From Planctomycetota bacterium (GTDB taxonomy: Bacteria > Planctomycetota > Phycisphaerae > WQYP01): a stretch of DNA of 64,000 nucleotides. The notes under the pieces are model-generated. The model had not been told where the DNA came from and did not search any database. It worked only from the letters and a program-made list of their open reading frames with translations. The position numbers and the translations under genes are program-made. Below are positions 1 to 64,000 of the stretch, piece after piece. How positions within the stretch are numbered: the first letter of the stretch is position 1; each line of letters opens with the position of its first letter. The stretch covers positions 39,440 to 103,439 of the forward strand of contig JAKBMM010000002.1 of assembly GCA_021831565.1 (NCBI GenBank). The letters are read 5' to 3'.

Positions 1-786
1 AGAATTCAAAGTGCCGGTGAAGTCCTTGGACGGATCAGCCGTGGGTGTACCAGCGGGCGGAGTTACCGTATTGTTTCCACCATCCGGAGCGACAGCGGTG
101 CTTGCATAATAGGCGGATGGATCGTTGAAGGTCATTACCACCGCATCCGGAGGCGCGGTCTGGAGGGTGGGCAGAGTGCTGGAAGGAGTGGTCCATTGTG
201 TATTTAAGACCGTCGACCCCGCAGAGTTCAATGTTTCGCCCGCATACCAAACCCAACTGGCTCCATTGCCCACAGCCAAGTAAGAAATCCTGGTATTAAA
301 AGTTGTGGCGGGATTTCCAGCAACTCCGCTGCCGCTATAGCCATTGCTTGAGTTACCGGGTACCGTATCAGTGATCCCAACACCCGTGTGAATTCCAAGC
401 GTAAAACCGCCGTTGACGGTGGAACTGGTTGAAGCAGCGAACGATTGGGAAAATTGCACTACGAATGTCGCACCAGGACTGACTGTCGCCAGAACTACGG
501 GACCGGGTACGGATACAGCATCCGTTACCCATGCTGGTTCGAATGGCGTGAGATAGTAATGCCCGCTCCCGGTCTGGCCATTGGCGGGGCTTGAGAATGA
601 ATATCCGGCGTTGCTGTTCAGCTCGCCTGCCCAGTTAGCGGCGGAATAACCGCCGAGACTGCTATCGGTACTGACAATATGGTTGGCGTAGGCATAAACA
701 TTCGCGTGCGCGACCGGAACTTGACCGCAGTAAACACCGGTGGAAAACAACAGGACGGGAACGCCAATTGTGGAAAACCGTTTCAT
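1..786 (-). CDS. Secreted Ser/Thr/Gly-rich protein; N-terminal 262 codons in window (ATG at 786), gene continues past window start
   Basis: Minus-strand frame is open with no stop from 786 down to 1 (checked triplet by triplet). Begins MKRFSTIGVPVLLFSTGVYCGQVPVAHA, a signal-peptide-like start, followed by low-complexity S/T/G/N-rich sequence. Not in the ORF track because the frame runs off the window. Confidence 0.5.
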   Translation of the reverse strand, partial: MKRFSTIGVPVLLFSTGVYCGQVPVAHANVYAYANHIVSTDSSLGGYSAANWAGELNSNAGYSFSSPANGQTGSGHYYLTPFEPAWVTDAVSVPGPVVLATVSPGATFVVQFSQSFAASTSSTVNGGFTLGIHTGVGITDTVPGNSSNGYSGSGVAGNPATTFNTRISYLAVGNGASWVWYAGETLNSAGSTVLNTQWTTPSSTLPTLQTAPPDAVVMTFNDPSAYYASTAVAPDGGNNTVTPPAGTPTADPSKDFTGTLNS

Positions 787-1421
787 AAAAACTCTCCTTG
801 CCGGCAAATCCATCCGAGTTCCGCCGCCGGCGGCGGAGTTTGAAGTCCGGGAGTCGCGGGAGCGACAATTTCCGGATATATCAACACATGTTTGCTTAAA
901 CCCAAGGTTGCGGGCAGGTTTTTTCGGGTGGCTCCCGGCGCGGCGGCTCCCCGCGGCGAGCACGGCCGCACTGGAGCTAAGCCGTGATCAGAGTCGGTGG
1001 AAATGCACCGGCTCGGAAGAATACGCCCCAAAGTTAAACCGCTAAAAACATCACGATGCCCAGAGTCCCAAATCGCGAGGACCAGCAAACATCGACAGGC
1101 AGGTCTTCTGGCTTAAGGGCTATGGATCGGCGCGGCCTTCCCAAACTTCTGTTTCCCGATCCGCGGGAGCGGATCAACCAGCGGGCGCTGGTGAAACTGG
1201 TTCAGTGGCCGACGCCCAAGCTGCCCCTTACAGCGGCGCGTCCGCGGCGGAATCCAACCGCCTTCCCTTTTCATCCGTCAACGCAACGGACACCTGTCGC
1301 CGACTATATTACCACGGCCGGGAGAAAATGCAAGCGGAGAAATTTTGCGGCGAATTTTTCGCCAGGTGTCATATACCGCGATCCCCGCCGTTGCCAGGCT
1401 CACTGTTTCGACCTGGCTCCG

Positions 1422-2384
1422 TCAAAACGCGGCGATCTGAACCCGCGGTTGAATTCTTTGTATTTCGGCGGGACGAATCGCGGAAAAATCTTCCGAAATC
1501 GCCCGCGCCGTCGCCACAGCCAGGGCATAAGCCAAGGAGTCCGGCGGCGACAAGTTCCGCATCTTTCCGGCAATGAAACCAGCCAATAGATAATCGCCGC
1601 AACCCACGGTGCGTACAATCCTCCCTGGATTTTTCACCCACCCCGTCCAGGCGCCGCCGGCGCTGATGAGCACCGCGCCCGCCGCTCCCCGGCTTACCAG
1701 CGCGTTCTCCAGGCGCGGGGCGACCTGCCGGACCAGATCAATGATCGCTATTGGATCATCGCGCAGCCCCTGCGTCCAGGCGCCGGTCCGCCCACCCGCG
1801 GTGGAAATCTCATCCGCATTCGGCTTGACCGCCCAGATCGCCCGCGTCATGGCGCCGGCCAGCGCCGGCCCGGCAACGTCCACCGCCACTTGTACGTTTC
1901 GGGCCAGGAGCGTGTCGATCATGCTTAGAAAATCGGCTATGGCAATACCCGCCGGCAAACTGCCGGCAATAACCACGATGTCTCCGTGCGCTGGCGCGGC
2001 TCTCAGAAAATTTCCCAGGGAGGTCCATGCGGCCGAACCGACGGTAAACCCGGTCTCACGCAAGTGAGTTTCCCCGCCGCCGCGGGTTTCCAGAATAGTC
2101 ACATTTTCCCGCGTAGGCTGGTCGATTTCGATGAAGCGGCAGGTGATTTTCCCCGGCCCCGGCGCCGCCAGTTCCTCGCCGAAAAATCCCGCCTCGCGCC
2201 GGCCCACGAAACCGGTGGCGGTGGAATCCACGCCCAACTGCGCCAACGCCCGGCTGACATTGGCGGCCTTGCCGGCCGCCAGGCGGGCGACGAGCCTCAT
2301 TTTCTGATGAGATCCCGGCCGCAGGACATCACATTCAAGGATGCGATCGACCGCTGGATTCAGGCCGACGGTAAATACCGTCAT
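1422..2384 (-). CDS. PfkB-family carbohydrate kinase (1-phosphofructokinase / tagatose-6-phosphate kinase-like)
   Basis: ORF 1422..2693; conserved part starts MTVFTVGLNPAVDR (ATG at 2384). PfkB/ribokinase-fold motifs are present, including the C-terminal GCGDxxxAGF anion-hole-like segment (VGCGDYLLAGF). Confidence 0.7.
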   Translation of the reverse strand: MTVFTVGLNPAVDRILECDVLRPGSHQKMRLVARLAAGKAANVSRALAQLGVDSTATGFVGRREAGFFGEELAAPGPGKITCRFIEIDQPTRENVTILETRGGGETHLRETGFTVGSAAWTSLGNFLRAAPAHGDIVVIAGSLPAGIAIADFLSMIDTLLARNVQVAVDVAGPALAGAMTRAIWAVKPNADEISTAGGRTGAWTQGLRDDPIAIIDLVRQVAPRLENALVSRGAAGAVLISAGGAWTGWVKNPGRIVRTVGCGDYLLAGFIAGKMRNLSPPDSLAYALAVATARAISEDFSAIRPAEIQRIQPRVQIAAF

Positions 2385-2410
2385 CAGTGCTTCCTTTTCC
2401 AAGAGCGTGT

Positions 2411-3925
2411 TTAAGGTTCCATCGCCGCCGCGACAAGGGCCTGGACTTTTGCGCCAATCTCCGCATATTCCCGCACCGGATCGCTTTGGGCCACAATGCC
2501 CGCCCCGCCGCAAAAAGTAACGCGATCGCCCGTCAGATGCGCCGTGCGTATGGCGATGTTCAACGCCCCATCTCCCTCCGGCCCGATCCAACCGATATTT
2601 CCACAGTAAATGCCGCGCGGAACCGCTTCCAGTTCTCCGATAATCTGCATCGCCCGGATCTTCGGCACACCCGTGATGGAGCCACCCGGACATGTGGCGC
2701 GAATGATTTCATTCCAACCCATTTTATCCGAACGAAGCCTTCCGCTGACGCTCGCCGAGGTATGCCAGAGCGTCGGCAGCGCCTCGAGTTGGCGGGACGA
2801 ATCCACCCGCACGCCGCCGGGGCGGCAAATCCGGCCCAGGTCGTTGCGCAACAGATCAACAATCATCGCCAACTCCGCCTGGTCCTTCTCACTGGCCAGC
2901 AGGTCGCAGGCCAGGGCCTGGTCCGCCGGCGAGTCCACCGCCGGTCGCGCCCGAGTTCCTTTGATCGGGCGGGTATAAATTCGATCGCCCCGCCGCCGCA
3001 GGAACAACTCCGGCGAAATGGACGCGATCGCCTCGTTTGCGAACCGCACAAAAGCCCCATATTCGCCCGGACTGATCCGGCTCATCCGGCGATAGAGATG
3101 CTCCGGCCTTTGCCGCAGCGGCAGCACCCAGCGATCGGCAAGATTGGCCTGATAAATGTCGCCGGCGCTGATGTATTCCAGCGCTCGGCGTACTTGCCCT
3201 TCGTATTCTTGCGGTACCGGATATTCACCTGGAAAAGCCGTGGCCATCGGACCGGTCGGTTCAGCGCCGCCGGCAGGAGACTCAATATATTCCATTCGCA
3301 CCGGTTCGCTGGTGTTGCGACGTCGATTCCCAACCCGTCCCAATCCCGATGGCCATCGGGATTGGGAGATGGCCGGCGGGATCGCGCTCACCAGAAGGAG
3401 CCGGCAATTTCGCTCTGGCGCGTCCCAAAGGTAATACTCGCTGAAAATCTGCCATCGCAATAGCGGTGCGGGCGCGGCAATATCGGCGAAGAGTTGCGGC
3501 AATTCCAGCATTATGCCGGCGTCGTAACTGACAAAACCAATCCACCCCACCAAATCGGGAATGGGCGCGGGCGAGACGAATCGGACTTCATTCATCAGCC
3601 GCTGCCAGAGATCCAGCGCCTGGCCGATTTCGATCGGTTCGCCGGGAATTTCCGGCAACTCCGTCTGGATCATCGGAACGGCCTCCAACTCCACGCGACA
3701 CTTGGCGCCGCGGCGCCGGGCGCAAAAAGTAATCAAGGGCCGATGCGCCAAAACGCTTGGCCCCGGCCGGGTCCCCGCCGTTCCGGCGGTATGCAGCAGG
3801 GCGATATCGCCCGGTTGCGCCGCCAGACGATCCAGCAGGTCCAGCATGTCGATGGCATCCGGGGCAACCCGGTCATCTACCCGCAAACGAAGCGTTGTGG
3901 TCATACCTGCTCGAAAAGGCGACAT
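2411..3925 (-). CDS. Chorismate-binding enzyme, aminodeoxychorismate synthase / anthranilate synthase component I family
   Basis: C-terminal GIYCGNIGWIGPEGDGALNIAIRT...FCGGAGIVAQSDPVREYAEI is the TrpE/PabB chorismate-binding signature. Alternative start MTTTLRL at 3904. Confidence 0.7.
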   Translation of the reverse strand: MSPFRAGMTTTLRLRVDDRVAPDAIDMLDLLDRLAAQPGDIALLHTAGTAGTRPGPSVLAHRPLITFCARRRGAKCRVELEAVPMIQTELPEIPGEPIEIGQALDLWQRLMNEVRFVSPAPIPDLVGWIGFVSYDAGIMLELPQLFADIAAPAPLLRWQIFSEYYLWDAPERNCRLLLVSAIPPAISQSRWPSGLGRVGNRRRNTSEPVRMEYIESPAGGAEPTGPMATAFPGEYPVPQEYEGQVRRALEYISAGDIYQANLADRWVLPLRQRPEHLYRRMSRISPGEYGAFVRFANEAIASISPELFLRRRGDRIYTRPIKGTRARPAVDSPADQALACDLLASEKDQAELAMIVDLLRNDLGRICRPGGVRVDSSRQLEALPTLWHTSASVSGRLRSDKMGWNEIIRATCPGGSITGVPKIRAMQIIGELEAVPRGIYCGNIGWIGPEGDGALNIAIRTAHLTGDRVTFCGGAGIVAQSDPVREYAEIGAKVQALVAAAMEP

Positions 3926-3954
3926 CTACGAATGCCACCTTTTCCTTTCCCATT

Positions 3955-5442
3955 TCACCATAAAAAAATCAGCCACACCAATACCAATACCGGCAACAAC
4001 ACGGGAATCGCGTAGCGTGCGATATACGTGAAAAAGCCGGGACATTGAACTCCTTCGTGTTCGGCAAGACTCTTGATAATGAGATTCGGCCCATTGCCGA
4101 TCCAGGTGCAAGCGCCAAAAAACACGGCGCCCAGGGAAATCGCCAACAGGTAAATGCCGCCGTTGGGCTGCGCCAAAACGGCTGTTCCAGCCGGAGAGAC
4201 CGCCGGGCGTGGCATAGAGGCGGACCGGTGAGCTGTTCCAACGGTCCCGGCCGCCGCCCGGCTCTGGAGACAGGCCGCATAGGTCGGCGCGTTGTCCAAA
4301 ACCGCTGAAAGTGCGCCGGTCAGAAAATAACAGCGGCCCGGCGTGGCCGTAAATGTCGTCAATTGACCTCTCGCCGCGCGGCTGGCCAGTAAATTCAGCA
4401 CTGGGGCCAGCGTCAGGAAAATGCCCAGAAACAGGACGGCCATTTCCCGCAACGGCTTGAAGCTCAAGCGATTCGCGACACGAACACTGTTCGGTGTCAG
4501 CAGCAGCGACAGGCCCGCGGCCAGCACCAGGACCATCTCCCGCCAGGGAGCGGGAACAAACAGGCTGCCGAGCACCGGTAAAATCAGCGCCAATTGCCCC
4601 AGGCCGGCAATGGCGACGGCCTGGCTCTCTTGAACCGACGCATCGCGCGGGCAGCGCCGATCCAGAAGGTAAAATACCGCCAGCGGCAAACCCACTGCCA
4701 GCAGCCAGGCCAGCCAGGCGTGTTGCAGCATCCACCAGAAGGGAACACCCATCAGGTAACCGAGCAACAAAGGCGGATCGCCCAGCGGCGTGAGCGCGCC
4801 GCCGATGTTGGCCACAAGGAAAACAAAAAATATGACATGGAACGGCCGAATGTGCCCGCGGTTCATCTGTAGATAGGGCCGAATCAGCACGATGCCGGCG
4901 CCGGTCGTGCCCAGGATGTTGGCCAGCACCGCGCCTGCCAGTAAAACCGCAACATTGACCGCAGGCGTGGCCGGCCGCCGCACCCGCACCAGAATTCCCG
5001 AGGAAATAATGAAAAGCGCGCCGACCAGGCTCATAAATTTCAGATACAAGCCCAGACTTGCCGCCACCGGCCCCGCCGCTTGAAACCACACACCATAACC
5101 GATGGCCGCCGCAGCCCCCAGGCCAATGGCAATGACGGCATAAAATCGATCCCACAGTTTGGCCGCCAGAGCCGGCAACACGCTCATCGCCAGCAGCATG
5201 AGAACGAACGGAGCGGCCCAGAGAATATTCACCGCCGGCGGAACGGTTTGTTTACCCACCGCCGCCAGAACCCGGGTAAATCCCGCCACGCCGATCAACG
5301 CCAATGCGATCAGAACAATCACCAGGCGCGGATGCAGGCGCGACGGCCCTTCGTCGGCGGCCTGCGTCCGCCGGTCGGGATACCCAAGGTGAACGGACAG
5401 CCGGCCGCGCCCGCGCTCTGCTGGAAGAAACGATCCGACCAT
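3955..5442 (-). CDS. Polytopic membrane transporter (about 12-13 TM; ArsB/NhaD-like ion-transporter superfamily suspected)
   Basis: 495-aa ORF with ATG start and hydrophobic helices throughout. Product assignment is weak. The overlapping 409-aa ORF in another frame is judged an artefact. Confidence 0.5.
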   Translation of the reverse strand: MVGSFLPAERGRGRLSVHLGYPDRRTQAADEGPSRLHPRLVIVLIALALIGVAGFTRVLAAVGKQTVPPAVNILWAAPFVLMLLAMSVLPALAAKLWDRFYAVIAIGLGAAAAIGYGVWFQAAGPVAASLGLYLKFMSLVGALFIISSGILVRVRRPATPAVNVAVLLAGAVLANILGTTGAGIVLIRPYLQMNRGHIRPFHVIFFVFLVANIGGALTPLGDPPLLLGYLMGVPFWWMLQHAWLAWLLAVGLPLAVFYLLDRRCPRDASVQESQAVAIAGLGQLALILPVLGSLFVPAPWREMVLVLAAGLSLLLTPNSVRVANRLSFKPLREMAVLFLGIFLTLAPVLNLLASRAARGQLTTFTATPGRCYFLTGALSAVLDNAPTYAACLQSRAAAGTVGTAHRSASMPRPAVSPAGTAVLAQPNGGIYLLAISLGAVFFGACTWIGNGPNLIIKSLAEHEGVQCPGFFTYIARYAIPVLLPVLVLVWLIFLW

Positions 5443-5692
5443 GAGGACCCATCATGTCGGCAATTGTCGTTTATGACCAGCCCGGCCCCGCGCCTGCTTC
5501 GAAAGATTATTCCGCTTCTTCGTGACGACGGCCCCATCTATCACCTCCCAGCGAGGAAGCCAGGGACATTTTCAGAACGATTTTCAAACACGGTAAAACG
5601 AAAGTTGCCAGGCCGAGGCCGGGGTCGGCGGGCGGGGGCGGGTTGGTGGCTAAATGATGCCACCCCTCGCCGGTCAGTTGACCGCGGTCCGG

Positions 5693-5974
5693 CTATTTGT
5701 GTCCCACAGGTCCACCGGCGGTAAGGTATTTCCGCTCCACCGCCTGCGCCAAGTCAATATCGTGGATATTCGCCAGCGTGCAGAGCCAGGCCAGAACATC
5801 GGCGAATTCCTCCTCCTGGTTTTTCCGATTTTTGCCCTGCAGCGCCGTGGCCAGCTCGCCGACTTCCTCCACAAACCACATGAACGTGGCGGCGGTTCCG
5901 CGCTCGCAATCGCGTTGCGAATATTTGTTCCGGATATGCCCCTGGAATCCGGCGATACTCAGAGAATCCACCAT
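5693..5974 (-). CDS. MazG-like nucleotide pyrophosphohydrolase (small single-domain)
   Basis: MVDSLSIAGFQ...FVEEVGELATAL...EEEFADVLAWLCTLANIHDIDL matches the MazG EExxE / ADVL helix motifs. Start taken at internal ATG 5974 of ORF 5693..6061. Confidence 0.65.
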   Translation of the reverse strand: MVDSLSIAGFQGHIRNKYSQRDCERGTAATFMWFVEEVGELATALQGKNRKNQEEEFADVLAWLCTLANIHDIDLAQAVERKYLTAGGPVGHK

Positions 5975-6057
5975 GAGAACCCTTTCATTTCCGCGCCTTG
6001 ATTCACCGGCGCTGCGGGCTGGGAGCAACGAACGCCGCCGCTCGCGCCGCCGCGCCT

Positions 6058-6798
6058 TCACCCCTCGCGGGCACGGAGGATGACTTGTTTCATCCGGGCC
6101 ACCGCTTCGCGCAAGCCGATGAATACAGCCTGGCTGACAATGGCGTGGCCGATATGCAACTCGCCAACGTGCGGCAGCGCCGCGATTGCCCCGACATTGC
6201 GTTCATCCAGCCCGTGGCCGGCGTTGAATTGCATGCCGGAGTTCAAAATATATTCACCCGCGGCGCGCACTTTTTCCAGTTGAACCCGCCGGGCGGCCGG
6301 GGTGGCGGCATTGGCGTAAGGGCCGGTGTGGACTTCACAGATCTCCAGGCCCGCCTTTTTCGCGGCGGCGACCTGGCGCGGCTGGGCATCAATGAAAGCG
6401 CTAACCAGAATGCCGGCGTCGCGCAGGCGGTGAACCACGCGGCGAACGGCCTGGAACCGCCCTGCCACATCCAAGCCGCCTTCGGTGGTAACTTCGGTCC
6501 TCTTTTCCGGCACCAGGGTGGCCATGGCCGGCCGCAGGCGAAGCGCTATGGCGAGCATCTCCTGCACCGCCGCCATCTCCAGGTTCAAGGGAACGCGTAC
6601 GCTTTGAACCAGCAGTTGCACATCCCGGTCCTGAATATGCCGGCGATCTTCGCGCAGGTGAACGGTGATCAGATCGGCCCCGCCGAGCTGCGCTTCCACC
6701 GCGGCCCAGAGAGGGTCCGGTTCCCGGGCGCGCCGGACTTGACGCAGCGTCGCGACGTGGTCGATATTGACGCCGAGTTTCACCATATTTATACCCAT
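6058..6798 (-). CDS. pdxJ: Pyridoxine 5'-phosphate synthase
   Basis: MVKLGVNIDHVATLRQVRR...ITVHLREDRRHIQDRD...NLEMA...EVHTGPYA is the canonical PdxJ sequence. Start at 6798 or 6786. Confidence 0.85.
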   Translation of the reverse strand: MGINMVKLGVNIDHVATLRQVRRAREPDPLWAAVEAQLGGADLITVHLREDRRHIQDRDVQLLVQSVRVPLNLEMAAVQEMLAIALRLRPAMATLVPEKRTEVTTEGGLDVAGRFQAVRRVVHRLRDAGILVSAFIDAQPRQVAAAKKAGLEICEVHTGPYANAATPAARRVQLEKVRAAGEYILNSGMQFNAGHGLDERNVGAIAALPHVGELHIGHAIVSQAVFIGLREAVARMKQVILRAREG

Positions 6799-7505
6799 AA
6801 TTTCGCGGGATTGGTCTGCGTAAGCGTGCAAACCTGCTCGCGGCCAACCAGTTCGATCGCCCGCTCCAATCCGGCCAGCCGCGTGGGCAGATGGTCCGGC
6901 CGATGGCAATCCGAACCGAGCATAAAATAGAGGCCACGGGTCAGGAATTGTTCGGCAAGCGCGCGGATCGGCTCCGGTTCCGACCCGCCCAGCGGCCCCA
7001 GATTTCCCTGGAACAACACCCCCCGGTCCGCCAGAGTCTCAATCAGGGAGGGATTGGCGCGTATGGCATCCATTCGTTCCGGGTGGGCCAGGATTACCGT
7101 CAGACCGCGGCTTTGCAGAGAGTCGATCGCCTCGTCGGCCCAGTGCGGCCAGTCCGGCTCCCATGAATCCGCCAGACAGTACGCCGTGTTCAGGCCATAC
7201 GTGGGTATGCGGTCCATATCGTCCCACCGCAACAGTTGCCGCGAGAGCCGCAGTTCCCCCCCCGGCCGGAATTGCGCCGCCACCCCCCGCTGCTCCATCT
7301 GTCGCTGAAAAACCTCCACCGCTCGCCGCGTCTGCTCCGGCGTAACATCGCCATATTCCGTGCAGCCGGTGTGCGGGGTAAGAAAAAAACGATCGTAGCC
7401 GTGCTGCACCATCGCCCGGACGCACGCGAACGAATCGTCCAAGCCGACGCAGCCGTCGTCCATTCCCGGCAGAAAATGATTATGTACGTCAATCCGGTTC
7501 ATCAT
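6789..7505 (-). CDS. PHP-family tyrosine-protein phosphatase (CpsB/YwqE-like)
   Basis: [18 protein letters not shown]...LAHPER...GSDCH match the CpsB metal-binding motifs. Overlaps pdxJ start and typA stop by a few nt. Confidence 0.7.
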   Translation of the reverse strand: MMNRIDVHNHFLPGMDDGCVGLDDSFACVRAMVQHGYDRFFLTPHTGCTEYGDVTPEQTRRAVEVFQRQMEQRGVAAQFRPGGELRLSRQLLRWDDMDRIPTYGLNTAYCLADSWEPDWPHWADEAIDSLQSRGLTVILAHPERMDAIRANPSLIETLADRGVLFQGNLGPLGGSEPEPIRALAEQFLTRGLYFMLGSDCHRPDHLPTRLAGLERAIELVGREQVCTLTQTNPAKLWV

Positions 7506-9364
7506 CCGGGCGTCGCCGCCTCCGACCGGTCCAGGCGTTTGCGCTGATTTTCCTTCAGGTAACGCTTGCGCAGGCGGATGTTCCGCGGCGTAATTTCCAA
7601 TAATTCGTCATCCTCAATGTATTCCAGCGCGATTTCCAGCGACATGTCGCGCGGCGGCTTGAGAATAATGTTCTTGTCGCTGGCCGTCGTGCGCATGTTG
7701 GTAAGCCTTTTCTCGCGGCACACGTTAACCGTAATGTCATTGTCCTTGTTGTATTCGCCGACAATCATCCCTTCATAGACCGCGTCGCCCGGCTGAACAA
7801 ACATCATGCCCCGTTCCTGGAGCGAGTCGAGTGCGTAGGCGTTGGCCGCGCCGTTTTCCATGCTTACCATCACGCCGTTGAGCCGCCCCGGCAGCGCACC
7901 GCGGATCAACTGATAATCATGAAACGTGTGGTGCATCACCGCTTCGCCCTGCGTGGCATTGAGCAGCCGCGTGCGCAGACCGATCAGCCCCCGCGCCGGT
8001 AGCAGGAATTCCAGGTGCGTCATCGTCCCCTTCGTGTCCATACGGACCAGCTCGCCGCGGCGATTGCCCACCGCCTCCATCACCGCCCCGACAAATTTTT
8101 CCGGCACGTCGATCGTGAGATTTTCCACCGGCTCACATTTGCGGCCGTTGAGCTCCTTGAAAATCACCTTCGGCTTGCCCACCTGCAGCTCGTAACCTTC
8201 CCGCCGCATGTTTTCCAGGAGCACTCCCAGGTGCAGAAGCCCGCGGCCGCTGACCCGCAGGGAATCCGGCGAGGCGGTGTCCTCCACCCGCAGCGCCACG
8301 TTGCTTTGCAGTTCATGGTATAGCCTTTCCCGCAGGTTCCGGCTGGTGACGAACTTGCCTTCCCGCCCGGCGAACGGGGAATCGTTCACACTGAAAATCA
8401 TGCTCAGCGTCGGTTCGTCGACGTCGATCAGCGGCAGCGCTTCGGGCCTGTCCAGCGCGGCGATGGTGTCGCCGATATCCACGTCCGGAATCCCGACGAC
8501 GGCGCAGATGTCGCCGGCCTGCACATGGTCCGTCTTTTCCCGCGCCAGTCCGGAAAACAGATAAAGTTCGTTGGGGACGTGCGCTTCGATTTTCCCGCTG
8601 CGCTTGACGAGGGCGATTTTCTCGCCGCGCCGCAGATAGCCGTTGAATACCCGCCCGATGCCGATCCGCCCCACGTATTCGTTGTAGTCGATGTTGGTCA
8701 CCTGCATCTGCAGCGGCTTGTCCGCATCCGCCACCGGTCCGGGAATTTTCTGAACAATGATTTCCAGCAGCGGGCGCATGTCGCTATCGGAATGGGCCGG
8801 ATCCAGCCGGGCGAAACCCTCCCGCCCGGAGGCATACACCACCGGAAAGTCCAGCGCGTCGTCATCCGCTTCCAGCTCCACGAATAAATCGAAAATCTCG
8901 TTGAGCACTTCGTTCGGCCGCGCATCCGGGCGGTCGATCTTATTGATCACCACGATCGGTTTGATGTGGTAATGAAATGCCTTCTTGAGCACGAAGCGGG
9001 TCTGCGGCATGGGGCCTTCGAAGGCGTCAACCAGCAACAGAACGCCATCGGCCATTTTCAGCACGCGTTCCACCTCGCCGCCGAAATCGGCGTGGCCGGG
9101 GGTGTCGATGATGTTGATTTTCCGCGCGGCGCCCCGCACATCGGTGTAGTTCATCGCCACATTCTTGGCCAGAATGGTGATGCCGCGCTCCCGTTCCAGG
9201 GGGTTGTTGTCCAGGATCAGCGTGCGAACATCGAACTGGCCGGTGTGAAACATGCCCGACTGGCGGAGCAGGGCGTCCACCAGCGTGGTTTTGCCGTGAT
9301 CCACATGGGCGATAATGGCGATATTTCGTAACTCGTCGCGACGTTTCATATTATTGTTTTTCAT
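7502..9364 (-). CDS. typA: Ribosome-binding translational GTPase TypA/BipA
   Basis: [31 protein letters not shown] and NKIDRPDAR GTPase motifs; full-length about 620 aa. ATG at 9364 ([12 protein letters not shown]); alternative start at 9349. Confidence 0.9.
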
Positions 9365-9486
9365 CTTAAGCGGTCGGCGGAGCAAGCCCGGCCAAACCAT
9401 GTATCATACGGCATTTGATCTTCCGCACCAAGCGAACCCGATTCTTTCAACCTTGGAAAACTCAACATTCGCCCACGGCGGCGGGT

Positions 9487-9515
9487 TTGACGAACCGGCG
9501 CCACCGGCCTAATCT
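9487..9515 (+). promoter_or_regulatory. Sigma70-like promoter TTGACG-N17-TAATCT for the small basic-peptide gene
   Basis: TTGACG at 9487..9492, 17-nt spacer, TAATCT at 9510..9515. Lies about 125 nt upstream of the ATG at 9642, in the divergent region from typA. Confidence 0.3.
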
Positions 9516-9641
9516 ATCCCCAGTGCGATTTTCCGCCCGGCCCGCCCCTTGCCGTTACGGCCCGTCCCGATAACTATTCGGAATGGCCGTTGGGCTTCGC
9601 AAAGGGACGGGCAACAGGCTCGTTAACGCAGGAGAACCTTG

Positions 9642-9722
9642 ATGCCCAAACCCCGTCGCCGCCGTAAGATCGGCAGTAAGAAACGTCACGCCAAGTGGAA
9701 AGCCCGCCATCACCAACAATAA
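9642..9722 (+). CDS. 26-aa extremely basic peptide MPKPRRRRKIGSKKRHAKWKARHHQQ, possible bTHX-like small ribosomal protein
   Basis: GGAG RBS at 9631..9634 ending 7 nt upstream of the ATG; TAA stop at 9720..9722. Below the ORF-track size cut-off. The RRxRR-KI segment resembles ribosomal protein THX. Confidence 0.4.
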   Translation: MPKPRRRRKIGSKKRHAKWKARHHQQ

Positions 9723-9726
9723 GAAC

Positions 9727-9742
9727 CTATCTATTGAGATAG
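9727..9742 (+). terminator. Short hairpin CTATCT-ATTG-AGATAG immediately after the small peptide gene (carries the shared motif TCTATTGAGATAGT)
   Basis: Perfect 6-bp stem with 4-nt loop, followed by TTTC AAAAA. AT-rich stem, so a weak terminator or a protein-binding site. Confidence 0.3.
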
Positions 9743-9824
9743 TTTCAAAAACCCGCTTGTTCCACCCGCGGACCGCGGATCTCGGGATAACGCCGGCACC
9801 CGCGCCGCGGGCCGCCGCAGAAGG

Positions 9825-11408
9825 TCATTCTTCCAGCGGCGTACCCTGGTCCACCGTGCGCCGCGCGATGGTTCGCACGCGATTAATCGCCGCCAGGTAC
9901 GCCTTGGCGGAAGCTTCCAGAATATCCGTGCTCAAGCCCCGGCCACGCACTTTCCGGTCGCTGTGTGTTAATTCCACAATCGCCTCGCCCTGTGCCTCGC
10001 GACCGCCGGTGAGGCTGCGCACCTGGTAGGAATCCAGGCGGGCGCTGATGCGCGTCAGCCGTTGGATAGCCGCGAACATGGCGTCCACCGGCCCGTCGCC
10101 GGTGGCGGCGTCGGTGATTTGGGCGCCCGCGCTGTCGACCAGCGTGACCATGGCCGTGGCCACGCCCTGCGTGCCGGCCATCACCTGCAAAGCCTTCAAC
10201 TGGAACAACTGCTGATCCGAGGCGAGCTGCTCTTCGGCCAGCGCTTCGAGGTCTTCATCGTAAATCTCTTTTTTCTTGTCGCAGAGAACCTTGAACTTCT
10301 CGAACGCCCGATCCAGCGCCGCTTCATCCAGGCGAAGGCTCAATTCCTCCAGCCGCTGGCGGAAGGCGTGCCGCCCGCTGTGTTTGCCCAGCACCAGCGT
10401 GTTCCGCACCAGACCAACATCTTCCGGCGACATGATCTCGTAGGTGCGGCGCTCCTTGAGCACCCCGTCCTGGTGAATGCCCGCCTCGTGCGCAAAGGCG
10501 TTCTCTCCCACGATGGCCTTGTTTCGCTGTACGTGCAGCCCGGTGAGCGTGCTGACCAGGCGGGAACAGGGCACGAGCCGGCGCGTGTGGATGCCGGTGG
10601 CGAAGGGGAAACGATCCTGGCGGGTGTGGATCGCCATGACGATCTCTTCCAGCGCCGCGTTGCCGGCCCTTTCCCCGATGCCGTTGATGGTGCATTCAAT
10701 CTGCCGGGCGCCGCCAAGGACCGCGGCCAGCGAATTGGCCACGGCCAACCCCAGGTCGTCGTGGCAGTGGGCGCTCCAGACGACATCTTTCGCGCCTGGC
10801 ACGCGGGCGAGGAGATCCTTAAACATGGCCAGGTACTCCGGCGGCGTGGCGTAGCCCACGGTGTCCGGGCAGTTGATGGTGGTGGCGCCGGCTTCCATCG
10901 CCGCCTGAACGATCTCGGCCAGGAAGTCCGGTTCCGTGCGGCTGGCGTCTTCCGGAGAAAATTCGACATCGGGTACGTACTCGCGGGCCAGTTTCACATT
11001 TTGAACCGCCAGGCGGATGATTTCCTCCTTGGCTTTTTTGAGCTTGAACTCGCGATGAATTTTGCTGGTGGCGCAGAACACGTGCACCCGCCCGCGGGCG
11101 GCATACCGCACCGCTTCGCCGGCCCGGCGAACATCTTTATCCGTACAGCGGGCCAGGGCAGCGACGGTGGAACCGGTGATTTCCGAAGCAATGGTGCGGA
11201 CCGCCTCAAAATCGCCGGGGCTGGTGATCGGAAACCCCGCCTCAATCACATCCACGCCCAGTTGTTCCAGGGCATGGGCAATTTCCAGCTTTTCCTGCAA
11301 ATTCAGCGATGCGCCCGGCGACTGCTCGCCGTCGCGCAGCGTCGTGTCGAAAATGATCAGGCGTGTTTTATCGCCTGGAAGCGGTTGCGTTTTTTCGTCC
11401 TTAGCCAT
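9825..11408 (-). CDS. leuA: 2-isopropylmalate synthase
   Basis: LRDGEQSPGASL, HCHDDLGLAVANSLAAV and the C-terminal LeuA regulatory domain are all present. Confidence 0.9.
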   Translation of the reverse strand: MAKDEKTQPLPGDKTRLIIFDTTLRDGEQSPGASLNLQEKLEIAHALEQLGVDVIEAGFPITSPGDFEAVRTIASEITGSTVAALARCTDKDVRRAGEAVRYAARGRVHVFCATSKIHREFKLKKAKEEIIRLAVQNVKLAREYVPDVEFSPEDASRTEPDFLAEIVQAAMEAGATTINCPDTVGYATPPEYLAMFKDLLARVPGAKDVVWSAHCHDDLGLAVANSLAAVLGGARQIECTINGIGERAGNAALEEIVMAIHTRQDRFPFATGIHTRRLVPCSRLVSTLTGLHVQRNKAIVGENAFAHEAGIHQDGVLKERRTYEIMSPEDVGLVRNTLVLGKHSGRHAFRQRLEELSLRLDEAALDRAFEKFKVLCDKKKEIYDEDLEALAEEQLASDQQLFQLKALQVMAGTQGVATAMVTLVDSAGAQITDAATGDGPVDAMFAAIQRLTRISARLDSYQVRSLTGGREAQGEAIVELTHSDRKVRGRGLSTDILEASAKAYLAAINRVRTIARRTVDQGTPLEE

Positions 11409-11451
11409 GGTCGTCTGCTCCGATGATGTTCCGCCGCTTGATAAAAACCAT

Positions 11452-11491
11452 AAAAAAACCCTGCGAGGTTCGCTCGCAGGGTCTTGTTTTC
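11452..11491 (-). terminator. Bidirectional intrinsic terminator (stem CCCTGCGAG / CTCGCAGGG, loop GTTCG, flanked by A7 and T-rich tracts)
   Basis: 9-bp GC-rich stem at 11459..11481. The minus-strand reading has a TTTTTTT run after the hairpin, downstream of the cyclodeaminase gene. Confidence 0.55.
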
Positions 11492-11643
11492 AAACAAAAT
11501 TGCGCACCCTAGGAGCGATTCCCGATGGCGATCGGGATAAGCACCAGATCCGGAAGGTTCAGCCGTGTGGCATGTTGCGTCATGAAAGAACCCAACCTCG
11601 TTTCCACATAAAACATTAAATTTATTGCAGGCGAAATGGAAAG

Positions 11644-12285
11644 TCAAGCGATCAGCCGCTGGAATATGTCCCGCCATAACGTGTCGGCGGCCAGGCGCTG
11701 CGCTGCGGATTCCCGCGCCATGAGCCGGGCTTGTGCCTGGTCGTCCAACAGCTCCAGGTTTACCCGCACGTTCAACTGGCAAGCTTCCACCGCCGCGCGC
11801 GCCAGGCCGGCGGCGACGCCCAGATCGGAAAGAAGCGGGGGGTTGGTTTTGTCCACCAGCCCGCGGCAGATTTCCAGAACTTGCAGAGCCAAAACGCCAA
11901 CTGTTTGCGGAATGAGGATCGCTGCCCGCAGCGCCGGAGCGAAATCCGCCGCCAGGCGTTTTTCCGGGGGCAACTTAAGCAGTGGATGGAGCGTTTCGTA
12001 AGCGGCCTGGTCTTCTTCCATGAGTTCTTCCAGCAGGGCCATCGCTTTGCCGAGGCGGGCGGAATAATCGCGCAATTCCGGTTCCACGGCGGCAAAACGC
12101 CGCTTGCCAATGGTGTACGCCACGGCCATCTGCGCTTGTGCGGCGGCGAGCGCCCCGGTCAAGGCGGCCAGCGAGCCGCCGCCGGGGGTGGGGGTTTTCG
12201 CCGCCAGAAGCTGGAGAAACGCATGAATGGTCTGGTCCGTCAGTGGGACGCGGGAGGCCGGTTCGGAAGTTGCGATCTTCTGCAC
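11644..12285 (-). CDS. Formimidoyltetrahydrofolate cyclodeaminase / methenyl-THF cyclohydrolase family protein
   Basis: 213 aa. FLQLLAAKTPTPGGGSLAALTGALAAAQAQMAVAYT is typical of the FtcD/FchA cyclodeaminase domain. GTG start with AGGTGA RBS. Confidence 0.65.
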   Translation of the reverse strand: MQKIATSEPASRVPLTDQTIHAFLQLLAAKTPTPGGGSLAALTGALAAAQAQMAVAYTIGKRRFAAVEPELRDYSARLGKAMALLEELMEEDQAAYETLHPLLKLPPEKRLAADFAPALRAAILIPQTVGVLALQVLEICRGLVDKTNPPLLSDLGVAAGLARAAVEACQLNVRVNLELLDDQAQARLMARESAAQRLAADTLWRDIFQRLIA

Positions 12286-12560
12286 GATTCACCTTGGAGC
12301 GCCGGGATTTTTTCAACGACCCGGCAAACAACGAATATTCGCCGCGGGCTGTTTTTGTCGCCAAAACACAGAATATGATTTTACCGCCTCGGCGCCCCAT
12401 GCACAGCGCAGCGCCCGGCGCCGGCCCGGAGGTCCGGAGAGGCCGGCCTGCTCTCCATCTGAAATTTCAAACCTCCAATACCGGGGCAAGAGTCTTGCGC
12501 CGGATGGATTTTCTGGTTAAACTGTCGGAGTAATTGATCGGCCTTTTCGTGGAGACGAAA

Positions 12561-13661
12561 ATGGTGGAAAAACGCGCCCGCAAGAAAAAATCAAACCACG
12601 CCGGAAAACAACGCCCGGCCGCCGCGGTAGCTGACCGGACGGGCGGCGCCTCCGTAACCGCCGGAGAAAGCCCGGCTGCCGAGCGCCCCGCGCCTGTTGC
12701 CGGGATGGGGCTGGCATTTGAGCAGCCGATTCTGAAACTGGAGCGGCAAATTCAGGACCTGCTGGTTCTGCAGGAGGAAAAAGGCGTCGACTACAACGCC
12801 GAAATCATGCAGTTGCGGGACAATCGCACGGCGCTGCTGAAGAAAACCTACCAGAATCTGACCGCGTGGGAGATCGTCCAGGTGGCGCGTCATCCGAGCC
12901 GGCCGCAGACGCGCGATTACATTGAACTGCTGGTTAAAGATTTTGAGGAACTCCACGGCGACCGGCGCTTCGGCGACGACAAGGCAATTGTGACGGGAAC
13001 GGGGCGCATCACCGGTCATAAGGTGATGCTGGTGGGCCATCAAAAAGGGCGGGACACGAAGGAAAAGGTGGCGTGCAATTTCGGCTGCGCCCATCCGGAA
13101 GGATACCGCAAGGCGCTGCGGAAAATGCAATTGGCCGCAAAATTCGGCCTGCCGATCGTCACGTTCATTGATACGCCCGGCGCCTATCCGGGGTTGGGAT
13201 CGGAAGAACGTGGCGTGGCCGAGGCCATCGCGGTCAACCTGCGGGAAATGGCTCTGTTGCCGACGCCGATCGTCTGCATTGTGATCGGCGAGGGCGGTTC
13301 GGGCGGGGCGCTGGGCATCGGCGTGGGCGACCGGCTGGCAATGATGGAGTTCGCCTGGTACAGCGTGATCTCGCCGGAAGGGTGCAGCGGAATTCTCTGG
13401 AAAGGTTCCCAGAACGCACCCGACGCGGCCGAAGCGCTCAAACTCACCAGCGGGGAACTGCGCAAGCTGGAGGTGGTGGACGAAGTGATCCGTGAACCGC
13501 TCGGCGGGGCGCATCGCAATCCGCGCGCCGCGGCCGACGCCCTGGAAAGATATATCGACCGATCCCTGCGGGAACTCGGGGCGTTGGACGCGGCGCGCCT
13601 TGTCGAAGAACGCTACCAGCGTTTGCGGCGCCAGGGTTGCCGGGCGCTGCAAGCGGATTAA
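12561..13661 (+). CDS. accA: Acetyl-CoA carboxylase carboxyltransferase alpha subunit
   Basis: Canonical AccA from MGLAFEQPILKLERQIQ onward, with the TFIDTPGAYPG...EERG motif. ATG at 12561 with GGAGA RBS gives a 48-aa basic low-complexity N-terminal extension; alternative start 12705. Confidence 0.8.
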   Translation: MVEKRARKKKSNHAGKQRPAAAVADRTGGASVTAGESPAAERPAPVAGMGLAFEQPILKLERQIQDLLVLQEEKGVDYNAEIMQLRDNRTALLKKTYQNLTAWEIVQVARHPSRPQTRDYIELLVKDFEELHGDRRFGDDKAIVTGTGRITGHKVMLVGHQKGRDTKEKVACNFGCAHPEGYRKALRKMQLAAKFGLPIVTFIDTPGAYPGLGSEERGVAEAIAVNLREMALLPTPIVCIVIGEGGSGGALGIGVGDRLAMMEFAWYSVISPEGCSGILWKGSQNAPDAAEALKLTSGELRKLEVVDEVIREPLGGAHRNPRAAADALERYIDRSLRELGALDAARLVEERYQRLRRQGCRALQAD

Positions 13662-13710
13662 TCGCCGGTGGAAGAAGTTAAAGAGAACGGTTTGGATACC
13701 TCATCCAGAA

Positions 13711-13742
13711 AGACTCCAAATAGAAAAGACTCCAAATAGAAA
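13711..13742. repeat. Tandem direct repeat 2 x 16 bp (AGACTCCAAATAGAAA) directly upstream of the pyrE start
   Basis: Two perfect adjacent copies at 13711..13726 and 13727..13742. Confidence 0.6.
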
Positions 13743-14276
13743 GTGAGCGGCATCATGATGGACATTCCAACGCTGGCCAGGCGAATAAAAGAAATTGCTT
13801 ATCTGGAGGGCGATTTCACGTTGCGATCGGGAAAAAAATCCCCTTACTATCTGGACAAATATCTTTTTGAAACGCAGCCGGACATCCTGGCGGCGCTGGG
13901 CGCTCATCTGGCCGGGCGGCGCTCGGGGGCGACGGTCCGCATCGGTGGCGCCGAGCTGGGCGGCGTGGCGTTGGCGGCCGCCGCCAGCCTGGCCAGCGGT
14001 CTGCCTTTCTTTATCGTGCGCAACGCCCGGAAAGGCCACGGCACGAACAGGGTCATCGAAGGGACTATGGCGGCGGGAGATGCGGTGCTGCTGGTGGAGG
14101 ACATCGCCACCACCGGCGGGGCGGTGCTGGCGGCGGCGAAGATCATTACCGCCGCCGGCGGGCGGGTGGAGAAGGTTGTGGCGGTGATCGACCGGCAGGA
14201 AGGGGCCAGGGAAAATATCGAAAAAGAGGGGTTTATATTTGAATCGATTTTGACCCGTCAGGACCTGGGTATTTAG
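13743..14276 (+). CDS. pyrE: Orotate phosphoribosyltransferase
   Basis: The PRPP-binding motif VLLVEDIATTGGAV is present and the length is typical. GTG at 13743 or ATG at 13755/13758. Confidence 0.85.
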   Translation: MSGIMMDIPTLARRIKEIAYLEGDFTLRSGKKSPYYLDKYLFETQPDILAALGAHLAGRRSGATVRIGGAELGGVALAAAASLASGLPFFIVRNARKGHGTNRVIEGTMAAGDAVLLVEDIATTGGAVLAAAKIITAAGGRVEKVVAVIDRQEGARENIEKEGFIFESILTRQDLGI

Positions 14277-14282
14277 AGCTTG

Positions 14283-14296
14283 TCTATTGAGATAGT
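14283..14296 (+). repeat. Second copy of the motif TCTATTGAGATAGT, 7 nt after the pyrE stop
   Basis: Identical 14-mer to 9730..9743, followed by a T-rich tract (TTAAGTTTTTTCG). Confidence 0.5.
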
Positions 14297-14333
14297 CTCT
14301 TAAGTTTTTTCGACCGTTCCGGCGCGAGACGTA

Positions 14334-15668
14334 ATGATGGATCAGAAAAACCACCGCCGGCATCGCGTCCGAAAATGGATCACGACGACGCTCAAGATTC
14401 TTATTGCGGTCGTGGGGTTATGGTACGTCATATCGCGCATTTCCTGGAGCGATCGCGTAATTATCCCCAGAGGAATGGTGATCCGGAACGTCACTTTTGT
14501 CCATCCCGCCGTGGTGGAACTTCTGGGCTGGCGGGGCAAACTGGCGCGGGTGCGGTTTAAGAACCAAACGATCACCGTGCGCCTGCCTTCCGGCCGGGTG
14601 GTTCGCGGCTTGGCGACTCGCGCTCCGCTTGATTTTCCGTCGGTGCTTCTGTTGCCGCGTAATTACCTGGCGCATTCCAGCGGCAAGCTGGAAATAAAAT
14701 TCGGTTTGGAGCACCTTCTCACCACGGCCAACCCGTGGCCGCTGGTTGCGGCGCTGCTGCTGCTGGGACTGCCCTTTCTGATTACGACATGGCGCTGGCG
14801 GAAACTCCTGGCGGTGCAGGGGCTGAACCTATCCTATGGAAAATGCCTGACGCTGACTTTCGTGGGGCAGTTCTACTCAACCTTTTTGCCCGGGACCACC
14901 AGCGGCGACGTGGTGAAAATCATCTACACGGGGCGGATCACCGGTCAGAAGACCAAAAGCGCTATTACCGTTCTGCTGGACCGTGTGATCGGGCTGGTGG
15001 GGTTGATGATCGTCGGCGGCTTGGCGGCGGGGGGGCAACTGCTCTTGGATCTGACGTATCGCCGCGCCGGAGTCGGACGGTCGGCGGATCCCCTGCTGCT
15101 GCATGTGCTGGGTCTTATTGCGCTCCTGCTGCTGGCGCTGGGGGCGGGGGCGATGGTCTATTTTTCCACCCGCCTGCGGCGGTGGCTGGGGATGGACGCC
15201 CTGCTCGCCCGGCTGCCGTTGCCGGAATTCATCAAACATGCCGACCGCACGCTGCGCGCTTACCGCGGTCATAAAGGCGTGCTGGCCGCGACGCTGCTGG
15301 CGAGCATGGTTTCCCAGGCCCTTCTGCCACTGGCCGGATGGCTGGCGGGACAGGCCTTCGGGATGCGCGCCCCCTTCGGATTTTACATGGCTTATATACC
15401 GGTGGCGGTGCTGGCGTCGAGTCTGCCGATTGTCCCGCCGCAGGGTCTCGGAGTGCTCGACGCGCTGATCTTGCACTTCTTCGTGATACGGGGCGTGGAC
15501 ACCGCCAGCCAGGCGTTCGCTCTGGCCCAGGCCATCCGTTTCATGCCGATTTTCTGGAACATGCTCGGAGCGTACTGGGTGGTCCACGATCACTACTCAC
15601 GACCCCATCTGGAAAGCCTCCAAGAATTGGCGCCGGAGAATGGCGCGGCCGCACCGGCGGGAATGTGA
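14334..15668 (+). CDS. Integral membrane protein, flippase-like / lysyl-phosphatidylglycerol-synthase TM-region family (UPF0104)
   Basis: About 8 TM helices; FVGQFYSTFLPGTTSGDVVKIIY matches the conserved UPF0104 loop. Confidence 0.5.
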   Translation: MMDQKNHRRHRVRKWITTTLKILIAVVGLWYVISRISWSDRVIIPRGMVIRNVTFVHPAVVELLGWRGKLARVRFKNQTITVRLPSGRVVRGLATRAPLDFPSVLLLPRNYLAHSSGKLEIKFGLEHLLTTANPWPLVAALLLLGLPFLITTWRWRKLLAVQGLNLSYGKCLTLTFVGQFYSTFLPGTTSGDVVKIIYTGRITGQKTKSAITVLLDRVIGLVGLMIVGGLAAGGQLLLDLTYRRAGVGRSADPLLLHVLGLIALLLLALGAGAMVYFSTRLRRWLGMDALLARLPLPEFIKHADRTLRAYRGHKGVLAATLLASMVSQALLPLAGWLAGQAFGMRAPFGFYMAYIPVAVLASSLPIVPPQGLGVLDALILHFFVIRGVDTASQAFALAQAIRFMPIFWNMLGAYWVVHDHYSRPHLESLQELAPENGAAAPAGM

Positions 15669-15684
15669 ACGAGATTATCGCAGT

Positions 15685-15800
15685 ATGGTTTACGGTTACG
15701 GAAGGACGGCCGTGGATTTCCATCCACGGCTGCGGGGGGGGCGACCATGGAGCAGCCGCGAGGATCGCAATCCCGCGGCCGTTTTGTGCGCCGCCGCGAG
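15685..15800. repeat. Copy A of a roughly 115-bp structured repeat element (three consecutive hairpins)
   Basis: About 95% identical to the reverse complement of 57431..57547. Contains hairpins CCGTGGAT-TTCC-ATCCACGG, CGGCTGC...GCAGCCG and CCGCGAGGAT / ATCCCGCGG. Confidence 0.65.
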
Positions 15801-15820
15801 CAATCATATTTGATATGTTG

Positions 15821-15850
15821 TTGGCAAAAATCGGCATCTAACACTAAAAT
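15821..15850 (+). promoter_or_regulatory. Putative promoter TTGGCA-N18-TAAAAT for hipBA
   Basis: TTGGCA at 15821..15826, TAAAAT at 15845..15850, about 30 nt upstream of the hipB ATG. Confidence 0.3.
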
Positions 15851-15879
15851 ATGATCCTTATATTGCCGATGGAGATGGT

Positions 15880-16194
15880 ATGGACGCGGCACCGGTCCAA
15901 CTGCACAGCCCTAACGAGATTGCCCGCCAACTGGCGCAGCACGTCCGCACCGAACGTCTCCGCCGCCAATGGAAACAGGAGACGCTGGCCAGGCGTTCGG
16001 GCGTGTCGGTGGCAACCATTCGCCGGTACGAACGTACCGGCCACACGTCGCTTGTGAACCTGCTGAAGCTCTGCCACGCGTTGGGCCGGCTGGATGAGTT
16101 CGCCGGCTTGCTCCAACCGCCACCCGCCACGTCGCTGGCCCAACTCGAATCCCGTGCCACCAAGGTCCGGGGGCGCAAACGAGGTGTGCGATGA
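15880..16194 (+). CDS. hipB: HipB-like HTH (XRE-family) antitoxin
   Basis: HTH segment ETLARRSGVSVATIRRYE. Stop overlaps the hipA start (ATGA). Confidence 0.7.
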   Translation: MDAAPVQLHSPNEIARQLAQHVRTERLRRQWKQETLARRSGVSVATIRRYERTGHTSLVNLLKLCHALGRLDEFAGLLQPPPATSLAQLESRATKVRGRKRGVR

Positions 16195-17441
16195 GGCAAC
16201 TGACGGTCAAACTGCAACGCCGGCCAGGCGACGCTCTGACGGTCGGCACGCTGGCAGAGCATGATCGACACACATACTTCGAGTACGACCCCACATTTCT
16301 CAACACCGGCTTTGAGCTCTCGCCCTTCAAGCTGCCCGCCCGGCCCGGCTTGATCGAACATACCGACCGCGCGTTCGGTCCGCTGCCCGGCGTGTTCGAC
16401 GACTCCCTGCCCGACGGTTGGGGTCTGCTATTGATGGATCGTCACTTCCGCCGCCAGGGTGTCGACCCCATGACGTTGTCCCCGCTCGATCGGCTCGCCC
16501 ACCTCGGCGCCCGCACCATGGGCGCTCTGGTCTACCATCCGCCGTCCCGCCAACTGCCCGAGCGCGACGAGCAACTGATCAATCTCTACGATCTTGGCCG
16601 CAATGCCGAGGATGTGCTCGAAGGCGACGCCGCCGAGGTGCTGCCCGAACTGATGCGGGCTGGCGGGTCGCCAGGCGGCGCCCGCCCCAAGGTACTCGTG
16701 GGCGTCCAGGGCGACCGCATCATCTCGGGCGCAGAGGATCTGCCCGAGAGATTCCTTGGTGGCGGGGGCGAGCATTGGATCGTCAAGTTCGCCGCCAAGG
16801 CGGACGCTCCCGCGGCCGGTCCCGTCGAATACGCGTATAGCCTGATGGCCCGGGCCGCCGGGGCGGACATGCCGCCGACTCGCCTATTCGAGGTCAGGCG
16901 CGGCCGCAGTGTCCGGCGGTACTTTGGCGTCAAACGGTTCGACCGCGCCGCTGAAAACCGGCGCGTTCACATGCACACCTTCGCCAACCTGGTGCACGTG
17001 AACTTCCGCATCCCCGCGACCGACTACGCTGATCTGTTGAAGGTGACGCGGGCGCTGACACGCAACCATGCCGACCTGCTGCGCCTGTTTCGGCTGATGC
17101 TGTTCAACATCGCCGCCCACAACCGCGACGATCACGCCAAGAACTTCGCCTTTACGCTCGACGATCAGACCGGCGAATGGTCGCTCGCCCCCGCCTACGA
17201 CCTGACTTACTCGCCCGGCCCCGGTGGCGAGCACACCACCACCATCCTCGGCGAGGGCCGCCAGCCAACACGCGGCCATTGCTTGAAGCTGGCCGATCAG
17301 TTCGGACTCAAACCCGGCGAAACTCGTCCCATCATCGACCAGGTCAACACCGCCATCAGCCACTGGCGCCGGTTCGCCGAGCAGGCGGGCTGCGCGAAGA
17401 AGATGGTTGTCGCGATCGGCAAGGCAATCGCCGCAATCTAA
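16191..17441 (+). CDS. hipA: HipA-family serine/threonine kinase toxin
   Basis: HipA N- and C-terminal domains. GGARPK ATP-binding motif (SPGGARPKVLV) and catalytic HNRDDHAKNFAF loop. Confidence 0.85.
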   Translation: MRQLTVKLQRRPGDALTVGTLAEHDRHTYFEYDPTFLNTGFELSPFKLPARPGLIEHTDRAFGPLPGVFDDSLPDGWGLLLMDRHFRRQGVDPMTLSPLDRLAHLGARTMGALVYHPPSRQLPERDEQLINLYDLGRNAEDVLEGDAAEVLPELMRAGGSPGGARPKVLVGVQGDRIISGAEDLPERFLGGGGEHWIVKFAAKADAPAAGPVEYAYSLMARAAGADMPPTRLFEVRRGRSVRRYFGVKRFDRAAENRRVHMHTFANLVHVNFRIPATDYADLLKVTRALTRNHADLLRLFRLMLFNIAAHNRDDHAKNFAFTLDDQTGEWSLAPAYDLTYSPGPGGEHTTTILGEGRQPTRGHCLKLADQFGLKPGETRPIIDQVNTAISHWRRFAEQAGCAKKMVVAIGKAIAAI

Positions 17442-17528
17442 CCCAGCGTGAGATGGTTCGTCGTACCGTTGTGGTGAATCAACCTCTCCGCGGCTCCGTG
17501 TGAGTTCGTTGTTGTCCTCATCAGCGTT

Positions 17529-17720
17529 TCACATGCCGGCGTTCATAGGTGTCCAGGATACTGTGGTACACGTGGTATCTGGGATTTTAAACGCGTAGGA
17601 ATATCTTTCGACTTGCTTGGACTGTTCGGCAGCGTAAATTGTTCGCGATACAGAGAGGCTGTGGTCGTGCTCGGCTACAGCGGCCAACCCCGTCTCCAAT
17701 TTCTGAAGATCAGCGTCCAT
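17529..17720 (-). CDS. Small hypothetical protein (63 aa) with strong RBS, downstream of the 329-aa islet gene
   Basis: AGGAGA RBS 6 nt upstream of ATG. Low GC like the islet; co-directional with the 329-aa gene, 77 nt after its stop. Confidence 0.45.
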   Translation of the reverse strand: MDADLQKLETGLAAVAEHDHSLSVSRTIYAAEQSKQVERYSYAFKIPDTTCTTVSWTPMNAGM

Positions 17721-17797
17721 CTGATTTCTCCTTCGGTAGCGAAAGTGGTTCGCTCGAATCCGATAACAAATCGATTTTCCGCCTCATTTCTCAGTGC

Positions 17798-18787
17798 CTA
17801 CCACTTCGCCTCACGGAGTTTGGAAGCAATTTCCTTGACGTTCGATGGGTCGATATTGGTTTTGGGGATTACCTCCCGCAGGTCGTGGAAAAGGGGACCC
17901 TGGATTGCATAAGGCGAGTCCTTTCTGTACTCCGTTTGCTCGGGGACTCCACAGAAGAAGCGATGGCCAGTTGAGACCTCCCATCCAAGGTCTTTCTTGG
18001 CCGCGTTTATTATGCCGATTATTTTGCTGTCGTATTCGGTTGTTTCGCGCCCGTCGACCAGCGTCTTGGTGAGGCGATCATTGACATATTCCGCGTCATA
18101 AATTGAGTCAACTGCCCAGATGCACGGCACATTTTTTTGTGCATATATTCCTAGAAATTTGTGTTTTCTATAGCCGCGATCTTGCGCATGGAAATAGACG
18201 CCGAATTGCTGGTTAATTTTTACCGTTTCGCTGCACGGAACGATTCGGAGGAGGAATTTCGATTCATCGAACAGCCCCGTGTCACTGCAATAGTCTATAT
18301 AATCTTCCACTAACGCAAGCATCTGCGGCTCGTGTTCCTTGAACATCGACTTAATTTCGTGGCAAATATCCTCGTAGGTGATGTTGCGAAAAACGAGGCT
18401 GGGAACTTGTTTTGCGATTTTGCCCCCCTCTATGGCGGATAACTGTTGTCGTTGTCGGGTTAGCAGGAGAAGTATTTTCTGGGACTCATTTGAAAAGCTA
18501 GTTGCATGCCGGGAGAGTTGGTCTAGGTTGACACCACTGTTGACCTTCGATTCCACAAGAATCTTGAAGCTCCGTTGGATTATGGCGCCATCAGGCACCG
18601 ATTGTTTGTTGCGCGGCTGCTGGTTGACTTCGATTCCCACAACTATTTCCTCCCCGCAAAGCTTGGTTAGCAGATTCGACAGGTGCTGCGGGGAATAATC
18701 GTATATGCGAGCGAGGAGTTGGAGCGTGTTATTTGTGACAGTATTCTCTTGGCCTGAATATCGCGGAAAATAATGGATTTTAGACAC
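17798..18787 (-). CDS. Hypothetical protein (329 aa) in a low-GC islet, with an N-terminal PD-(D/E)xK-like motif (VPDGAII...ILVESKV)
   Basis: Long ATG-initiated ORF with codon usage clearly different from its surroundings. No family recognised beyond the nuclease-like PD...ESK spacing. Confidence 0.6.
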   Translation of the reverse strand: MSKIHYFPRYSGQENTVTNNTLQLLARIYDYSPQHLSNLLTKLCGEEIVVGIEVNQQPRNKQSVPDGAIIQRSFKILVESKVNSGVNLDQLSRHATSFSNESQKILLLLTRQRQQLSAIEGGKIAKQVPSLVFRNITYEDICHEIKSMFKEHEPQMLALVEDYIDYCSDTGLFDESKFLLRIVPCSETVKINQQFGVYFHAQDRGYRKHKFLGIYAQKNVPCIWAVDSIYDAEYVNDRLTKTLVDGRETTEYDSKIIGIINAAKKDLGWEVSTGHRFFCGVPEQTEYRKDSPYAIQGPLFHDLREVIPKTNIDPSNVKEIASKLREAKW

Positions 18788-19280
18788 GTGTGGCTCCTTT
18801 CGCGCTCCCCGTTAAGACGATGTGACTGGGTGCATTGCGGGGACGGCATGCACCTTCACGGGTTATTCTGATGATGGCACCATCATATTTCACTTGCCCC
18901 AAATGCGACTCTAACTGGGATCCCTATTGCCCGCAAGCTTTATGCGCTAATGTTCTGTTAAACCGGCTCCCATCATTTCCGCCAGCGCCTGCGGCGTGGC
19001 GACTTTTTCTCGTCCATCAGCAGCGTGTTTTTATCTGTTGGAGTGTACCCGGTACGGTGAAACCGGAATTTGACCCAACCGCATATAAAACAAGCACTTA
19101 CGGTTTTTTATGCGTAGAACTTCGGATTAAGTTAACGCTTATGGTGAGGACGCCCCGCACTCCCAGGGGCGTCCGAAAAATTACCGCGCCCGTCGCACCG
19201 CGGCGAACCCCGGATAGGCAAGCGGGCTTCGCCCCCCGCGCTTTGGCAAACGCATGGATATAACGTCATTGGCGCCGCAA

Positions 19281-19368
19281 CGGAGAGAGTGGGATTCGAA
19301 CCCACGGTGGGGTCATCCCCCACACACGACTTCCAATCGTGCTCCTTAAGCCGCTCGGACATCTCTCC
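19281..19368 (-). tRNA. tRNA-Ser (anticodon GGA)
   Basis: Minus-strand sequence GGAGAGATGTCCGAGCGG...GTGGGTTCGAATCCCACTCTCTCCG. Perfect 7-bp acceptor stem, T-arm GTGGG-TTCGAAT-CCCAC, long variable arm, anticodon loop TTGGAAG. No encoded CCA. Confidence 0.9.
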
Positions 19369-19398
19369 AGAATCCCGGCGATCCGGGATACCTGTAAA

Positions 19399-20262
19399 CT
19401 ACCGTTCGTCCGAAGGTACGTCAATTTTCTCCCGATTTACCCCGGCGGCGGGCGACCGGGAAGGATCGGGATTCCGCCGGCCGTCGATCCGGCCGATCAG
19501 CCGCAACAGACCGTCGAGGATGGTCAGGGGATGCGGCGGGCAGCCGGGAACGAAAAGATCAACGGGCACAATGGAATCGGCGCCATGGTGGACCTGGGGA
19601 TGATCGCGGTACGGTCCGCCGGAAATGGCGCACGCGCCGATGGCGATGACTATTTTCGGTCCGGGCACGGCATCATAGGTTTGTACAAGGGCGGATTTCA
19701 TGTTCCGGGTAACCGGGCCGGTGATCAACAGACCGTCGGCATGGCGGGGCGAGGCGACAAAATCAATTCCGAAACGTCCCAGATCCCAGCCAATGGTGGT
19801 AAGCACATTGACATCGGCCTCGCAGGCATTGCAGCCGCCGGCCGAGACCACGCGCAATTTCAGCGAGCGGCCCAGGAGTTTGCGGAGTTTATCGTCCAGG
19901 GCCGCGGCGAGCGCCGGCTCGCCGTCGGGGCCTACCAGCAAGTCCGCGCGCCGCCGAACCGCCAGGCGATAATCACGCGAATATTGAATCGCGCCCGTCG
20001 GGCAGGCTTCGGCGCAATCGACGCAGAACAGGCAGCGGCCCAGATCCAGTTCGATGCGGCCGGCGGCGATGGTGATGGCCCGCGTGGGACAGGCCTGGGC
20101 GCACAGGTCGCATGAATCGGGGCACCGGGCGGCATCGAATACGGGCCGGGCACGGAAATGCGGCGCCAGCGCCGGCGGAGCGCCGTCGGGATAGGCCATG
20201 GTCTGATGGCCCTGTTGGAATCGGGCTTTGACAATATCGAACATAAAACGTTCCTTCACCAA
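19399..20262 (-). CDS. Fused 2x[4Fe-4S] ferredoxin (NuoI/HycF-like) + NuoB/HycG-like small subunit of a complex-I / group-4-hydrogenase-like module
   Basis: N-terminal CPDSCDLCAQACP and CLFCVDCAEACP. NuoB-like part has GGCNACE (hydrogenase-type CxxC), IGACAISGGPY and PGCPP proximal-cluster ligands. Confidence 0.8.
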   Translation of the reverse strand: MVKERFMFDIVKARFQQGHQTMAYPDGAPPALAPHFRARPVFDAARCPDSCDLCAQACPTRAITIAAGRIELDLGRCLFCVDCAEACPTGAIQYSRDYRLAVRRRADLLVGPDGEPALAAALDDKLRKLLGRSLKLRVVSAGGCNACEADVNVLTTIGWDLGRFGIDFVASPRHADGLLITGPVTRNMKSALVQTYDAVPGPKIVIAIGACAISGGPYRDHPQVHHGADSIVPVDLFVPGCPPHPLTILDGLLRLIGRIDGRRNPDPSRSPAAGVNREKIDVPSDER

Positions 20263-20268
20263 TCCGAA

Positions 20269-21786
20269 TTATAGATCGTGACCGCAGTAAGAAAGACTAA
20301 AACTCTTATTGCAGAGCGGGAAATCGGAAATTTGCCCGCCGCGCATCGCCAGGGCCAGCCCCATCCAGTTATGGAACGACGGATCAACCACTTTATAACG
20401 CTCGAAGCGGCCGGCGGCGTCGGTCAACGCCAGATGGCATATTTCGCCGCGCCACCCTTCCACCAATGCTACGGCCAGATGATCGGGCGCCAAATTTCCC
20501 ACCGGGGAGCTTATGGTTCCGGGCGGGAGGGATCGAAGCTGTGTCCGGACAAAGTCCAGGGATCGCTGAATTTCCAACCAGCGGACATAAGCGCGGGCGA
20601 AGACATCGCCGCCGTCCCAGGAAGAAACGGGGATATGTATAAACCGGAATAAGCCGGAGGGATGGTCCTGCCGGGCGTCGCGGGTAAGTCCGCAGGCGCG
20701 GGCCACCGGTCCGACCATGCCCAGTTCAACGACCGCGCGGCGCGTCACCGGGCCGATGCCCTCGAAGCGGGCCATCACCGAGGACGAATTCCAGAGCAAT
20801 TCGACGGCCTGGCGGGTCTGCCGGCCGCAAATATCCAGTTTCGCCAGCAGATCGTTCACGGTACAAGTGGCCGGATCAAAACGCACGCCACCCGGTCGAA
20901 TCAGTCCGCGTCCGAACCGGCTGCCGCAAAGAGCGGCCGTCATGTTCAGGAATTCACCGCGCAGGCGTCCGCAATAAGAGGCGGTGGGAAGAAAGCCCAC
21001 GTCGCCGCTGAGCGCCCCCAGGTCTCCCACGTGATTGGCCAACCTTTCCAGTTCCAGGGCGATGCCGCGAATGCTCTGCGCCCGCGGCGACTTCTGTTTG
21101 CGGGCCAACGCTTCGAGCACCTGGCAGTAAGCGGTGGCGTGTCCGATGGTGGTGTCGCCGGCGAGCGTTTCGGCGTAATGGATGGTGCGATGATTCGGAC
21201 CGCCGAGCAGTGCTTGCTCCACTCCTCGATGCTGGTATCCCAGCGCCATCTCCAGGTGAAACACAACTTCTCCGTGGCACTGGAAGCGGAAATGTCCCGG
21301 CTCAATGACGCCCGCGTGGACCGGTCCCACGGCCACCTCGTGCACTTCCTCCCCCCGCACCTGGTAGAAATCCATCACTCCCGGCGGCGCGACGCGATCG
21401 TTCCCGGGCCGGCCCGATGGAAACAATGGCGGATGAAAACGGAGCGGTTTGAGCCAGGGATGTCCGACGATATCCAAACCACACTGTTCGGCGATTTCCC
21501 GTTCAAAGAGATGTACCTGCGGACACCGGGGCGTTAAAGAAGGGTAGTGCCGGCCCGCCAGCGTGGAAGCGACCCGGAGAATGGATTGGGTATCGTCCGC
21601 CAGAACCACATACAGGCGCAGGCGATCCGGTGCTTCGAGCGAACCAAACAGGCTTGCCACCCGCCGGCCCGTGCGTACCGCATCCAGAATGACTTGCTGG
21701 AAGTTGTCCAGGGCCAGGTCGGGAATCAAACGACGGCTGATGGCGCGTCCGGCGCCGAGCAGGGGTAAAGAGTCGGCCTGATTCAT
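20269..21786 (-). CDS. Fused NuoC-like + NuoD/[NiFe]-large-subunit-like protein lacking all Ni-Fe-ligating cysteines (Ehr-type)
   Basis: NuoC motif FEREIAEQCGLDIVGHP; NuoD-like GPVHAGVIEPGHFRF...HRGVEQ. No CxxC anywhere; the C-terminus has DPSFHNW where hydrogenases have DPCxxC. Confidence 0.8.
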   Translation of the reverse strand: MNQADSLPLLGAGRAISRRLIPDLALDNFQQVILDAVRTGRRVASLFGSLEAPDRLRLYVVLADDTQSILRVASTLAGRHYPSLTPRCPQVHLFEREIAEQCGLDIVGHPWLKPLRFHPPLFPSGRPGNDRVAPPGVMDFYQVRGEEVHEVAVGPVHAGVIEPGHFRFQCHGEVVFHLEMALGYQHRGVEQALLGGPNHRTIHYAETLAGDTTIGHATAYCQVLEALARKQKSPRAQSIRGIALELERLANHVGDLGALSGDVGFLPTASYCGRLRGEFLNMTAALCGSRFGRGLIRPGGVRFDPATCTVNDLLAKLDICGRQTRQAVELLWNSSSVMARFEGIGPVTRRAVVELGMVGPVARACGLTRDARQDHPSGLFRFIHIPVSSWDGGDVFARAYVRWLEIQRSLDFVRTQLRSLPPGTISSPVGNLAPDHLAVALVEGWRGEICHLALTDAAGRFERYKVVDPSFHNWMGLALAMRGGQISDFPLCNKSFSLSYCGHDL

Positions 21787-23216
21787 GGCTTGGCTCCCAG
21801 ATATCGGCTGGCCTGGTGCAAAAGGTCCCGCAGCGGCGGCGGCAGATACAGCCCCAGCAACAATACCATCAGCAGAGCACCCAGCGCCGGCAGACCACTC
21901 AGCAGGCCATCGCGGTAATTGTTCCGCGCGGCGGCTACGGGCGCCCGGCCCAGCACGGCGGCGAGCACGGTTCGCCCCATTCCCAGGAAAATCACCAGCA
22001 GCAGAAACAGAAACGCCGCGCCGATCAGGAAATGCCCGGCGGCAAAGGCGCCGTTAAGAATCATGAACTCACTGATAAACGGGCCGAACGGAGGCGATCC
22101 GGTGATGGCCAGAAAACCCAGCATAAACACCGTGCCCGAGAGAGGCAGCCGTCGCATGGCGCCGTGCACCTGCGGTATGGTTTTGCCGCCGTAGGCCCGG
22201 TCGATGTTGCCGACGGAAAGAAACAGCGATCCCTTGGTCAGGCCGTTGTTGATCACGTGCAGCATGGCGCCCAGCAGAGCGATACCGCCGATTCCCAGTC
22301 CCAGCGCAAGAATTCCCATGTGTTCCACACTGGAATAGGCGAGCATCCGCTTGAGGTCCTTCTGGCCGATCATAAATATCGCCGCGAAAAGCATGGATAA
22401 AAGCCCCAGAAATATCAGGAGCCTGGAGGCATAAGCGCCATCGCCGGCGGCATACAGGATGTGCTCGGATCGCACCACCATAAGAAAAGCGCTGCTGATG
22501 AGCGCTCCGGAAAACATGGCCGAAACCGGAGCCGGGCTTTCGCCATGGGCGTCCGGCAGCCAGGAGTGCATCGGGGCCAGGCCCATTTTGGTTCCATAGC
22601 CGACCAGCAGCAGGACAAATCCGGCCTGAAGCCAGACCTTGTTGAGCCGGGGCGCCTGGCGAAGCAGGTCGATGATTTTCAGGGAAGGCGTCATTCCCCG
22701 GCTCACGGCGGAGTAAGCCACGAAAAATGATCCGAGCAAGGCCAGAGCGATGCCCACGGAGCAGATCAGGAGATATTTCCAGGTGGCTTCGATGGACTGC
22801 GGCGTGCGGTTGAAATATATCAAAGGCGCGGAGCTAAGGGTGGTGGCTTCCATGGCCACCCACATCAGGCCGAGGTTGTCCGTGCAGATGACCAGGGTCA
22901 TGGCGCCCAGAAACAGCAGGAAGCACGAGCAGAAGACGCGATTGGCATGATCGGCGCGGGAGCACAGGTATCCCGCCAAATAAAAAGAACACAGCAGGAA
23001 CAACACGCTCACCAGAAGCAGCACCACGCGCCCGGGCGGATCGATCTCCAGCCAGCCCCCGCGCGCGCCGCCGCCATATCCGGCCAGAATGGCCAGGACC
23101 AGGCCCAGGTGGGCGATCGCCACGGGCGGCAGGAGCCAGGGCCGCCGGCGGTTGGAGGGCAGCAGCGCCGCCAGGGCGGCGGCGAGAGGACATAGAATAA
23201 TAAGTGCAATGTACAT
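21783..23216 (-). CDS. NuoN/NuoM/MrpD-like antiporter-type membrane subunit (HyfF-like)
   Basis: 477 aa, 14 TM. Conserved WLPDAHGESPAPVSA and LAYSSVEHMG motifs. Start overlaps the previous gene by 4 nt. Confidence 0.8.
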   Translation of the reverse strand: MYIALIILCPLAAALAALLPSNRRRPWLLPPVAIAHLGLVLAILAGYGGGARGGWLEIDPPGRVVLLLVSVLFLLCSFYLAGYLCSRADHANRVFCSCFLLFLGAMTLVICTDNLGLMWVAMEATTLSSAPLIYFNRTPQSIEATWKYLLICSVGIALALLGSFFVAYSAVSRGMTPSLKIIDLLRQAPRLNKVWLQAGFVLLLVGYGTKMGLAPMHSWLPDAHGESPAPVSAMFSGALISSAFLMVVRSEHILYAAGDGAYASRLLIFLGLLSMLFAAIFMIGQKDLKRMLAYSSVEHMGILALGLGIGGIALLGAMLHVINNGLTKGSLFLSVGNIDRAYGGKTIPQVHGAMRRLPLSGTVFMLGFLAITGSPPFGPFISEFMILNGAFAAGHFLIGAAFLFLLLVIFLGMGRTVLAAVLGRAPVAAARNNYRDGLLSGLPALGALLMVLLLGLYLPPPLRDLLHQASRYLGAKP

Positions 23217-23223
23217 ACGTTAA

Positions 23224-23865
23224 TTATCCCTTCAAGGAAGAAAGCCGCCGGGTGTCCAGCGAAGCGAACTCGCGATTGATGTGATGCATGATGATGCTGA
23301 TGACAAAAATGCCGACAAACAGGTCCAGCAGTACGCCCAGCTCCACCAGGGACGGGATCGCGCCGAGCAGAAGCAGACCGAAAACGAAAATGCCGTTTTC
23401 CAGCAGCAGAAAACCGATGGTTTGCGTAAGGGCCTTCACCCGCGTGGTCAAAAGCAGAAAGCCGGTGAAAAGCATGGAGATGGAAGTGGGAATCACCAAC
23501 AGACCCAGAGGGCTTGCGGAAGGCGTGATCCGTCCGGCCAGCACCAGGGCGGCGCCGGTGGCGGCGGCGCCCAGAAGAATGCAGGGCATGAATCCGATGA
23601 TCGGTTCCACCTCCCGTTTGACGTGGGCGTCGCGCAGGGCCTTGAGCAGCATATTGGGAATCACGACGCCTTTGAGCACAACCGTCATCAAGGCCATGAA
23701 CAGCGGTACGAATTGCGCCTCCCGGAGCACCAGGGGAGGCAGCAATCCCAGCAAGATGCCCTGGAGCGCCGCGGCGTGTATCAAAGCCTTCATGCGGCCG
23801 GCGCCCAGGACAAACAGGTTGATCAGAATCACCAGTACAAAAATGGCGTTGAGGGTCATCATCAT
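23224..23865 (-). CDS. HyfE-like small membrane subunit of the complex
   Basis: 213 aa, about 6 TM; size and hydropathy are those of hydrogenase-4 component E. 7-nt gap to the neighbouring genes. Confidence 0.6.
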   Translation of the reverse strand: MMMTLNAIFVLVILINLFVLGAGRMKALIHAAALQGILLGLLPPLVLREAQFVPLFMALMTVVLKGVVIPNMLLKALRDAHVKREVEPIIGFMPCILLGAAATGAALVLAGRITPSASPLGLLVIPTSISMLFTGFLLLTTRVKALTQTIGFLLLENGIFVFGLLLLGAIPSLVELGVLLDLFVGIFVISIIMHHINREFASLDTRRLSSLKG

Positions 23866-23871
23866 GGTCGG

Positions 23872-24810
23872 TCACCGCAGCAGCAAAAGAAATCCAAAAC
23901 CGTTCAAAAGACAGGCGGCAACCAGAAGCGTCGGCACCAGTCGAAGCTGCAGCCGGGCCATGATGGATTCCACCACGCCAATCACACCCGCCACCGCCAG
24001 CAGGCCGGGTATGGTCATCGCCCAGTTTTCCCAGATCCATCCCTGATTCAGCGGGAGCAGCACATGGAGCAGCAGGGCGCCGAGGACCAGAAGTTTGACG
24101 GCTGATCCGTAAATCTGCGCCGCCAGCAGGGGGCCGCTGTTGTCCAGCACCAGCACCTCATGTATCATTGTCAATTCGAGATGTGTATTTGGATCATCAA
24201 TGGGCAGACGGGAGGTCTCCGCCAGGAGCACCACGAACAATCCGAACGCCGTGAGCACCAGCGCCGCCGCGGCCGTGGAATCAATAGCGACATGTGTCGC
24301 GGGCGCCAGCATGGTGCTCAGGCTCAAGGTTCCGGAGAGTTTCACCAGCACCAGCAGCGCCAGAAACAACGCCGGTTCCGAAAAGGAGGCGAAGGTGAGT
24401 TCCCGGGCGGCCCCCATCCCCTCAAACGATGAGCCGGTATCCAGCGCCGCCAGAATGGTGAAAAATCTCCCCAGCGCCAGCAGGTAAGCAAACAGGATCA
24501 GATCGCCGGTGAAATGCACGGGAGCCGCGGTCGGTCCCAGCGGAACAAGCAACCCCGCCAGCAAGACGCTGGCCAGGGAAATCAGCGGCGCGGCCGAAAA
24601 CACCCAGGTTGTGGTGGAACTCAGCACGACGCCTTTGCGCATGAGCCGAAGCAGATCGTAGTAAGTCTGGAAAAGCGGCGGGCCGACGCGCCCGGCGAAC
24701 CAGGCCTTGGTTTTGTTGATAACGCCCGGCAGCAATGGCGGCAGAAGCACCAGCAGCAGGATCTGAAAAGCAATCGAAATAAGCGTATTCATAAAGTCAA
24801 TAGCTCGCAA
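23872..24810 (-). CDS. NuoH/HycD/HyfC-like membrane subunit
   Basis: 312 aa with 8 TM. Conserved IDDPNTHLELTMIHEVLVLDNSGP-type loop (the E/D-rich quinone-channel loop region). Confidence 0.75.
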   Translation of the reverse strand: MRAIDFMNTLISIAFQILLLVLLPPLLPGVINKTKAWFAGRVGPPLFQTYYDLLRLMRKGVVLSSTTTWVFSAAPLISLASVLLAGLLVPLGPTAAPVHFTGDLILFAYLLALGRFFTILAALDTGSSFEGMGAARELTFASFSEPALFLALLVLVKLSGTLSLSTMLAPATHVAIDSTAAAALVLTAFGLFVVLLAETSRLPIDDPNTHLELTMIHEVLVLDNSGPLLAAQIYGSAVKLLVLGALLLHVLLPLNQGWIWENWAMTIPGLLAVAGVIGVVESIMARLQLRLVPTLLVAACLLNGFGFLLLLR

Positions 24811-24828
24811 ATATCGTGCGACCGCCCC

Positions 24829-26796
24829 TCAAACCAGCAACAGCACCAGAACAATCAGCAAGACGTAAAGCAGATACAACTGCACCGTACCGCTCTGAAA
24901 AATCCTGGCGGATTTAAGGGTATTCCCGGCCTTGTGCAACGCCGGTTGCACAACGCTCTCCAGCAGCGGGTCCGGGGTATGAGAGGCATAGTTCGATGGT
25001 TGGGGAAAAACGCCCTGAATCCGCGGTTGTCGCCGGGTGGACCACACAAGCCAGCGCAGCATTTCTGTGAGCGCTTGCGTGAGCGATGAGCCGGTGTACT
25101 GCATGCGCTGGTTGGGAGAGACGTAACCACAACCCCATGTCCGGCCGGGGTTACGGATCCGGGCGTGCCGCCAGGGTATGGCCAGCACCCCGATCAGTCC
25201 GCCCGCGAAGAACAGGGCCAGGGCCACAGCGGTAAAACAGCCCAGGGGAATAATGGTTTCCAGGGGGATGGGCGCGTTCCAAGGCGTCCAGGCTCGAATC
25301 GCATGATCCAGAAGTCCTGTGAACAACTGCGGAAAAATGCCGACGATCGCACAGCCGGCGGCCAGCAGCAGCATGGGCGCCAGCATCATGGACCCCGGCT
25401 CATGGGCGTTGGCGGCCGCCGCGGTTCGCGGTTGGCCGGCGAATGATGTCGCCGTGAACTTGATAAACGTCGTCATGGCCAAAGCCCCGACCATGGCCAA
25501 CAGGGGAACGGCCAGTGCGGCCCAGCCGGCGGGTGTTCCCCCCTGGAGCGTTTTGAATAATCCCAGGTAAATGAACAGTTCGCTGACAAAGCCATTCCAT
25601 GGCGGCAGAGCCGAGATGGAGGCCGCTCCAACCAGCATCAGCCAGAAAAGCGTCGGCATTCGTCGGGCCAGGCCGCCCAAAGCCTCCAGATCGCGGGCGC
25701 CCGTGCCGTGTATGATTCCGCCGGCGCCCATGAACAGGAGCGGTTTGAACAGGCTATGATTGAACATGTGAAGCAGCGATCCCCCCAGTCCCAGCGCCAC
25801 CCAAAGCGGGTGTTGCAGGGATAGTCCCAACACGGCCAGCCCCAGACCCGTCATGAGAATGCCGATATTTTCAATGCTGCTGTAGGCCAGAAGCCGCTTG
25901 CAGTCCCTCTGCGCACAGGCCCATACAATTCCCAGGAAAGCCGAGAGCATTCCACAACTGAGCAGCACCGCTCCCCACCAGATCGGTGGATGACCCGCGA
26001 TGGCGGCCACCCGCACGATGCCGTAAACGCCCATGTTCAGCAGCACACCGGAAAACAGCGCCGATACGTGGCTAGGGGCATTGGCGTGCGCCCCCGGCAG
26101 CCAGACATGCAGCGGGACCAGACCGGCCTTGCAGCCAAATCCCACCAGCCCCAGAATAAACAGAGCCGCCAGCATCGCTCTCGGCAGGTGCGTCAGGCCG
26201 GTCGGCCAGAGATTTAGCGAACCGGACCCGACTCGGAGCAATACGAAAAAGGCGATCAGACAGAGTGTGGCAATATGGGTGGCGATGAGGTAGACCCATC
26301 CCGCCTGTTGCACTTGCGGCCGACGGTCCTCGGTTATCAGAAGAAAGTAGCCCGCCATCGCCATGATTTCCCAGGCGATGAGGAATTCCACGCTGTTGGC
26401 GGCGAGAACCACCAGGATCATTCCGGCGGTCGTGATTCCCCAGAATAAACGGAGTTTGCGTCCATCCGCGGGATGCCGCCGCTGCGGCCAATAGCCCAGG
26501 CCATAGACGGACCCCAGGGCGGAAATCAGAAAAATGGGAAGTAAAAACCAGGCGCTTAAGTCATCCAGTTGCAAGGCGGGCTTGCCGATCGGAAAGCGGT
26601 ATGTCGTGGCCCAATGCAACGGAGCGGCCGCCGCTAGATCATGGCGCAACAGTACCGCGATGCCGAGGGCGCTGGCCAGCACATGGATGGCCATCGATAG
26701 TACCGGCCCGCGCGCGCTGCGCCGGCCGGACACCAGCGAAGGCAAGCCGCTTCCAGCGATCAATAGAGCGGCGAGAATCAGAAGAAACATGGTCAT
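24829..26796 (-). CDS. NuoL/MrpA/HyfB-like antiporter-type subunit, paralog 1
   Basis: Start taken at MTMFLLI (ATG 26796; GGAG RBS 9 nt upstream). Conserved HVWLPGAHANAPSHVSALFSG and KRLLAYSSIENIG motifs. Confidence 0.8.
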   Translation of the reverse strand: MTMFLLILAALLIAGSGLPSLVSGRRSARGPVLSMAIHVLASALGIAVLLRHDLAAAAPLHWATTYRFPIGKPALQLDDLSAWFLLPIFLISALGSVYGLGYWPQRRHPADGRKLRLFWGITTAGMILVVLAANSVEFLIAWEIMAMAGYFLLITEDRRPQVQQAGWVYLIATHIATLCLIAFFVLLRVGSGSLNLWPTGLTHLPRAMLAALFILGLVGFGCKAGLVPLHVWLPGAHANAPSHVSALFSGVLLNMGVYGIVRVAAIAGHPPIWWGAVLLSCGMLSAFLGIVWACAQRDCKRLLAYSSIENIGILMTGLGLAVLGLSLQHPLWVALGLGGSLLHMFNHSLFKPLLFMGAGGIIHGTGARDLEALGGLARRMPTLFWLMLVGAASISALPPWNGFVSELFIYLGLFKTLQGGTPAGWAALAVPLLAMVGALAMTTFIKFTATSFAGQPRTAAAANAHEPGSMMLAPMLLLAAGCAIVGIFPQLFTGLLDHAIRAWTPWNAPIPLETIIPLGCFTAVALALFFAGGLIGVLAIPWRHARIRNPGRTWGCGYVSPNQRMQYTGSSLTQALTEMLRWLVWSTRRQPRIQGVFPQPSNYASHTPDPLLESVVQPALHKAGNTLKSARIFQSGTVQLYLLYVLLIVLVLLLV

Positions 26797-26840
26797 CAAC
26801 AACGACTCCAGACGACTCCATCCCGGCACGCCGGGATCGG

Positions 26841-28823
26841 TTAAAACAGGATCTTCCAGAGCGCTCCCAACGGGAGCGTAATCAGAAGCAGAAAAAGTAA
26901 CATCAAAAGCATATAAAAAAGATAGCTCTGAACGTTGCCCCGCTGGAACACGCGGCCATTGGCCAGCACGGATCGCAAACGCCGCCACCCGGGTTCCAGA
27001 ACGTTTTTCAGGACCGGATCATCCACATGCGAATGGAATTGACCGGGACCGGCAAAGAGGCCCGATAGCCGCGGTTCGCGACGGCGCATGCGCAGCAGCG
27101 GCCGCAATGTACCCAGCAGCATTTGTGCCAGGGAGGAGGCGGTGTACTGCATACGGCTGGAAGACCCGGCGTAACCGCAATTCCACGTCGGTTGGGTCCG
27201 CGCCTGGCGCGCCAGGAACCGCCGGAGAAGGAAAGCGACCAGGAGGACCGCGGCCAGAGACAGATTCATTATGGTCAAGGCGGTTAGCGGAGTCAGCGCA
27301 ACCAGCGCCGGCAGTCCCCGGTGGGCCCAGGCGCTGGTGGTTCGGTTCAACGGCGTTGCCACCAGCGTGGGCGCCATTCCGATCAACAGACATCCGCCGG
27401 CGAGAATCATCATCGGCAGCCAAAACGCCGGGCCGGCTTCGCGCACCCGGCGCAGCTTGGTGCGGGCTGTTCCAAGAAAGACCGCGCCGCAGACCTTGGT
27501 GAAGCACGCCGCCGCCAGCGCCCCGACCATGGCCAGCACTCCGGCAGCCAGAGCCAGTATCGGCAGCACGGTCATTGTTCGCAGAAGCCCCACGTAAATG
27601 AAAAGTTCACTGACAAATCCATTCAGCGGCGGCAGGCCGCAGATGGCGATGGCTCCGAGCAAAAACAGGTTGGAAGTAAGCGGCATGGATTGGGCCAGCC
27701 CGCCGAGCCGATCGATTTTCCGCGTTCCGGCGGCATGGATGACACTGCCCGCGGAAAGGAACAAAAGCGACTTGAACAATCCGTGATTCCAGACGTGCAG
27801 AAGACATCCGGCCATTCCCAGGATGATCCATATCGGCTGATGTTTTGCCTCGCCGATCAGCGCCAGTCCCAGTCCCAACAGGATGATTCCGATGTTTTCC
27901 ACACTGTGATACGCCAGGAGTTTTTTCAGATCGTGCTGACCGATCGCCCATAACACACCGAGAAATGCGCTAAGTGCGCCGAGCGTCATAACCAGAATGC
28001 CCCAGCCGAGCGGTCTGGCCGGAAGCAGCGGCAACACGCGCAGCAGCCCGAAAATGCCCATCTTAATTGTGGTTCCCGATAACGTTGCGGATACATGACT
28101 CGGAGCGTTCGCGTGGGCTTCGGGCAGCCAGAAATGCAGCGGCACCATGCCGGCCTTAACGCCGAAGGCCCCCAGGGCCAGTAGAAATAACGCCGTCTGC
28201 AATCCCATACCGGCCTGTTCCGGCGAAAGCGGACGCAGAAGAAATGATCCCGACGCCATACGCAGCAAGGCAAAAAAGGCGAACAGCAGCAAGGTGCTTA
28301 TGTGTGCCGCCGCCAGATAAACCCAGGCGGCCTGGCGGGAGTCGGGCTTGAAGTCTTCCGTGGCTATAAGGAAAAACGTGCTGATCGCCATGAGTTCCCA
28401 CGCAAACAGAAAGCAAATGCCGTTGTTGCTCAACGTAATCATCGCCATGCTGGAAATGAGTATTCCGTACCAGAATCGCAGTTTCCGGCCGGTCCGGGGA
28501 TGATGACTTTGTTTCCAGTAACCGATGCCATAGAGCGAACATAGGCCGCCGATAAGAAAAATGGGGACCAGAAAAAATGCCGCCAGCGGATCAAGCCGGA
28601 GGTTGGTGGTCATGACCGGCGCCGGTCCGGGACCGGCCAGAGATTCAACCGGGGCGCCAAGCAGTATGGCCATAGCGGCCGTGAGGCCGCACAGCGCGGC
28701 CAGGACGGCCACCAACACCGAAAGCCAATGTCCCCAATTGCGGCGGCGATTGCCCACCATACCTATCAGGCCGCTGGCGGCAAAGCCGCCCGCGCCCAGC
28801 AATGTCATGGTCAGCCACATCAC
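26841..28823 (-). CDS. NuoL/MrpA/HyfB-like antiporter-type subunit, paralog 2
   Basis: 660 aa. HFWLPEAHANAPSHVSATLSG and KKLLAYHSVENIG. First gene of the structural part of the operon. Confidence 0.8.
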   Translation of the reverse strand: MMWLTMTLLGAGGFAASGLIGMVGNRRRNWGHWLSVLVAVLAALCGLTAAMAILLGAPVESLAGPGPAPVMTTNLRLDPLAAFFLVPIFLIGGLCSLYGIGYWKQSHHPRTGRKLRFWYGILISSMAMITLSNNGICFLFAWELMAISTFFLIATEDFKPDSRQAAWVYLAAAHISTLLLFAFFALLRMASGSFLLRPLSPEQAGMGLQTALFLLALGAFGVKAGMVPLHFWLPEAHANAPSHVSATLSGTTIKMGIFGLLRVLPLLPARPLGWGILVMTLGALSAFLGVLWAIGQHDLKKLLAYHSVENIGIILLGLGLALIGEAKHQPIWIILGMAGCLLHVWNHGLFKSLLFLSAGSVIHAAGTRKIDRLGGLAQSMPLTSNLFLLGAIAICGLPPLNGFVSELFIYVGLLRTMTVLPILALAAGVLAMVGALAAACFTKVCGAVFLGTARTKLRRVREAGPAFWLPMMILAGGCLLIGMAPTLVATPLNRTTSAWAHRGLPALVALTPLTALTIMNLSLAAVLLVAFLLRRFLARQARTQPTWNCGYAGSSSRMQYTASSLAQMLLGTLRPLLRMRRREPRLSGLFAGPGQFHSHVDDPVLKNVLEPGWRRLRSVLANGRVFQRGNVQSYLFYMLLMLLFLLLITLPLGALWKILF

Positions 28824-29548
28824 TCGCCTTGCCCCGGTGAGTTGCCATGGGCCGCCGCAGGACCTTGCCCTGTCGTCAAAATACCGGACTCCGCCCGTCG
28901 CAGGGATTCCAGAACCTCTTCCCGGGCGGCCTGCTCCAGCACGACCTTCTTGAATCCCGGATCACGCAGGACAAAACCCAGCCGCGAAAGCAATTGCAGA
29001 TGCGCCCGCACAGTGGGACTGATAAGCGTAAAGAGAGTACTTACCGGCTGCCCGTCGAGTGCCCCAAAGTCCACGGGCTTTTCCAGGAAACACAGCACGA
29101 TCATGGGACCGGACAGGTGCAACACGATGGGATTGCGGACATGCGGAATCGCGATTCCTTCTCCAATGCCGGTCGAGCCGAGAGCTTCCCGGGCCAGCAA
29201 CACCTGATAGAGAAATTCGCGGTCCACTTCCTCCGGCAGCCGCATGATTTCCACCACGCTGCGCAGCACGGAACTTTTATCGACGCCGCTGATCCGGTAG
29301 TAGATGCCGCCATCGCGCAGCGCATCGGTTAGCGATGGCGCCGGCGTTTCACCTCCCTCCGGTTCAAGGAAGATTTCCGGGGAAACATGAATTTTTCGTG
29401 AGGTGGACCACTCAAGCAGCTCAGCCCGGTTGAATCGGTATTGCTCGTTAACCTGGTAGGCGGGAATGATCCCCTGCTTAATCCAGCGGTACACGCTTTT
29501 TTCCGATACATTAAGTAGTCGAGCGGCATCGCGGACGGTGAGTTTCAT
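28820..29548 (-). CDS. HTH (excisionase/MerR-like HTH_17) + PTS EIIA(Ntr/Fru type-2) two-domain protein, translationally coupled to the complex operon
   Basis: MKLTVRDAARLLNVSEKSVYRWIKQG HTH; EIIA-2 domain with phosphorylatable His in GEGIAIPHVRNP. Its stop overlaps the next start (ATGA). ATG 29548 with AAGGG RBS. Confidence 0.75.
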   Translation of the reverse strand: MKLTVRDAARLLNVSEKSVYRWIKQGIIPAYQVNEQYRFNRAELLEWSTSRKIHVSPEIFLEPEGGETPAPSLTDALRDGGIYYRISGVDKSSVLRSVVEIMRLPEEVDREFLYQVLLAREALGSTGIGEGIAIPHVRNPIVLHLSGPMIVLCFLEKPVDFGALDGQPVSTLFTLISPTVRAHLQLLSRLGFVLRDPGFKKVVLEQAAREEVLESLRRAESGILTTGQGPAAAHGNSPGQGE

Positions 29549-29588
29549 ATCATGCCCTTCATACAACCATTGTGTCGCATTATTACCC

Positions 29589-29617
29589 ACTATAAAACAA
29601 ATGTCCTAAAAAGTCAA
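29589..29617 (-). promoter_or_regulatory. Near-consensus sigma70 promoter TTGACT-N17-TATAGT driving the HTH-EIIA/complex operon
   Basis: On the minus strand: TTGACT (plus coordinates 29612..29617), 17-nt spacer, TATAGT (29589..29594), about 40 nt upstream of ATG 29548. Confidence 0.5.
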
Positions 29618-29640
29618 TCGGATGGCAAAAAAAAGGACAT

Positions 29641-31458
29641 TCACCTGTTTTTTTCATTCCGCACCGCTGATTTTCCGGGGATACGCCGAGTTTTACCAGC
29701 GGACTCCTTGCCGTCTGCCGCATTCCGCGATGCCAGCGCGAGTAACTCTTTGGCCTGTGCCAGCGCGGTGTCGGTGACGTTTTTACCGGTGGTCATTTCA
29801 GCCAATTCGCGAACCCGCGTCTCGCCCTCTAACATCGTTATTGAGGTAAAGCTTTCTCCGTCCCGAACGCTCTTATGGATGCTGATATGCTGGTCGGCGA
29901 AAGCTGCTATCTGGGGCAAATGCGTGATGCAGAGCACCTGATGATGCGCCGCAAGTCTCCGGAGTTTTTCACCGATAAGAGTTCCCATGCGTCCGCCGAC
30001 ATTGGCATCGATTTCATCAAATACCAGCACGCTCACGCGGTCCGAGGCGGCCAGAATGGACTTGAGCGCCAGCATCACGCGTGAAAGTTCACCCCCGCTG
30101 GCTATTTTCCGCAGCGGGCGCGCCTCTTGACCCGGGTTGGGCGCGATCATGAACTCAACCGTTTCCAGACCCTGGGGCGAGGGGAATGAATCCGCCGGCG
30201 ACGCGCCGGGATCGGCTGGTCCGACGTGGTCCGGAGTCTCCGCTGCGATCGGCTGCAATTCCACGGCGAAGCGGGCGTCTTTCATTCCCAAATCGATCAG
30301 TTGCCCGTGTACCAGCGGCACGAGTTTTTGGGCCGCCGCCCGGCGCTTTTTAGACAATTCTTGACCGATTTTAGTCAACTGTTCGTTCCCGTCGGCCAGA
30401 CGGGCGTTGCATGAGGCGGAGTCATGATCGGCCGCGAGCAAACTTGCCATGTCCCGGCCGATTTGCCGGCGATACTCCAGCAGTTGAGAGAGCGAGCCGC
30501 CGGCGCCAACATATTTGTTGATAAGCCGGTGCAGCAGATTCAGGCGTTCGCGTACGTTGGCGAGTTCGTCGGGATCCAGTTCAAGCCGGTCACGGGTGCG
30601 GCGGAGAGCGAAGGCCGCATCGTCCAGCGATACCGCCGCGTCGCGTACCTGCGTCGCGATGGCCGCCAAGTCGGGATTGAGTTCGGCGATTTCGAGCAGA
30701 ACCGCCGTGATGGTTTTAATCCGTTCGACGACTGCGCCCTCGTCCTCATAAAGCGCTTCATAAGCCGCCCCCGCCTGCCGTTTGATCTTTTCCGCATTGG
30801 CCAGCAACTTGTGGCGGTTTTCGAGCTGTTCCTGTTCGTCGGGTTGGAAATCGGCCTGATCGATTTCACCGATCTGGAATTCGTAAAGTTCCAGTTGCTG
30901 GCGGCGAAGTGTTTGCGACGTCTCTCCCTTGCGCTTGCGATCCAGGAGATCGCGCCGCTGCTGGTGCAACCGGCGGAACTGTTCCGCTTCCGCCGCCGCG
31001 CCCCCAAATTCGTCGAGCACCGCCAGTTGGTTGCCCGGTTGGAGCAGAAACTGTGCGTCGTGCCGGCCATGGATGTCGGCCAACGCTTCGCCCAGCGCCT
31101 TGAGCATGGTTCCCGTCAACGGATGGCCGTTAAGCGACGCCGACGTGCGCCCGCTTTTATGCAGGCGGCGAACGAGAATCATTTCAGGTTCATCGGCCAG
31201 GGGCAGGTCGGTGAGGGCCGCCAACTCCTGGCGCAGGCGGGGGGCGGCAATGTGAAATACGCCCGTGACCCGGCCCTCCACGGCGCCGGCGCGGAGCATA
31301 TTTCCCGGGGAACGAAGCGCCAGCAGCAGTTCCAGCGCGCCGATCACCAGCGACTTGCCGGCGCCGGTCTGTCCGGTAAAGCAGGTAAGCCCCGCGTCCA
31401 ACTCGATATGGACATCGGCGATAATCGCCAGATTGGAGATGTGCAATTCGCGCAGCAC
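29641..31458 (-). CDS. recN: DNA repair protein RecN
   Basis: LRELHISNLAIIADVHIEL...FTGQTGAGKS N-terminal Walker A and C-terminal ABC signature region. GTG start inferred at 31458. Confidence 0.85.
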   Translation of the reverse strand: MLRELHISNLAIIADVHIELDAGLTCFTGQTGAGKSLVIGALELLLALRSPGNMLRAGAVEGRVTGVFHIAAPRLRQELAALTDLPLADEPEMILVRRLHKSGRTSASLNGHPLTGTMLKALGEALADIHGRHDAQFLLQPGNQLAVLDEFGGAAAEAEQFRRLHQQRRDLLDRKRKGETSQTLRRQQLELYEFQIGEIDQADFQPDEQEQLENRHKLLANAEKIKRQAGAAYEALYEDEGAVVERIKTITAVLLEIAELNPDLAAIATQVRDAAVSLDDAAFALRRTRDRLELDPDELANVRERLNLLHRLINKYVGAGGSLSQLLEYRRQIGRDMASLLAADHDSASCNARLADGNEQLTKIGQELSKKRRAAAQKLVPLVHGQLIDLGMKDARFAVELQPIAAETPDHVGPADPGASPADSFPSPQGLETVEFMIAPNPGQEARPLRKIASGGELSRVMLALKSILAASDRVSVLVFDEIDANVGGRMGTLIGEKLRRLAAHHQVLCITHLPQIAAFADQHISIHKSVRDGESFTSITMLEGETRVRELAEMTTGKNVTDTALAQAKELLALASRNAADGKESAGKTRRIPGKSAVRNEKNR

Positions 31459-31574
31459 GACGCATAGTTTACACCGGCGCCGCCGTCTTGGTACGAGGGC
31501 GCTCGATCGTCCGAAAAACATTTGAAAAACAAGCAAGGGTCGAGCGCCGCACGATTATCGGAAGGAAAAGAAAA

Positions 31575-32729
31575 ATGCGCATGTCGTTCCAAGCTCGCGC
31601 CCATGATTCGCCGATAGAACGTGCGGGGAAGACGCCGCCGAAGCGGCGCGCCGCCTCGGAAAAAACGGAGATACCCATGTCCCAGATCACCGTCCCCGAT
31701 CCCAAAACCTCCGGACGCGGTACTTTGATTCCGCAGGACGTCAATCGCGCGAATCGCACGCCGGAACTTGCAGCAACGTCGATCCGATTGAACAACAGTT
31801 ATGTTGCGCCGGCAAGCAAACCGGCCCGCGAAGTGTTCCCCCGAAAGTTCTCGACCCCTTTACCGCGCGTGATCTCGTGGGGGAATCTCACCCTGGCGGA
31901 GGCGGGATGTCTGCTGCTCCTGGCCGCGACGTTTTACATGCCCATCCAGGGCGCCGCCGCCAACTGGTGGACGAATCTCAAGATTGGTTCGCCGGTCTAC
32001 AACCTGCCGGTCTTGTTGCGTAACTGGCAAGTGCTTTCCGCCATGATCGGCATGATTCTGCTGCCATTCCTGCGCCCGGGGACCCGCGCCAAGCTTGTGT
32101 TTGGCATCAGCCTTAGTGTGCTGGGGCTGATGACGCTCGCCATCCTGTGCCAATATCGTGTCGGATTCAGCCTGGTATTTCTGCCGACCCTGGGCTTGTT
32201 GAGTCTGGCCGCCCTTTATGCGGTGCTCCGCGCCCGGACGCTCAATCCCCAGGCGGCGTTCCTGCAACGCTGGCAAACCATGACCGCGTCCGCCGCCGTA
32301 GTGCTGTGGTCTCTTCCGGCCCTTGGCAGCTTCTTTGATAACGGGATCCGGAATATTTTTTCCGTGGCCGGCGCTTATTCCCCTTGGCTATCGTTGACGT
32401 TCAGTCTGGGCGCCACCGCGGCGGCGGTTGCGGCGGCGCTGGCCCTGGGCGAGACGAAAGACCACTTCCACCCCCGGCTTAATTGCGCGGCGCGGGCGAT
32501 GGCCGGCGGCGCCATGCTTATGCTTGTCGGCGCGGGATTCGCCGTGGTCAGCATGGTCTCAGAGGCTTTTTTCCCAAGCTTGGGCGCCGGCTGGTTTGGC
32601 GTGGGAACCATGTGGTTGTTCCTGCTGGTCATTGCCTGCATGATGTTGTTTGGATCGGGCATGGTGCAGCAATTCGGGCTGTTAGCCTTGAATTACCGCC
32701 AGGAGGAACCCCTCCCGCGCACCGATTAG
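31575..32729 (+). CDS. Hypothetical polytopic membrane protein
   Basis: ATG at 31575 with GAAGGA RBS; about 8 predicted TM helices; no recognised family. Confidence 0.45.
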   Translation: MRMSFQARAHDSPIERAGKTPPKRRAASEKTEIPMSQITVPDPKTSGRGTLIPQDVNRANRTPELAATSIRLNNSYVAPASKPAREVFPRKFSTPLPRVISWGNLTLAEAGCLLLLAATFYMPIQGAAANWWTNLKIGSPVYNLPVLLRNWQVLSAMIGMILLPFLRPGTRAKLVFGISLSVLGLMTLAILCQYRVGFSLVFLPTLGLLSLAALYAVLRARTLNPQAAFLQRWQTMTASAAVVLWSLPALGSFFDNGIRNIFSVAGAYSPWLSLTFSLGATAAAVAAALALGETKDHFHPRLNCAARAMAGGAMLMLVGAGFAVVSMVSEAFFPSLGAGWFGVGTMWLFLLVIACMMLFGSGMVQQFGLLALNYRQEEPLPRTD

Positions 32730-33047
32730 AGTCGAAGATTCCACGGCATATTATGAACCGGCGGCGATGCGGGGCCGGGATGATATAACGCCAAAGCCCG
32801 CGTCCCCGAGCCGGCGGGTGTAAACATAGTGTTTTCGTGGTTCCCCCTGATCGCAACGGCCATGAACCATCCAGTCGCCACCGAGCCGAATCCGCCATGC
32901 GCCCACACCGGTCCAGCCGGATTGGATCGACCGGATTGGATCGACTCGCCCGCCCCGGGCGATCCCGCTACAATCGGCGGAGATGGAGTTCCGGCTCTTT
33001 TGGAAAATGGTGGATGGCTCGGCTATCTTAGAAATATAGATTATTGC

Positions 33048-34754
33048 ATGTATAAGCTATTTCTCTGTTTCCGCTATCTCACCCGCAAGGGGATTGTGGT
33101 TTTCCCCATTTTGGCCGTGTGGCTGTGCGTACTGATGCTCATCGTCGTCAACAGCATTATGACCGGCTTTGTGAACCGCGTGCGCAACGCCGGCCGCGGC
33201 CTGATGGGCGATGTGGTTATTCAAAGTCGAAACATGGCCGGTTTTCCCTATTACCGCCAACTGGAGAAGAAAATCGGCGAATTGCCGCAGGTGGCGGCCA
33301 GCACCCCGGTGATCACCGCCTACGGCCTGCTGAATCTGCCGGAGTTCCAGGCGGATAAGGGCGTGGAAATCGTGGGGATCCATCCAGCGGGAAAAACGCG
33401 GTGCAGCGCGTTCGGAAAAAGCCTCTTCTGGCAGCACCAGGCGCCCTTGGAGGCGGTAAAAGACTTGGACGGAATCGGCTTTCCCGTCACCCGCGCCGCG
33501 CTGCTGGCCGAAGCGCACAAGCGGCTGGTTGCGGCGCTGGCCGTCGAACGAAAAAAGCGGCGGGCCTATCTGGCTCTTAAGCCGATTCCATCTTCCGCCT
33601 GGTTCGCCTCTCTGCGCCGCCACTGGCAGGTCATCGCCCGCGAAGATTACCGGCAGTCCATCTATTCATTCAACCGCGCCTACCGGGATCTGCGATTCGT
33701 CAAGCAGCTTCCCCGCGGCGTGCGATTGATGAATCGCCGGGCGCTCATCCAGGCGCTGGTGCCGGCCGTTCCCTCTTTGCGCCCGCCGCCGCGGGCCGTG
33801 GATCGCTATGGAACCGTCGCGGCGATGCCGAAAAACGGCTGCATTGTCGGTGTGGACATCGGGCTTTACCGGCGCAATCGTTTCGGCCACTACCATCGTC
33901 CCGCGTACGTGCGCTTCGCCCCGGCGATTCTCACGGTGGTGCCGGTGACCATCAAGGGTACGCTGGCCATGCCGCAAAGCCGCCGTTTTCTGATCGTCGA
34001 CGATTCCGACACCAAGGTGTTTTCGGTCGATTCGAAAACCGTCTACGCGCCCTTCCGGGTCGTTCAAAAAATGGCCTTCATGCAAAAGCAGGAACTGCTC
34101 AACGGGGGTTTCCGGCCCGCGCACTGCAGCCAGATTCAGATTCGCATCCATGACGACTCGAATCCCCGGACCGTGCGCGCCGCCCGCAACGCCATCGCCG
34201 CCGTGGTGGCCCGCTTCGAGCGACTGCACCCGGAGATGGCCATGGCGGGCCTGCAGGTGAAAACATGGGATCAGATGCAGGCCGAATTCATCCATGCGGT
34301 GGATAAGGAACGCGATCTGATCACGTTTCTCCTGGGACTGATGAGCCTGGTTGTGGTCATCGTGATATTTCTAATTTTTTACATGATCGTGCGCGACAAG
34401 ACCCGCGACATCGGCATCATCAAGGCCATCGGCGGCAGCGAATTCGGCGTGGGCGGCATTTTCGTTCTCTACGGCATGTTGATCAGCGCCGCCGGGGCGC
34501 TGCTGGGGCTGGCCAGCGGCGTGGCGTTCGTCCGCAACGACAACTGGATTCATGACGATATTCTCTGGCGGATTTTCGGCATTTCCATCTGGAACAGACG
34601 TATTTATATATTTTCGCGTATACCAGATCAGGTCGATCCCCACGCCGCGGCCGCCATCGTGATTCTGGCGATCGCCGCGGGGCTTCTCGGCGCGCTGATC
34701 CCCGCTTTTATTGCCGCAGCGCGGGATCCGGTCGCAGCGCTGCGTTACGAGTAA
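33048..34754 (+). CDS. FtsX/MacB/LolE-family ABC transporter permease with a large periplasmic domain (no adjacent ATPase)
   Basis: Starts MYKLFLCFRYLTRKG (typical LolE/MacB N-terminus). C-terminal FtsX 3-TM bundle. 568 aa. Confidence 0.65.
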   Translation: MYKLFLCFRYLTRKGIVVFPILAVWLCVLMLIVVNSIMTGFVNRVRNAGRGLMGDVVIQSRNMAGFPYYRQLEKKIGELPQVAASTPVITAYGLLNLPEFQADKGVEIVGIHPAGKTRCSAFGKSLFWQHQAPLEAVKDLDGIGFPVTRAALLAEAHKRLVAALAVERKKRRAYLALKPIPSSAWFASLRRHWQVIAREDYRQSIYSFNRAYRDLRFVKQLPRGVRLMNRRALIQALVPAVPSLRPPPRAVDRYGTVAAMPKNGCIVGVDIGLYRRNRFGHYHRPAYVRFAPAILTVVPVTIKGTLAMPQSRRFLIVDDSDTKVFSVDSKTVYAPFRVVQKMAFMQKQELLNGGFRPAHCSQIQIRIHDDSNPRTVRAARNAIAAVVARFERLHPEMAMAGLQVKTWDQMQAEFIHAVDKERDLITFLLGLMSLVVVIVIFLIFYMIVRDKTRDIGIIKAIGGSEFGVGGIFVLYGMLISAAGALLGLASGVAFVRNDNWIHDDILWRIFGISIWNRRIYIFSRIPDQVDPHAAAAIVILAIAAGLLGALIPAFIAAARDPVAALRYE

Positions 34755-34782
34755 CCAGCCGCCCGCCCCGGCCGGCAGGCTC

Positions 34783-36189
34783 TTAGCGCGCCCCGGCCGT
34801 ACCGGTGGGAATCGGCTGGAGGACAAATTCGCGCGGATCGGTAATGTGGCCGGTCAGGGCGCTGGCCGCCACCGTCAGCGGGCTGGCCAGGTACACCGCG
34901 GCGGCCATGCTGCCCATGCGGCCGGGAAAATTGCGATTGGTGGTGCTGATGCACACCGCACCGGATTGAAGCCGGCCGAAAGTGTCCGGTGGGCCGCCCA
35001 GACACGCGCTGCAGCCGCTGGGACCGACGCGGCAACCGGCCTCCCGCAGAACCTCCTCGATGCTTTTTTCATTCGGACCCCGCGCGGCGCCGGCGAGATT
35101 GAGCCGTCTCATGTCGGCATGCACTTCGGTGGAGCCGGGAACCACGTAGGTGGGAACTTTTACCCGGTGACCCTTGAGAATACCGGCGGCGAAAATCATG
35201 TCGGTGATCTTGCCGCCCGTGCAACTGCCGATGTACGCCTGGTCAATCCGCACATGCCGGCAGTTTCCGGCCGTATCCTTGTTATCCGGCGAGTGCGGCT
35301 TGGCCACCAGCGGTTCCAGCGCGGCCAGGTCCCATTGCTTTTGATAACAGTATTCGGCGTTTTTGTCGTCCTCGAAAACATCCCAGGACTGGTTGCGGCT
35401 GCGGTGGCGAACGTATTGGAGCGTTTTTTCATCCACGTCGCAGATGCCGTTCTTACCGCCCGCCTCAATGGCCATGTTGGTCAGCGTCATGCGGTCTTCC
35501 AGCGTCAGCGAACGAATGGCGTCTCCGGTAAAGTACATGGTTTTGTAGGTGGCGCCGGCCACGCCGATCTCGCCAATGACGGCGAGGATCATGTCTTTGG
35601 CGGTCAGATAAGGAGGAATCTGACCGTGGAAGACGAATTTCATTGTCGGCGGAACCTTGAGCCACGTCTTGCCGGTACCCAAGGTGAAAGCGGCGTCGGT
35701 GTTGCCGACGCCTGTGGCAAATTGTCCGAAGGCGCCGGCGGTGCATGTGTGGCTGTCGGTGCCGAGAAGAATTTCCCCTGGCCGCACGTGTCCTTCTTCC
35801 GGCAGAACCTTGTGACAAACACCCCGATAATGAGTCTGGGTCGGATCAATATAGGGATTGGGCATACCCGGTTCGTTTTTGACGAATTCCGGATCGTAAT
35901 AGTACTCCAGAGCCTGCTCACGAACGAAATCACGCAAAATCTGCACGTTTCGGTGACATTTCTCATCGGCGGTGAAAATGTAATGATCGGGGATGATCAC
36001 CACCCGCTTCTTATCCCACACTTTCGCGGCGCGTCCGAATTTTTCGTGAAAAATACCAATGGTTCCCGGTCCGCATACGTCGTGGGTCATCAGAACATCC
36101 ACATCGACCCACACGTTTTCCCCGGGCCGAACCTGGGCGCGGCCGGCGTGTCTGGCGATTATTTTTTCCGTCATGGTCATGCCGGGCAT
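34783..36189 (-). CDS. leuC: 3-isopropylmalate dehydratase large subunit (aconitase family)
   Basis: Aconitase-family motifs GTDSHT and IGSCTGG plus cluster cysteines (SGCSACLG). AGGAG RBS. Confidence 0.85.
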   Translation of the reverse strand: MPGMTMTEKIIARHAGRAQVRPGENVWVDVDVLMTHDVCGPGTIGIFHEKFGRAAKVWDKKRVVIIPDHYIFTADEKCHRNVQILRDFVREQALEYYYDPEFVKNEPGMPNPYIDPTQTHYRGVCHKVLPEEGHVRPGEILLGTDSHTCTAGAFGQFATGVGNTDAAFTLGTGKTWLKVPPTMKFVFHGQIPPYLTAKDMILAVIGEIGVAGATYKTMYFTGDAIRSLTLEDRMTLTNMAIEAGGKNGICDVDEKTLQYVRHRSRNQSWDVFEDDKNAEYCYQKQWDLAALEPLVAKPHSPDNKDTAGNCRHVRIDQAYIGSCTGGKITDMIFAAGILKGHRVKVPTYVVPGSTEVHADMRRLNLAGAARGPNEKSIEEVLREAGCRVGPSGCSACLGGPPDTFGRLQSGAVCISTTNRNFPGRMGSMAAAVYLASPLTVAASALTGHITDPREFVLQPIPTGTAGAR

Positions 36190-36391
36190 GATGGGAATCT
36201 CCTTCTTTTCAAGGCCTTGTCGCTTGCCGGGAAAACGAAACCATGTACTTGGACATTTTTTTCCCGAAGACTTAAGTACGGCAGCGCTACTTTTTATCCG
36301 AAGGGGCCTTTAGGGGATCGAAAACAGCAATCCAATGGGTCAGAGCACTTCGCAAAATAAGCACTTACGGACAATCCAGCGCTCGCGCAAT

Positions 36392-36414
36392 AGAGCCTAT
36401 CCAGATAGGCCTCT
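36392..36414. repeat. Palindrome AGAGCCTATC-CA-GATAGGCCTCT abutting the stop of the HTH regulator gene
   Basis: Perfect 7-bp arms GCCTATC / GATAGGC with a 2-nt centre, extended by AGAG / CTCT. Shares the CTATC...GATAG core with the TCTATTGAGATAG motif. Confidence 0.5.
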
Positions 36415-36845
36415 TAAAGCGATTCGAGCCGCCTTTGGGCCTCTCTCTTTCCGATCCCGCGCACCGCGAGGTACTTGGCGAATTGCGCCTGCCGGGGTCG
36501 CGTCTTGCCTGTTTCCCAATTATAGATCGTAAGGTCGCTCACTCCAACCAGTTTTCCATAGTCCGCCGCGGATACGCCGAGTTTCTTGCGGTGCGAACGC
36601 AGTCCGTCCGCCCGGAAACGCACGCCTTCCACTGTCTCGGGCTCCGGCGGCCGGCCCAGTCGCTTCTTTTCCTGGCGATCCAGAAACGTGACGGTCTTGG
36701 ACATCCCCGCCACCCGCCGCTTGAGTGCGGCGATATCCCGCCGATATTGTGCGGTCAGATGCCGCGTCGATCGGGTCATGGCGTTGATTTCACGCCGGGC
36801 CAGGCGGCGGATGTGTTGGTTGAGAATGGCATGGATGTTGGGCAT
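36414..36845 (-). CDS. Small HTH (XRE-like) transcriptional regulator
   Basis: ATG 36845 with GGAGG RBS 8 nt upstream. C-terminal HTH LGVSAADYGKLVGVSDLTIYNWETGKTRP. Confidence 0.6.
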   Translation of the reverse strand: MPNIHAILNQHIRRLARREINAMTRSTRHLTAQYRRDIAALKRRVAGMSKTVTFLDRQEKKRLGRPPEPETVEGVRFRADGLRSHRKKLGVSAADYGKLVGVSDLTIYNWETGKTRPRQAQFAKYLAVRGIGKREAQRRLESL

Positions 36846-36913
36846 TGGTAAAATCCTCCATAAGGGACATAAGAGTAAATCTAAACGTGATTGTATTATC
36901 AACGTTGGCGAGT

Positions 36914-37960
36914 TTATTTCAAATCGCCAAGAAGTTCCTCGACCAGGTCCTTCATGGTCGCCAGGCCAATGACCCGCCCCTGGCGATTCACCACCAGGGC
37001 AATGGTGTGGCGGGCGGCCTGCAGGAGCTTGATGGCCGAGCGCACCGACTGCTCGGGCAGAAGCGTCATGGCGGGCTGGAGATGGCGCAGCAAATCCGGC
37101 GGCCCGGGATCGCCCAATGCGTCGACGACGTTGACAATTCCCAGAACATCTTCGGCGCTGCGCCCCAACACCGCCAGGCGCGACACGTGGTAACGCCGCA
37201 CCAGCGCCTCGAAACCCTTGCGGCTGATTCCCACCGGCAGTCCGATGACCCGGTTCCACTCCACCATCACATCGCCCACCGTCACATGCGCCATGCGCAG
37301 TCCGCGGCGGATCAGGTCGTGCTGGGTGTCGCTGATGAAGCCGCCGGCGGTGGATTCCTCCGCGAACGCCAGGAGTCGCGGCGGCGTGGCGATATTTTCA
37401 TTCGGATGGGAACGGAACATCCGGCGCGTAAGCCAGTCCAGCCCCCGCAGCAGAGGCAGCAGGGGAAGCACGGTAATGACGGCCAAAGCCCATTGCAAAG
37501 GACGAACCAGGCGGTACATCCAGCGATCGGCGTGCGTCAAGAAAAGATCCTTGGGAATAATTTCACCGAAGATCAGCAGGAGAGGCAGCGCCACCGCGGC
37601 GGCTCTTAGCGCCTGCGCCGCGCTGCCTACGTGCCGCTGCTGCAGGAGCGCGGCGATGGCCGCCGAAAGACTGAAATTGCATATATTCTGCCAGATCAAA
37701 AGGCCGGCGATCACGCCGGCCGGGCGCTTGAGCCAGCCGGCCAGACGCAATGCCGCCGGGTCTTTTTTCCAGCAGCGAATTTCCAGCCGCGGCCGGGACA
37801 ACATATAGAATCCGGTTTCCAGACCGCTGAAAAAGATCGAACCGACCAATCCGAGCACGGCCAGCGTCAACCACGCCAGCGATGCCGGCGACATACCCGC
37901 CGTGATCGCGGCCATTACGCGGCCAGCCATTTCTATTATTTTCAGCGTCAATATGTTCAT
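36914..37960 (-). CDS. CNNM/CorC-HlyC family protein (DUF21 TM domain + CBS pair)
   Basis: MNILTLKIIEMAG start, then DUF21 helices and a CBS-domain region. Confidence 0.65.
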   Translation of the reverse strand: MNILTLKIIEMAGRVMAAITAGMSPASLAWLTLAVLGLVGSIFFSGLETGFYMLSRPRLEIRCWKKDPAALRLAGWLKRPAGVIAGLLIWQNICNFSLSAAIAALLQQRHVGSAAQALRAAAVALPLLLIFGEIIPKDLFLTHADRWMYRLVRPLQWALAVITVLPLLPLLRGLDWLTRRMFRSHPNENIATPPRLLAFAEESTAGGFISDTQHDLIRRGLRMAHVTVGDVMVEWNRVIGLPVGISRKGFEALVRRYHVSRLAVLGRSAEDVLGIVNVVDALGDPGPPDLLRHLQPAMTLLPEQSVRSAIKLLQAARHTIALVVNRQGRVIGLATMKDLVEELLGDLK

Positions 37961-38010
37961 GATCCGTTCCGACAAACCATTCGCAGCGCGACCGCACCGG
38001 TCGACAGGTT

Positions 38011-39303
38011 CTAAGTCCCTCCTGGAGAGCCGACGGAAGGAAGGTGGGTGAGGCGAATACGAACCTGCTCCACCCGCGGGCCGCGCATGGACTGGACGGT
38101 CAACTGAACGTGCGGCAAACGCACGCAGTCGCCGGGCCGGGGAATGCGGCCCAATTCCGCGTAAATCAGTCCGCCGACCGTGGCCACCCGTGTCGTCGGG
38201 ACGCGCTCGCGGAGCAATTCGGCGCAATCCAGCAGCGACACGTTGCCCGCGGCCAACCATTCGTCCGGTCCTACCGGCGACATGACATCGGTAACCACGT
38301 CGTGCGGTTCATAAATTTCCCCGATCAGTTGCTCCACCACGTCTTCCAGCGACACCAGGCCCGCTATGCCGCCGTATTCATCGACCACCATCGCCATCTG
38401 GGTGTGATTTGCACGGAATGAGCCCAGCAGCCGATCCACAGTTTGCAGTTCCGGCGCGAACGGCGCCGGTTTGAGCAATGTCCGCAGCGCGGCCGAAGTC
38501 GCTGGCTTTTCCAGCAGAAAGGTTTTGGCGTAAATGACGCCCAGTATGCTGTCCACCTGGCGTTCGTAAACCGGAATCTTGGACCGATGGGTTCGTTGAA
38601 ACAGCTCGCGCAGTTCCGTCATCGGCTGCTGGATGTCAAAGCAGGTCATGTTGACGCGCGGGACCATGATTTGCCGCACCAGGATGTCCTTCAGGCGCAA
38701 CACCTGCTGCAAAAGCTGGCCTTCGCCGGCGTCGATCACGCCCTGCTGCTGGGACATGCGTAAAAATTCGCGTAATTCCGGAGCGCTGATTGCGCCGGCA
38801 GCGCCCGGCGGCGCCAAGAGCCGCCCGGCGGGCCGGATCACCAGTCTTTCCAGAGCCTCCGCCACGGGATGAAGCCCGCGCACCAGACCCGCCAGCGGCA
38901 GCGCCAGCAGCGGCGCCAGGCGGCGGTTGAAATTGCGGCCGAGCATCTTCGGAAGCACCTCGCCGAAATAAGCCACAATCAATACCGGCGCCAGGGAAAG
39001 GGCCAGAACCGCGCCTTCCCCGATCCGCCGCGCCAGGCGCTCCAGCAGCAGCGCGCTGAAAATGAATACCAGCGTGGTGCAGAGCATGTTCAGCAGAAGA
39101 ATGATGGTCAACAGCGAACGGCTCTTCTCGCGCAGCGCCGCCACCAGCACCTGGCGTCGTTTGCCGCTGCGGCGAAACAGATACAGATCGTGGCGGGTAA
39201 GGGAGAACAAGACGGTTTCCGCGCACGAAAACAGTGCGGCCGCCAGTAGCAGGAGCAGGCTCGGCACAAGGATGGCCAGGTTATCCAGCAGGAAGTTGCG
39301 CAT
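38011..39303 (-). CDS. CNNM/CorC-HlyC family protein (DUF21 + CBS pair + CorC_HlyC C-terminal domain)
   Basis: DUF21 TM region, then the CBS pair (RQIMVPRVNM...), then the C-terminal transporter-associated domain. Confidence 0.7.
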   Translation of the reverse strand: MRNFLLDNLAILVPSLLLLLAAALFSCAETVLFSLTRHDLYLFRRSGKRRQVLVAALREKSRSLLTIILLLNMLCTTLVFIFSALLLERLARRIGEGAVLALSLAPVLIVAYFGEVLPKMLGRNFNRRLAPLLALPLAGLVRGLHPVAEALERLVIRPAGRLLAPPGAAGAISAPELREFLRMSQQQGVIDAGEGQLLQQVLRLKDILVRQIMVPRVNMTCFDIQQPMTELRELFQRTHRSKIPVYERQVDSILGVIYAKTFLLEKPATSAALRTLLKPAPFAPELQTVDRLLGSFRANHTQMAMVVDEYGGIAGLVSLEDVVEQLIGEIYEPHDVVTDVMSPVGPDEWLAAGNVSLLDCAELLRERVPTTRVATVGGLIYAELGRIPRPGDCVRLPHVQLTVQSMRGPRVEQVRIRLTHLPSVGSPGGT

Positions 39304-39404
39304 CGATTCTCACCGCCGCACCGTTGCCAAAGCTCTATTTTCTCTCACCATGGCTATTGCGGGAAACTGTCAAATTATCCGTTGACGCGGTTATACTGGC
39401 AATC

Positions 39405-40172
39405 ATGAATTCTTGTCGCGTGAGCGTAAGCGTAATTGTTCCGACTTATGGCGAGGCGGAGAATCTGCCGCGACTGGTTCCGCTGATCGCCCAGGCTTTT
39501 CACGCCCGCGGATGGAAGTGGGAAATCATTGTTATCGACGACAATTCACCGGATTCCACGCCGCAGGTGCTGGAGACTCTCGTTCGCCAATGGCCGCAAA
39601 TGCGGTATTTGATTCGCAAAGAACAGCGCGGTCTTTCCTCCGCGGTGCTCGCCGGTTTTGCACTGGCGAGCCATGAATATTTACTGGTCATGGACGCGGA
39701 CCTGAGCCATCCGCCCGAAGCCGCTCCCGGCTTGATCGATCCCTTGCTGGCCGGCACGGCGGATTTCGTGATCGGGTCGCGTTATGTCGCCGGCGGGCGA
39801 ACCGAAAAATGGAGCGTATTTCGCCGGCTCAACAGCGCCCTGGCCACTTTATTGTGCCGGCCGTTCTGCGGCGGCGTCAAAGATCCCATGGCCGGCTTTT
39901 TCGCCTTGGCGCGCCAAACCTGGCGGAACGCCGATGAACTCAATCCCGTCGGCTACAAAATTGGATTGGAACTGCTGGTCAAATGTCGCGTGTCGCGCGT
40001 GGTGGAAACGCCCATCGTGTTTCGCAACCGCACCCACGGAACAAGCAAGTTGACCTTGCGGGAACAGTTCCGCTATCTGGAGCATCTCCGGCGGCTGTTT
40101 GCCTATCAATTTTCCCGGTCGGCCATGTTCCGTAGAATTATGTTCTATCGACGGCGAAGATGCGGAATATGA
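39405..40172 (+). CDS. Family-2 glycosyltransferase, polyprenol-phosphate mannosyl/glucosyl-transferase-like
   Basis: VSVIVPTYGEAENL...IVIDDNSPDST...LVMDADLSHPP are the GT2 DxD-type motifs. Confidence 0.75.
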   Translation: MNSCRVSVSVIVPTYGEAENLPRLVPLIAQAFHARGWKWEIIVIDDNSPDSTPQVLETLVRQWPQMRYLIRKEQRGLSSAVLAGFALASHEYLLVMDADLSHPPEAAPGLIDPLLAGTADFVIGSRYVAGGRTEKWSVFRRLNSALATLLCRPFCGGVKDPMAGFFALARQTWRNADELNPVGYKIGLELLVKCRVSRVVETPIVFRNRTHGTSKLTLREQFRYLEHLRRLFAYQFSRSAMFRRIMFYRRRRCGI

Positions 40173-40888
40173 TGACCGGCGGTTGTGTGATTTTTGATTT
40201 CGACGGTGTGGTGGCCGACACCGAAAACCTGCACCTGGCGGCCCACAACCAGGCGCTGGCGGAGCTGGCGCCGCGGATCGGCACGCGCATCGAACTGACG
40301 CCCCAGATCTACTTTTCGCGCTACGTGGTGTATGGAAATCACGAAGGCTTCCAGCGGATGCTCCAGGATGCCGGCGCGGCGGCCGGCCCACCGCTGATCG
40401 AAGAGCTCTGCCGCGTGAAAGACCGGATCATGGACAGCCGGCTGGCGGAATTGGCCGCTCCCCTTCCGGGCGTTCGCCGGCTGCTGGCGCATCTGGCGCG
40501 GCGGCGGGTGCCCTGCGGTATTTGCAGCGGCGCCCGGCGAAGTGAAATCGAGGACCTGCTGCGGGCTTTCGATCTGGCCCGCCATTTTCCGGTGATTGTG
40601 GCCATTGAGGACGTGCGCCGGTGCAAACCCGACCCGGAAGGCTATTCTCTGGCGTGGGAGCGTTTAAGGAATGCCGCCCGCGTACCGATCGAGAAAAATA
40701 TGAGTCTGGTTATTGAAGACACGGCCGGCGGCGCCGCCGCCGCGCGCGCCGCCGGTCTGCGCGTGCTCGGCCTGGCTACCAGCAGTTCCCTGCCAGCCGT
40801 CCGCCAATGGGCGGACTACGTCGCGGCGGATTTGTCCAGCCTCAATTTGCGGCAATTCGACGCCTGGCTTGGTCTGACCGGTCCCTGA
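40160..40888 (+). CDS. HAD-superfamily hydrolase (beta-phosphoglucomutase-like subfamily IA)
   Basis: VIFDFDGVVADTE motif I and the C-terminal LVIEDTAGG...AAGLRV motif III/IV. Overlaps the GT2 gene by 13 nt. Confidence 0.7.
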   Translation: MRNMMTGGCVIFDFDGVVADTENLHLAAHNQALAELAPRIGTRIELTPQIYFSRYVVYGNHEGFQRMLQDAGAAAGPPLIEELCRVKDRIMDSRLAELAAPLPGVRRLLAHLARRRVPCGICSGARRSEIEDLLRAFDLARHFPVIVAIEDVRRCKPDPEGYSLAWERLRNAARVPIEKNMSLVIEDTAGGAAAARAAGLRVLGLATSSSLPAVRQWADYVAADLSSLNLRQFDAWLGLTGP

Positions 40889-41003
40889 CCCCGGCGCGTT
40901 ACGAAAGCGTCCGGCGCCAAGCCGGGCCGCCGCGGCGGCCCGCGTCGCGGGGTGCGCCCGGCGGAGACCACGGATCGGGAGTATAAAATACCAGGGGTGT
41001 CCC

Positions 41004-43730
41004 ATGGATCAGATGCGTCCGGATCCCGATGCTCTTCTGGACCGGATCAACGCCGAGGAAGCGAAAAAAAAACGCGGAAAACTCAAAGTGTTTTTCGGCG
41101 CCGCCCCCGGTGTGGGCAAAACCTACGCCATGCTGGAAGAAGCGCGGCGGCAGGCCGAGCAGGGGCAAGACGTCCTGATCGGGTACGCCGAGCCGCACAT
41201 TCGTCCCGACACCGAGATGCTGTTGCTGGGCCTGCGAATTCTGCCCTATAAAATGGTCGAGTACAAAGGCGTCACGCTCAAGGAATTTGATCTGGACGCC
41301 GCCCTGGCGCGCCGGCCGGCGCTGATTTGCGTGGACGAATTGGCGCATTCCAACGCCCCGGGCCTGCGCCACGCCAAGCGTTATCAGGACGTTCTGGAAC
41401 TGCTCGGGGCGGGGCTGGATGTATGGACCACCTTGAACGTCCAGCATTTGGAATCCGTCCAGGACATCGTGGAGCGCGTTTCCGGCGTGAAGGTGCGCGA
41501 GACCCTGCCCGACTGGGTGCTGGAGCAGGCCGACGATATCCAACTTGTTGATATATCCCCGGAAAAACTTATTGAGCGGATCGCCGAGGGGAAAATATAC
41601 ACCCATCACTCTGTGGATTATCTGACGCGGCAATTTTTCAACCGGGGAAATCTCGCCGCGCTGCGGGAACTCGCGCTGCGGCGCCTGGCGGATCGCGTGG
41701 ACGTGCAGATGGAAACGTTCCGGCGCCAACACGCGGTCGCGGAATCGTGGCCCGCGGCGGAACGCATCCTGGTGTGCATCGGTCCAAGCCCGTTTTCCGC
41801 CCGGCTGGTTCGCGCGGCGCGCCGCATGGCCATGGCGTTTCGAACGAACTGGATCGCTCTCTATGTCGAAACGCCGGGAACGGCGCGACTGCCCGCCCCT
41901 GCCCGCGAACGGGCCTTCGCCACCCTGCGGCTGGCCGAAGAGCTCGGCGGGCAAGCGGTTACGCTCAGCGGCGACGATCCGGCGCAGGAGATACTCGCCT
42001 ACGCCCGCGGGAAAAACGTCGCCCGGATTATTGTCGGCAAGCCGCTGCGCCGCCGGAGCGCGCCTTTCCAGCGCTCCCTGGTGGACCAGTTGATCCGCCG
42101 GGCGGGGCCTATCGACATATATATCATTAGAGATTCATCCGAACCAGTGCTTCCCGAGGGACCCGCCGGCCGGGCGCCGCGCCCGCGACCGGCCGGCTAT
42201 GGCTGGGCCGTGGCGATCACGGCGTTGGCAACCATCCTCGGCGCGGGGCTTTATCATGGCCTGCATCTGTCCAACAGCAACGTGCTGATGCTCGATCTGC
42301 TGGGCGTTTTGTGGGTGGCGATACGGTTCGGCCGCGGCCCGGCCGCGCTGGCTTCGGTATTGAGCGTGGCCGCGTTTGACTATACCGTTGTTCCTCCCTA
42401 CTACAGTTTCGCCGTCAGCGACACGCAATATGGCATCACCTTCGCCGTCATGCTGGTCGCGGCGCTGCTGCTGAGCACTCTGACCGATCGCCTGCACCGG
42501 CAGTCCGAGGCCGCGCGTCATCGCGAGCGGCGGACCGCGGCTCTGCTGGCGCTGTCGCGCGACCTCGCCGGAACGAGCGAAAAAGAAAAAAGCATGCAAA
42601 CCGCCGTACGCCACATCTCGCAAATGTTCCGCTGCGCCGCGGCGGTGCTCCTGCCGGGCCCAGACTCTCCGGGGCGGCCGGGACTCGTCGTCGCGGCCGG
42701 CGCCGGCCCGGCGCCGGGGGATGAAAAAGAAATGAGTGTGGCCCAATGGGTTTTTGAACACAATCAACCCGCCGGCAGAACCACTTGCACCTTGCCGTCC
42801 GCCGCGGGAATGTACGTACCGCTGCGGATCGGTCCGAAAACCAGCGGGGTGCTGGCGCTGACCGGTGAAGCGGTCGAACACTTTTGCGACCCCGACCACC
42901 GGCACTTTATGGAGGCTTTCGCCAATCAGACGGCGCTGGCCCTGGAGCGGGCGAATCTGGCCGAAGAGACGCGCCGCGCCTGGCGACGCGTGGAGACGGA
43001 ATCCATCCGCAACACGCTTCTTTCGGGTGTTTCCCATGATCTGCGCACGCCGCTGGCGGTCATTACCGGATCGGCGACGGCCTTGCTGGAGGGCGGCCTG
43101 GATCGCGATTCGCCCGCCGGCGCGCAAATGCTCGCGGCCATTGTGCAAGAGGCGGAGCGCATGGAGCGGCTGATCGCCAACCTGCTCGACATGAGCCGGC
43201 TGGAATCCGGAGCCGTGCAACCGCGGCTGGAAATTTTCCCGCTTAACGAACTGGTGGCATCCGCCCTGGCCCGGCTCAAACGCCGGGTGGCCGGCCGAGA
43301 CATTCATATTGCGATCCCGGCGGACATGCCCCTGTTGCGAGTGGACGGGCTTCTCTTCGAGCAGGCGCTGACGAATCTTATCGAGAACGCCGTGGAGCAT
43401 ACGCCGCCGGAGACTCCCCTGGAAATCAGCGCCGCCGCGTCCGGGCGGGGGGCCACGATTCAAGTCGCCGACCGGGGACCGGGGCTGCCGGACGAACAGC
43501 GCGAGCGGATATTTGAAAAATTCTTTCGGGCTCCGGCGGCGCGCGGTCGGCGCGGCGCGGGATTGGGATTGGCGCTGGTGCGGGCCATCGTTCAGATGCA
43601 CGCGGGATCCGTCACGGCCGACAACCGGCCGGGCGGCGGCGCGGAATTTACCATTACCCTGCCGCCAACTTGTACGTATGCGGACGGCGGGGATATTCTC
43701 CAGAATGAAGATTCCGGGACAAACGCATGA
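41004..43730 (+). CDS. kdpD: Sensor histidine kinase KdpD (KdpD N-terminal/Usp domain, TM, GAF-like, HisKA, HATPase)
   Basis: KVFFGAAPGVGKTYAML N-terminal P-loop. H-box VSHDLRTPL; G-boxes DRGPGLP and GLGLAL. Confidence 0.85.
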   Translation: MDQMRPDPDALLDRINAEEAKKKRGKLKVFFGAAPGVGKTYAMLEEARRQAEQGQDVLIGYAEPHIRPDTEMLLLGLRILPYKMVEYKGVTLKEFDLDAALARRPALICVDELAHSNAPGLRHAKRYQDVLELLGAGLDVWTTLNVQHLESVQDIVERVSGVKVRETLPDWVLEQADDIQLVDISPEKLIERIAEGKIYTHHSVDYLTRQFFNRGNLAALRELALRRLADRVDVQMETFRRQHAVAESWPAAERILVCIGPSPFSARLVRAARRMAMAFRTNWIALYVETPGTARLPAPARERAFATLRLAEELGGQAVTLSGDDPAQEILAYARGKNVARIIVGKPLRRRSAPFQRSLVDQLIRRAGPIDIYIIRDSSEPVLPEGPAGRAPRPRPAGYGWAVAITALATILGAGLYHGLHLSNSNVLMLDLLGVLWVAIRFGRGPAALASVLSVAAFDYTVVPPYYSFAVSDTQYGITFAVMLVAALLLSTLTDRLHRQSEAARHRERRTAALLALSRDLAGTSEKEKSMQTAVRHISQMFRCAAAVLLPGPDSPGRPGLVVAAGAGPAPGDEKEMSVAQWVFEHNQPAGRTTCTLPSAAGMYVPLRIGPKTSGVLALTGEAVEHFCDPDHRHFMEAFANQTALALERANLAEETRRAWRRVETESIRNTLLSGVSHDLRTPLAVITGSATALLEGGLDRDSPAGAQMLAAIVQEAERMERLIANLLDMSRLESGAVQPRLEIFPLNELVASALARLKRRVAGRDIHIAIPADMPLLRVDGLLFEQALTNLIENAVEHTPPETPLEISAAASGRGATIQVADRGPGLPDEQRERIFEKFFRAPAARGRRGAGLGLALVRAIVQMHAGSVTADNRPGGGAEFTITLPPTCTYADGGDILQNEDSGTNA

Positions 43731-44428
43731 ATCCAACCCTGGCGCCGGTGATCCTGGTTATTGAGGATGATCCGGCCATACAAAAAGTCCTTCGCGTATC
43801 GCTGGAAGCCGGGGGCTATCAAGTGGTGGAGGCGCGCACCGGCCAGGACGGTGTTTTGCAGGCCGCCACGCGATCTCCGGACGTGATCATTCTCGATTTG
43901 GGTTTGCCCGACATGGCCGGCGAGGCGACGGCCCGCGAGATTCGCCAGTGGTCCAGCGTACCGATTCTTGTGGTTTCCGCGCGGGGAAAGGAATTCGACA
44001 AAGTCGCCGTATTGGACGCCGGGGTGGACGATTACCTGACCAAGCCGTTTTCGATCCAGGAATTGCTCGCCCGGCTCCGCGCGCTGTTGCGGCGCCGGCG
44101 GCCGGTGGATCATGCGCAACCGGCGGTTTTCCAGGCGGGCGATCTGGTGCTGGATGTGGCGCAACGCCGGGTTACGCTCGCCGATCGGCCCGTGCATCTG
44201 ACGCGCCATGAATACCGGCTGCTGTGTCTGCTGATGCGCCACGCGGGGCGCGTGCTGACCCATTCGTACCTGCTGCGGGAAATATGGGGGCCGGACGCCG
44301 CGGAACAGACGCATTATATTCGCGTGTATATTAATCAACTTCGCCGGAAGATTGAAGCCGATCCCAGCCGACCGCGCCATATTCTCACCGAACCGGGCGT
44401 CGGCTACCGTTGGGCCGAGTCGCCCTGA
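43727..44428 (+). CDS. kdpE: OmpR-family response regulator KdpE
   Basis: REC domain (ILVIEDD...DVIILDLGLPD) plus winged-helix output domain. ATGA overlap with kdpD. Confidence 0.8.
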   Translation: MNPTLAPVILVIEDDPAIQKVLRVSLEAGGYQVVEARTGQDGVLQAATRSPDVIILDLGLPDMAGEATAREIRQWSSVPILVVSARGKEFDKVAVLDAGVDDYLTKPFSIQELLARLRALLRRRRPVDHAQPAVFQAGDLVLDVAQRRVTLADRPVHLTRHEYRLLCLLMRHAGRVLTHSYLLREIWGPDAAEQTHYIRVYINQLRRKIEADPSRPRHILTEPGVGYRWAESP

Positions 44429-45858
44429 TCGCCCGGAGATGATTCGAGCATCGCGGCCGGGTCGAGCAGCTCCGCGAGCCGCTCCGGCGGGAGCCTGGTT
44501 TTCACCGCCGCCACTTCGCGGATGGTTTTTCCGGTGGCGGCGGCTTCCTTGGCGATGGCCGCGGCCTGTTCATAGCCGATCACCGGCGCCAGCGCCGTGG
44601 CCAGCATCAGCCCCGCTTCGACCAGTTGCGGCCCCCGCCGCGTCGGCTGGACGCCGTCCACGCATTGGACGGCGAAATTCTCCGCCGCCCGGCCCAGGAG
44701 CGTGCTGGATTCCAACAGCGCCTCGGCCGCGACCGGCAGCGCCACGATTAATTCAAAATTGCCGCTGGTCGCGGCCGCCGTGATGGTCGCATCGTTGCCG
44801 ATGACCCTCTGGCAGACCATCAAAAGGCTTTCCGCAATGACGGGGTTCACCTTGCCGGGCATGATGGAACTGCCCGGCTGCACCGGAGGGATTTCAATTT
44901 CGCCCAAACCCGCCCGGGGGCCGCAACCCATCCAGCGAAGGTCGTTGGCGATCTTGGTCAGGCTGATGGCGATGGTTTTGAGAACACCGGAGGCGAACGC
45001 CGCCGCGTCCAGCGTGGCCTGCGCCTGAAAATGATTCGTGCTTTCATATATCTCAATCTCCAGCCATTGCGCCAACAGCGCGCACACCCGCCCGGCGAAG
45101 CGCGGATGGGTGTTCAGGCCGGTTCCCACGGCGGTGCCCCCCAGCGCCACTTCGGCCAGTTCGCTCTCCGCCGCCGCCCAGCGCCGCCGCGCGCGTTCCA
45201 CCTGCCCGGCGAATCCCAGAAATTCCTGTCCCATGCGGATCGGCGTGGCGTCCTGCAAGTGCGTCCGGCCGGTTTTGATGATATTCCATGTTTCCTGACT
45301 CTTCTTGTTCAGCGACGCCTCCAGCTTCGCCAGCCCCGGCCGCAGAACCCGCCGGCCTTGCGCCAGCGCCGCCACGTGCAACGACGTGGGAATGGTATCG
45401 TTGCTGGACTGACCCATGTTGACGTGATCGTTCGGATGCACCGGCGATTTATCGCCCCGTCGGCCGCCGAGCATTTCATTGGCCCGGCTGGCGATTACCT
45501 CATTGAGGTTCATGTTCGTGCTGGTGCCCGAACCGGTCTGGTAGACATCCACGGGAAACTGATCCGCCAGATCGCCCGCGGCGATTTCATCCGCCGCGCG
45601 GGCGATCGCCTGGGACCGTTTTTCATCCAGCAGGCCCAGTTCACGGTTGGCGATGGCCGCGGCTTTTTTCAGCAGGGCGTGCGCATGAATAAACGCCGGT
45701 GGCAGCGGCTTGCCGGAAAGAGGAAAGTTCCGTAAAGCCCGCAGGGTCTGCACCCCGTAATAAGCCTCGGCCGGGACCTCCAGCGGACCGATCGAATCTT
45801 TTTCGATGCGAAAAGCGGGTTGGTCGTCACTTGTCGTCATGTTTTTCTCCTGGTTCAA
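44404..45858 (-). CDS. Aspartate ammonia-lyase / class-II fumarase family lyase
   Basis: GSSIMPGKVNPVIAE signature (VNPV variant favours aspartase) and TGSGTSTNMN. About 25-aa C-terminal extension overlapping the kdpE 3' end. Confidence 0.75.
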   Translation of the reverse strand: MNQEKNMTTSDDQPAFRIEKDSIGPLEVPAEAYYGVQTLRALRNFPLSGKPLPPAFIHAHALLKKAAAIANRELGLLDEKRSQAIARAADEIAAGDLADQFPVDVYQTGSGTSTNMNLNEVIASRANEMLGGRRGDKSPVHPNDHVNMGQSSNDTIPTSLHVAALAQGRRVLRPGLAKLEASLNKKSQETWNIIKTGRTHLQDATPIRMGQEFLGFAGQVERARRRWAAAESELAEVALGGTAVGTGLNTHPRFAGRVCALLAQWLEIEIYESTNHFQAQATLDAAAFASGVLKTIAISLTKIANDLRWMGCGPRAGLGEIEIPPVQPGSSIMPGKVNPVIAESLLMVCQRVIGNDATITAAATSGNFELIVALPVAAEALLESSTLLGRAAENFAVQCVDGVQPTRRGPQLVEAGLMLATALAPVIGYEQAAAIAKEAAATGKTIREVAAVKTRLPPERLAELLDPAAMLESSPGDQGDSAQR

Positions 45859-45933
45859 TTTCTCCCATAGCCATCGGAATTACCTGTAATCTATGTCGGA
45901 AAATACCACCCGTCCACCTATCGAAGGGAGCGG

Positions 45934-45968
45934 GTAACCGTTCACGGCGGCGCGAAAAACGGTTGCAG
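45934..45968. repeat. Partial third copy (terminal about 30 bp) of the structured repeat element
   Basis: GGTAACCGTTCACGGCGGCGCG-AAAACGG matches the end of copy B (TAACCGTTCACGGCGGCGCGGAAAACGG). Confidence 0.45.
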
Positions 45969-46063
45969 GCTCCCTCTCTCCGATGTTCACGACGCCTCGG
46001 CGGCGATACCGCTTCGCATCACCGGTTTGGCCGCCGCCGTCGTCCTGGCTACAATAACCGGGT

Positions 46064-46243
46064 ATGAAGTTTTTGACGGTATTAGAGCGCGACGAAAATG
46101 GAGTTTGGGTGGTTGAGTGCCCCTCCATTCCGGGCTGTGTCAGCCAAGGGGCCACCCGCGAACAAGCCATGGCCAATATTCGCGAGGCCATTGCCGCCTG
46201 CCTGGAAGTTCGTGCCGAACAGGGTATGCCGTTAACTGCCTAA
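46064..46243 (+). CDS. hicB: HicB-like antitoxin (UPF0150 family), 59 aa, with no recognisable hicA
   Basis: MKFLTVLERDENGVWVVECPSIPGCVSQGATREQAMANIREAIAACLE matches the HicB N-terminal fold. Missed by the ORF track (<60 aa). Confidence 0.6.
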   Translation: MKFLTVLERDENGVWVVECPSIPGCVSQGATREQAMANIREAIAACLEVRAEQGMPLTA

Positions 46244-46425
46244 AAAAAAGTCTGGCACAATTCTCAAAAAAGAGCCGATAATCCATTCAGGGCATTTTTT
46301 GGAGTTGGCTCTCGCCAACCGGGCCATTCCGCCCCAGCAAGAAGTGCCCATTAGCGTTATCTGGCCGAATCGTCGCCGCGCAAGAGCAGACAGAACAGGG
46401 TGTTGAGTATTTTTCCGGCGATCCG

Positions 46426-49400
46426 TTGGCGTTGCGCGTTTCAGGTATTGTCATGGGTAAAAAAGTTAGAGAATGGGCCGCCATTGGGGAATATCAGTCC
46501 ATAACGAGTCTGTGCGCCCTGGCGGTTTGTCTGATCGCGCTGCTGGTGCTGCTGGGATGGACACTTCAAAATAATACGCTGATCAGTTTAATTCCCGGCA
46601 GCGTTCCGATGAACCCCGTGGCGGCGCTGCTGTTCCTGGCCTGCGGCGCGGCGTTGTTTTTGGAGGAGCCGGCCGAAAAAAATCGCCGCCTCGTCCCGGT
46701 GGCAGCCATTCTCGGCTCGGCGACGGTGTTGCTGGCCGGCGTCCGCCAATGGCGTTATCTGACCGGCGCCCCGCTGTACGTGGATCGCTGGCTGTTCGCC
46801 AACCGGCTCAATCGTGTTCCCTTTGCTCCCAATCGGATAGCGCCGGATAGCGCGACGGCGTTTGTTCTAATCGGACTGGCGCTGCTGGCCGGTTTGTTCC
46901 CGCGGCCGCGAAGAAAGCAACTCCTGATGCAGAGTTTGACCCTCATGCTGGGGCTGGTCACGGTCTTCGGGCTGATCAGTTATCTGTTTGCCTTTTCCCA
47001 GCCAACCAGCGCCGGCGCCATCGACAGATTTATGCCCATGCCTATTCCCACCGGCTTGGCTTTTACTCTGCTGACAACGGGTTTGCTGAGCATCCAGCGG
47101 GATTATGGACTGGTGAAGCGTCTGGCGAGTCCTTTGCCCGGCGGCACGGTGATGCGGTATTTTCTGCCGGGGATCATTATGGCGCCGACTCTGCTGGTCG
47201 GGGTGGCCCTCCAGGCGTTCTATCTGCGCCTGGTCGGTCCCGGAGAAGCCGCGGGGCTGGCGGCGGTGGCCGTGATCGCGGTGCTTGGCGCGATGGGTTG
47301 GGCGACGGCGGCAATGTTCGACCAAAACGCCCTGGCGCGGCAGGAAACCATAGCGAAATTGCATTTTCTGCAGAACGATCTGGTCAAGGCCCGCTTCGCC
47401 GCGGAAGAGGCCGCGAAAGCCAAGGGCCAGTTTCTGGCCAACATGAGCCATGAAATCCGTACGCCCCTGCACGGGGTGCTCGCCATGCTGGATATTCTCG
47501 GCGAGACGCCGCTGGATCAGCGGCAGAAAAACTACGTCCATATCGCCCATTCTTCCGCCGATACTCTCTTGTCCGTGATCAACGACATTCTCGACTTTTC
47601 CAAGATCGAGGCCGGGCGGATGGAGTTGAACGTCCAGGATTTCGACCTGCGCGCCTGGACGGAAAACACTATTTCCATGCTCGCCCCATTGGCGACGGCC
47701 AAGGGATTGGACCTCATCTGTCATATCGCGCCCGAATTGCCTTCGCTGGCGCGCGGCGATCCGGTACGGCTGCGGCAGGTGCTGATTAACCTGATCAACA
47801 ATGCGATCAAATTCACCGCCGCCGGCACAGTGGCGGTGCAAGCCGCTCTTGTTTCGGCGAATGAAAACGACATGGTGGTGAAGTTTGAGGTGTGCGACAC
47901 CGGCATCGGGATATCGCCGGAGCAGGGTCGGAGACTTTTTACGGCCTTCTCACAGGTACACACGGGGGGCGGGGGCACCGGCCTGGGCCTGGCGATATGC
48001 AAACAACTGGTGGAGATGATGGGCGGCGCCATCAGCTTCGAGAGCCAACCGGGCCGAAGCGGTTGCTCTCTCCCCGGCTGTTGTTCCTCCGCGAAATCTC
48101 CCGCAGGCGGCGAGAGTCAATCCCGGTGGCTCTCGGGAGGCAGTTGTTTCCGGTTCACGGTGAAACTGGGCCGGCGCCAGAGCGTCTGGCTGGATCAGCA
48201 GGCGATACCGGAGGCGATCCGGAAGTTGCAAGTTGTTCTGATGATTCCCAACGCCGCGATCCGCGCGGGGATCACGGAGCCGTTGACCTATTGGCGCGTG
48301 CGCGTCCGCCAGGCCGAGACCGCGGACGCCTGCCTGCAAACGCTCGGCGAGATGCGGCGCGCCGGCGCGCCGGCGGATATTTTGTTTATCGATCATCAAC
48401 CCGATGCAACGGATGCGCTGGAACTGGCCAGGCGGATTCATACCCAAACGGAACTCCCATGCCCGGCGATGGTGCTGCTGGCGCGCGTCGGTGCGGAACC
48501 GCCGCCGCAAAAGCTGCGCGAGCTTGGCATCGTCGGTGTGTTAAACAAGCCGGTGCGGCAATCCCAGCTTTTCGACGCGATCATGCACATTGTCGGCAAC
48601 GGCACACCCTCCGCGGATACGGGCCAGACGCAACCCGTTCCGGCGGTTCCGACCGCCTCCGGGATGCAACTGCGGCCGGACCTGAAAGATATTCCGGTCC
48701 TGGTGGCGGAAGACAACGCGATCAATCAGTTCGTGATCCGCGAAATTTTGCAGGGACTCGGCGTGCAATGCCGGGTGGTGTCCCATGGAGGGGAATGCCT
48801 GGAGGCGCTGGAAAAAGAAAAGTTCGCCCTGGTATTGATGGATTGTTTTATGCCGGTTCTCAACGGGTTCGACACCGCCCGGGAAATTCGCCGGCGCGAG
48901 GCGGCGGGAAATCGTTTCGCCACCCCGCAACAAGAACGCGCCACGGAAAGAATCCCGATTATTGCGCTGACGGCCAACGCCACGCAGGGAGATCGCGACG
49001 CCTGCCTGGCGACGGGGATGGATGGTTATCTGACCAAGCCGCTGGACCGGCGGGCGCTGATCGAGGAAATCGAAAGGCTCGTGGCGCCGGCGACTTGCGG
49101 CGAAGGCGCCGGCGCGCCGGGGCCGACACCCGCCGGGAATCCATTGGCGGCGGAGCCTATCGACATCAAACAATTGTTGTCCTACTGCCAGGACGCAGCG
49201 TTCGCGGAGGATTTGCTCAAAAAATTCATTTCCCAGGGCCGCTCGGAAATTCAAAACCTGCACGCGCACATCACGGCCGGCGAGTGGGACGCGGCGTCGC
49301 GCGCGGCGCATGGCATCAAGGGAACAGCGGCTTATCTTTTCGCCCAGCCGCTTCGCCAGGCCGCCCGGCGGGTGGAAGAACTTTGCAAGGAATCCCGCCG

Positions 49401-49491
49401 GCCCGAGAGCGTCCGGGAGGCGCTGGGGGTGGTGGAAACGGAAATGGGTCGATGTCTACAATGGATTGAGGATCGCGCCAAGAAAGCATGA
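46426..49491 (+). CDS. Hybrid sensor histidine kinase / response regulator (N-terminal multi-TM sensor, HisKA, HATPase_c, degenerate REC, REC, Hpt)
   Basis: H-box MSHEIRTPL; N/G boxes NLINNAIKFT and GTGLGLAI; receiver with DCFMP...LTKP; Hpt AHGIKGTAAYL. Confidence 0.8.
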   Translation: MALRVSGIVMGKKVREWAAIGEYQSITSLCALAVCLIALLVLLGWTLQNNTLISLIPGSVPMNPVAALLFLACGAALFLEEPAEKNRRLVPVAAILGSATVLLAGVRQWRYLTGAPLYVDRWLFANRLNRVPFAPNRIAPDSATAFVLIGLALLAGLFPRPRRKQLLMQSLTLMLGLVTVFGLISYLFAFSQPTSAGAIDRFMPMPIPTGLAFTLLTTGLLSIQRDYGLVKRLASPLPGGTVMRYFLPGIIMAPTLLVGVALQAFYLRLVGPGEAAGLAAVAVIAVLGAMGWATAAMFDQNALARQETIAKLHFLQNDLVKARFAAEEAAKAKGQFLANMSHEIRTPLHGVLAMLDILGETPLDQRQKNYVHIAHSSADTLLSVINDILDFSKIEAGRMELNVQDFDLRAWTENTISMLAPLATAKGLDLICHIAPELPSLARGDPVRLRQVLINLINNAIKFTAAGTVAVQAALVSANENDMVVKFEVCDTGIGISPEQGRRLFTAFSQVHTGGGGTGLGLAICKQLVEMMGGAISFESQPGRSGCSLPGCCSSAKSPAGGESQSRWLSGGSCFRFTVKLGRRQSVWLDQQAIPEAIRKLQVVLMIPNAAIRAGITEPLTYWRVRVRQAETADACLQTLGEMRRAGAPADILFIDHQPDATDALELARRIHTQTELPCPAMVLLARVGAEPPPQKLRELGIVGVLNKPVRQSQLFDAIMHIVGNGTPSADTGQTQPVPAVPTASGMQLRPDLKDIPVLVAEDNAINQFVIREILQGLGVQCRVVSHGGECLEALEKEKFALVLMDCFMPVLNGFDTAREIRRREAAGNRFATPQQERATERIPIIALTANATQGDRDACLATGMDGYLTKPLDRRALIEEIERLVAPATCGEGAGAPGPTPAGNPLAAEPIDIKQLLSYCQDAAFAEDLLKKFISQGRSEIQNLHAHITAGEWDAASRAAHGIKGTAAYLFAQPLRQAARRVEELCKESRRPESVREALGVVETEMGRCLQWIEDRAKKA

Positions 49492-49528
49492 AGTCGGGAA
49501 GGGTCTCTCGTGAAGGAGGACGTCGCCG

Positions 49529-50647
49529 ATGCAATTGCGGAATGTTCTGGTCGTGGACGATGATCCGATCGCGCGGGAAATGCTGCGGAGCGCGCTGGAA
49601 AGACTCGGCCACACGGTGCTGTGCGCCGGCGGTGGAGACGAAGCGCTGGAACAATTGACCCAGAACCACGTCCGCATGGTGATCACCGACTGGATGATGG
49701 AACCGATGGACGGTTTGCGGTTGTGCCGGGCGATTCGCGAACGCCGTTTCAGCCATTATGTGTACATCATCATGTTGAGCGCGCGGGACGACCCGGTGGA
49801 CATCGCCCAGGGGATGGATGCGGGCGCGGACGATTTTGTCACCAAGCCGTTTCATCCCGTGGAACTGGCGGCGCGGATCAAGGCCGGCGTGCGAACGCTT
49901 TCGCTCGAGACGCGCGACGTGACGATTTTCGCCCTGGCCCGCCTGGCCGAGTCGCGCGACAGTGAAACCGGCATGCACCTGGAACGGGTTCGCAATTATG
50001 TGCGGATCCTGGCGGAACAACTCGCTCAATCCCCCACCCTTTTCCCGGCGGTCACCGGCGATTTTGTCCAGATGCTTTACGACACCAGCCCGCTGCACGA
50101 CATCGGCAAGGTGGCGATTCCGGACGCGATTCTTCTCAAGCCGGGCAAGCTCAACGCTTCGGAATATGAAATCATGAAGCGCCACGTCGTCATCGGGGCC
50201 GCCACGCTGGATGAAGCGCTGACGCTTTATCCGGAAGCGAAGTTCCTGGAAATGGCCCGCGACATCGCCGCCACGCATCACGAAAAATATGACGGCACGG
50301 GCTACCCGGCGGGCCTGGCCGGCGAGCGGATACCTTTGTGCGGCCGCATTATGGCGCTGGCGGACGTTTACGACGCGATCACCTCCAAGCGGGTTTACAA
50401 GGAGGCGCATTCCCACGAATTCGCCTGCCAGGAGATTCAAAAAGAGGCCGGCAAACATTTTGATCCGCGCCTCGTGGAGGCCTTCTTCCAAAAAGAAAAG
50501 GACATCCTGGTGCTGCGCGAGTACTTCCTGGAACTCGAACAGGCGCAGAAAACCTTTTCCCTGGCCAAGTCCGATTGGCTGCCGCTGGTTAAGGCGGCCC
50601 ACGCCCTGGCGGCTACGGAGCCGCTGGTGTCCGAGCCGCGAACCTGA
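49529..50647 (+). CDS. Response regulator with HD-GYP phosphodiesterase output domain
   Basis: REC (VLVVDDDPIAREML...DWMMEPMDG), then HD (LHDIGKVAIPD) and GYP (HHEKYDGTGYPAGL). Confidence 0.85.
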   Translation: MQLRNVLVVDDDPIAREMLRSALERLGHTVLCAGGGDEALEQLTQNHVRMVITDWMMEPMDGLRLCRAIRERRFSHYVYIIMLSARDDPVDIAQGMDAGADDFVTKPFHPVELAARIKAGVRTLSLETRDVTIFALARLAESRDSETGMHLERVRNYVRILAEQLAQSPTLFPAVTGDFVQMLYDTSPLHDIGKVAIPDAILLKPGKLNASEYEIMKRHVVIGAATLDEALTLYPEAKFLEMARDIAATHHEKYDGTGYPAGLAGERIPLCGRIMALADVYDAITSKRVYKEAHSHEFACQEIQKEAGKHFDPRLVEAFFQKEKDILVLREYFLELEQAQKTFSLAKSDWLPLVKAAHALAATEPLVSEPRT

Positions 50648-50767
50648 TCAGGCCCCGCGTGGCCGCGGCGGCGCCGCATATCTACGGATTGCCCGTGATA
50701 TATGGACCGTTTATGATCGCCCCGTATTAGCTGGACACTTGGCGATTCCAGGCGGAGATTCTGGTCG

Positions 50768-51670
50768 ATGAAAATCTCACTGATGCTGGGAAATTTGCGG
50801 CAGCCTTTCGAAGAATCCCTCCATACCGTCCAACGATTGAATATCCCCGCGATTCATCTTTCGGCTGGAGGGATGTGGAATCCGGCAACCTGCGACGCGG
50901 CTTGCCGCAAGCGGTTGCGGGCGCTGCTGCGCCGGCGGGGGCTGGTGATTTCAGCGCTCTCGCGCTGGGGCGGCGAGGTCGATCTGGGCGAGGTCTCGCA
51001 AGCCGATCAAAATATCGCCGATGCCCGGCGCACCCTGGAAATGGCCGCTGATTTGATGGCGGAAAATGGCGGCCCGGGCATCTGGCAGGCGCACATCGGC
51101 GTTATGCCGCGCACGGCCGACGGGCCGCGCTGGGATTCGTTTGTGCATTGCGCCCGGGCCATTGCCCGGCACGGCGAAAAGGTCGGCGCCTGCCTGGCGG
51201 TTGAAACCGGTCCGGAACCGCCGGCCGTAGTGGAAAAATTGATGCGCGCCGTGGAAAGTCCGGGGCTGCGCGTCAACTACGATCCCGCCAATCTCATTCT
51301 CTGGCCGGCTCTGTTGCACACGGTTGGGCGCCTGGTTGAGAAGTTCGGCAAACCGCCAACGCCTTATGATAAGGAAACGGCGATCCGCGAATTCGAGCCG
51401 GTCGAGGGCGTCCGGCGGCTGGGTCGATACATCGTGCATACCCATGCCAAAGACGCCCGGGTGGAAGGTGGTGTGGATCGGGAATCGCCGCTGGGCCAGG
51501 GCTGGGTCGATTGGCCGCGTTATTTACGGCTGCTGAAGGAAAACGGCTACCAGGGATATCTGGCCATCGAGCGGGAAACCGGCGCCGACCCGGTTGCGGA
51601 TATCGCGGCGGCGGCGGAGTTCCTCCGCGCGCAACTGCGCCTTTTGCAATCCGGCGGAACGGAAAATTAA
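50768..51670 (+). CDS. Sugar-phosphate isomerase/epimerase (xylose-isomerase-like TIM barrel)
   Basis: TIM-barrel family pattern with conserved LAVETGPEP and HTHAKDA metal-binding segments. Confidence 0.65.
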   Translation: MKISLMLGNLRQPFEESLHTVQRLNIPAIHLSAGGMWNPATCDAACRKRLRALLRRRGLVISALSRWGGEVDLGEVSQADQNIADARRTLEMAADLMAENGGPGIWQAHIGVMPRTADGPRWDSFVHCARAIARHGEKVGACLAVETGPEPPAVVEKLMRAVESPGLRVNYDPANLILWPALLHTVGRLVEKFGKPPTPYDKETAIREFEPVEGVRRLGRYIVHTHAKDARVEGGVDRESPLGQGWVDWPRYLRLLKENGYQGYLAIERETGADPVADIAAAAEFLRAQLRLLQSGGTEN

Positions 51671-51826
51671 ATCGCCCACAGACCGCGGGTTGGTTGCAAT
51701 TCTCCCGCCATGATCCGATACTAAACCGGTATTTGTGCCAATCGGCCCGAGGCCCCCGTGCGTACCTCCGGCTGGATTGGAAAACGAGGCGAATATTGCA
51801 CAAGAAGTTTTAGAAAAGGTAGTGCC

Positions 51827-52960
51827 ATGGCGACAGTGGAGTTTTCCAACGTATCGAAGATTTATCCCGGCGGCGTACGCGCGGTGAACAACATCTCGCT
51901 GGCGATCCACGATCGTGAATTCGTCGTGCTGGTCGGCCCGTCGGGCTGCGGTAAAACCACTACACTGCGAATGGTGGCGGGACTGGAGGAAATCTCCGAG
52001 GGGACTCTGGCCATCGACGGCCGGGTGATCAACCACGTGGCCCCGAAAGACCGCGATATCGCCATGGTGTTCCAGAATTACGCCCTGTACCCGCACATGA
52101 CGGTGTACAAGAACATGGCGTTTTCCCTGCAACTTCGGCGGCGCGAACTGAAATTAACCCGCCGGCAGATTGATGAGCGCGTGCGCCAGGCGGCGGGTAT
52201 TCTCGGTTTGTCCGATTACCTGAACCGCAAACCCAAGGCGCTCTCCGGCGGACAGCGGCAGCGCGTCGCGGTCGGACGGGCCATTGTCCGTAACCCCAAG
52301 GCTTTTCTCTTCGACGAACCGCTCTCGAATCTCGACGCCAAGCTGCGGGTGGAAACGCGGGCGGAAATCAAGAAACTGCATCTGCGGCTCAACACCACCA
52401 CCATTTATGTCACGCACGATCAGGAAGAGGCCATGACGCTCGGTGATCGCGTGGTGGTCATGAAAGACGGAGTGGTTCAGCAATGCGCCCGGCCGCTGGA
52501 AGTCTATGAACGCCCCGTCAATCAGTTCGTGGCGGGCTTCGTCGGCACGCCGCCGATGAATTTTTTCACCGGCAAGATTATTGACGGAAAGTATTTTGTT
52601 TTCGGCCACCAGCGCATGGCGTTGCCGCCCGTGCTTCTTCAGGCGCTGCAAGGACGGTCCAACGGTCCGATTATTCTGGGCGCCCGCCCGGAAGCACTTT
52701 CGCTGGTTCCCGAGGGGCGATTCGCCGGACAGGAGAACAGCATTACCGGAACGGCCAGCGTGGTCGAACCACTGGGCGACCGGATGGATGTGTATTTTTC
52801 CAGCGACGAACATTCGCATCTGATCTGCCGAACCGACGCCACGCATGCAACGGAGATAGCCCCGCTATCGCCTCTGCGGGTTTACCTGGCGCTGGATAGA
52901 TGCCACCTCTTCGATGCCGACAGCGCCGGCCGCAATATTTCCCTGGCGGTCAAGGGGTGA
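51827..52960 (+). CDS. Carbohydrate-type ABC transporter ATP-binding protein (MalK/UgpC/MsiK-like), no adjacent permease
   Basis: Walker A GPSGCGKTT, signature LSGGQRQRVAVGRA, Walker B FLFDEPLSNLD. C-terminal MalK-like TOBE domain. Confidence 0.85.
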   Translation: MATVEFSNVSKIYPGGVRAVNNISLAIHDREFVVLVGPSGCGKTTTLRMVAGLEEISEGTLAIDGRVINHVAPKDRDIAMVFQNYALYPHMTVYKNMAFSLQLRRRELKLTRRQIDERVRQAAGILGLSDYLNRKPKALSGGQRQRVAVGRAIVRNPKAFLFDEPLSNLDAKLRVETRAEIKKLHLRLNTTTIYVTHDQEEAMTLGDRVVVMKDGVVQQCARPLEVYERPVNQFVAGFVGTPPMNFFTGKIIDGKYFVFGHQRMALPPVLLQALQGRSNGPIILGARPEALSLVPEGRFAGQENSITGTASVVEPLGDRMDVYFSSDEHSHLICRTDATHATEIAPLSPLRVYLALDRCHLFDADSAGRNISLAVKG

Positions 52961-53181
52961 GCCGCGCCGGCGCGCCGCAACGGGCCGGGGAGTCAAAAGG
53001 AATAGCCGAATACCATGCGGCGGGGGACGGACGCGCGCCGCGGCATCGTCTGGCATGACGAGCGGGACGCGGTCGCAAAGCAACCGCTTTTGATCCATCA
53101 TACGCGGGGAAAAAATGGCAAAAGCCGGTATCCCGCGCCGGCGACCTTGTGGCGAATCGCCGGGGATCGGTGAGACTCAGC

Positions 53182-56139
53182 ATGGCCGATTCTCTTTACA
53201 TCATTGATGGACATGCGCAAATCTATCGTGCTTACTACGCTCTGCCGGGGCTGCGGAACCGGGCGGGCGAACCGACCGGCGCCGTCTATGGATTTGTCTG
53301 GGCGCTGCTCAAACTTCTTCAGGCGCGAAAGCCCGCCGGCCTGGCGCTGGCCATGGATGCCGGCTCCAGCCGGCGCGAGCGGATCGACAGCCGGTACAAG
53401 GCGCACCGCCAACCCATGCCCGAGGACCTGCCGCCGCAGATCGAGCGCATCAGCCAGATCATGCAGATTCTGGGCGTCCCGATTTTGCGCGTGGAAGGAT
53501 TCGAAGCCGACGACGTGATCGCCACGCTGGTGGAACAACTGCGAAAAAGTCCCGCGGGGAGCGACCTGGAAATTTTCATCTGCTCGCGCGACAAAGACCT
53601 CGATCAACTTATTGATCCCGCCACGCGGCTCTACGACATTCAAACCGGCGAAGTTCTCGACGCCGCCGCCCTGTATCAGAAAAAGGGCTACCGGCCCCAG
53701 CAGGCCGCCGACGTACTGGCGCTGGCCGGCGACGCGGCCGACAATATTTTCGGCATACCCGGCGTGGGTCCGAAAACCGCGGCCAAATGGATCGCCGAAT
53801 ATGGAACGCTCGATAATCTCCTGGCTCATGCCGATCGGCTCCCGGGCAAAGTCGGCCAGGCGCTGCGCGAAAATCTGCCGGTTCTGGCCCAGTCGCGCCA
53901 ACTCGTGCGGCTGCGTGTGGACCTGCCGTTGGCGGCGGATTTAACCGCCATGCGTTTGCAATCCGCGAACCTGGATCGTCTGGCGCCGATCTTTCAAGAG
54001 CTCGATTTCCAGAAACTCGCGCCCCTGCTCCAGCAAGCGCGGCAAGGACTCGCCGCGCCATCGCCCTGGTCATCCCCGCCGGTCCCGATGGCTCCGGGGA
54101 TCAAGAAGATAGGCCCGGGACGGTCCAAACGGACCGATGGCGGCGGGGCAACTCTTTTCGGCCCGGAGCCGGTCGCCACTGATGACAAGCCGCCCCCGAT
54201 AGTTATCTCTCCCGTACAGCAGTCGGGACAATCGGGATCGGGACAGGCCGGGATGCCGGCGGGGGTGTCCCCACCCACCGGCGATGCCGACCTGGCAGCG
54301 CGGGTGTCCGCACCCGCCATAGGCGTGGCGGGCGACTATCGGCTGGTCCATACCGTCGCCTTGTTGGAACAAATGCTTGTCGATCTGGCCCGGATCCTCA
54401 AGCAACAGGAAAATTGCTGGCTCGCGGTCGATACGCAAACCGATTCGCTCGGGGCGATGCGGTCGAATCTCTGCGGCATTTCGCTCTGCGCCCGCGAAGG
54501 TCTGGCTTGGTACGTGGCCGTTAAAGGAATGGGGGAATGCCTGCCGGTGGAGCTGGTTCGCCGCCGTCTGGGGCCGCTGCTGCAAGACCCCGGGGTGAAA
54601 AAGATCGGCCAGAATCTTAAGTACGACATCAACGTGCTGCGTAAAGACCACCTGCCGCTGGATGGTGTTTTCCTGGACACCATGGTGGCCAGTTACGTTC
54701 TGGACGCGTCGCGGCGCAGCCATTCCCTGGATTCGCTGGCGCGGGATTATCTGGGGCTGACCACCACGGCCATTTCCGATCTGATCGGCAAAGGCGCCCG
54801 GCAAATCAGCTTCGCCCAGGTTCCGCTGGACCGCGCCTGCCGTTATTCCGCCGAAGACGCCGACGCAACTTTCCGCCTGGCGCGGCTGCTGCATGGACGA
54901 ATTTTGCGGGAAGGATTGCAGCAACTTTTCTTCGATCTGGAAATGCCGATGGTTTGCATTCTGGCCGACATGGAATATGCCGGGGTCAAGGTGGACGTGG
55001 AGCGGCTTAAAAAATTGGAACGGGACATCGGCAATAAACTCGACGATCTCCGCCGGCGGATTCCGGCCGCGGCCGGGGTGGATTTTAATCCGGATTCGCC
55101 CCGGCAGTTGGCGGACGTGCTATTCAACCGTCTGGGTCTGCCTGTGCTCAGAAAAACCAAGACCGGTCCCGGCACCGATATGGACGTATTGGAAGCCCTG
55201 GCCGATCAACACGCCGTTCCCGCCTTGATCCTCGAATATCGCCAACTGGCAAAACTAAAAAATACATATCTGGAAGCGCTGGCCGGACAAGTACTGCCCC
55301 GCGATGGCCGGGTCCACGCCAGTTTCAACCAGACCATCGCGGAAACGGGCCGGCTCTCCAGCAGCGATCCCAACCTGCAGAATATTCCCATCCGGACGGA
55401 ATTGGGCCGGGAGATACGCCGGGCGTTCGTCGCCGCGGACGCCGATTTCGTTCTGCTGGCGGCGGACTATTCCCAGATTGAGTTGCGCGTGCTGGCCCAT
55501 TTCTGCCGCGAACCGGCCCTGCTGGCCGCGTTTGCCGCCGACCAGGACATTCATCAGTTTGTGGCCGCGCAAATTTATCACATCGCGCCGGAGCAAGTGA
55601 CGCCGGAGATGCGCCGCCTGGCCAAAACCGTGAATTTTGGAATCATTTATGGGCAGAGCGCCTTCGGATTGGCGCAGGTGCTGAAAATTCCGCGGCGGGA
55701 AGCGGAAGCCTTCATTCACGCGTACCGGGAGCGCTTCTCCCAGATCGGGCAATTCACCCGGCAATGCATTCAGGAAGCGCTGGAGCGCGGCTACGTGACG
55801 ACGATTCTGGGCCGCCGCAGAAAAATTCCCGAAATTCAATCGCCCAATCCATCCCTGCGCCGCTTCGGCGAGCGGGCGGCGGTCAACACCGTGGTGCAGG
55901 GTTCCGCGGCCGATCTGATAAAAACGGCCATGGTCCATATCCAGCGGCGGCTCGGGGCCGAGGGTGAAAAAATCCGCCTGATTCTCCAAGTGCACGACGA
56001 ATTGGTTTTTGAATGCCGGCGCCGCGCTGTTGCGGGTTATGCCGAGCTGATTCGCGGTGAAATGCAAAACGCCATGTCGTTAACCGTGCCGCTGAAGGTG
56101 GACATCGGCTGGGGCGAGAACTGGCTGGAGGCGAAATAA
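53182..56139 (+). CDS. polA: DNA polymerase I
   Basis: 5'-3' exonuclease N-terminus (LYIIDGHAQIYRAYYA), 3'-5' exonuclease region, pol domain motifs RRxAKTVNFGIIYG and QVHDELVFE. Carries a Pro/Ser/Gly-rich insertion of about 80 aa. Confidence 0.9.
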   Translation: MADSLYIIDGHAQIYRAYYALPGLRNRAGEPTGAVYGFVWALLKLLQARKPAGLALAMDAGSSRRERIDSRYKAHRQPMPEDLPPQIERISQIMQILGVPILRVEGFEADDVIATLVEQLRKSPAGSDLEIFICSRDKDLDQLIDPATRLYDIQTGEVLDAAALYQKKGYRPQQAADVLALAGDAADNIFGIPGVGPKTAAKWIAEYGTLDNLLAHADRLPGKVGQALRENLPVLAQSRQLVRLRVDLPLAADLTAMRLQSANLDRLAPIFQELDFQKLAPLLQQARQGLAAPSPWSSPPVPMAPGIKKIGPGRSKRTDGGGATLFGPEPVATDDKPPPIVISPVQQSGQSGSGQAGMPAGVSPPTGDADLAARVSAPAIGVAGDYRLVHTVALLEQMLVDLARILKQQENCWLAVDTQTDSLGAMRSNLCGISLCAREGLAWYVAVKGMGECLPVELVRRRLGPLLQDPGVKKIGQNLKYDINVLRKDHLPLDGVFLDTMVASYVLDASRRSHSLDSLARDYLGLTTTAISDLIGKGARQISFAQVPLDRACRYSAEDADATFRLARLLHGRILREGLQQLFFDLEMPMVCILADMEYAGVKVDVERLKKLERDIGNKLDDLRRRIPAAAGVDFNPDSPRQLADVLFNRLGLPVLRKTKTGPGTDMDVLEALADQHAVPALILEYRQLAKLKNTYLEALAGQVLPRDGRVHASFNQTIAETGRLSSSDPNLQNIPIRTELGREIRRAFVAADADFVLLAADYSQIELRVLAHFCREPALLAAFAADQDIHQFVAAQIYHIAPEQVTPEMRRLAKTVNFGIIYGQSAFGLAQVLKIPRREAEAFIHAYRERFSQIGQFTRQCIQEALERGYVTTILGRRRKIPEIQSPNPSLRRFGERAAVNTVVQGSAADLIKTAMVHIQRRLGAEGEKIRLILQVHDELVFECRRRAVAGYAELIRGEMQNAMSLTVPLKVDIGWGENWLEAK

Positions 56140-56209
56140 AATCTCCGCACATGACGCTTTCCACGTCAGGGAGGTCTGTTTCCACACGGCCATGCGGTTT
56201 TCCACGGTT

Positions 56210-56827
56210 TTAGCTCCATTCGAATTGCGATTGGCGTTCCTTAAGCCATTGCAGCAAGCGCCGCAGCGTCTTGCCGCGATGACTGATCCGGGCCTTTTCC
56301 TCCGGAGAAAGCTCGGCTGTGGTCCGGCCAATTTCCGGAATGAAAAACAGCGGATCATAACCGAATCCGCCTGTTCCCCGCGGCGCCAGGGCGATCATTC
56401 CCTCCAGTTGGTCGCTCATTGTCACCAGCGTCGCCCGCGGATGCGCCAGCGCCGCGGCGCAAACAAACCGCGCCGTGCGCCGGGCGGGCGGAACGTCCCG
56501 CAATGCCGCCAGAAGCTTGCGATTATTGGCCAGATCGTCGCAGGGTTCGCCCGCGTAGCGCGCGCTGAACACCCCCGGCGCGCCGCCCAGCGCGTCCACA
56601 CACAGGCCGGAATCTTCCGCCAGCGTCAGCAGGCCTGTGTCCAGGGCGAATGCCCGCGCTTTTTTCACGGCGTTTCCCACAAAGTCCGGCTGGTCTTCGT
56701 TTACCGATGGGCCGCCGCCGATTTGCCCCGGCAAGATCATGGCAACTCCGGTCAGTTCCGCTCGTTCCAGTTCGCGGCGTATCTCCCGCACTTTTCCCTC
56801 GTTGCCTGTCGCCACCAGCAGTCGCAT
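56210..56827 (-). CDS. rdgB: Non-canonical purine NTP pyrophosphatase (dITP/XTP; RdgB/Ham1)
   Basis: MRLLVATGNEGKVREI...GYDPLFFIPE matches the Ham1 family. Confidence 0.85.
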   Translation of the reverse strand: MRLLVATGNEGKVREIRRELERAELTGVAMILPGQIGGGPSVNEDQPDFVGNAVKKARAFALDTGLLTLAEDSGLCVDALGGAPGVFSARYAGEPCDDLANNRKLLAALRDVPPARRTARFVCAAALAHPRATLVTMSDQLEGMIALAPRGTGGFGYDPLFFIPEIGRTTAELSPEEKARISHRGKTLRRLLQWLKERQSQFEWS

Positions 56828-56897
56828 GGCCTTTCTCCTATAGCTTTCCTATAATTGCCCCAAGGCAACAAGGCAACTGGTATTCAGCGAGGTTGAT

Positions 56898-57416
56898 ATG
56901 GCTCTTGACCATCCCGCCGCGGCGCGGCTCAAAACACGGTTTCCCGGCCTGGCGCTGAAGGGCGCGTCCTTGAGCGGCCAGAGTCAGATATGGATTCCCC
57001 GCGAACACCTGGCGGAAATTGTTCTTTTTCTCCGCGATGATCCGACCCTGCGCTACGATATGCTCTGCGATATCAGTTGCGTGGACTATCTGAATTTTCC
57101 CGGCTGGGACAAACCACGTTTTGGGCTGGTTTATGTATTCAACAGTGTCGCCGGGGGCAATCCCCGGCTGATTCTGCGCGTGTTTCTCGCTGAAAACGAA
57201 TTGGAAGTCGATTCACTCACGCCGCTATTCGCCGGCGCCGAATGGCTCGAACGCGAAGTCTTCGACATGTTCGGCGTTCGTTTCACCGGCCATCCCGATC
57301 TGCGCCGCATCCTCACCTGGGATGGTTTTTCCGCGCACCCGCTGCGCAAGGATTACCCGGTAATCGGACGCGGCGAGCGCGAGAACTATCCCGTCATTTC
57401 CCGCGATTCCGCCTGA
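56898..57416 (+). CDS. nuoC: NADH-quinone oxidoreductase subunit C (30 kDa subunit), solitary
   Basis: EREVFDMFGVRFTGHPDLRRILT canonical NuoC motif. No other nuo genes adjacent. Confidence 0.8.
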   Translation: MALDHPAAARLKTRFPGLALKGASLSGQSQIWIPREHLAEIVLFLRDDPTLRYDMLCDISCVDYLNFPGWDKPRFGLVYVFNSVAGGNPRLILRVFLAENELEVDSLTPLFAGAEWLEREVFDMFGVRFTGHPDLRRILTWDGFSAHPLRKDYPVIGRGERENYPVISRDSA

Positions 57417-57430
57417 GCGCACCAGTGAGC

Positions 57431-57547
57431 TAACCGTTCACGGCGGCGCGGAAAACGGCCGCGGGATTGCGATCCTCGCGGCTGCCCCATGGTCGCCCCC
57501 CCGCAGCCGTGGATGGAAATCCACGGCCGTCCGTAACCGCAAACCAT
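57431..57547. repeat. Copy B of the structured repeat element (inverted relative to copy A)
   Basis: Reverse complement is about 95% identical to 15685..15800, including all three hairpins. Confidence 0.65.
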
Positions 57548-57615
57548 CATGCCTCGTAATCCAACCACCGCTCTATTACCATCCCCGACCGTGAAAAGCC
57601 GCCCGGAGGTGGACG

Positions 57616-57946
57616 CAAAACGGCTGCGGGATTCCACCTCGCGGCTGCATAACTGGCGCGGCTTGCGGTTCATCGCCTGAAGCTCGGCGAAGTAGGTCTT
57701 GCCGTCAGCGGCAGTTGTTGCAAAATCTGTAACAACTACCCCAGGAATCAGTTCCCCCTCCTCAAAGATATTCGCTATGTGCCGCGAAATCACGGACTTA
57801 TCGCGCCCGAACAGGTCCGTCATCTGGGTCAGGGACAGCCAGACGGTCTCGCCTTTTATGCGAACCTCAATCCGACTTCGCCCGTCAGAAGATTCGTAGA
57901 ATAGAAAATCAGACGGTATCTGCGTTGATTCGCATTTTAGATTCAC
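57616..57946 (-). pseudogene. N-terminal fragment of a RhuM-family (virulence-protein RhuM-like) gene, truncated at the repeat element
   Basis: SDGRSRIEVRIKGETVWLSLTQMTDLFGRDKSVISRHIANIFEEGEL...TTAADGKTY matches the RhuM N-terminal region only. The ORF then reads into repeat copy B; lower GC than neighbours. Confidence 0.5.
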
Positions 57947-59835
57947 TTGGCGGCGCGGGCCGGCGCGGCGGCGAGTTGCAGAACCAGGTTGGATGGGACG
58001 CTGGTCCGATCGGGCGGGTCGATGGTCACGGCGCGAATCAACAGCGGCTTGCCGGGGGCAAGCGTCACCCGGATGGGAGAACTATAGAAGTCCGAATATA
58101 TATATCCGCCATTGAGCGTATAGAAAATCATCGCGCCGGGAACCGGTTGCGTCAGGCGCACCCATCCGGTCAAAGAGGTGGTGTGAATATGAATGGAATT
58201 GTGGCTGGGATGGCGGGTGACGGTCGTGCGCCCGCCCGCGCCGCTGAAGCGGAAGGCCGGCGGCGGAGTCCGAAAATTATAACCATTGGCCCGCAACCAG
58301 AGATACTGCCGGGCCGTGCGCTGCACAAAACTGGAATAGCGCTGCTCTTGCAACGGTGTCCAGCAGATTTCCGCCAGGGCCAGGGCATGCGGTAAGAGCA
58401 TGTAAAAAAGGTGGTGGGCGGAGAAAACATATTCCGTCCACAGGCACCCCTCGGCGCCGAAAAGGCGATTTTTCAAGGCCGGCGGCAGCAGGGACGATGG
58501 ATTGCAGTTGTAGGTTTCCCGCAAAGTGGTAAGCCCGCCTATGGCCGGCGGTTCATAGCGGGGATCGCCCTGGTAATGATCGAAATAGAGTTTTCCCGTT
58601 TGCGCGACAATGACATCGTGCCCCCATCGGGCATCGTGCTTAACCACGCGCGAGCTGTTCCAACACTCCACCACGGCGCTGGCCGGGAGGCCTTGGACGG
58701 GTACATCATTCCAGACCACGGCGCGCCGCCCCCGGGCGGCCAGAAAGCGGGCCATTTTTCTGGCGAAATAATCGTGGACTTGCTGAAGGTTTGTCCAATG
58801 CCGTTGTCGCATCAGCTTTTGCACGACGGGGTTATGCGCCCAGGCCTGCACATTGACCTCATCTCCGCCGATATGAATGAATTTACCGGGGAAAAGCGAG
58901 ACCAGGTCGCCAAAGACGGTTTTTAGGAATCGGAACGTTTGGGGACCGGGACTCAGCAGGGAACCACCCTTCCTGGGACCAGAGAGCCATGGATATGCGG
59001 CAATCGCCGCGCCACAGTGGCCGGGAATGTCTATTTCCGGCACGATGGTGACGCAACGCTGTTGGGCATAAGCGACAATCTCTCTGATCTGGGCTTGGGT
59101 GTAATAGCCGCCATAGCGCGGCCCATGGGCCGGAGCGGGTGGACCGCAAAAAGGAGAGGAATTAGGCCGCCAGGCGCCGATTTTCGTCAGAAGCGGATAT
59201 TGCGGTATTTGGATGCGCCAACCCTGGTTATCGGATAAGTGCCAGTGCAAGCGATTGAGCTTGTAATGAGCCGCCACGCGAATGAATTTTTCGACCACGG
59301 GCAAAGGGAAAAAATGCCGCACCGAATCCAGCATGATTCCCCGCCAGCGGTACCGCGGCCAATCGGTAATCACCACCTGGTGAATGGCGTTGTCCGCCGG
59401 CAAGGCGGGGTTGAACAACTCTTCAAAGGTTTGCAACCCGTAGAACAGACCGGGACCGGCGTTGGCGGTAATGGCGGCCCCCCGGCTGGTTACGGCGAGT
59501 CGATAGCCTTGGCGGCCAAGCTGGGGATTATCCGCATGGGTGGCAAGGGTAATCTGCACCCGGCCGGTTGCAACAATCTTCGCCTGGATGCCGCGCTTAT
59601 TGAGAAAACGCTCAAGAAATCGGGCCATACGCCGATCCGCGGCGCCGGCGGCGGCGATGCGCAGCCTGGGCGGCAGGCTCCATTTAGCGGCATAAGCTCG
59701 GATATGTCGTGGTTGTGGAACAAGGCCAAGTTTATTAACGGGAAAAGAATCCGCGTTTCCCGCGGCCCGGGCGATCCCCGGCGCAAGGCCCGCGGCGAGC
59801 CATAAGCACGCGATTATGCCATGTGATGGACGCAT
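57943..59835 (-). CDS. Secreted beta-N-acetylhexosaminidase (GH20)
   Basis: Signal peptide, then GH20 catalytic motif HIGGDEV and RWRGIMLDSVRHF. Confidence 0.8.
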   Translation of the reverse strand: MRPSHGIIACLWLAAGLAPGIARAAGNADSFPVNKLGLVPQPRHIRAYAAKWSLPPRLRIAAAGAADRRMARFLERFLNKRGIQAKIVATGRVQITLATHADNPQLGRQGYRLAVTSRGAAITANAGPGLFYGLQTFEELFNPALPADNAIHQVVITDWPRYRWRGIMLDSVRHFFPLPVVEKFIRVAAHYKLNRLHWHLSDNQGWRIQIPQYPLLTKIGAWRPNSSPFCGPPAPAHGPRYGGYYTQAQIREIVAYAQQRCVTIVPEIDIPGHCGAAIAAYPWLSGPRKGGSLLSPGPQTFRFLKTVFGDLVSLFPGKFIHIGGDEVNVQAWAHNPVVQKLMRQRHWTNLQQVHDYFARKMARFLAARGRRAVVWNDVPVQGLPASAVVECWNSSRVVKHDARWGHDVIVAQTGKLYFDHYQGDPRYEPPAIGGLTTLRETYNCNPSSLLPPALKNRLFGAEGCLWTEYVFSAHHLFYMLLPHALALAEICWTPLQEQRYSSFVQRTARQYLWLRANGYNFRTPPPAFRFSGAGGRTTVTRHPSHNSIHIHTTSLTGWVRLTQPVPGAMIFYTLNGGYIYSDFYSSPIRVTLAPGKPLLIRAVTIDPPDRTSVPSNLVLQLAAAPARAAK

Positions 59836-59867
59836 AGGAGCACCTTATAAAAAAAAGCGATGCACCG

Positions 59868-61607
59868 TTACCGGTCCGCTTTTATACCCCGAAAGCCCGC
59901 TTCAATCTCTTCGAGTGTTTTATTTCTGGTTTCCGGCAACCACAGCGTGGCGGTTAGGAAATAGATTACTGTAAATCCGGCGAAGGTAAAGAATATTGTG
60001 GCGTATCCGTATTTTCCGACCACCGGCAGAAACACCGCCGCAATCATGGTGGAGACCGCCTGGTTGATCAACAGCGCAATGCTCATACCCGTGGAACGAA
60101 TGCGGGTGGGCATCAGCTCGGAGAGCGCCAGCCACACGCATACTCCGGGGCCGGCGGCGAAAAAAGCGACAAAAGCAAACAGGCTCATGGCCGTGAGTAT
60201 TCCGTTTCGCCTGGTGGGCGCCGGAGTAATCCAGGCGTGTTCTATTTTCAGCGGCGCGTGGCGCGCCACCGCCAGATTGGCCAGTGGATTGGAGAAAAAA
60301 GCAATCACCGCATTGGCCGGTACGCACTCGGCGCGCGTAATGACCACCGGTTCGGCGGTCCGGCTCGCGGAACGCACGGTGTTGGTCATCCCGTGGAAAC
60401 CCCCGTAGGAATAAATGACCGTCAAGGTTACCGGATGCCGGCTCATGGCGTTGGGGTTCATTTTTCCGGGCGAGAGAAGCCTTGCGGCCATGGTTTGATT
60501 GAAAGGTATGGAAAGAGTCTGATTCGGCCGGACCAGGGCCTGCAGAGACTTGGCGCAGTCGATGCGCCCCTCCTGCGCATGGTGAAACAGAAGTCCCGTG
60601 CAGACCAGCGAGACAATGATGCCCGCGCTGCCGGCGGATAAGAGAGCCTTTCGCCCGACACGATCCACCAGTACAACACCCACGATGGTCATCAGGAAAT
60701 TCACCGTGGTAAACAGGAGGTAACCCCAGTGGGCCTGCACGTCGCTCAGGCCGGCCTGGATGAGAATCGTCGCGTTGTAGCCAATGATGGAATTGATGCC
60801 GGTGGCCTGATTGCAAGCGAGAATCACGCACGCCAGAAGAAACGGTATTACATAGCGGCGTTGCCAGAGCGATTCCCTTGACGCGGGTGGGGTATTGTCG
60901 GCGGACGGCGGCTCGGGCGCAGCGAGCTTTTCCATCTCCTCCATCTCGCGGGCCGCCTGCGGAGGGGTGCGCGATCGCCGCAGCGCGGCGCGAGCCGCCG
61001 GCTTATCGCCTCGTTTAAAAAGCCAGCGCGGCGACTCGGCCACGTACAAGCTGCCACAGACGAAGAGAATACCCGGCGGCAGCGTGGACCAGAAAATGCC
61101 GCGCCACGCCGCATCCTTAAAGGCGAAAAGTTTGGCGGCATTGTTCAGCCGGGCGACCGCTTGCACGCGTATGCTAAAGTACATGGCAATGACCGCCGCG
61201 GCCACAATGCCCAGCGTCAGCAGCCATTGAAAGACGGCGGTTCCCCGCCCCCGGCCGGCGGGGGTCAGGCACTCGGCAAGGTAGAGCGGAACCACCACGC
61301 CGATCAATCCCGCACTAACCCCCTGTAAGAGCCGCCCCAGCAGCAACGGGCCGTAACCATGCGACATGGCAATCAGAGGAATGCTCAGAACAAACAGCGT
61401 CCCGCTGAGCGTCATCAATTTTTTGCGGCCCATCCAATCGGCGAGCACGCCTGCAAAAAGTGTGGAGAACACGCTGCCGAGCAGAACGGCGGCAACGATC
61501 ATGGAAAGTTGGCCGGCGTTGAGACCGCAAGTCGCCTCCAGGTACGGCAGCGCCCCGGAAATGATGCCGACATCCACCCCGTAGAGCAGACCGCCGAGGC
61601 CGGCCAC
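59868..61607 (-). CDS. MFS sugar-porter family transporter (with a roughly 90-aa insertion in the central loop)
   Basis: LGGLLYGVDVGIISGALPY, PESPRWL and PETRNKTLEEIE sugar-porter motifs. Start codon uncertain (GTG 61607, or ATT 61661 behind a GGAGG RBS). Confidence 0.75.
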   Translation of the reverse strand: MAGLGGLLYGVDVGIISGALPYLEATCGLNAGQLSMIVAAVLLGSVFSTLFAGVLADWMGRKKLMTLSGTLFVLSIPLIAMSHGYGPLLLGRLLQGVSAGLIGVVVPLYLAECLTPAGRGRGTAVFQWLLTLGIVAAAVIAMYFSIRVQAVARLNNAAKLFAFKDAAWRGIFWSTLPPGILFVCGSLYVAESPRWLFKRGDKPAARAALRRSRTPPQAAREMEEMEKLAAPEPPSADNTPPASRESLWQRRYVIPFLLACVILACNQATGINSIIGYNATILIQAGLSDVQAHWGYLLFTTVNFLMTIVGVVLVDRVGRKALLSAGSAGIIVSLVCTGLLFHHAQEGRIDCAKSLQALVRPNQTLSIPFNQTMAARLLSPGKMNPNAMSRHPVTLTVIYSYGGFHGMTNTVRSASRTAEPVVITRAECVPANAVIAFFSNPLANLAVARHAPLKIEHAWITPAPTRRNGILTAMSLFAFVAFFAAGPGVCVWLALSELMPTRIRSTGMSIALLINQAVSTMIAAVFLPVVGKYGYATIFFTFAGFTVIYFLTATLWLPETRNKTLEEIEAGFRGIKADR

Positions 61608-61720
61608 GAGCAGCAGAATACGGTTGTAAGTCGGGGGGGCGATGGGAGGGGACGAAAAAATAATTTACCTCCCCGGCGGCGTCCATTTCGCCGGCAAATA
61701 TGAAATATGTTCCTTAGTTT

Positions 61721-63871
61721 TCAATGCTCCGCGATGAAATGACTGGGCATTCCCTTGGTAAGGGATGCGTAAACCAAGGGGCGCTGCAGCATCATCGCCT
61801 GGCGATTGAGAACCTGCGGCGTGAGGTTCCGCCCCGCCAGAAAACGGAATCGGAAAGTATGCTCGCCGCGATCCGCATACTGCCGGCGCGGCGCCGCGCC
61901 CGCGTGGGGAACGTGGTGCGCCATGATCGGACTGCGCAACAGCGTCAGCCGCGCCCGCGACGCGGTGGAGTCCAGGGCATAGGTGTCCGGGCTGACAATT
62001 CCGATATGGTTCCCGTCCCGGACGCGCAGCAGGGTAAAATCGCGACACGGCGCTTCTTTGCCGTTATTCGGGCGATCCAACTGCCCGCCGGGAATACCGT
62101 CGATCCGCCCCTCCAAATCGCCGGTCGCAACCACGATCAGTTTGAGCATTTTCTGTTCTTCCCGCCATTCCACCCGCATGATCAATTCCACATAAGGTTC
62201 GCCGGCGTAGAGGCGCCACTCCCAGCTTACCGGCGAGGAACCGATCCGGCCGGTTTGAATCATGGCCGCGCGCAGCGGGCCGGCTTCAATGGTGGCCGGA
62301 TAGTTCCAACATGCGGAAACAGCCGGTCCTTCGGTGTAACGATCCACCCCGTGCGACCAGGTGTCGGTCGGATCGGAAAGCAGCGCCAGGCGCGGCAATG
62401 GCAATTGAAGTTCTCCCAGGGATAACCGCCGATTGACGATATCCACAGCCGCGTTGGCTTCATTGCGCATCACCCCTTCCCCCGCGACCACCCGGTCGCC
62501 ACGCGCCGATTCTTCGCCCGGTTGCTTGCCGATGCGCAACACCCGGATTTGGCCCGGCGCCGCCACGATGCGGCAGATCAAATGCGGCGAAACTCCATAC
62601 GCAATCGCTTCCCCTTCCACCGCCTGGCACGCAATCGCCTGATTTGTTTCATCGATCAACTGGTGTTCTTTGGTCCACGGCTTGAGCCAGGGGTCGAATT
62701 CGGTATAGCCCTCATACGGTTCATCGGACGCGTTGAACAATACCACGCGCTGTTGGAGATCATCGGGCAGCGTTTGTATTTTTTTCCGCAGCGTCAGATG
62801 GATCGTATCGTCGGCAATGGCCAGCGCCTGACCAAGCTGCGCTTCCATCTGGGGATAGGCGGAGGGAATGCAGGTTCCACCGAGCGTGTCGTGAAAATGG
62901 TTGAACGCCACACGCTCCCACGCCGCTTCCAGGGAGGCAAGATCCTCCGGCGGCGCGGGCGCGATCCGCTGCGCTATCTGGGCCTGCGCCAGACCGTGCT
63001 CGGCCCGCCGCAGCGCCGTCTTGATGCCGCGATGCACACTGTAACAGCCGATCGCGTGCATCTGCAGTTCCCCGGTCACCAACGGTAACCGCGCCACCTG
63101 CGGCTGCACCGCCTCGAAAAATCGCCGCGGGCTGGAGAATACCAGCCGCAGGCCGTCTAGGGCTGACTCATGCCGGCGGCAAATATCGATCAGATGCTCC
63201 GTTGGGCCGCCGCCGTGATCGCCGACGCCCAAAAAACACATCGTATGTTCAATTCCCGCCGGCAACTCCGTGGTGGCGGCGCGCACGTGCCCGATGAAAC
63301 CCTCCCTGGAAACCGCACCCGGGCTGCCATAAGACCGTGCGATCCGAAAAGTCACAATTTCCGGCGAACCTTCGTAACCCCGCCAGCGGAACAATCGGGC
63401 CGGCAATGGCATTTCATGTTCCTGCGGGCGCATCATGACGTAATACCGCTGGCCGGCCTCATGGATGTAACCGGGCAGGGTGGCGGCATGGCCGAAGCTG
63501 TCCACGTTATACGCCACCTGCGGGCACACGCCGAAGGTTTGCTGGAAATAGTTGCGGCCCAGTTCGATCTGTTTTTTCATCGCCCAGCCGCTGGGCTGGT
63601 TGCAGTCGGGCTGAATCCACCAGCCCCCGACGATTTCCCATCGTCCGGCCTCCACATGCCGGCGAATCCGTGCGAACAGCGCCGGATCCAACCGCTCCAC
63701 CATGCGATAAGCCCACGCTTCTCCGCGACTGAAGATCAGATCGGGATGGGCGTCGAGCCGGTTGCAGGCGCTGCGGCACGTGGCCAATATTTCATCCACG
63801 CCGGCCGTCCAGGGCCAGAGCCATACGGGGTCTATGTGGGAATTGAAAATCAGGTGAACGGTAAGGGGCAT
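61721..63871 (-). CDS. Alpha-mannosidase (GH38)
   Basis: N-terminal HLIFNSHIDPVWLW (the GH38 HxHxDxGW-type motif) and full-length GH38 architecture. Confidence 0.8.
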   Translation of the reverse strand: MPLTVHLIFNSHIDPVWLWPWTAGVDEILATCRSACNRLDAHPDLIFSRGEAWAYRMVERLDPALFARIRRHVEAGRWEIVGGWWIQPDCNQPSGWAMKKQIELGRNYFQQTFGVCPQVAYNVDSFGHAATLPGYIHEAGQRYYVMMRPQEHEMPLPARLFRWRGYEGSPEIVTFRIARSYGSPGAVSREGFIGHVRAATTELPAGIEHTMCFLGVGDHGGGPTEHLIDICRRHESALDGLRLVFSSPRRFFEAVQPQVARLPLVTGELQMHAIGCYSVHRGIKTALRRAEHGLAQAQIAQRIAPAPPEDLASLEAAWERVAFNHFHDTLGGTCIPSAYPQMEAQLGQALAIADDTIHLTLRKKIQTLPDDLQQRVVLFNASDEPYEGYTEFDPWLKPWTKEHQLIDETNQAIACQAVEGEAIAYGVSPHLICRIVAAPGQIRVLRIGKQPGEESARGDRVVAGEGVMRNEANAAVDIVNRRLSLGELQLPLPRLALLSDPTDTWSHGVDRYTEGPAVSACWNYPATIEAGPLRAAMIQTGRIGSSPVSWEWRLYAGEPYVELIMRVEWREEQKMLKLIVVATGDLEGRIDGIPGGQLDRPNNGKEAPCRDFTLLRVRDGNHIGIVSPDTYALDSTASRARLTLLRSPIMAHHVPHAGAAPRRQYADRGEHTFRFRFLAGRNLTPQVLNRQAMMLQRPLVYASLTKGMPSHFIAEH

Positions 63872-64000
63872 GGCGTAATTCCTTGTGCATCTGTAACCTT
63901 GGCAAAAATACCCTTGAAATTCGCACCACTCGGCGAGCAGTTGTTCCAGAAAATTTCGCGACAGTGAGGTCTACGGATTTATCAATACCCATATAACCAT

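Follow-up and report, generated by a model that had tools for sequence, protein, structure and literature searches.

The smallest ribosomal proteins, including bTHX, bS22, bL37, and eL41, fill pockets of the rRNA, and bTHX is bound in a cavity of the 30S head. Bacterial or organellar peptides that are conserved, do not exceed 30 residues, and carry such a charge are nearly all ribosomal, with bTHX, bL37, bS22, and eL41 as the examples. The peptide family described here, whose members have 24-27 aa, resembles each of these proteins: like bTHX, it comprises about 26 residues, is very basic and acid-free, and comes from a stand-alone gene equipped with expression signals of its own; like bL37 (24 residues), it has a MAK start and is hyper-basic; like bS22/mS38, it is short, rich in Arg and Lys, and often overlooked by annotation, although bS22 is longer (~33 aa); and it matches the 25-residue eukaryotic and archaeal eL41 in size and charge. 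Among these proteins, bS22 was found only via ribosome structures (PMC5876184, PMC10618245), while bL37 is a tiny protein that matches an extension of the larger uL30 of other lineages (PMC10618245).

The DNA analysed, hereafter the window, is a stretch of 64,000 nucleotides from a Planctomycetota bacterium of the Phycisphaerae. Between typA and the convergent leuA, an ORF at 9642-9722 is a genuine protein-coding gene that is absent from the annotation, and the segment 9487-9746 is an independent monocistronic gene in which a sigma-70-type promoter and a leader precede a strong Shine-Dalgarno (SD) element and a 26-codon ORF. The features of the locus, of which the two promoter elements, the SD, and the coding sequence were read from the sequence, are the following:

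9487..9492, + strand: -35 element TTGACG; TTGAC recurs at the corresponding position in 11/11 Phycisphaerae-type loci
9510..9515, + strand: -10 element TAATCT, separated from the -35 element by a 17-nt spacer; TAnnnT in relatives
9516..9641, + strand: species-specific 5' leader of ~120 nt, with a putative transcription start near 9522, ~7 nt past the -10 element
9560..9612, + strand: perfect 9-bp helix GCCCGTCCC / GGGACGGGC within the leader (arms 9560-9568 / 9604-9612), with a 35-nt loop
9630..9634, + strand: Shine-Dalgarno AGGAG, 7 nt upstream of the ATG
9642..9722, + strand: coding sequence of MPKPRRRRKIGSKKRHAKWKARHHQQ, 26 aa plus TAA
9723..9746, + strand: hairpin GAACCTATCT / AGATAGTTTC (arms 9723-9732 / 9737-9746), 9/10 pairs, 4-nt loop, no T-run
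9765..9815, no strand assigned: G+C-rich CCGCGG palindromes (repeats I2, I3, I8, I17-I20) in the stretch that separates the peptide gene from the convergent leuA, no T-run

The frame that opens with the ATG at 9642 and closes with the TAA ending at 9722 on the + strand translates into exactly the peptide put forward by the original prediction, although the composition given there (13/26 Arg+Lys and 4 His) had to be corrected by recounting to 12/26 (6 Arg and 6 Lys) and 3 His, with neither Asp nor Glu. The promoter and the ribosome-binding site assigned to the gene are both supported by comparison. Specifically, the TTGAC-N17-19-TAnnnT arrangement is present in 11/11 Phycisphaerae-type loci versus 1.4% of control windows, with TACAGT, TACATT, TAAAGT, TAAATT, and TACTTT as the -10 variants of the relatives; a generic sigma-70 scan calls no promoter at 9487-9515 because TAATCT fits just 3/6 positions of TATAAT, and the promoter is accepted on the grounds of the comparative evidence. 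Similarly, an SD-like core at positions -18 to -4 accompanies the AGGAG of the window in the family at large, with 116 of the 118 loci positive versus 212/2360 control positions (9%). The downstream hairpin that had been proposed exists as well and starts immediately 3' of the stop codon, though it lacks a T-run and is not kept in relatives. A terminator scan finds no terminator-like site near the window gene, and intrinsic terminators are mildly enriched downstream of the family genes elsewhere (24/110 vs 57/590 controls); the CCGCGG palindromes at 9765..9815 are possibly the common transcription end region of the peptide gene and leuA.

The family was assembled by scanning metagenomes with a back-translated DNA pattern of the core, which retrieves at least 120 loci, including 118 non-redundant ones. 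Their products all fall between 24 and 27 aa and share the core KPRRRRK[I/V]GSKKR. The ATG start is present in 116/118 non-redundant loci, and the codons lying outside the search pattern exhibit a pS of 0.53-0.75, which is near saturation, against a pN of 0.03-0.19 (pN/pS 0.05-0.32), so that the coding sequence is under purifying selection; even the identical peptide of the window and of one relative (L188) is encoded with 10 synonymous differences. The claim of an unannotated 26-aa gene is thereby confirmed, as the frame, the start, the stop position, and the SD are kept across the 118 non-redundant loci, the window frame itself being preserved in relatives. Since the 13-residue core is preset by the DNA pattern in this main data set of 118 loci, its near-invariance rests on smaller protein-level searches, performed with a tandem-duplicated window peptide, with a three-variant concatenation, and with a profile. 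The tandem-duplicated query retrieves database ORFs whose final 26 residues are this peptide and whose N-terminal extensions are mutually unrelated, and in these over-called ORFs the conservation begins precisely at the Met of the peptide. Moreover, an unconstrained profile run against 1.84 billion representative proteins yields 43 matches at E<=0.001, among which the core varies solely as K[P/S]RRRRK[I/V]GSKKR: about 37 are ORFs of 24-218 aa with the peptide at the end, including two bare peptides of 24-26 aa, three carry it at the N-terminus (P0132, P0138, P0196), and in two very long proteins (P0191, 6234 aa; P0197, 1240 aa) the basic stretches are internal. None of the 43 is a domain fusion, the short ones being over-called or read-through ORFs. 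In databases, the peptide almost always forms the C-terminus of over-called ORFs labelled "hypothetical". The resulting family consensus, M-[A/S/G/P/T]-K-P-R-R-R-R-K-[I/V]-G-S-K-K-R, continues into a basic tail of variable sequence.

Exact look-ups of the family sequences return only JGI entries, either unnamed or labelled "hypothetical protein", and no NCBI or UniRef entry; no paper with the core motif was found in the literature, and neither single-sequence nor profile searches find anything in Pfam, NCBIfam, or the PDB at E<=10. The peptide belongs to a family that was earlier unannotated and that is kept in the Phycisphaerae (Planctomycetota) and in many other environmental bacteria. The neighbour proteins of the non-Phycisphaerae subfamilies are 52-65% similar to those of Planctomycetota loci, a value that is only suggestive of a Planctomycetota link.

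The genomic context of the family differs between subfamilies. The proximity to typA, which had been regarded as meaningful, does not hold as a conserved linkage: across 80 typA loci, the ORF or any intergenic similarity is detected solely in a contig of the same species (L001), and the ORF is missing from the 36 other Phycisphaerae-type typA loci (L002-L037), indicating that the adjacency is coincidental and unique to the window species. Depending on the subfamily, the neighbours are leuA, leuD, or purM; pyrF; an AcsV-like gene; or a radical SAM gene, and because they change from one subfamily to the next, the conserved unit is the peptide itself. No ribosomal or translation gene is a conserved neighbour among the family loci.

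Taken together, these features slightly favour the view that the family consists of stand-alone microproteins that bind RNA and are probably highly expressed; a lineage-restricted ribosomal protein is the most likely identity, a function inferred by analogy with the tiny proteins described above. The number of loci (118), the pN/pS of 0.05-0.32, and the SD and the ATG in 116/118 loci each are consistent with a tiny lineage-restricted ribosomal protein. In the proposed mechanism, the peptide would be abundantly made and would lose its initiator Met, leaving a mature form with a predicted mass of ~3.1 kDa; contacts with structured RNA would come from the invariant N-terminal stretch, rich in Arg and Lys, and from a short C-terminal helix of basic character, and the small peptide, ribosomal or ribosome-bound and restricted to certain lineages, would fill an rRNA pocket as bTHX, bS22, bL37, and eL41 do, while forming a family of its own rather than being a THX homologue. 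More speculatively, the Trp-containing tail of some subfamilies may touch the same rRNA element as the N-terminus of uS14. Searches of the PDB and the literature found no ribosome structure or proteome of a carrier organism, and no chain of the solved ribosomes in the PDB is similar to the family at E<=10.

The same charge could serve a different purpose. The peptide might be a non-ribosomal binder of polyanions, such as a protamine-like nucleoid or DNA-compacting peptide, a general RNA chaperone, or a transient assembly or hibernation cofactor, a possibility that is rather unlikely. In its favour, 12 Arg or Lys out of 26 residues and no acidic residue would bind any nucleic acid, the gene has no conserved linkage to translation genes, and no similar ribosomal chain is found in the PDB. 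Conversely, the 13-residue core is nearly invariant despite saturated synonymous sites, which indicates one specific, highly conserved binding site that charge neutralisation would not need; moreover, protamine-like proteins evolve fast, while the peptide invariably occurs singly and keeps a length of 24-27 aa.

The peptide could also be a highly diverged member of the bTHX, bS22/mS38, or bL37 families, with which it shares length, charge, and stand-alone gene organisation, but this relationship is improbable. The original prediction raised the possibility of a bTHX-like protein; the general look of a tiny hyper-basic ribosomal protein stands, while kinship with THX does not. Specifically, the window peptide and 21 family members have no match at E<=10 to the THX models PF17070, TIGR04560, and NF011339, the first being the Pfam model proposed as a check, whereas the THX of T. 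thermophilus, used as a positive control, scores 62.8, 54.7, and 64.9 bits on the THX models. The resemblance of RRRR-KI to the RRTRRGKI core of THX is compositional, as the Smith-Waterman score of the window peptide against THX is 20 versus 22.6 +/- 4.4 for shuffles (p ~0.74), and the other subfamilies give p = 0.28-0.83 in the shuffle test. The conserved motif is GKGDRRTRRGKIWRGTYGK in THX and KPRRRRKIGSKKR in the peptide family, and the two proteins may plausibly share a working mode, that is, the occupation of an rRNA cavity.

Regarding bS22, RRRRK-I-GS-KK is loosely similar to RRKR-M-SK-KK of bS22, a pattern that reads as a basic run, I or M, two residues, and KK, and the Smith-Waterman comparison of the window peptide with bS22 gives p ~0.02. 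However, the other three subfamilies have p > 0.45 in this comparison, and the 21 family members have no match at E<=10 to the bS22/mS38 models NF047430 and PF08213 (COX24_C), on which the bS22 control reaches 62.6 and 46.2 bits. Furthermore, the family profile retrieves no PDB chain at E<=10, including bS22/mS38, whereas the single bS22 sequence does retrieve mS38. The same holds for bL37: the mycobacterial (NF047428) and Planctomycete (NF047429) models match none of the 21 members at E<=10, the control scores 51.8 bits on its own model, and the Smith-Waterman p values are 0.39-0.71. Other tiny or tail-like candidates, namely the bS21 tail, eL41, bL34, and bL36, were also considered for kinship and rejected, as their likeness is compositional or falls on variable positions. 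The comparison with eL41 gives p = 0.69-0.96, and the tail KRHAKKLAR of E. coli bS21 resembles KRHAKWKAR of the window peptide at positions that vary within the family, with p > 0.2 in the other subfamilies and no Pfam match.

A further ribosomal origin would be a detached or duplicated module of the type-Z uS14 protein (PF00253), with the peptide as a derivative or mimic of its N-terminal rRNA-binding segment. This origin is very doubtful, although some of the observations point to it: the tail KWKARHH of the Phycisphaerae-type members matches PKWKVRHHNRC of the S14 proteins nearest P0003, so that the two have the motif KWK[A/V]RHH in common, the Smith-Waterman comparison with P0009 gives p ~0.006, and the S14 N-terminal HMM (23-26 residues, a comparison chosen post hoc) gives p ~0.005-0.22 for the Trp-containing subfamilies, with p ~0.005-0.03 in the best cases, and from 0.27 to >0.5 for the others. 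The likeness is limited to these Trp-containing subfamilies, as the KARRDRRKR, RERRNRRKKK, and MAFK subfamilies have no S14 signal (p = 0.27-0.9), it is insignificant at database scale, with no PDB match at E<=10, and uS14 contains nothing equivalent to the invariant core KPRRRRKIGSKKR. The hallmarks of type-Z uS14, namely the CxxC...CxxC zinc ribbon and the place between rplE and rpsH, are missing from the peptide gene; in the window, the stop codon precedes the first Cys position of uS14 and the peptide contains no Cys, and canonical rpsN is located in the spc operon in L206-L211, which suggests that this lineage retains a complete uS14. One contig (L083) contains an in-frame fusion of the peptide to uS14 followed by rpsH, which HMMER aligns colinearly with B. 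subtilis uS14. Nevertheless, this is a lone contig of 660 nt, whose 5' part is like the small-ORF loci and whose 3' part shares 95-97% identity with canonical rplE-rpsN-rpsH loci; since the two parts resemble two locus types and meet at common KWK codons, L083 is probably an assembly chimera.

The role of the peptide could also be regulatory, with the ORF functioning as a uORF or leader peptide, or being incidental to a structured leader RNA that represents the functional unit. A same-strand gene does lie 75-85 nt downstream in some subfamilies (pyrF in 18 loci, the AcsV-like gene in 25), and the leader of the window is long and contains the 9-bp helix. However, the downstream gene changes with the subfamily and is convergent in the window, L081, and L084, and the conservation resides in the peptide sequence and not in the flanks. 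Regarding the leader, which had been described as a structured element of about 120 nt, the length is correct, with 126 nt from the -10 element to the ATG in the window versus 35-55 nt in relatives, while no unusual structure emerges: its minimum free energy (MFE) is -49.5 kcal/mol versus -48.2 +/- 3.8 for shuffles (z = -0.36). Likewise, the helix is a perfect inverted repeat and belongs to the MFE fold, but the autoregulatory role suggested for it is not supported by the distribution of the helix-bearing stretch of ~70-90 nt, which is missing from all other family loci except the same-species contig L001. In Rfam, the leader scores at most 18 bits, where the gathering score is 50, so that the search for a known riboswitch or ncRNA gave no family match, and no second copy of the leader was found within the window. 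A riboswitch or autoregulatory mimic was consequently discarded as an identity of the leader, given the lack of an Rfam family, a fold at shuffle level, and a segment limited to one species, and a regulatory ORF is highly improbable. An equally slim chance is left to a cationic peptide with toxic or antimicrobial activity, such as a type I toxin, which would likewise be short, cationic, and encoded by a stand-alone gene, as the peptide has no hydrophobic or amphipathic membrane segment and no conserved antisense RNA or partner gene, no match to it is found in the plasmids and viral contigs scanned, and its extreme conservation over many lineages and contexts differs from the patchy occurrence of toxin systems.

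Returning to the lineage-restricted ribosomal protein, there is about an even chance that the family is an unrecognised ribosomal protein meriting its own bS or bL number, in the Phycisphaerae and in further bacteria that abound in soil, peat, and sediment. If so, these carriers would have a ribosome component that current annotation misses, and the structural models of their ribosomes, the estimates of their ribosomal-protein content, and the marker sets applied to them would be affected. The family would have been overlooked because its gene (75-84 nt) is below the length that gene-callers accept. The case exposes a systematic gap in annotation: although its 13-residue core is near-invariant and its metagenomic loci number at least 120, the peptide has no entry in Pfam, NCBIfam, or the PDB, and the 1.84 billion representative proteins include it in just 43 entries, of which nearly all are mis-called ORFs. 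The pattern [M][A/S/G/P/T]KPRRRRK[I/V]GSKKR is directly usable as a probe in annotation pipelines.

Lastly, the codon usage of the gene, like its promoter an indirect argument for the ribosomal reading, features CGY codons for 6/6 Arg residues of the window ORF and 56/66 in the pooled set, versus CGG-rich neighbour genes; on a small codon sample, and with a reference operon from another genome, the ribosomal operon of a related lineage is also CGC-rich.

The gene on the plus strand at 9642-9722 is real and independently expressed, and its product belongs to a large family of hyper-basic peptides of 24-27 aa that are under strong constraint and always stand alone. This family has essentially escaped annotation and finds no match among described families. 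The product in the window, MPKPRRRRKIGSKKRHAKWKARHHQQ, contains 6 Arg, 6 Lys and 3 His and no acidic residues, a count that corrects the 13 Arg+Lys and 4 His of the original prediction. The locus is organized as follows:

7502-9349, minus strand: typA, divergent from the peptide gene (NCBIfam match above the curated cut-off)
9487-9492, plus strand: -35 element TTGACG, read from the sequence
9510-9515, plus strand: -10 element TAATCT, after a 17-nt spacer from TTGACG
between the -10 element and the ORF, plus strand: leader of about 120 nt
9560-9568 and 9604-9612, plus strand: arms of a 9-bp leader helix (repeat present)
9630-9634, plus strand: Shine-Dalgarno sequence AGGAG
9642 (ATG) to 9720-9722 (TAA), plus strand: ORF of 26 codons
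9723-9746, plus strand: hairpin after the stop codon
9825-11408, minus strand: leuA, convergent with the peptide gene (NCBIfam match above the curated cut-off)

Relatives keep the ATG at 9642 but not the alternative start, TTG at 9639, that the ORF tool reports. A metagenome scan with back-translated KPRRRRKIGSKKR matched at least 120 stretches, and the main data set comprises 118 non-redundant loci whose 13-residue core was fixed by the search pattern. Conservation of the reading frame in relatives, on which the original prediction depended, is observed in all 118 of these loci among the matches listed; here the ORF spans 24-27 aa, ATG is the start in 116/118, and GGAG, GAGG or AGGA lies at -18 to -4 in 116/118, versus 9% of random positions. 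At codons free of the pattern constraint, again among the matches listed, pS is 0.53-0.75 (near saturation), pN 0.03-0.19 and pN/pS 0.05-0.32; the window and the family locus L188 encode identical peptides with 10 synonymous differences. Five tail types occur among the matches listed: H[A/S/Q/T]KWKARHH[I/V/Q]Q, the Phycisphaerae type that includes the window; [R/K/H]x[R/K]WK[I/V]R[H/N]KIS, which contains Trp; KARRDRRKR, the 24-aa type that is commonest among these matches and comes from soils and peat; RERRNRRKKK; and MAFK...RNRKLMRKKK. Neither 2.9 million viral contigs nor the PLSDB plasmids contain the DNA pattern.

Seven database proteins, one of them annotated as from a Phycisphaerae MAG, match a query in which the peptide is duplicated in tandem. 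Six of the seven end in the peptide (their last 26 residues), which is preceded by Met and follows N-terminal extensions that are mutually unrelated; these six are over-called ORFs. Among 1.84 billion representative proteins, a profile search free of the pattern constraint returns 43 matches, about 37 of which are ORFs of 24-218 aa ending in the peptide, including two bare peptides of 24-26 aa. The others include P0132, P0138 and P0196, with the peptide at the N-terminus and its stop codon read through, and two very long proteins, P0191 (6234 aa) and P0197 (1240 aa), in which the basic stretches are internal. No domain fusion is seen among the 43, and core variation is limited to K[P/S]RRRRK[I/V]GSKKR. 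In the databases, the peptide nearly always sits at the C-terminus of an over-called ORF of 35-218 aa, and the N-terminal extensions of these ORFs are unrelated (P0001-P0007, P0132-P0142, P0170-P0196). Residue 2 is invariably A, S, G, P or T (family loci L081-L205; 9645-9647 in the window), and methionine aminopeptidase removes the initiator Met before such residues; therefore, the mature N-terminus is predicted to be [A/S/G/P/T]KPRRRR.

The promoter first read from the sequence gains support from comparison, since TTGAC-N17-19-TAnnnT lies upstream in 11/11 Phycisphaerae-type loci against a control rate of 1.4%. TAATCT agrees poorly with the -10 consensus of E. coli, and generic scans pick up no promoter and no terminator at the peptide gene. 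The 9-bp leader helix and the downstream hairpin of the original prediction are both present, but the autoregulatory structure proposed for the leader is unsupported. Specifically, 126 nt separate the -10 element from the ATG in the window and in L001, a contig of the same species, against 35-55 nt in the other ten Phycisphaerae-type loci; the extra segment of about 70-90 nt, which holds the helix, is single-copy in the window and has no copy among the other fetched loci outside L001, and the predicted fold of the leader is no more stable than those of its dinucleotide shuffles (z = -0.36). A riboswitch or ncRNA in place of the gene, the alternative raised at the outset, finds no score near the gathering threshold in an Rfam search of the locus. 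All Arg codons of the window ORF are CGT or CGC, as are 56/66 in the pooled Phycisphaerae-type loci; Arg is mostly CGG in the neighbouring genes, and the ribosomal-protein operon of a related lineage prefers CGC. This usage is weakly consistent with high expression. A canonical terminator follows the ORF in about 22% of loci among the matches listed and not in the window, where a cluster of G+C-rich palindromes based on CCGCGG, without a T-run, lies at 9765-9815 between the stops of the peptide gene and leuA and may serve both genes as a transcription end.

Neither the window peptide nor 21 diverse members match Pfam or NCBIfam at E<=10, and the peptide and the family profile match nothing in the PDB at the same threshold. 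Peptides of this kind are within reach of these tests, since control sequences of THX, bS22 and mycobacterial bL37 matched their own models at 46-65 bits and the bS22 control retrieves bS22 and mitochondrial mS38 from the PDB. Smith-Waterman scores, judged against composition-preserving shuffles, give p 0.28-0.83 for THX, 0.39-0.71 for bL37, 0.69-0.96 for eL41 and, for bS22, 0.02 with the window peptide and above 0.45 with the other subfamilies. The kinship to THX originally proposed is therefore rejected as a compositional resemblance. Nor does the family match the existing Planctomycete-specific bL37 model (NF047429, ribo_Plancto_bL37, 32 positions), whose existence indicates that the tiny ribosomal proteins of the phylum are partly catalogued already. 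Window KRHAKWKAR (9681-9707) resembles the C-terminal KRHAKKLAR of E. coli bS21 (Smith-Waterman p < 1/3000); this match falls on family-variable positions, is lost in other subfamilies and is judged coincidental.

The peptide would be abundantly expressed, lose its initiator Met and bind a specific, highly conserved polyanionic partner. To our knowledge, well-characterised bacterial, organellar or eukaryotic peptides this small, basic and conserved are nearly all ribosomal (bTHX, bL37, bS22, eL41), and for this reason we put at even or slightly better the chance that the partner is rRNA and that the peptide serves as a small ribosomal protein restricted to certain lineages. Several such tiny ribosomal proteins were discovered only via solved ribosome structures (PMC5876184, PMC10618245, PMC11851116). 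The literature search found no experimental data on the carrier organisms. No conserved ribosomal or translation gene neighbours the peptide across subfamilies; a non-ribosomal nucleic-acid-binding role, the main rival, is considered rather unlikely.

A link to the N-terminal segment of uS14 has a low probability. It is suggested by P0003 (L083:411-605, on a 660-nt metagenome contig), in which the N-terminus of the peptide forms an in-frame fusion with a complete type-Z uS14, with rpsH next, and by KWK[A/V]RHH, common to the Phycisphaerae-type tail and the closest canonical uS14 proteins, which read MAKTVDMPHNQKPPKWKVRHHNRC.... The window tail KWKARHH (9693-9713) closely resembles PKWKVRHHNRC of two of these, P0008 and P0009 (residues 15-21), at p ~0.006 versus shuffles in a comparison selected post hoc; other subfamilies lack this match. 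However, L083 has a two-part structure: nt 329-490 resemble the small-ORF loci, leader included, nt 460-660 share 95-97% identity with ordinary rplE-rpsN-rpsH operons (L206-L211), and the halves join at the common KWK codons. Moreover, the S14 N-terminal HMM scores the Trp-containing subfamilies only marginally above shuffles (p ~0.005-0.22) and the other subfamilies from 0.27 upward. In the simplest reading, L083 is probably an assembly chimera and less likely a real recombinant; the exact shared run of about 12 nt is short for a chimera.

Neighbours are constant within a tail subfamily and unrelated between subfamilies; what selection maintains is the peptide, and a leader-peptide role is disfavoured because the neighbours differ while the peptide stays. 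The KARRDRRKR type has pyrF on the same strand about 85 nt downstream (18 loci among the matches listed); the Trp type has an AcsV-like corrinoid activase about 75 nt downstream (25 loci among the matches listed) and an ECF sigma/anti-sigma pair upstream; and the RERR type adjoins an AmmeMemoRadiSam radical SAM gene. For some neighbours of the non-Phycisphaerae subfamilies, identity to Planctomycetota loci is no higher than 52-65%. Phycisphaerae-type neighbours are leuA, a LeuD-family gene encoding the small subunit, or purM, a loose linkage to leucine/purine biosynthesis and none to typA (window 9825-11408; L188:4671-5237; L084:5571-8891; L087). The divergent typA does adjoin the peptide gene in the window, as originally described, but the pairing is not conserved, since no similar ORF or intergenic DNA is found at 36 other Phycisphaerae-type typA loci (L002-L037) or at more distant ones. 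The relatives of its TypA assign the window to the class Phycisphaerae of Planctomycetota. L001, from a Planctomycetota MAG, is the same species as the window by sequence (TypA 99% and intergenic region 99.8% identical). Lastly, typA in its longest ORF (632 aa) begins at 9400, and the 17 codons upstream of Met 9349 are probably untranslated because TypA homology begins at that Met (615 aa); about 135 nt separate this start from the -35 box of the peptide gene.

Follow-up and report, generated by a model that had tools for sequence, protein, structure and literature searches.

Relics of a ~320-bp MITE-like repeat with REP-like internal palindromes in a Planctomycetota genome

Bacterial MITEs, such as Correia of Neisseria, RUP of Streptococcus pneumoniae and Nezha of cyanobacteria, are multi-copy, non-coding elements of about 0.1-0.4 kb that are bounded by terminal inverted repeats and lie mostly between genes. 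They carry internal hairpins, occur in truncated and internally deleted variants, are associated with the disruption of genes and with rearrangements, and break short-read assemblies. Both Correia and RUP duplicate TA upon insertion. The REP, BIME and REPIN repeats of proteobacteria consist of ~30-nt imperfect palindromes that alternate in orientation and are separated by variable spacers. Located outside genes, they show no target-site duplications and serve as targets for other insertion sequences. The ERIC/IRU repeats of enterobacteria, which are 127-bp imperfect palindromes, are intergenic, highly conserved and spread over many genera, with size variants that arise by internal deletions and by insertions at fixed sites.

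Here we analysed a repeat in a 64-kb stretch of a Planctomycetota contig (the window). An earlier note on this DNA had described a family of structured repeats of roughly 115 bp, each with three consecutive GC-rich hairpins, and had proposed either a MITE/REP-like mobile element or a small structured RNA. Our analysis indicates that the repeats are probably relics of a ~320-bp non-coding, non-autonomous MITE-type repeat with REP-like palindromes inside inverted ends.

The full-length element and its three copies in the window

The window harbours two long copies, A and B, and a short copy, C (Table 1). A 37-mer of copy A that spans hairpin 1 and the adjoining G-run has one other exact match, at 57496-57532 on the minus strand, and a 33-mer spanning hairpin 2 and TTTT also has one, at 57452-57484 on the minus strand; neither recurred in 100 shuffles. 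In a pairwise alignment of 93 nt, A and B proved 95.7% identical, differing by a 4-nt indel and in the length of the G-run (8 versus 7 residues); this bears out the ~95% identity and the positions given earlier for the two long copies. The partial copy C is also real: its segment 45935-45969 matches the tail of copy B at 89%, and on the plus strand it reads GTAACCGTTCACGGCGGCGCGAAAAACGG... Searches by nhmmer and BLAST with a full-length reference revealed no window copy beyond A, B and C.

The window derives from contig DAHWML010000004.1 of MAG GCA_027343245.1, and the reference is an intact ~320-bp copy on another contig of the same MAG (L022), which was reached by six-frame translation of the repeat and a search for spurious ORFs crossing it (P0002). 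It consists of 319 bp, starting with GTAACCGTTCACG and ending with CGTGAACGGTTAC, which form a perfect 13-bp terminal inverted repeat. The same ends are perfect in L023 and have one mismatch in L050 and L027, and the intact copies measure 319-323 bp. The supposed 115-bp family unit is therefore only the right-hand third of a natural unit of ~320 bp, of which both long window copies are truncated forms, copy B running on to 57664-57669. The element has no coding capacity, as it is crossed only by spurious ORFs whose frames are shifted by the G-run and which belong to no Pfam or NCBIfam family. The peptide RPWISIHGCGG is indeed present in both ORFs for which it had been reported, 15338..15841 (+) and 57386..57946 (-).

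Each full-length element contains three related ~30-nt palindromic units (M1, M2 and M3) in + - + orientation, in addition to a variable G-run and, at its end, a weak hairpin. The units share the consensus GCAGCCG..GGA..AATCC..CGGCCGT, and the pattern CAGCCG-N6-14-AATCC-N0-3-CGGCYG has three matches per full copy but none outside the element in ~0.2 Mb. A compensated pair, T-A versus C-G, distinguishes M2 from M3 (GCCGTGGAT/ATCCACGGC versus GCCGCG.GGAT/ATCC.CGCGGC). Moreover, 10/13 residues of an internal site at element positions ~203-215, GGTTKRCGGTTAC, are identical to those of the right end, in the same orientation. Unit M1 is retained in copy B, where it had previously not been recognised as a part of the element.

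In copy A the left 200 nt are gone, the left inverted end among them, and at the right end the final ~8-11 nt are replaced. Copy B keeps an intact right inverted end, CGTGAACGGTTA, and lacks the left 81 nt together with the left inverted end. Since A is without both ends, B is without the left end and C is a stub, none of the three can be mobile; they are defective, immobile relics that persist as passive scars. Copy A starts 12 nt past the stop codon of an LPG_synthase_TM gene (15668) and is followed by hipB/hipA; the right end of copy B lies 15 nt past the stop of a nuoC-like gene (57416); and copy C is located between a fumarase/aspartase-family gene and hicB.

Table 1. Coordinates of the element copies, their internal units, the nuoC junctions and neighbouring features. 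Positions are those of the window unless a contig (L) or the element is named.
Feature	Location	Strand	Description
Copy A	15680-15801	+	element positions ~196/202-313, right-hand module only; BLAST 91% to L022:9981-10300; nhmmer E=9e-33
Copy B	57431-57669	-	element positions 82-320, 239 bp; BLAST 95% over 241 nt; nhmmer E=1e-82
Copy C	45934-45971	-	right-end stub, 29-37 nt, element positions ~281/293-321; profile of full-length element, E=2e-5
Unit M1	element ~98-128	+	internal direct repeat of unit M3
Unit M2 (hairpin 1)		-	perfect palindrome; pattern matched on minus strand
Unit M3 (hairpin 2)		+
M1 of copy B	57620..57648	-	GCAGCCGCGAGGTGGAATCCCGCAGCCGT
Hairpin 1 (M2) of copy A	15708..15731	+	GGCCGTGGAT-TTCC-ATCCACGGCT; fold, 10 bp
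Hairpin 2 (M3) of copy A	15755..15779	+	GCCGCGaGGAT-CGCA-ATCCCGCGGC; 10 bp, one bulge; then CGTTTT
Hairpin 1 (M2) of copy B	57505..57528	-
Hairpin 2 (M3) of copy B	57458..57482	-
Copy in L022	L022:9981-10300		intact, same MAG
Copy in L023			intact ends, interrupted by an unrelated MITE
Copies in L007			two copies flanking a 631-aa gene
Copy in L050/L051			intact, between an AMP-binding gene and a GH10 gene
Copy in L056			within a BPTD_3080-family restriction endonuclease ORF (E=9e-30); second junction lies beyond the contig end
Copy L030b	L030:12214-12352		internally deleted: positions 18-135 joined to 266-321
Copies in L027, L030			full-length left parts
nuoC junction, window	56898-57700		truncated copy B, then rhuM'/GH20
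nuoC junction, L030	L030:10519-10986		full-length copy, then radical SAM DUF3463 locus
nuoC junction, L027	L027:10519-11026		phosphomutase/homoserine dehydrogenase locus
nuoC-like gene	56898-57416		separate, stand-alone, beside copy B
rhuM-family N-terminal fragment	57683..57946	-	residues 1-85/88, 3' part absent
Fumarase/aspartase-family gene	44404-45858	-
hicB	46064-46243	+	PF15919, E=7e-11
hipB/hipA	15880-17441		HTH_3 / Couple_hipA + HipA_C; toxin-antitoxin pair, directly downstream of copy A
ORF past hipB/hipA	17529-17720	-	no Pfam family
ORF past hipB/hipA	17798-18787	-	no Pfam family
tRNA gene	19281-19368	-	past hipB/hipA
Hydrogenase-like cluster	19399-29590	-	between A and B; Complex1_49kDa/30kDa, Oxidored_q6, NADHdh, several Proton_antipo_M subunits
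Cobalamin riboswitch	1081-1312	-	RF00174, 107.6 bits
25-nt repeat, copy 1	9722-9746		the repeat contains a palindrome (AGARCYTRTCTATTGAGATAGTYTC)
25-nt repeat, copy 2	14275-14299		84% identical to copy 1; between a phosphoribosyltransferase gene and the LPG_synthase_TM gene

Several other features of the window are listed in Table 1. The stretch that holds the hipB/hipA pair and two ORFs is possibly a small island beside the tRNA gene. The gene cluster between copies A and B is of the Mrp/Hyf-like membrane-bound hydrogenase or formate hydrogenlyase type, and the nuoC-like gene stands apart from it. A 25-nt repeat occurs twice upstream of copy A and could represent a shared operator site.

Dispersal, variant forms and junctions

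Counted by flank, the element occupies at least nine distinct loci in the same population (A, B and C of the window; L022; the right flanks of L027 and L030; L030b; L050; and L056) and three in relatives (two in L007 and one in L023), as judged from about 0.15 Mb of lineage DNA. BLAST comparison showed that the copies are 91-97% identical. The whole 320 bp, with the same perfect ends, recurs as a block at no fewer than five loci. In all copies the similarity breaks off sharply at one shared right end, and many copies that have this end in common differ in their left boundary. The variant forms are modular, comprising positions 155-320, 202-313, or 18-135 joined to 266-321; the deletion in the last form runs between two direct internal units. 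Contigs L003 and L031 end inside the element, as expected of a multi-copy repeat. Altogether, the number of loci, the inverted ends, a copy inside an ORF, nested insertions and the contig breaks support the dispersed, multi-copy MITE/REP-type element that the earlier note had envisaged.

One of the nested insertions is found in L023, where an unrelated MITE of ~194 bp (L023:690-883) with 23-bp inverted ends (GGGGCCTGTGACAGTTTCTGCAA) sits in the left arm of the 320-bp copy. It is flanked by a 7-bp target duplication, ACCGGAT, of the host element's own sequence, and holds a stub, GTAACCGTTCACGGGCCAAAAACCG, that resembles fragment C of the window.

Comparison of the insertion sites revealed no difference at A or C between any of the assemblies retrieved, which for site C were 10 independent ones. 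For the L022 copy, the neighbouring PEP-CTERM gene has only a paralogue in L007, and no orthologous empty site was found there. Site B does differ between strains, by rearrangement and not as a clean empty site. At this site, the nuoC-like gene is joined through the repeat to three different downstream loci in the window, L027 and L030. The join in L030 is probably real, because this contig carries a specific 3-nt indel within 141 nt of the unique flank, and that in L027 could be an assembly chimera. The differing joins reflect either strain-level rearrangement at the repeat or chimeras assembled through it.

On the other side of copy B lies the rhuM-family fragment, which tblastn aligned over query residues 9-85/88 to genes annotated as RhuM family (lowest E=9e-21). 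The homology ends at 57683-57692, ~20 nt from the truncated left edge of copy B, in agreement with the earlier observation that this copy adjoins the truncation point of rhuM. Most simply, the 3' part of rhuM and the left 81 nt of copy B would have been lost together, in a single deletion or rearrangement at copy B. As for copy C, the adjacent hicB was confirmed, and it is an orphan as described: no hicA-like reading frame, nor a remnant of one, was detected on either side. As site C is identical in ten assemblies, a displacement of hicA by the stub has no support.

Ends, hairpins and the origin of the element

The check for target-site duplications that had been suggested gave a negative result. 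We compared the flanks of the three intact copies in L022, L023 and L050, allowing direct repeats of 2-10 bp and shifts of +/-4 nt, and found no duplication longer than 3 bp; the longest direct repeats abutting the ends are 2-3 bp, compared to 9 bp in a control MITE in L049. Nor did the 5' flank of any copy match the 3' flank of another, as the swapped halves left by inversions would; a 7/8 reverse-complement match between the 5' flank of L022 and the 3' flank of the second L007 copy was judged to be chance. A TA duplication might be hidden in the palindromic G-TA-ACC...GGT-TA-C ends, or duplications might have been scrambled by recombination between copies.

The control is an unrelated 124-bp MITE (L049:1633-1756, IMGVR_UViG_3300050026_000282) with a long internal hairpin, which shares the terminal 14 nt GTAACCGTTCACGG with our element and is flanked by a perfect 9-bp target-site duplication, GTCCAGGCA. 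Since the same 14-nt end bounds a MITE with a target-site duplication, the ends belong to a genuine transposable family. In another organism, therefore, these ends serve other non-autonomous elements. No autonomous parent with the ends of the element was found in ~0.48 Mb of DNA, and a scan of IMG/VR yielded only another MITE. Members of the IS66 family have ends starting with GTAA and generate 8-bp duplications; an IS66 origin is not supported, as no 8-bp duplication is present at the three intact copies. We also considered an attC site or integron, a group II intron domain V, a ribozyme and a prophage att site, and found no feature supporting any of them.

The only transposase seen near the copies is of the ISAzo13 family, whose members generate duplications of 0-4 bp and have ends starting with G. 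At two loci, L052-L055 and L056, this transposase gene starts directly after element position 215, and its first 58 residues match NCBIfam transpos_ISAzo13 (E=4.7e-10) and a Streptomyces ISAzo13 transposase (E=3.8e-9). This arrangement could mean that the 320-bp element is an internal-deletion derivative of the co-resident IS, with positions 1-215 as its left end and 216-320 as its right end. However, the IS start, GGCGTCGTTAATAAATAAAGG..., also abuts two unrelated flanks without any element sequence, and the IS end is unlike the 13-bp inverted repeat. As the IS start adjoins unrelated flanks and TTA precedes it at all three junctions, the IS possesses an end of its own and was inserted independently into the element; the two other flanks refute a derivation from the IS, which we hold to be hardly credible.

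The IS itself is multi-copy (L052:5880-6251, L053:1-140 and 5930-6195, L050:11780-12050, L027:17940-18221 and L056:2412-2441), with the left end GGCGTCGTTAATAAATAAAGGTAGCAAGTAGG and a transposase that starts with MRTFSQLQEKF(A/S)SVWTLLDERTRRLMAASEA... Of its three unrelated flanks, each ending in TTA, one is element position 215 in at least two copies. The contigs all break off after about 30-175 nt of the IS. A scan of IMG/VR for its start gave 0 matches, and a protein search with the 27-residue N-terminus of the transposase, padded with X, returned no candidates.

Folding of copy A predicted two strong hairpins and a weak terminal helix that closes the structure, with a minimum free energy of -60.2 kcal/mol. 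Thus, two of the three GC-rich hairpins described earlier are well formed, and the third is only weak and terminal. Copy A folds better than its shuffles on the plus strand (z=-2.7) and less markedly on the minus strand (z=-1.5), and the full element gave z=-4.9 and z=-4.0, respectively. Across 8 copies, none of the 20 pairs in hairpins 1 and 2 changes; in the whole structure of 24 pairs, 23 never vary, one varies on one side and none on both sides, the copies being very similar. By alignment column, 0/40 stem positions vary, versus 12/62 unpaired ones (Fisher p=0.003). This conservation fits constraint at the DNA or RNA level, and suggests that the hairpins either play a role in propagation or, as DNA or RNA structures, are tolerated. 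As the stems are invariant among the copies, covariation is uninformative here.

The hairpins might also be the functional part of small structured RNAs, or of RNA elements acting in cis, for instance terminators or stabilisers in 3'-UTRs. The better-than-shuffled plus-strand folds and the invariant stems between varying spacers are compatible with such a function, as are the CGTTTT directly after hairpin 2 and the position of copy A and the second L007 copy, which begin ~12 nt or less past the upstream stop codon; moreover, 6/8 copies are oriented like the upstream gene, although this bias is not significant. Nevertheless, Rfam 15 gave no match at the element, either at the gathering threshold on the window or at E<=10 on the full element; its only hits in the window were the cobalamin riboswitch and one tRNA, both outside the element. 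Covariation lends no support, 0/24 pairs varying on both sides among these very similar copies. Simple promoter and terminator scans detected no site inside A, B or a full-length copy, and hairpin 2 with CGTTTT, despite its terminator-like look, fails the terminator scan criteria. The minus strand also folds well, as with any palindromic DNA, and the truncated, internally deleted, interrupted and in-ORF copies fit mobile DNA rather than a gene. We therefore regard an RNA function as highly improbable and do not uphold the small structured RNA suggested earlier: a terminator or other RNA role of the hairpins is unproven, and we take the repeat to be an ordinary kind of junk or mobile DNA of bacteria rather than a new gene for an RNA.

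Alternatively, the origin might be that of a REP/BIME- or REPIN-like repeat: the ~30-nt palindrome would be the elementary unit and would spread through a REP-associated tyrosine transposase, or by another duplication-free mechanism, so that the 320 bp represents a mosaic cluster of three units and the 13-bp ends are incidental. Each copy has three related palindromic units in alternating orientation, M2 and M3 differ by a compensated pair, the variant forms are modular and the intact copies lack target-site duplications, all of which accord with this origin. Further support comes from the metagenome Ga0316217, in which hairpin 1 (GGGCCGTGGATTTCCATCCACGGCTC) occurs as a solitary unit of 23-32 nt on at least 8 contigs that are otherwise unrelated. 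Yet in the lineage studied here the units are never solitary and occur only within the 320-bp element (~0.2 Mb), the 320 bp recurs as one block, a MITE that makes target-site duplications elsewhere (L049) carries the same ends, and a RAYT gene was not seen in the loci examined. On balance, a REP-like origin appears unlikely. We consider quite unlikely a related scheme, in which a REP-derived hairpin module would have spread without target duplication through an enzyme recognising single strands or hairpins, with no classical DDE cut-and-paste, the hairpins also serving as a landing pad for the ISAzo13-family IS and possibly as 3'-end RNA structures. If true, the repeat would act as a hub, specific to this lineage, for rearrangements of the uncultured bacterium's genome. 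Finally, a simple segmental duplication within the region, without any mobility, could be read from the two long window copies, which are inverted and lack target-site duplications. It has next to no probability and was ruled out by copies that lie in unrelated gene contexts, both in other assemblies and on further contigs of the same MAG, the similarity stopping sharply at the same right end everywhere.

The solitary hairpin-1 units of Ga0316217 (L004-L006, L008-L010, L012 and L013) often lie near contig ends, and some adjoin other short repeats (GAGATCGGGG; GACGCACG..AAGCGTGAA.TACGAACT). These contigs show no homology to the present organism by blastn or tblastx, and their hairpins look like a REP-type family of a different organism. 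In a public collection of genomes from 185,579 species, the hairpin-2 pattern gave 0 matches. The hairpin-1 20-mer gave five single matches, none with the element: two are in apparent coding sequence and three at one orthologous intergenic site in Planctomycetota MAGs. In the Planctomycetota/Phycisphaerales MAGs (L017:1223, L020:1493 and L021:866-885), the 20-mer is followed by tandem CTAATGCC repeats; it is the only hint, and a weak one, that the phylum makes use of this palindrome. Blastn with the full element against PLSDB plasmids and GenBank phages gave no match, and a literature search for the end sequences and the hairpin found no mention of them.

We thus favour the MITE-type repeat as the source of the window copies. 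Its size, lack of coding capacity, inverted ends and multiple copies are those of a MITE; since neither a target-site duplication nor a parent was found, it is MITE-like, short of a proven MITE. We propose that intact copies are, or formerly were, moved in trans by a transposase recognising the inverted ends. The copies would then decay: they would be truncated, lose the stretch between the direct units M1 and M3, receive insertions of other elements and recombine with one another. The shared right end with differing left boundaries is a pattern not expected from simple cut-and-paste.

The repeat accounts for MAG contigs that break or join differently (L003, L031, L027 and L030), for spurious 'hypothetical proteins' annotated across the element (P0001-P0003, P0026 and P0027), and for the truncated rhuM and the strain-level rearrangement beside nuoC. 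It adds a MITE-like family of an uncultured lineage that had not been recorded before, knowledge of which is useful for annotation and assembly of this lineage. Two of its traits are less common, namely the mosaic of REP-like palindromes inside inverted ends and the lack of a detectable target-site duplication. The element alone opens no new mechanistic question.

Comparison with known repeat families

Compared to Correia, RUP and Nezha, the 320-bp element is alike in size, in its non-coding nature and terminal inverted repeats, and in its multiple, mostly intergenic copies with internal hairpins and with truncated and internally deleted variants. It also resembles these MITEs in its association with gene disruption, rearrangement and broken short-read assemblies. 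By contrast, it shows no target-site duplication at three intact copies where Correia and RUP duplicate TA, its parent IS was not found here, and its interior is composed of three REP-like units rather than a simple fold-back.

The interior resembles the REP, BIME and REPIN repeats in its ~30-nt imperfect palindromes of alternating orientation with variable spacers. The extragenic position, the absence of target-site duplications and the use as a target by other insertion sequences are further shared traits, and the solitary hairpin-1 unit dispersed in another organism is REP-like too. However, the three units travel here as a fixed block with perfect 13-bp inverted ends, and neither a RAYT gene nor solitary units were seen in the loci examined of this lineage. 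The likeness is one of architecture, and we claim no sequence similarity.

The element is also similar to ERIC/IRU in its intergenic location, its high conservation and its size variants, which are due to internal deletions and insertions at fixed sites; in both families the mode of spread is unclear. They are unrelated in sequence, and ERIC is a single long imperfect palindrome. Moreover, ERIC spans many genera, whereas the hairpin-2 pattern of the 320-bp family has no match in the 185,579 species genomes searched.

Follow-up and report, generated by a model that had tools for sequence, protein, structure and literature searches.

The window analysed here, i.e. the whole 64,000 nt-long stretch of Planctomycetota DNA, contains a single tRNA gene, a tRNA-Ser(GGA) called by ARAGORN and confirmed by Rfam, with a short islet of compositionally atypical DNA next to it (Table 1). 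Since the tRNA gene is encoded on the minus strand, the islet lies on its 3′ side, and the original prediction of an islet adjoining the tRNA 3′ end held, with atypical DNA starting at 19279. Leading away from the tRNA, the islet consists of a non-coding leader, an intact gene for a 329-aa protein with an AAAGGAG ribosome-binding site in the leader (6-12 nt upstream of its GTG start), a short spacer and a 63-aa ORF. The islet genes converge with a hipB-hipA pair whose two genes overlap by 4 nt. This pair has the layout of a HipBA type II toxin-antitoxin module, in which an HTH antitoxin gene overlaps the gene of the HipA kinase, and its domains were assigned by Pfam (HTH_3, Couple_hipA and HipA_C; E = 2.5e-9, 1.2e-16 and 1.5e-50, respectively) and NCBIfam (couple_hipB). 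Judging by the names of the nearest homologs of a flanking gene, the host, a metagenome-assembled genome (GCA_027343245.1, contig DAHWML010000004.1), belongs to the Phycisphaerae.

Table 1 Features of the tRNA-Ser(GGA) locus, in coordinates of the 64-kb window
Feature	Position	Strand	Composition, basis or remark
Group-4 hydrogenase / Mrp-like operon	from 19399	-	Gene call and domains
tRNA-Ser(GGA)	19280-19369	-	ARAGORN; Rfam RF00005, 51.5 bits
Non-coding leader between tRNA and cargo gene, 492 nt	18788-19279		55% GC overall; no gene called in the public record
329-aa cargo gene, intact	17798-18787	-	48% GC, GC3 0.57
78-nt spacer (stop codon 17798-17800 counted in)	17721-17797	-	Kept in contig L083
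63-aa ORF	17529-17720	-	Codons 1-23 (17652-17720): 5′ stump of a PDDEXK_4 / PADLOC PDC-S26-type gene
hipA stop codon to deletion breakpoint, ~210 nt	17442-17651		51% GC; composition
hipB-hipA	15880-16194, 16191-17441	+	66% GC; Pfam, NCBIfam
LPG-synthase-type membrane protein	14334-15668		Gene call and domains
Phosphoribosyltransferase	13743-14276		Gene call and domains

The original prediction had described a sharp fall in GC content from about 17450 to about 19150 between flanks of about 65% GC. Indeed, GC content is 49.1% at 17500-19150 and 50.7% at 17442-19279, compared with a mean of 60.8% for the window, and no other 1650-nt window has a GC content as low as that of 17500-19150 (z = -6.4 against non-overlapping windows). 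Codon usage agrees with the atypical composition, the GC3 of 0.57 in the 329-aa gene falling below the 0.69-0.81 of neighbouring host genes. The flanks proved richer in GC than the islet, albeit not uniformly so (61-66%). Likewise, the DNA is atypical right up to the tRNA, but the low GC is not, as the 180 nt closest to the tRNA (19100-19279) already have 59% GC. At the other end, the compositional edge of the islet falls within the ~210 nt that separate hipA from the deletion breakpoint described below, a segment without similarity to any fetched locus or to the rest of the window. The leader was without similarity to contigs L083 and L148 (see below) or to any other fetched locus.

An Rfam scan of the islet region for non-coding RNAs returned the tRNA only; a plastid UTR family matched on the antisense strand, but under its threshold, and this match was discarded as an artefact. 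Scans of the islet for promoters and terminators gave no more hits than shuffled sequence did.

An abrupt GC change in a contig of a metagenome-assembled genome could also reflect an assembly or binning artefact, with foreign low-GC reads misjoined into the contig. We consider this very improbable: the identical protein and arrangement recur on 24 contigs, across independent assemblies and sources (NCBI, ENA, Logan, JGI) that include two separate GenBank assemblies, and the junctions lie inside continuous contigs of 20-113 kb.

Variable DNA from the tRNA 3′ end

The site was compared with that of a sister metagenome-assembled genome (GCA_027334605.1), the sole informative relative. Its contig L148 matches the window with 94.9% identity over 3264 nt, from 22534 to 19281, in a segment spanning two hydrogenase genes and the tRNA, with the tRNA itself being 100% identical. 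This similarity stops exactly at the last tRNA base, which sets the proximal edge of the variable DNA at 19280/19281. Starting with the very next base, the sister holds unrelated DNA of 47-58% GC, comprising an IS3-type transposase HTH fragment, hicA, hicB and two small ORFs, up to the end of the contig 1.7 kb further on. Two genomes with ~95% identical core genes thus hold different accessory cargo next to the same tRNA, and a variable hotspot starts at the tRNA-Ser(GGA) 3′ end. The original prediction took shared genes at a shared position in relatives as the sign of ancestral rather than acquired DNA; GCA_027334605.1, which differs past the tRNA, does not show them.

More distant relatives, at 67% and 76% identity, keep one flank only, and the tRNA adjoins neither flank. 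Of the 80 loci recovered via the NuoB-like protein (at least 60% identity), 58 were scanned for tRNAs, and a tRNA-Ser gene adjoined none of these. The metagenome contig collection had no exact copy of a 46-nt stretch of the tRNA, and no empty site was found among the loci compared.

As for signs of mobility, the original prediction had noted that no integrase is present, and this was borne out: no gene call in the 10 kb to either side has an integrase, recombinase or transposase domain on record. ORFs of the leader matched nothing in Pfam or PHROGs, where the stump ORF (17529-17720) did not match an integrase either. A direct repeat of the tRNA 3′ end, by which the distal boundary was expected to be marked, was searched for in the window and not found; neither a second copy of the 25-nt tRNA 3′ end (up to 3 mismatches allowed) nor an exact repeat of it of at least 13 nt exists in the 64 kb. 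As neither an att repeat nor an integrase remnant was found, we can only infer that the DNA was inserted by a tRNA-targeting integrase, which would have been lost afterwards.

Because L148 ends 1.7 kb past the tRNA and the comparison yielded no empty site, the distal edge (~17450) is set by composition alone. The variable block may, however, reach 15677 and take in hipBA. According to this alternative, all of 15677-19280 (hipBA, the stump and the 329-aa gene) would be accessory DNA from at least two sources of different GC content, of which the low-GC part is just the most visible piece. Another sister contig (L089) matches the window at 14669-15676 with 94.6% identity, and its similarity ends 8 nt past the stop codon of the LPG-synthase gene, the same point at which the synteny of the 67%-identity relative (ACCA, Pribosyltran, LPG synthase) stops. 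HipBA is, moreover, a typical mobile toxin-antitoxin pair, and the sister has hicAB at the tRNA. On the other hand, the GC content of hipBA is host-like or higher (66%; GC3 0.75-0.81). In addition, L089 differs from the window on its other side too, where a different protein N-terminus and HEAT-repeat neighbours are found, so that it may be a rearranged paralogue or copy, or a chimeric contig, and not the orthologous site; no contig joins the two sister flanks. We treat the larger block as a possibility to be taken seriously, albeit one we do not favour over an islet ending near 17450.

Origin and trimming of the islet

The closest homolog of the 329-aa protein (P0001, 87% amino-acid identity) is encoded on metagenome contigs L083/L084, from an organism of 52% GC. 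On L083, the homolog is preceded by vapBC, a second PIN gene and an RNase T-like gene and followed by genes for a 374-aa protein and a Sel1-repeat protein. The 374-aa protein carries Pfam PDDEXK_4 and matches PDC-S26, listed by PADLOC as a candidate defence gene (E = 4e-60). At the DNA level, window positions 18786-17656 align to L083 positions 5760-6890 with 83.4% identity over 1.13 kb. The alignment takes in the whole 329-aa gene, the spacer, which is 78 nt long in L083 as well, and codons 1-23 of the PDDEXK_4 gene, where it ends abruptly.

In line with this, a tblastn search of the islet with the 374-aa protein recovered residues 1-23 only (70% identity, 17720-17652), and the remainder of the PDC-S26-type gene was found nowhere else in the window. 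The 63-aa ORF contains these 23 codons and then reads through into unrelated sequence. As the L083 match stops after 23 codons, the ORF is the 5′ stump of a PDDEXK_4 gene, with a deletion breakpoint at ~17652-17656. Loss of most of this second gene is direct evidence of trimming, with the islet being what remains of a larger defence-type island. We also considered a conserved two-gene system made up of the 329-aa gene and the PDDEXK_4 gene and rejected it, for the two genes are paired just in L083/L084, apart from the stump of the window; the neighbours are unrelated elsewhere.

The 329-aa gene itself is intact and, as its divergence from the L083 copy shows (dN/dS = 0.09), under strong purifying selection. 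The same comparison gave a dS of 0.76, too large for a recent transfer to link the window and L083.

This large dS would also fit a region ancestral to the lineage, with its low GC content being intrinsic to the gene family rather than a mark of recent acquisition. The GC content of the family gene stays below that of its host in each of the 4 contexts measured (e.g. 43% versus 62% GC in L088), and all 24 contigs of the species show one and the same arrangement. We nevertheless regard ancestry as improbable. The ~95%-identity sister carries different DNA immediately past the tRNA; the 87%-identity homolog sits in an unrelated context in the 52%-GC organism, with the match running into the spacer and the truncated neighbour; and members of the family at 51-60% identity include proteins named from Nitrospirota and Chitinivibrio (Fibrobacterota), along with other lineages.

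The proposal of a degraded or minimal acquired islet with accessory cargo thus found support in the contrast to the sister, in the 83% match to a contig of foreign context and in the 23-codon stump. The best explanation overall, and one we hold with considerable confidence, is a trimmed, acquired islet at a tRNA hotspot that carries a putative single-gene defence nuclease. According to this scenario, the DNA from the tRNA-Ser(GGA) 3′ end (19280) to ~17450-17650 would have been acquired horizontally, within a variable hotspot, as part of a larger defence or toxin-antitoxin island. Trimming of that island would have removed the mobility genes and att repeats, leaving one intact gene and the 23-codon 5′ stump of the next.

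As regards the acquisition, three lines that are independent of one another agree, namely the sister genome, the L083 segment and the truncated second gene.

The 329-aa protein as a predicted nuclease

The 329-aa protein has no match in Pfam or NCBIfam, and a sequence search against solved structures gave no link. AF2 models are confident (pLDDT of 86 over the whole protein, 87 over residues 168-329). In the model, the N-terminal half follows the alpha-beta-beta-beta-alpha-beta order of PD-(D/E)xK nucleases (strands 67-72 and 74-81; helices 33-44 and 88-96), with D66 opening one strand and E79 and K81 located on the next. In sets of relatives at 51-87% and 28-46% identity, conservation of these three residues is complete or at least 90%. 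E14 in the first helix is also invariant or nearly so, including in the set at 28-46% identity, and all family-invariant residues are present in the protein of the window.

Profile matches point in the same direction. PDDEXK_4 was matched weakly (E between 1e-4 and 1e-1) by 11 of 31 and 6 of 50 family members, PADLOC PDC-S26 matched the 329-aa protein partially (residues 73-167; E = 1.1e-3), and hhalign against the PDDEXK_4 protein of L083 aligned the PD..ExK..DQL..LLLxLT motifs (E = 0.07 and 0.012). Structurally, a Myoviridae protein whose annotation reads 'PD-(D/E)XK nuclease superfamily protein' matched over the full length (E = 2e-14), and among PDB entries searched with Foldseek, MspJI was the best, albeit weak, match of the full model (E = 5.5e-3). 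Taken together, these lines make it likely that the 329-aa protein is a PD-(D/E)xK nuclease.

The C-terminal domain (residues ~168-329) is predicted to be beta-rich. Its best PDB matches were ZmASCH, the EVE domain of VcaM4I, TTHA0113, YTH, ASC1 and PD-T4-3, and its resemblance to the PUA superfamily, which comprises the SRA, ASCH, EVE and YTH readers of modified bases, is weak.

A word-indexed search recovered more than 420 relatives of the 329-aa protein, none with Pfam domains, and those listed are mostly 50-60% identical to it. An exhaustive profile search (E of 1e-3 or below) returned 1050 representatives of 50%-identity clusters, nearly all of them 325-345 aa in length and matching end to end. 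To survey genomic context, 34 loci were analysed, which amount to 28 distinct contexts with 91 nearest neighbour proteins. No Pfam or PADLOC family occurred more than twice among these neighbours, and a cognate methyltransferase partner was absent, making the gene a solo gene. The neighbours comprise housekeeping genes as well as PIN, HepT, a DpnII-type restriction enzyme, IS91, reverse transcriptases, Cas1/Cas3, ThsB and candidate defence genes; a WYL-domain regulator gene immediately precedes the family gene in one closed genome. With no recurring neighbour, mixed contexts and a composition AT-richer than that of its hosts, the 329-aa gene behaves as a mobile, stand-alone accessory gene. Viral contigs and phage and plasmid collections contained no sequence relatives, and a phage or plasmid origin was rejected for this reason; by structure, BFVD holds a single relative, a distant one.

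A role in defence as a putative single-gene nuclease is the function we tend to assign to the 329-aa protein: acting alone, it would most probably cut invading DNA. A different function, such as that of a housekeeping or repair nuclease or of a nuclease-derived DNA-binding protein, would fit with the absence of the family from phage and plasmid collections, with about half of its neighbours being housekeeping genes (e.g. urease, SRP54 and aldo-keto reductase) and with the best PADLOC match (E = 1e-3) being partial and not above noise. Housekeeping nucleases, however, normally show conserved context and vertical descent. The present family is patchily distributed across phyla at 50-60% identity, lacks conserved synteny, is AT-rich relative to its hosts and is found repeatedly near genes for toxin-antitoxin modules, restriction, reverse transcriptases, Cas proteins and WYL regulators, which renders a non-defence function unlikely.

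Relation to known hotspots and nucleases

Genomic islands next to tRNA genes and chromosomal defence hotspots are known from E. coli (PMC10121019) and from Pseudomonas aeruginosa (PMC10250203). In the E. coli study, 18 of 41 hotspots were in tRNA loci, and at one hotspot most occupied instances were without a detectable mobile element (PMC10121019). The present locus resembles these hotspots in that atypical, variable DNA starts at the tRNA, core genes flank the site and a close relative holds other toxin-antitoxin or defence cargo there. Unlike the E. coli and P. aeruginosa islands, the islet is very small (~1.8 kb, with one intact gene), lacks an integrase and an att repeat, and has its second gene cut off, which marks it as the remnant of an island that has decayed and not as an active one. 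It represents an ordinary kind of bacterial genome variation, in the form of a small, decayed case from an under-studied phylum. It does place the edge of a hotspot at a tRNA 3′ end, to the nucleotide, in a little-studied lineage (Phycisphaerae, Planctomycetota), and it exemplifies the decay of an island to a single gene without a mobility signature.

The most interesting element of the locus is the cargo family, which is widespread, strongly conserved and unannotated. In type IV, modification-dependent enzymes such as MspJI, VcaM4I/TspA15I and YenY4I, a PUA-superfamily sensor is combined with a nuclease (PMC6765204, PMC7897488). The 329-aa protein is similar to these in being a single polypeptide with a predicted PD-(D/E)xK domain and a beta-barrel-like domain weakly resembling ASCH, EVE and YTH, and its gene is likewise solo, with no cognate methyltransferase, and horizontally transferred. 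By analogy with type IV restriction enzymes, the sensor-like C-terminal domain may therefore read a modified base. To MspJI, VcaM4I/TspA15I and YenY4I, however, the protein shows no sequence similarity and only weak structural similarity (E of at least 0.02, TM of at most 0.45), and its order of nuclease followed by sensor is opposite to that in the fusions screened in PMC6765204. Overall, we propose modification-dependent action of the 329-aa protein only tentatively.

PvuRts1I and AbaSI are type IV sensor-nuclease enzymes as well. Their domain order, with the nuclease first and the sensor second, is the same as that of the 329-aa protein, among whose structural matches they did not appear. 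A broader and more doubtful reading, which we put forward as speculation, is that the family constitutes a large unannotated set of single-gene type IV nucleases with a domain order reversed relative to most PUA-nuclease fusions. Such a set would comprise ~1000 clusters at 50% identity from several phyla, with neither a Pfam nor an NCBIfam model, and each protein would join an N-terminal PDDEXK_4-like nuclease to a divergent, C-terminal PUA-like base reader. If the proteins were indeed modification-dependent, they would represent a new sensor-nuclease architecture among type IV restriction enzymes, which also serve as tools for epigenetic mapping.

With respect to the PDDEXK_4 (PF14281) / PDC-S26 group, the 329-aa protein stays far under the family thresholds (best E of ~1e-4 to 1e-3, partial) and has another C-terminal half; its N-terminal domain has the PDDEXK_4 motif pattern in common with the group. 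The truncated neighbour belongs to this group itself, judging by its intact counterpart on L083.

A phage-encoded structural relative and an upstream regulator

Structural comparison of the 329-aa protein, the predicted PD-(D/E)xK nuclease carried intact by the low-GC islet, retrieved one strong relative only, BFVD A0A8S5N646 (Myoviridae sp. ct8ME27), which aligned over the full length at 17% identity (E = 2e-14), is encoded on a phage contig and is itself annotated as a PD-(D/E)XK nuclease. Sequence searches of viral contigs and of phage and plasmid collections returned no viral relatives of the protein.

In the closed 6.6-Mb genome that holds locus L088, an HTH-WYL-WCX regulator gene lies ~100 nt upstream of P0104, the family member there. 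A regulator placed directly upstream on the same strand is the layout described for defence-system regulators, and the L088 gene shares this arrangement. An unannotated 344-aa gene takes the equivalent position in the Nitrospirota context (L085).

Coordinates of features near the islet and at related loci
Feature	Location	Strand or orientation
Match to 3′ part of L089 LPG-synthase-type gene	window 14669-15676	
hipB-hipA toxin-antitoxin pair, complete	window 15880-17441	convergent with islet genes
Match to plastid psbI-rps4 3′UTR family	window 19281-19333	plus, opposite to tRNA
Seven-gene operon, group-4 membrane-bound hydrogenase or Mrp-type complex	window 19399-28787	minus
hicB-like copy	window 46064-46231	
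hicB adjoining tRNA-Ser	L148 4121-4288	
HTH-WYL-WCX regulator gene	L088 4919-5896	same as P0104
344-aa gene	L085 4851-5885	

Flanks of the islet and of tRNA-Ser(GGA)

The low-GC stretch is immediately adjoined by hipB-hipA, whose genes overlap by 4 nt and whose GC content is 66%. On the other side, 30 nt separate the tRNA from the end of an operon for either a membrane-bound hydrogenase of group 4 or a complex of the Mrp type; it codes for three subunits resembling those of Mrp antiporters, for NuoH-, NuoD/C- and NuoB-like subunits and for a ferredoxin-like domain. This operon is 95% conserved in the sister genome (GCA_027334605.1); in L149, from a less closely related organism, the figure is about 70%. 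The Rfam match antisense to the tRNA (43 bits, below the gathering score of 68) is almost certainly spurious, caused by tRNA-like sequence within the model.

Related genes in the sister genome

The tRNA flank of the sister genome likewise holds a toxin-antitoxin pair, hicAB (contig L148). Its hicB is 83% identical to window 46064-46231, indicating that the window genome carries a related hicB-like copy at a different site.

Another sister contig (L089, DAHWUN010000080.1) encodes a 557-aa LPG-synthase-type protein. The final 1008 nt of its gene match the window at 94.6% identity; the N-terminal third of the protein is unlike the window gene product, and the neighbourhoods on both sides differ (HEAT-repeat and metallophosphatase genes). 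Possible explanations for the L089 gene are a paralogue altered by recombination, a rearrangement, and chimerism of the contig.

Follow-up and report, generated by a model that had tools for sequence, protein, structure and literature searches.

Does the stretch between positions 17529 and 18787 of the window (the whole 64,000 nucleotides of DNA analysed here) carry a two-gene cassette, or a single functional gene followed by something else? The original prediction described a candidate defence or addiction module, in which a 329-aa protein with a PD-(D/E)xK-like motif is paired with a 63-aa partner. Both open reading frames were found on the reverse strand at the predicted positions, and the AGGAGA ribosome binding site (RBS) of the second and the 77-nt gap between the two were also exact:

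17798..18787 (-): 329-aa gene; ORF with GTG start, TAG stop and AGGAG 8 nt upstream
17721..17797 (-): 77-nt intergenic spacer with the AGGAGA RBS (17727-17732); same length as the spacer of the closest relative (locus L001) and 71% identical to it
17529..17720 (-): 63-aa ORF; ATG start, AGGAGA 6 nt upstream

There is good evidence that the 329-aa ORF is a genuine, widely conserved gene; it belongs to an unannotated family of stand-alone nucleases with two domains. A word-indexed search retrieved 421 homologues, and the family comprises 1058 cluster representatives at 50% identity (E<=1e-3) from many phyla, almost all of them full length at about 330-340 aa. Comparison with the closest relative, L001 (87% identical at the amino acid level), gave a dN/dS of 0.088, indicating strong purifying selection. 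All family proteins are annotated as "hypothetical" in their sources. The window protein matched no Pfam, NCBIfam or PHROG family, in agreement with the prediction that it has no recognisable family, and no account of the 329-aa family came up in a literature search on PDC-S26, PDDEXK_4 and ASCH-nuclease defence systems. For the analysis of residue conservation we used 132 diverse family representatives with 25-46% identity.

An AF2 model of the whole protein (mean pLDDT 85) shows a nuclease fold, as had been anticipated, in the N-terminal of two predicted domains:

18272..18787 (-): N-terminal domain, aa 1-172, predicted PD-(D/E)xK nuclease and distant PDDEXK_4 relative (AF2 model, hhalign, Pfam)
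18746..18748 (-): codon E14 in the first helix, putative fourth catalytic acid (conservation)
18545..18595 (-): codons P65-K81 (PDGAIIQRSFKILVESK) with the predicted catalytic residues D66, E79 and K81 (conservation in the 132 representatives)

The predicted elements (helix 13-44; strands 51-56, 67-72 and 74-81; helix 88-96; strand 103-110) follow the canonical alpha-beta-beta-beta-alpha-beta topology, D66 immediately preceding strand 2 and ExK lying within strand 3. The two strings that had drawn attention to the protein are both present, although the spacing assigned to them was not correct: VPDGAII and ILVESKV are separated by the five residues QRSFK and not by eight, and E79 comes 13 positions after D66. 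The motif is no chance occurrence, since D66 (131/132), E79 (130/132) and K81 (131/132) are retained in nearly all diverse representatives, as are E14 and Q71 (128/132 each). In 36 closer homologues E14, D66, E79 and K81 do not vary at all. The N-terminal block F7, R9, E14, N15, T18 and N20 is likewise highly conserved in the 132 representatives, and E53 in the first strand is not. Thus, the PD-(D/E)xK-like motif of the original prediction corresponds to an active site conserved throughout the family on a predicted nuclease-type fold.

As judged from profile comparisons, this domain is a distant relative of PDDEXK_4 (PF14281) and not a member. Seventeen of the 132 representatives matched PF14281 at E<=0.1 (best value 9.6e-5), and one each matched Mrr_cat and PDDEXK_13 at the same cut-off; the window protein itself gave no PF14281 match and did not reach the Pfam gathering threshold. 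Hhalign against PDDEXK_4 yielded E 0.0056 with the single sequence and E 0.0013 (probability 18%) with a 75-sequence profile, the PD, ExK, QL..H and LLxLT blocks being in register. The N-terminal domain therefore resembles PF14281 in its PD...ExK...QL..H/Y...LLxLT core, while PDDEXK_4 proteins lack the C-terminal domain found here. PDDEXK_4 is listed with the function "Unknown" (PMC3424549). The window protein also fails to reach any threshold for PADLOC PDC-S26, a single-gene defence candidate, its best PADLOC match having E 1.1e-3 over aa 73-167. A 374-aa neighbour of the L001 homologue is a true PDC-S26 member.

The second domain is predicted to be beta-rich:

17801..18271 (-): C-terminal domain, aa 173-329, PUA-like (ASCH/YTH/EVE-like) putative reader of nucleic acid or modified bases (domain model, weak Foldseek matches)

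The model of this domain alone reached a pLDDT of 89.5 and a pTM of 0.84. When it was compared with the PDB by Foldseek, the top 50 were mostly chains of the PUA superfamily (ASCH, YTH, EVE), among them ZmASCH, TTHA0113, YTHDF2/YTHDC1, the EVE domain of VcaM4I and ASC-1; these matches are non-significant (best E 0.04, probability 0.82, TM 0.41-0.43). The CMoRE chain 9u75_A appeared at rank 27 (E 0.38, TM 0.32). The full-length model gave weak matches to VcaM4I, TTHA0113, EcoT38I, MUS81-EME1 and MOC1 resolvases. Neither model had a significant match in PDB or BFVD, and PDB sequence searches with two family profiles returned nothing relevant. A PUA-clan Pfam model was not among the families listed for the 132 members (E<=0.1) or for the window protein (E<=1). 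We therefore treat the assignment of a PUA-like sensor as tentative, because no PUA-family Pfam model is matched by any of the 132 members. Conserved residues of the domain are N192, Y198, G213, Y215, K218, F277, K289 (132/132) and W329. A Cys4 zinc site was considered as a family feature and rejected: C142, C167, C185 and C279 are invariant in close homologues, and only C167 is broadly conserved.

A PD-(D/E)xK nuclease domain followed by a PUA-superfamily (SRA) reader is the arrangement of PvuRts1I and AbaSI, Type IV enzymes that depend on 5hmC/ghmC (PMC4027163). The 329-aa protein is like them in being a single chain of ~300-330 aa, in the order of nuclease and putative reader and in standing alone without a methyltransferase, but its nuclease is PDDEXK_4-like and its putative reader resembles ASCH/YTH/EVE domains instead of SRA. 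Neither enzyme came up in the PDB profile searches or in the Foldseek top 50 lists, and what is shared is only the domain order. [quoted passage not shown] EVE-HNH and other PUA-nuclease fusions (VcaM4I, TspA15I, YenY4I; Lutz et al. 2019) usually occur without a nearby methyltransferase (PMC6765204, PMC7897488). They join a PUA-superfamily reader to a nuclease, as the 329-aa protein may do, and VcaM4I is among our weak fold matches, but their reader is N-terminal and the HNH or PD-(D/E)xK domain C-terminal, so that the order is reversed in the 329-aa protein.

We tentatively favour the reading, to which we give almost half of our confidence, that the locus is one functional unit, namely a single-chain, two-domain Type IV (modification-dependent) restriction-type nuclease followed by the stump of a neighbouring gene. 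The C-terminal domain would recognise a modified base in incoming DNA, which would probably be flipped into a pocket lined by Y198, Y215, K218, F277 and K289. The N-terminal domain would then cut near the recognised base, with E14, D66, E79 and K81 as the predicted metal-binding and catalytic residues. Host DNA would not carry the mark, so that no protective methyltransferase would be needed. The best fold matches to solved structures count against this reading, as they remain below significance (E 0.03-0.04, TM <=0.43).

It is also possible, if somewhat doubtful, that the previously unrecognised family as a whole (>1000 clusters at 50% identity, mostly from environmental bacteria) consists of single-chain Type IV enzymes, in which a nuclease of the PDDEXK_4 type is joined to a strongly diverged PUA-like reader, perhaps with a new base-modification specificity. 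The family would then be new to defence, and its members might serve as reagents for the mapping of modified bases. MspJI, AbaSI, PvuRts1I and CMoRE are useful for mapping 5mC and 5hmC, and a reader with a new specificity would therefore have practical value. A large unannotated family would gain a testable function, that of a stand-alone modification-dependent nuclease. PDDEXK_4 and PDC-S26, in turn, acquire a structural relative whose architecture is clearer.

A point against the Type IV reading is that RNA, too, is bound by ASCH and YTH domains and could be what the 329-aa protein targets. The protein may be an abortive-infection or RNA-targeting effector: its PUA-like domain would sense a modified nucleotide or (modified) RNA made during infection and thereby activate a non-specific PD-(D/E)xK nuclease, with death or arrest of the cell as the outcome. 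This agrees with the best fold matches, ASCH and YTH, being RNA or nucleotide binders, and with the frequent toxin-antitoxin neighbours of the family. Precedents are the PUA-Cal-HAD defence module, which is triggered by m6-dAMP as outlined in a preprint (bioRxiv 10.64898/2026.01.15.699771), and the CoCoNuT Type IV-like systems, for which RNA is outlined as the predicted target (PMC11090510). However, a nuclease joined to a reader in the absence of a methyltransferase is the classic architecture of DNA-directed, modification-dependent restriction (PMC6765204, PMC4027163, PMC12923530), and the fold matches are too weak for a choice between PUA subfamilies. We regard an effector of this kind as unlikely.

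The Type IV reading also has to be weighed against a function outside immunity. Identity between family members from different phyla is 50-57%, which is above the usual level for restriction enzymes. Together with the strong purifying selection, this unusually high conservation would fit a housekeeping or mobile-element nuclease that acts in repair, recombination or structure-specific cleavage, with a C-terminal domain that merely binds DNA, and it counts against a Type IV enzyme. The weak Foldseek matches to MUS81-EME1 and MOC1 resolvases point in the same direction. PADLOC has no system model for the family, no relatives were found in 2.9 million viral contigs, and housekeeping neighbourhoods are numerous; all three observations speak against the Type IV reading, and the first and the last also favour a non-immune nuclease. 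Many neighbourhoods are metabolic, such as the position beside a PQQ dehydrogenase or that between hom and thrC in Gallionella, which is conserved in two Gallionella-like genomes.

A housekeeping role is, however, hard to reconcile with the very patchy distribution of the family, which was found at at least 38 loci among 185,579 species genomes (an undercount, because the scan used a two-pattern seed). The window copy lies beside a tRNA gene in an islet of low GC, the neighbours differ between genomes, and we saw no link to repair operons. Many neighbours are defence or toxin-antitoxin genes, which, as far as raw counts go, agrees with the defence-type context of the original prediction. They include PIN, HEPN-MNT, WYL regulators, HsdR, SEFIR/TIR, AbiEi and BrxB, and PADLOC matches among them were REase_I, GajB, AbiEi and BrxB. 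PIN/VapB, RelE-like Gp49 and PDC-S26 genes occur at L001, MNT-HepT is found at L003, and SEFIR/TIR and HsdR at L033. HTH-WYL-WCX regulators lie 105 nt upstream at L010 and L011 and 677 nt upstream at L037, and L009 has a tyrosine recombinase whose SAM_4 domain is integron-integrase-like. Taken together, we consider a non-immune nuclease rather improbable.

For a Type IV enzyme no linked methyltransferase would be expected, while an orphan Type II-like restriction endonuclease would depend on a protective methyltransferase encoded elsewhere in the genome. We took a census of 120 ORFs, two genes on either side of the 329-family gene at 30 distinct loci, with Pfam and PADLOC. A DNA methylase was met once (1/120 ORFs, 1/30 loci), as an adjacent N6_N4 methylase; in the window none was apparent close to the 329-aa gene. 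The same argument from the absence of a methyltransferase was applied to PUA-nuclease fusions by Lutz et al. (PMC6765204). Among Type II enzymes the PD-(D/E)xK fold is the most common, EcoT38I is among the weak fold matches and the one adjacent methylase would fit a Type II enzyme as well, but the other 29 of the 30 loci have no methyltransferase nearby. Unlinked pairs of restriction and methylase genes are uncommon and do not transfer stably, yet the 329-aa gene moves between phyla alone, which makes an orphan Type II enzyme very unlikely.

The census further demonstrates that no conserved partner is linked to the 329-aa family, either. All-against-all clustering of the flanking ORFs and the Pfam and PADLOC censuses showed no neighbour family in more than 4 of the 30 loci, and the gene is solitary in 29/30. 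In the annotation of the 120 ORFs by Pfam and PADLOC, a family was repeated at 3 loci at most. Sporadic repeats were a WYL regulator (4 loci), PIN (2-3 loci) and a 344-aa protein (2 loci), the last of which has no homology to the 329-aa family. The proposed cassette or addiction module thus finds no counterpart elsewhere: neither a small nor a large partner recurs in the 30 other distinct loci, homologues of the 329-aa gene occur without the small ORF, and no homologue of the 63-aa ORF lies downstream of a 329-family gene at any of the other related loci compared. Of the two observations that the original prediction named as refuting it, homologues lacking the small partner are indeed seen, while the predicted structure does show a nuclease fold.

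The origin of the 63-aa ORF became apparent from the comparison with L001, where the 329-aa gene is followed by the same 77 nt and then by a gene for a 374-aa protein of the PF14281 (PDDEXK_4) family, which matches PDC-S26 with E 3.9e-60 over aa 42-314 (PADLOC):

17656..17720 (-): 5' stump, 65 nt (~22 codons), remaining from a deleted PDDEXK_4 / PADLOC PDC-S26 gene (blastn, tblastn against L001)
17529..17655 (-): rest of the 63-aa ORF, where the frame continues into unrelated sequence; no conserved coding region (no match at protein or DNA level)

By blastn, window positions 17656-18786 are homologous to L001 positions 5760-6890, and this homology ends 65 nt into the 374-aa gene; the 63-aa ORF is therefore a 22-codon stump that reads on into unrelated sequence. 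With the L001 374-aa protein as tblastn query only aa 1-23 were matched, the remainder being absent from the window. The retained codons 1-22 fall outside the PDC-S26-matched region of L001 (aa 42-314) and do not amount to a full-length PDC-S26. The tail of the ORF had no protein or DNA match in 43 related loci or elsewhere in the window, and no family match below E 0.007. The dN of the stump exceeds that of the 329-aa gene by a factor of about 2.7. The 63-aa ORF is thus not a partner gene but the leftover start of the deleted 374-aa neighbour, and the 77-nt spacer and its AGGAGA RBS were inherited with that neighbour. That the small protein neutralises or regulates the nuclease in a toxin-antitoxin or defence cassette is hardly credible, although the two ORFs lie 77 nt apart on the same strand, the second has a strong RBS, hipBA adjoins and the gene caller of the source assembly called the 63-aa ORF as a gene, because its only counterpart is the first 22 codons of the PDC-S26 gene, its tail matches nothing, its dN is raised and the family is solitary. 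Annotation accordingly calls for caution when a short ORF follows a defence gene, since even with a perfect RBS it can be what is left of a deleted neighbour instead of a partner. We also considered a PDDEXK_4 gene as a true conserved partner and rejected this, as among 33 distinct loci such a gene occurs in the closest lineage alone (L001, L002 and L006); for PDC-S26, 80 loci had no 329-family gene within 3 kb.

The surroundings of the locus bear on its history:

15880..16194 (+): hipB and 16191..17441 (+): hipA, toxin-antitoxin pair with a 4-nt overlap, context only (Pfam)
17442..19279 (no strand): low-GC islet from the hipA stop to the tRNA-Ser 3' end (GC)
19280..19369 (-): tRNA-Ser(GGA), 3' end facing the islet (ARAGORN; Rfam tRNA 51.5 bits)

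The hipBA genes, recognised by HTH_3 (E 2.5e-9), Couple_hipA (E 1.2e-16) and HipA_C (E 1.5e-50), directly adjoin the islet, as predicted, and have a host-like GC content of 0.63-0.70. Within the islet GC drops to 0.44-0.55 (0.44-0.53 over about 17450-19250), compared to about 0.63 in the flanks, and tRNA-Ser(GGA) is likely an insertion landmark. No integrase is present in the islet, neither a convincing att-like direct repeat copying the 3' end of tRNA-Ser nor convincing inverted repeats at the islet borders were found, and the search for RNA genes, promoters and terminators yielded, apart from the tRNA, a single weak promoter-like site and no terminators. The 329-aa gene may have arrived by horizontal transfer beside tRNA-Ser, together with the neighbouring single-gene defence candidate (PDC-S26, PDDEXK_4). 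A later deletion would have removed this neighbour except for its RBS and first 65 nt, which read on as the 63-aa ORF. The islet lies in the same context in all 24 contigs examined that encode an identical 329-aa protein (24/24).

The original prediction had placed a two-gene defence or addiction cassette in an acquired islet beside hipBA. Both of its open reading frames, of 329 and 63 aa, lie exactly where they had been placed, and both hip genes were verified by Pfam:

15880-17441, plus strand: hipB-hipA pair (4-nt overlap), immediately adjoining the two ORFs
17529..17720, minus strand: 63-aa ORF, ATG start with AGGAGA 6 nt ahead, 77 nt downstream of the 329-aa ORF
17798..18787, minus strand: 329-aa ORF, GTG start preceded by AGGAG
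19280..19369, minus strand: tRNA-Ser(GGA), 3′ end facing the low-GC stretch

In the alignment, homologues of the 329-aa protein begin at the same first residue (M-S-K-I-H-Y-F). The GC content drops from about 0.63 to 0.44-0.53 across approximately 17450-19250 of the window; judged by composition, hipB-hipA (GC 0.63-0.70, host-like) is outside this islet. An identical protein in identical context was found in 24 of 24 contigs read, including GCA_027343245.1. Directly past the tRNA gene lies a long same-strand gene cluster (19399-26988, minus strand) resembling a membrane-bound hydrogenase or Mrp-like complex; its first three genes matched Oxidored_q6 with 4Fe-4S, Complex1_49kDa and Proton_antipo_M in Pfam.

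The 329-aa protein had been described as lacking a recognisable family, and indeed Pfam, NCBIfam and PHROG gave no match. Its sole PADLOC match, to PDC-S26, was weak (E 1.1e-3, aa 73-167) and below the threshold for membership. A word-indexed search returned 421 homologues, and an exhaustive search 1058 cluster representatives (50% identity) at E<=1e-3, 372 of these below 1e-30. Nearly all are 327-345 aa long and match end to end, and the source name is 'hypothetical' in every case. This is a large family without curated annotation, of which the window copy is an ordinary intact member. A locus scan in which each species was represented by a single genome yielded 38 loci, an undercount given its two-pattern seed, from Planctomycetota, Nitrospirota, Gallionella, Latescibacterota, Desulfomonile, Verrucomicrobiota, Gemmatimonas, Photobacterium, Kistimonas, Salinicoccus and others.

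The two halves of the protein were modelled as follows:

aa 1 to ~172: N-terminal half, as part of the AlphaFold model of the whole protein from 36 homologues (mean pLDDT 85)
aa 173-329: C-terminal half, modelled alone (pLDDT 89.5, pTM 0.84), mostly beta with three helices

In the N-terminal half of this model, two helices (13-44) precede strands 51-56, 67-72 and 74-81, which are followed by helix 88-96 and strand four (103-110). D66 just ahead of strand 2 and E79-x-K81 on strand 3 form a canonical PD-(D/E)xK core. Conserved among 132 representatives (25-46% identity to the window protein) are E14 (128/132), D66 (131/132), Q71 (128/132), E79 (130/132), K81 (131/132), Q90 (127/132) and H94 (126/132); E53, in strand 1, is not, and the fourth catalytic acid probably comes from helix 1. 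The PD-(D/E)xK-like motif first noticed is thus borne out by family-wide conservation and by the predicted core, but its spacer has five residues (VPDGAII-QRSFK-ILVESKV), not eight. Individually, 17 of the 132 match Pfam PDDEXK_4 (best E 9.6e-5), one matches Mrr_cat and one PDDEXK_13, with no further recurrent Pfam family. Profile comparison gave E 0.0056 with the PDDEXK_4 protein of L001, a locus carrying the closest homologue, and E 0.0013 (probability 18%) with a 75-sequence PDDEXK_4 profile from metagenomic loci, the PD, ExK, QL..H/Y and LLxLT blocks being in register. We conclude that the N-terminal half is a real PD-(D/E)xK nuclease domain, distantly related to PDDEXK_4, a family with no known function (PMC3424549). 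Membership of the 329-aa protein in PDDEXK_4 itself was rejected, as it falls below the Pfam threshold.

Foldseek searches of the PDB with the C-terminal model gave nothing significant. The best matches, none significant, were mostly PUA-superfamily readers; they included Zymomonas ASCH (E 0.04-0.08, probability <=0.82, TM 0.41-0.43, 114-139 columns), TTHA0113, numerous chains of YTHDF2 and YTHDC1, VcaM4I, an Enterococcus ASC-1 homologue and ASC1. The 5hmC-specific CMoRE (9u75) was among the weak matches too. VcaM4I and TTHA0113 were likewise among the better matches of the full-length model. PUA-clan Pfam models matched none of the 132 members. N192, Y198, G213, Y215, K218, F277, K289 (132/132) and W329 are conserved family-wide, a set of residues that could line a pocket for a nucleotide or base. 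The viral structure library BFVD also gave nothing significant for this domain; its second-best match (154 columns, non-significant), A0A8S5N646 (Myoviridae sp. ct8ME27, 320 aa), is annotated as PD-(D/E)XK superfamily and might share the whole two-domain architecture. Four cysteines (C142, C167, C185, C279) are invariant in the 36 closer homologues; across the wider family C167 is kept in 116/132, C185 partly (72/132) and the other two are not. The four may form a metal or disulfide site restricted to a lineage.

An N-terminal nuclease domain fused to a putative modified-base reader would require no methyltransferase nearby, and DNA methylases account for 1 of 120 neighbouring ORFs (30 distinct loci, two genes either side, Pfam and PADLOC). 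The fusion, the lack of a methyltransferase, the patchy cross-phylum spread and the frequent defence or toxin-antitoxin neighbours together make a Type IV signature, an argument that Lutz et al. applied to PUA-nuclease fusions (PMC6765204). [quoted passage not shown] Comparable architectures are found in PvuRts1I (N-terminal PD-(D/E)xK, C-terminal SRA; PMC4027163), CMoRE/PD-T4-3 (N-terminal GIY-YIG, C-terminal sensor; PMC12923530) and VcaM4I (EVE-HNH; PMC7897488). Although its architecture recalls that of PvuRts1I and AbaSI, the protein falls outside their family, with no sequence or fold match in PDB profile and Foldseek searches. The 329 family fits best as a new and unannotated one within a known kind, the single-chain nuclease-plus-reader restriction enzymes, and characterising the gene by experiment would be reasonable.

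HTH-WYL-WCX regulators (BrxR/CapW type) precede the family gene by 105 nt in two Latescibacterota genomes (L010 and L011, 4919-5896), where both genes share a strand, and by 677 nt in a Desulfomonile genome (L037, 4293-5321). A SEFIR/TIR protein and HsdR are found near the Salinicoccus copy, and MNT-HepT lies downstream of a Nitrospirae copy. At L009, a tyrosine recombinase (4879-5856, minus strand; Phage_int_SAM_4 and Phage_integrase) lies 145 nt upstream and divergent; since its domain arrangement is integron-integrase-like, this copy may be an integron cassette. PADLOC matches among neighbours were REase_I, GajB, AbiEi, bSEFIR, BrxB and several PDC candidates. These neighbours, taken as raw tallies, would fit a defence role. 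The same anatomy would serve a ligand- or RNA-triggered abortive effector, which we consider unlikely.

A defence-type context of the kind first noted is frequent in the family, but several loci are plainly metabolic, which counts against a defence role, as does the lack of any relative in the viral contig collection. In two Gallionella-like genomes (L007, 3072-6831; L008, 4672-8433) the gene sits, with gaps of 4-18 nt, between hom and a 476-aa gene that by eye reads as threonine synthase (thrC), apparently inserted on its own into a housekeeping operon. Such loci favour a non-immune nuclease of the same anatomy, an improbable reading nonetheless. An orphan conventional restriction enzyme would also share this anatomy but seems very unlikely.

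The two-gene cassette itself is barely credible, as no partner recurs and the 63-aa ORF is a stump. Clustering of flanking ORFs gave no family common to more than 4 loci, and the commonest neighbour families in the census were PIN (3), WYL/WCX (2) and ResIII (2). Downstream of the closest homologue (87% identical; L001, L002 and L006, Planctomycetota metagenome-assembled genome), across a spacer that is again 77 nt long, lies a 374-aa PDDEXK_4 gene (PF14281), a neighbour confined to the closest lineage. This intact gene is a strong PADLOC member of PDC-S26 (E 3.9e-60), a single-gene defence candidate, and none of 80 metagenomic loci encoding its relatives has a 329-family gene within 3 kb. The L001 island also carries VapBC, PIN and Gp49/HTH modules. 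With no recurring partner in either direction, the L001 pair is therefore two independent genes side by side.

The N-terminus of the 374-aa product is MDADLWGLEMGLPAVAEYDHGL, and that of the 63-aa ORF MDADLQKLETGLAAVAEHDHSL. At the DNA level, the window is homologous to L001 from the start codon of the 329-aa gene across the spacer (71% identical) as far as 17656, 65 nt inside the second gene; tblastn with the 374-aa protein recovered residues 1-23 alone from the window. Residues 23-63 of the ORF, and the 214 nt from the hipA stop to the deletion breakpoint (17442-17655), match nothing in related loci or the rest of the window. Because homology stops there and the remainder matches nothing, the 63-aa ORF is what a deleted neighbour left behind, its inherited RBS and opening 22 codons, running into unrelated sequence until a stop. 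It was rejected as a partner protein, as was a toxin-antitoxin pair; the cassette is a deletion artefact. The 329-aa gene is maintained despite this loss (dN/dS against L001 0.088, similar in both halves).

In a Nitrospirae genome (L003, 4851-5885, plus strand) and an unrelated Photobacterium genome (L025, 4867-5874, plus strand), the family gene is preceded at 116-127 nt, in the same orientation, by a gene for a 344/335-aa protein that neither Pfam nor PADLOC matched. The copies are 50% identical and have a C-terminal D...ExK-like motif (LIDVVIKE...FYEIKT); hhalign did not relate them to the 329 family. The protein may be a further stand-alone nuclease or a partner present only occasionally.
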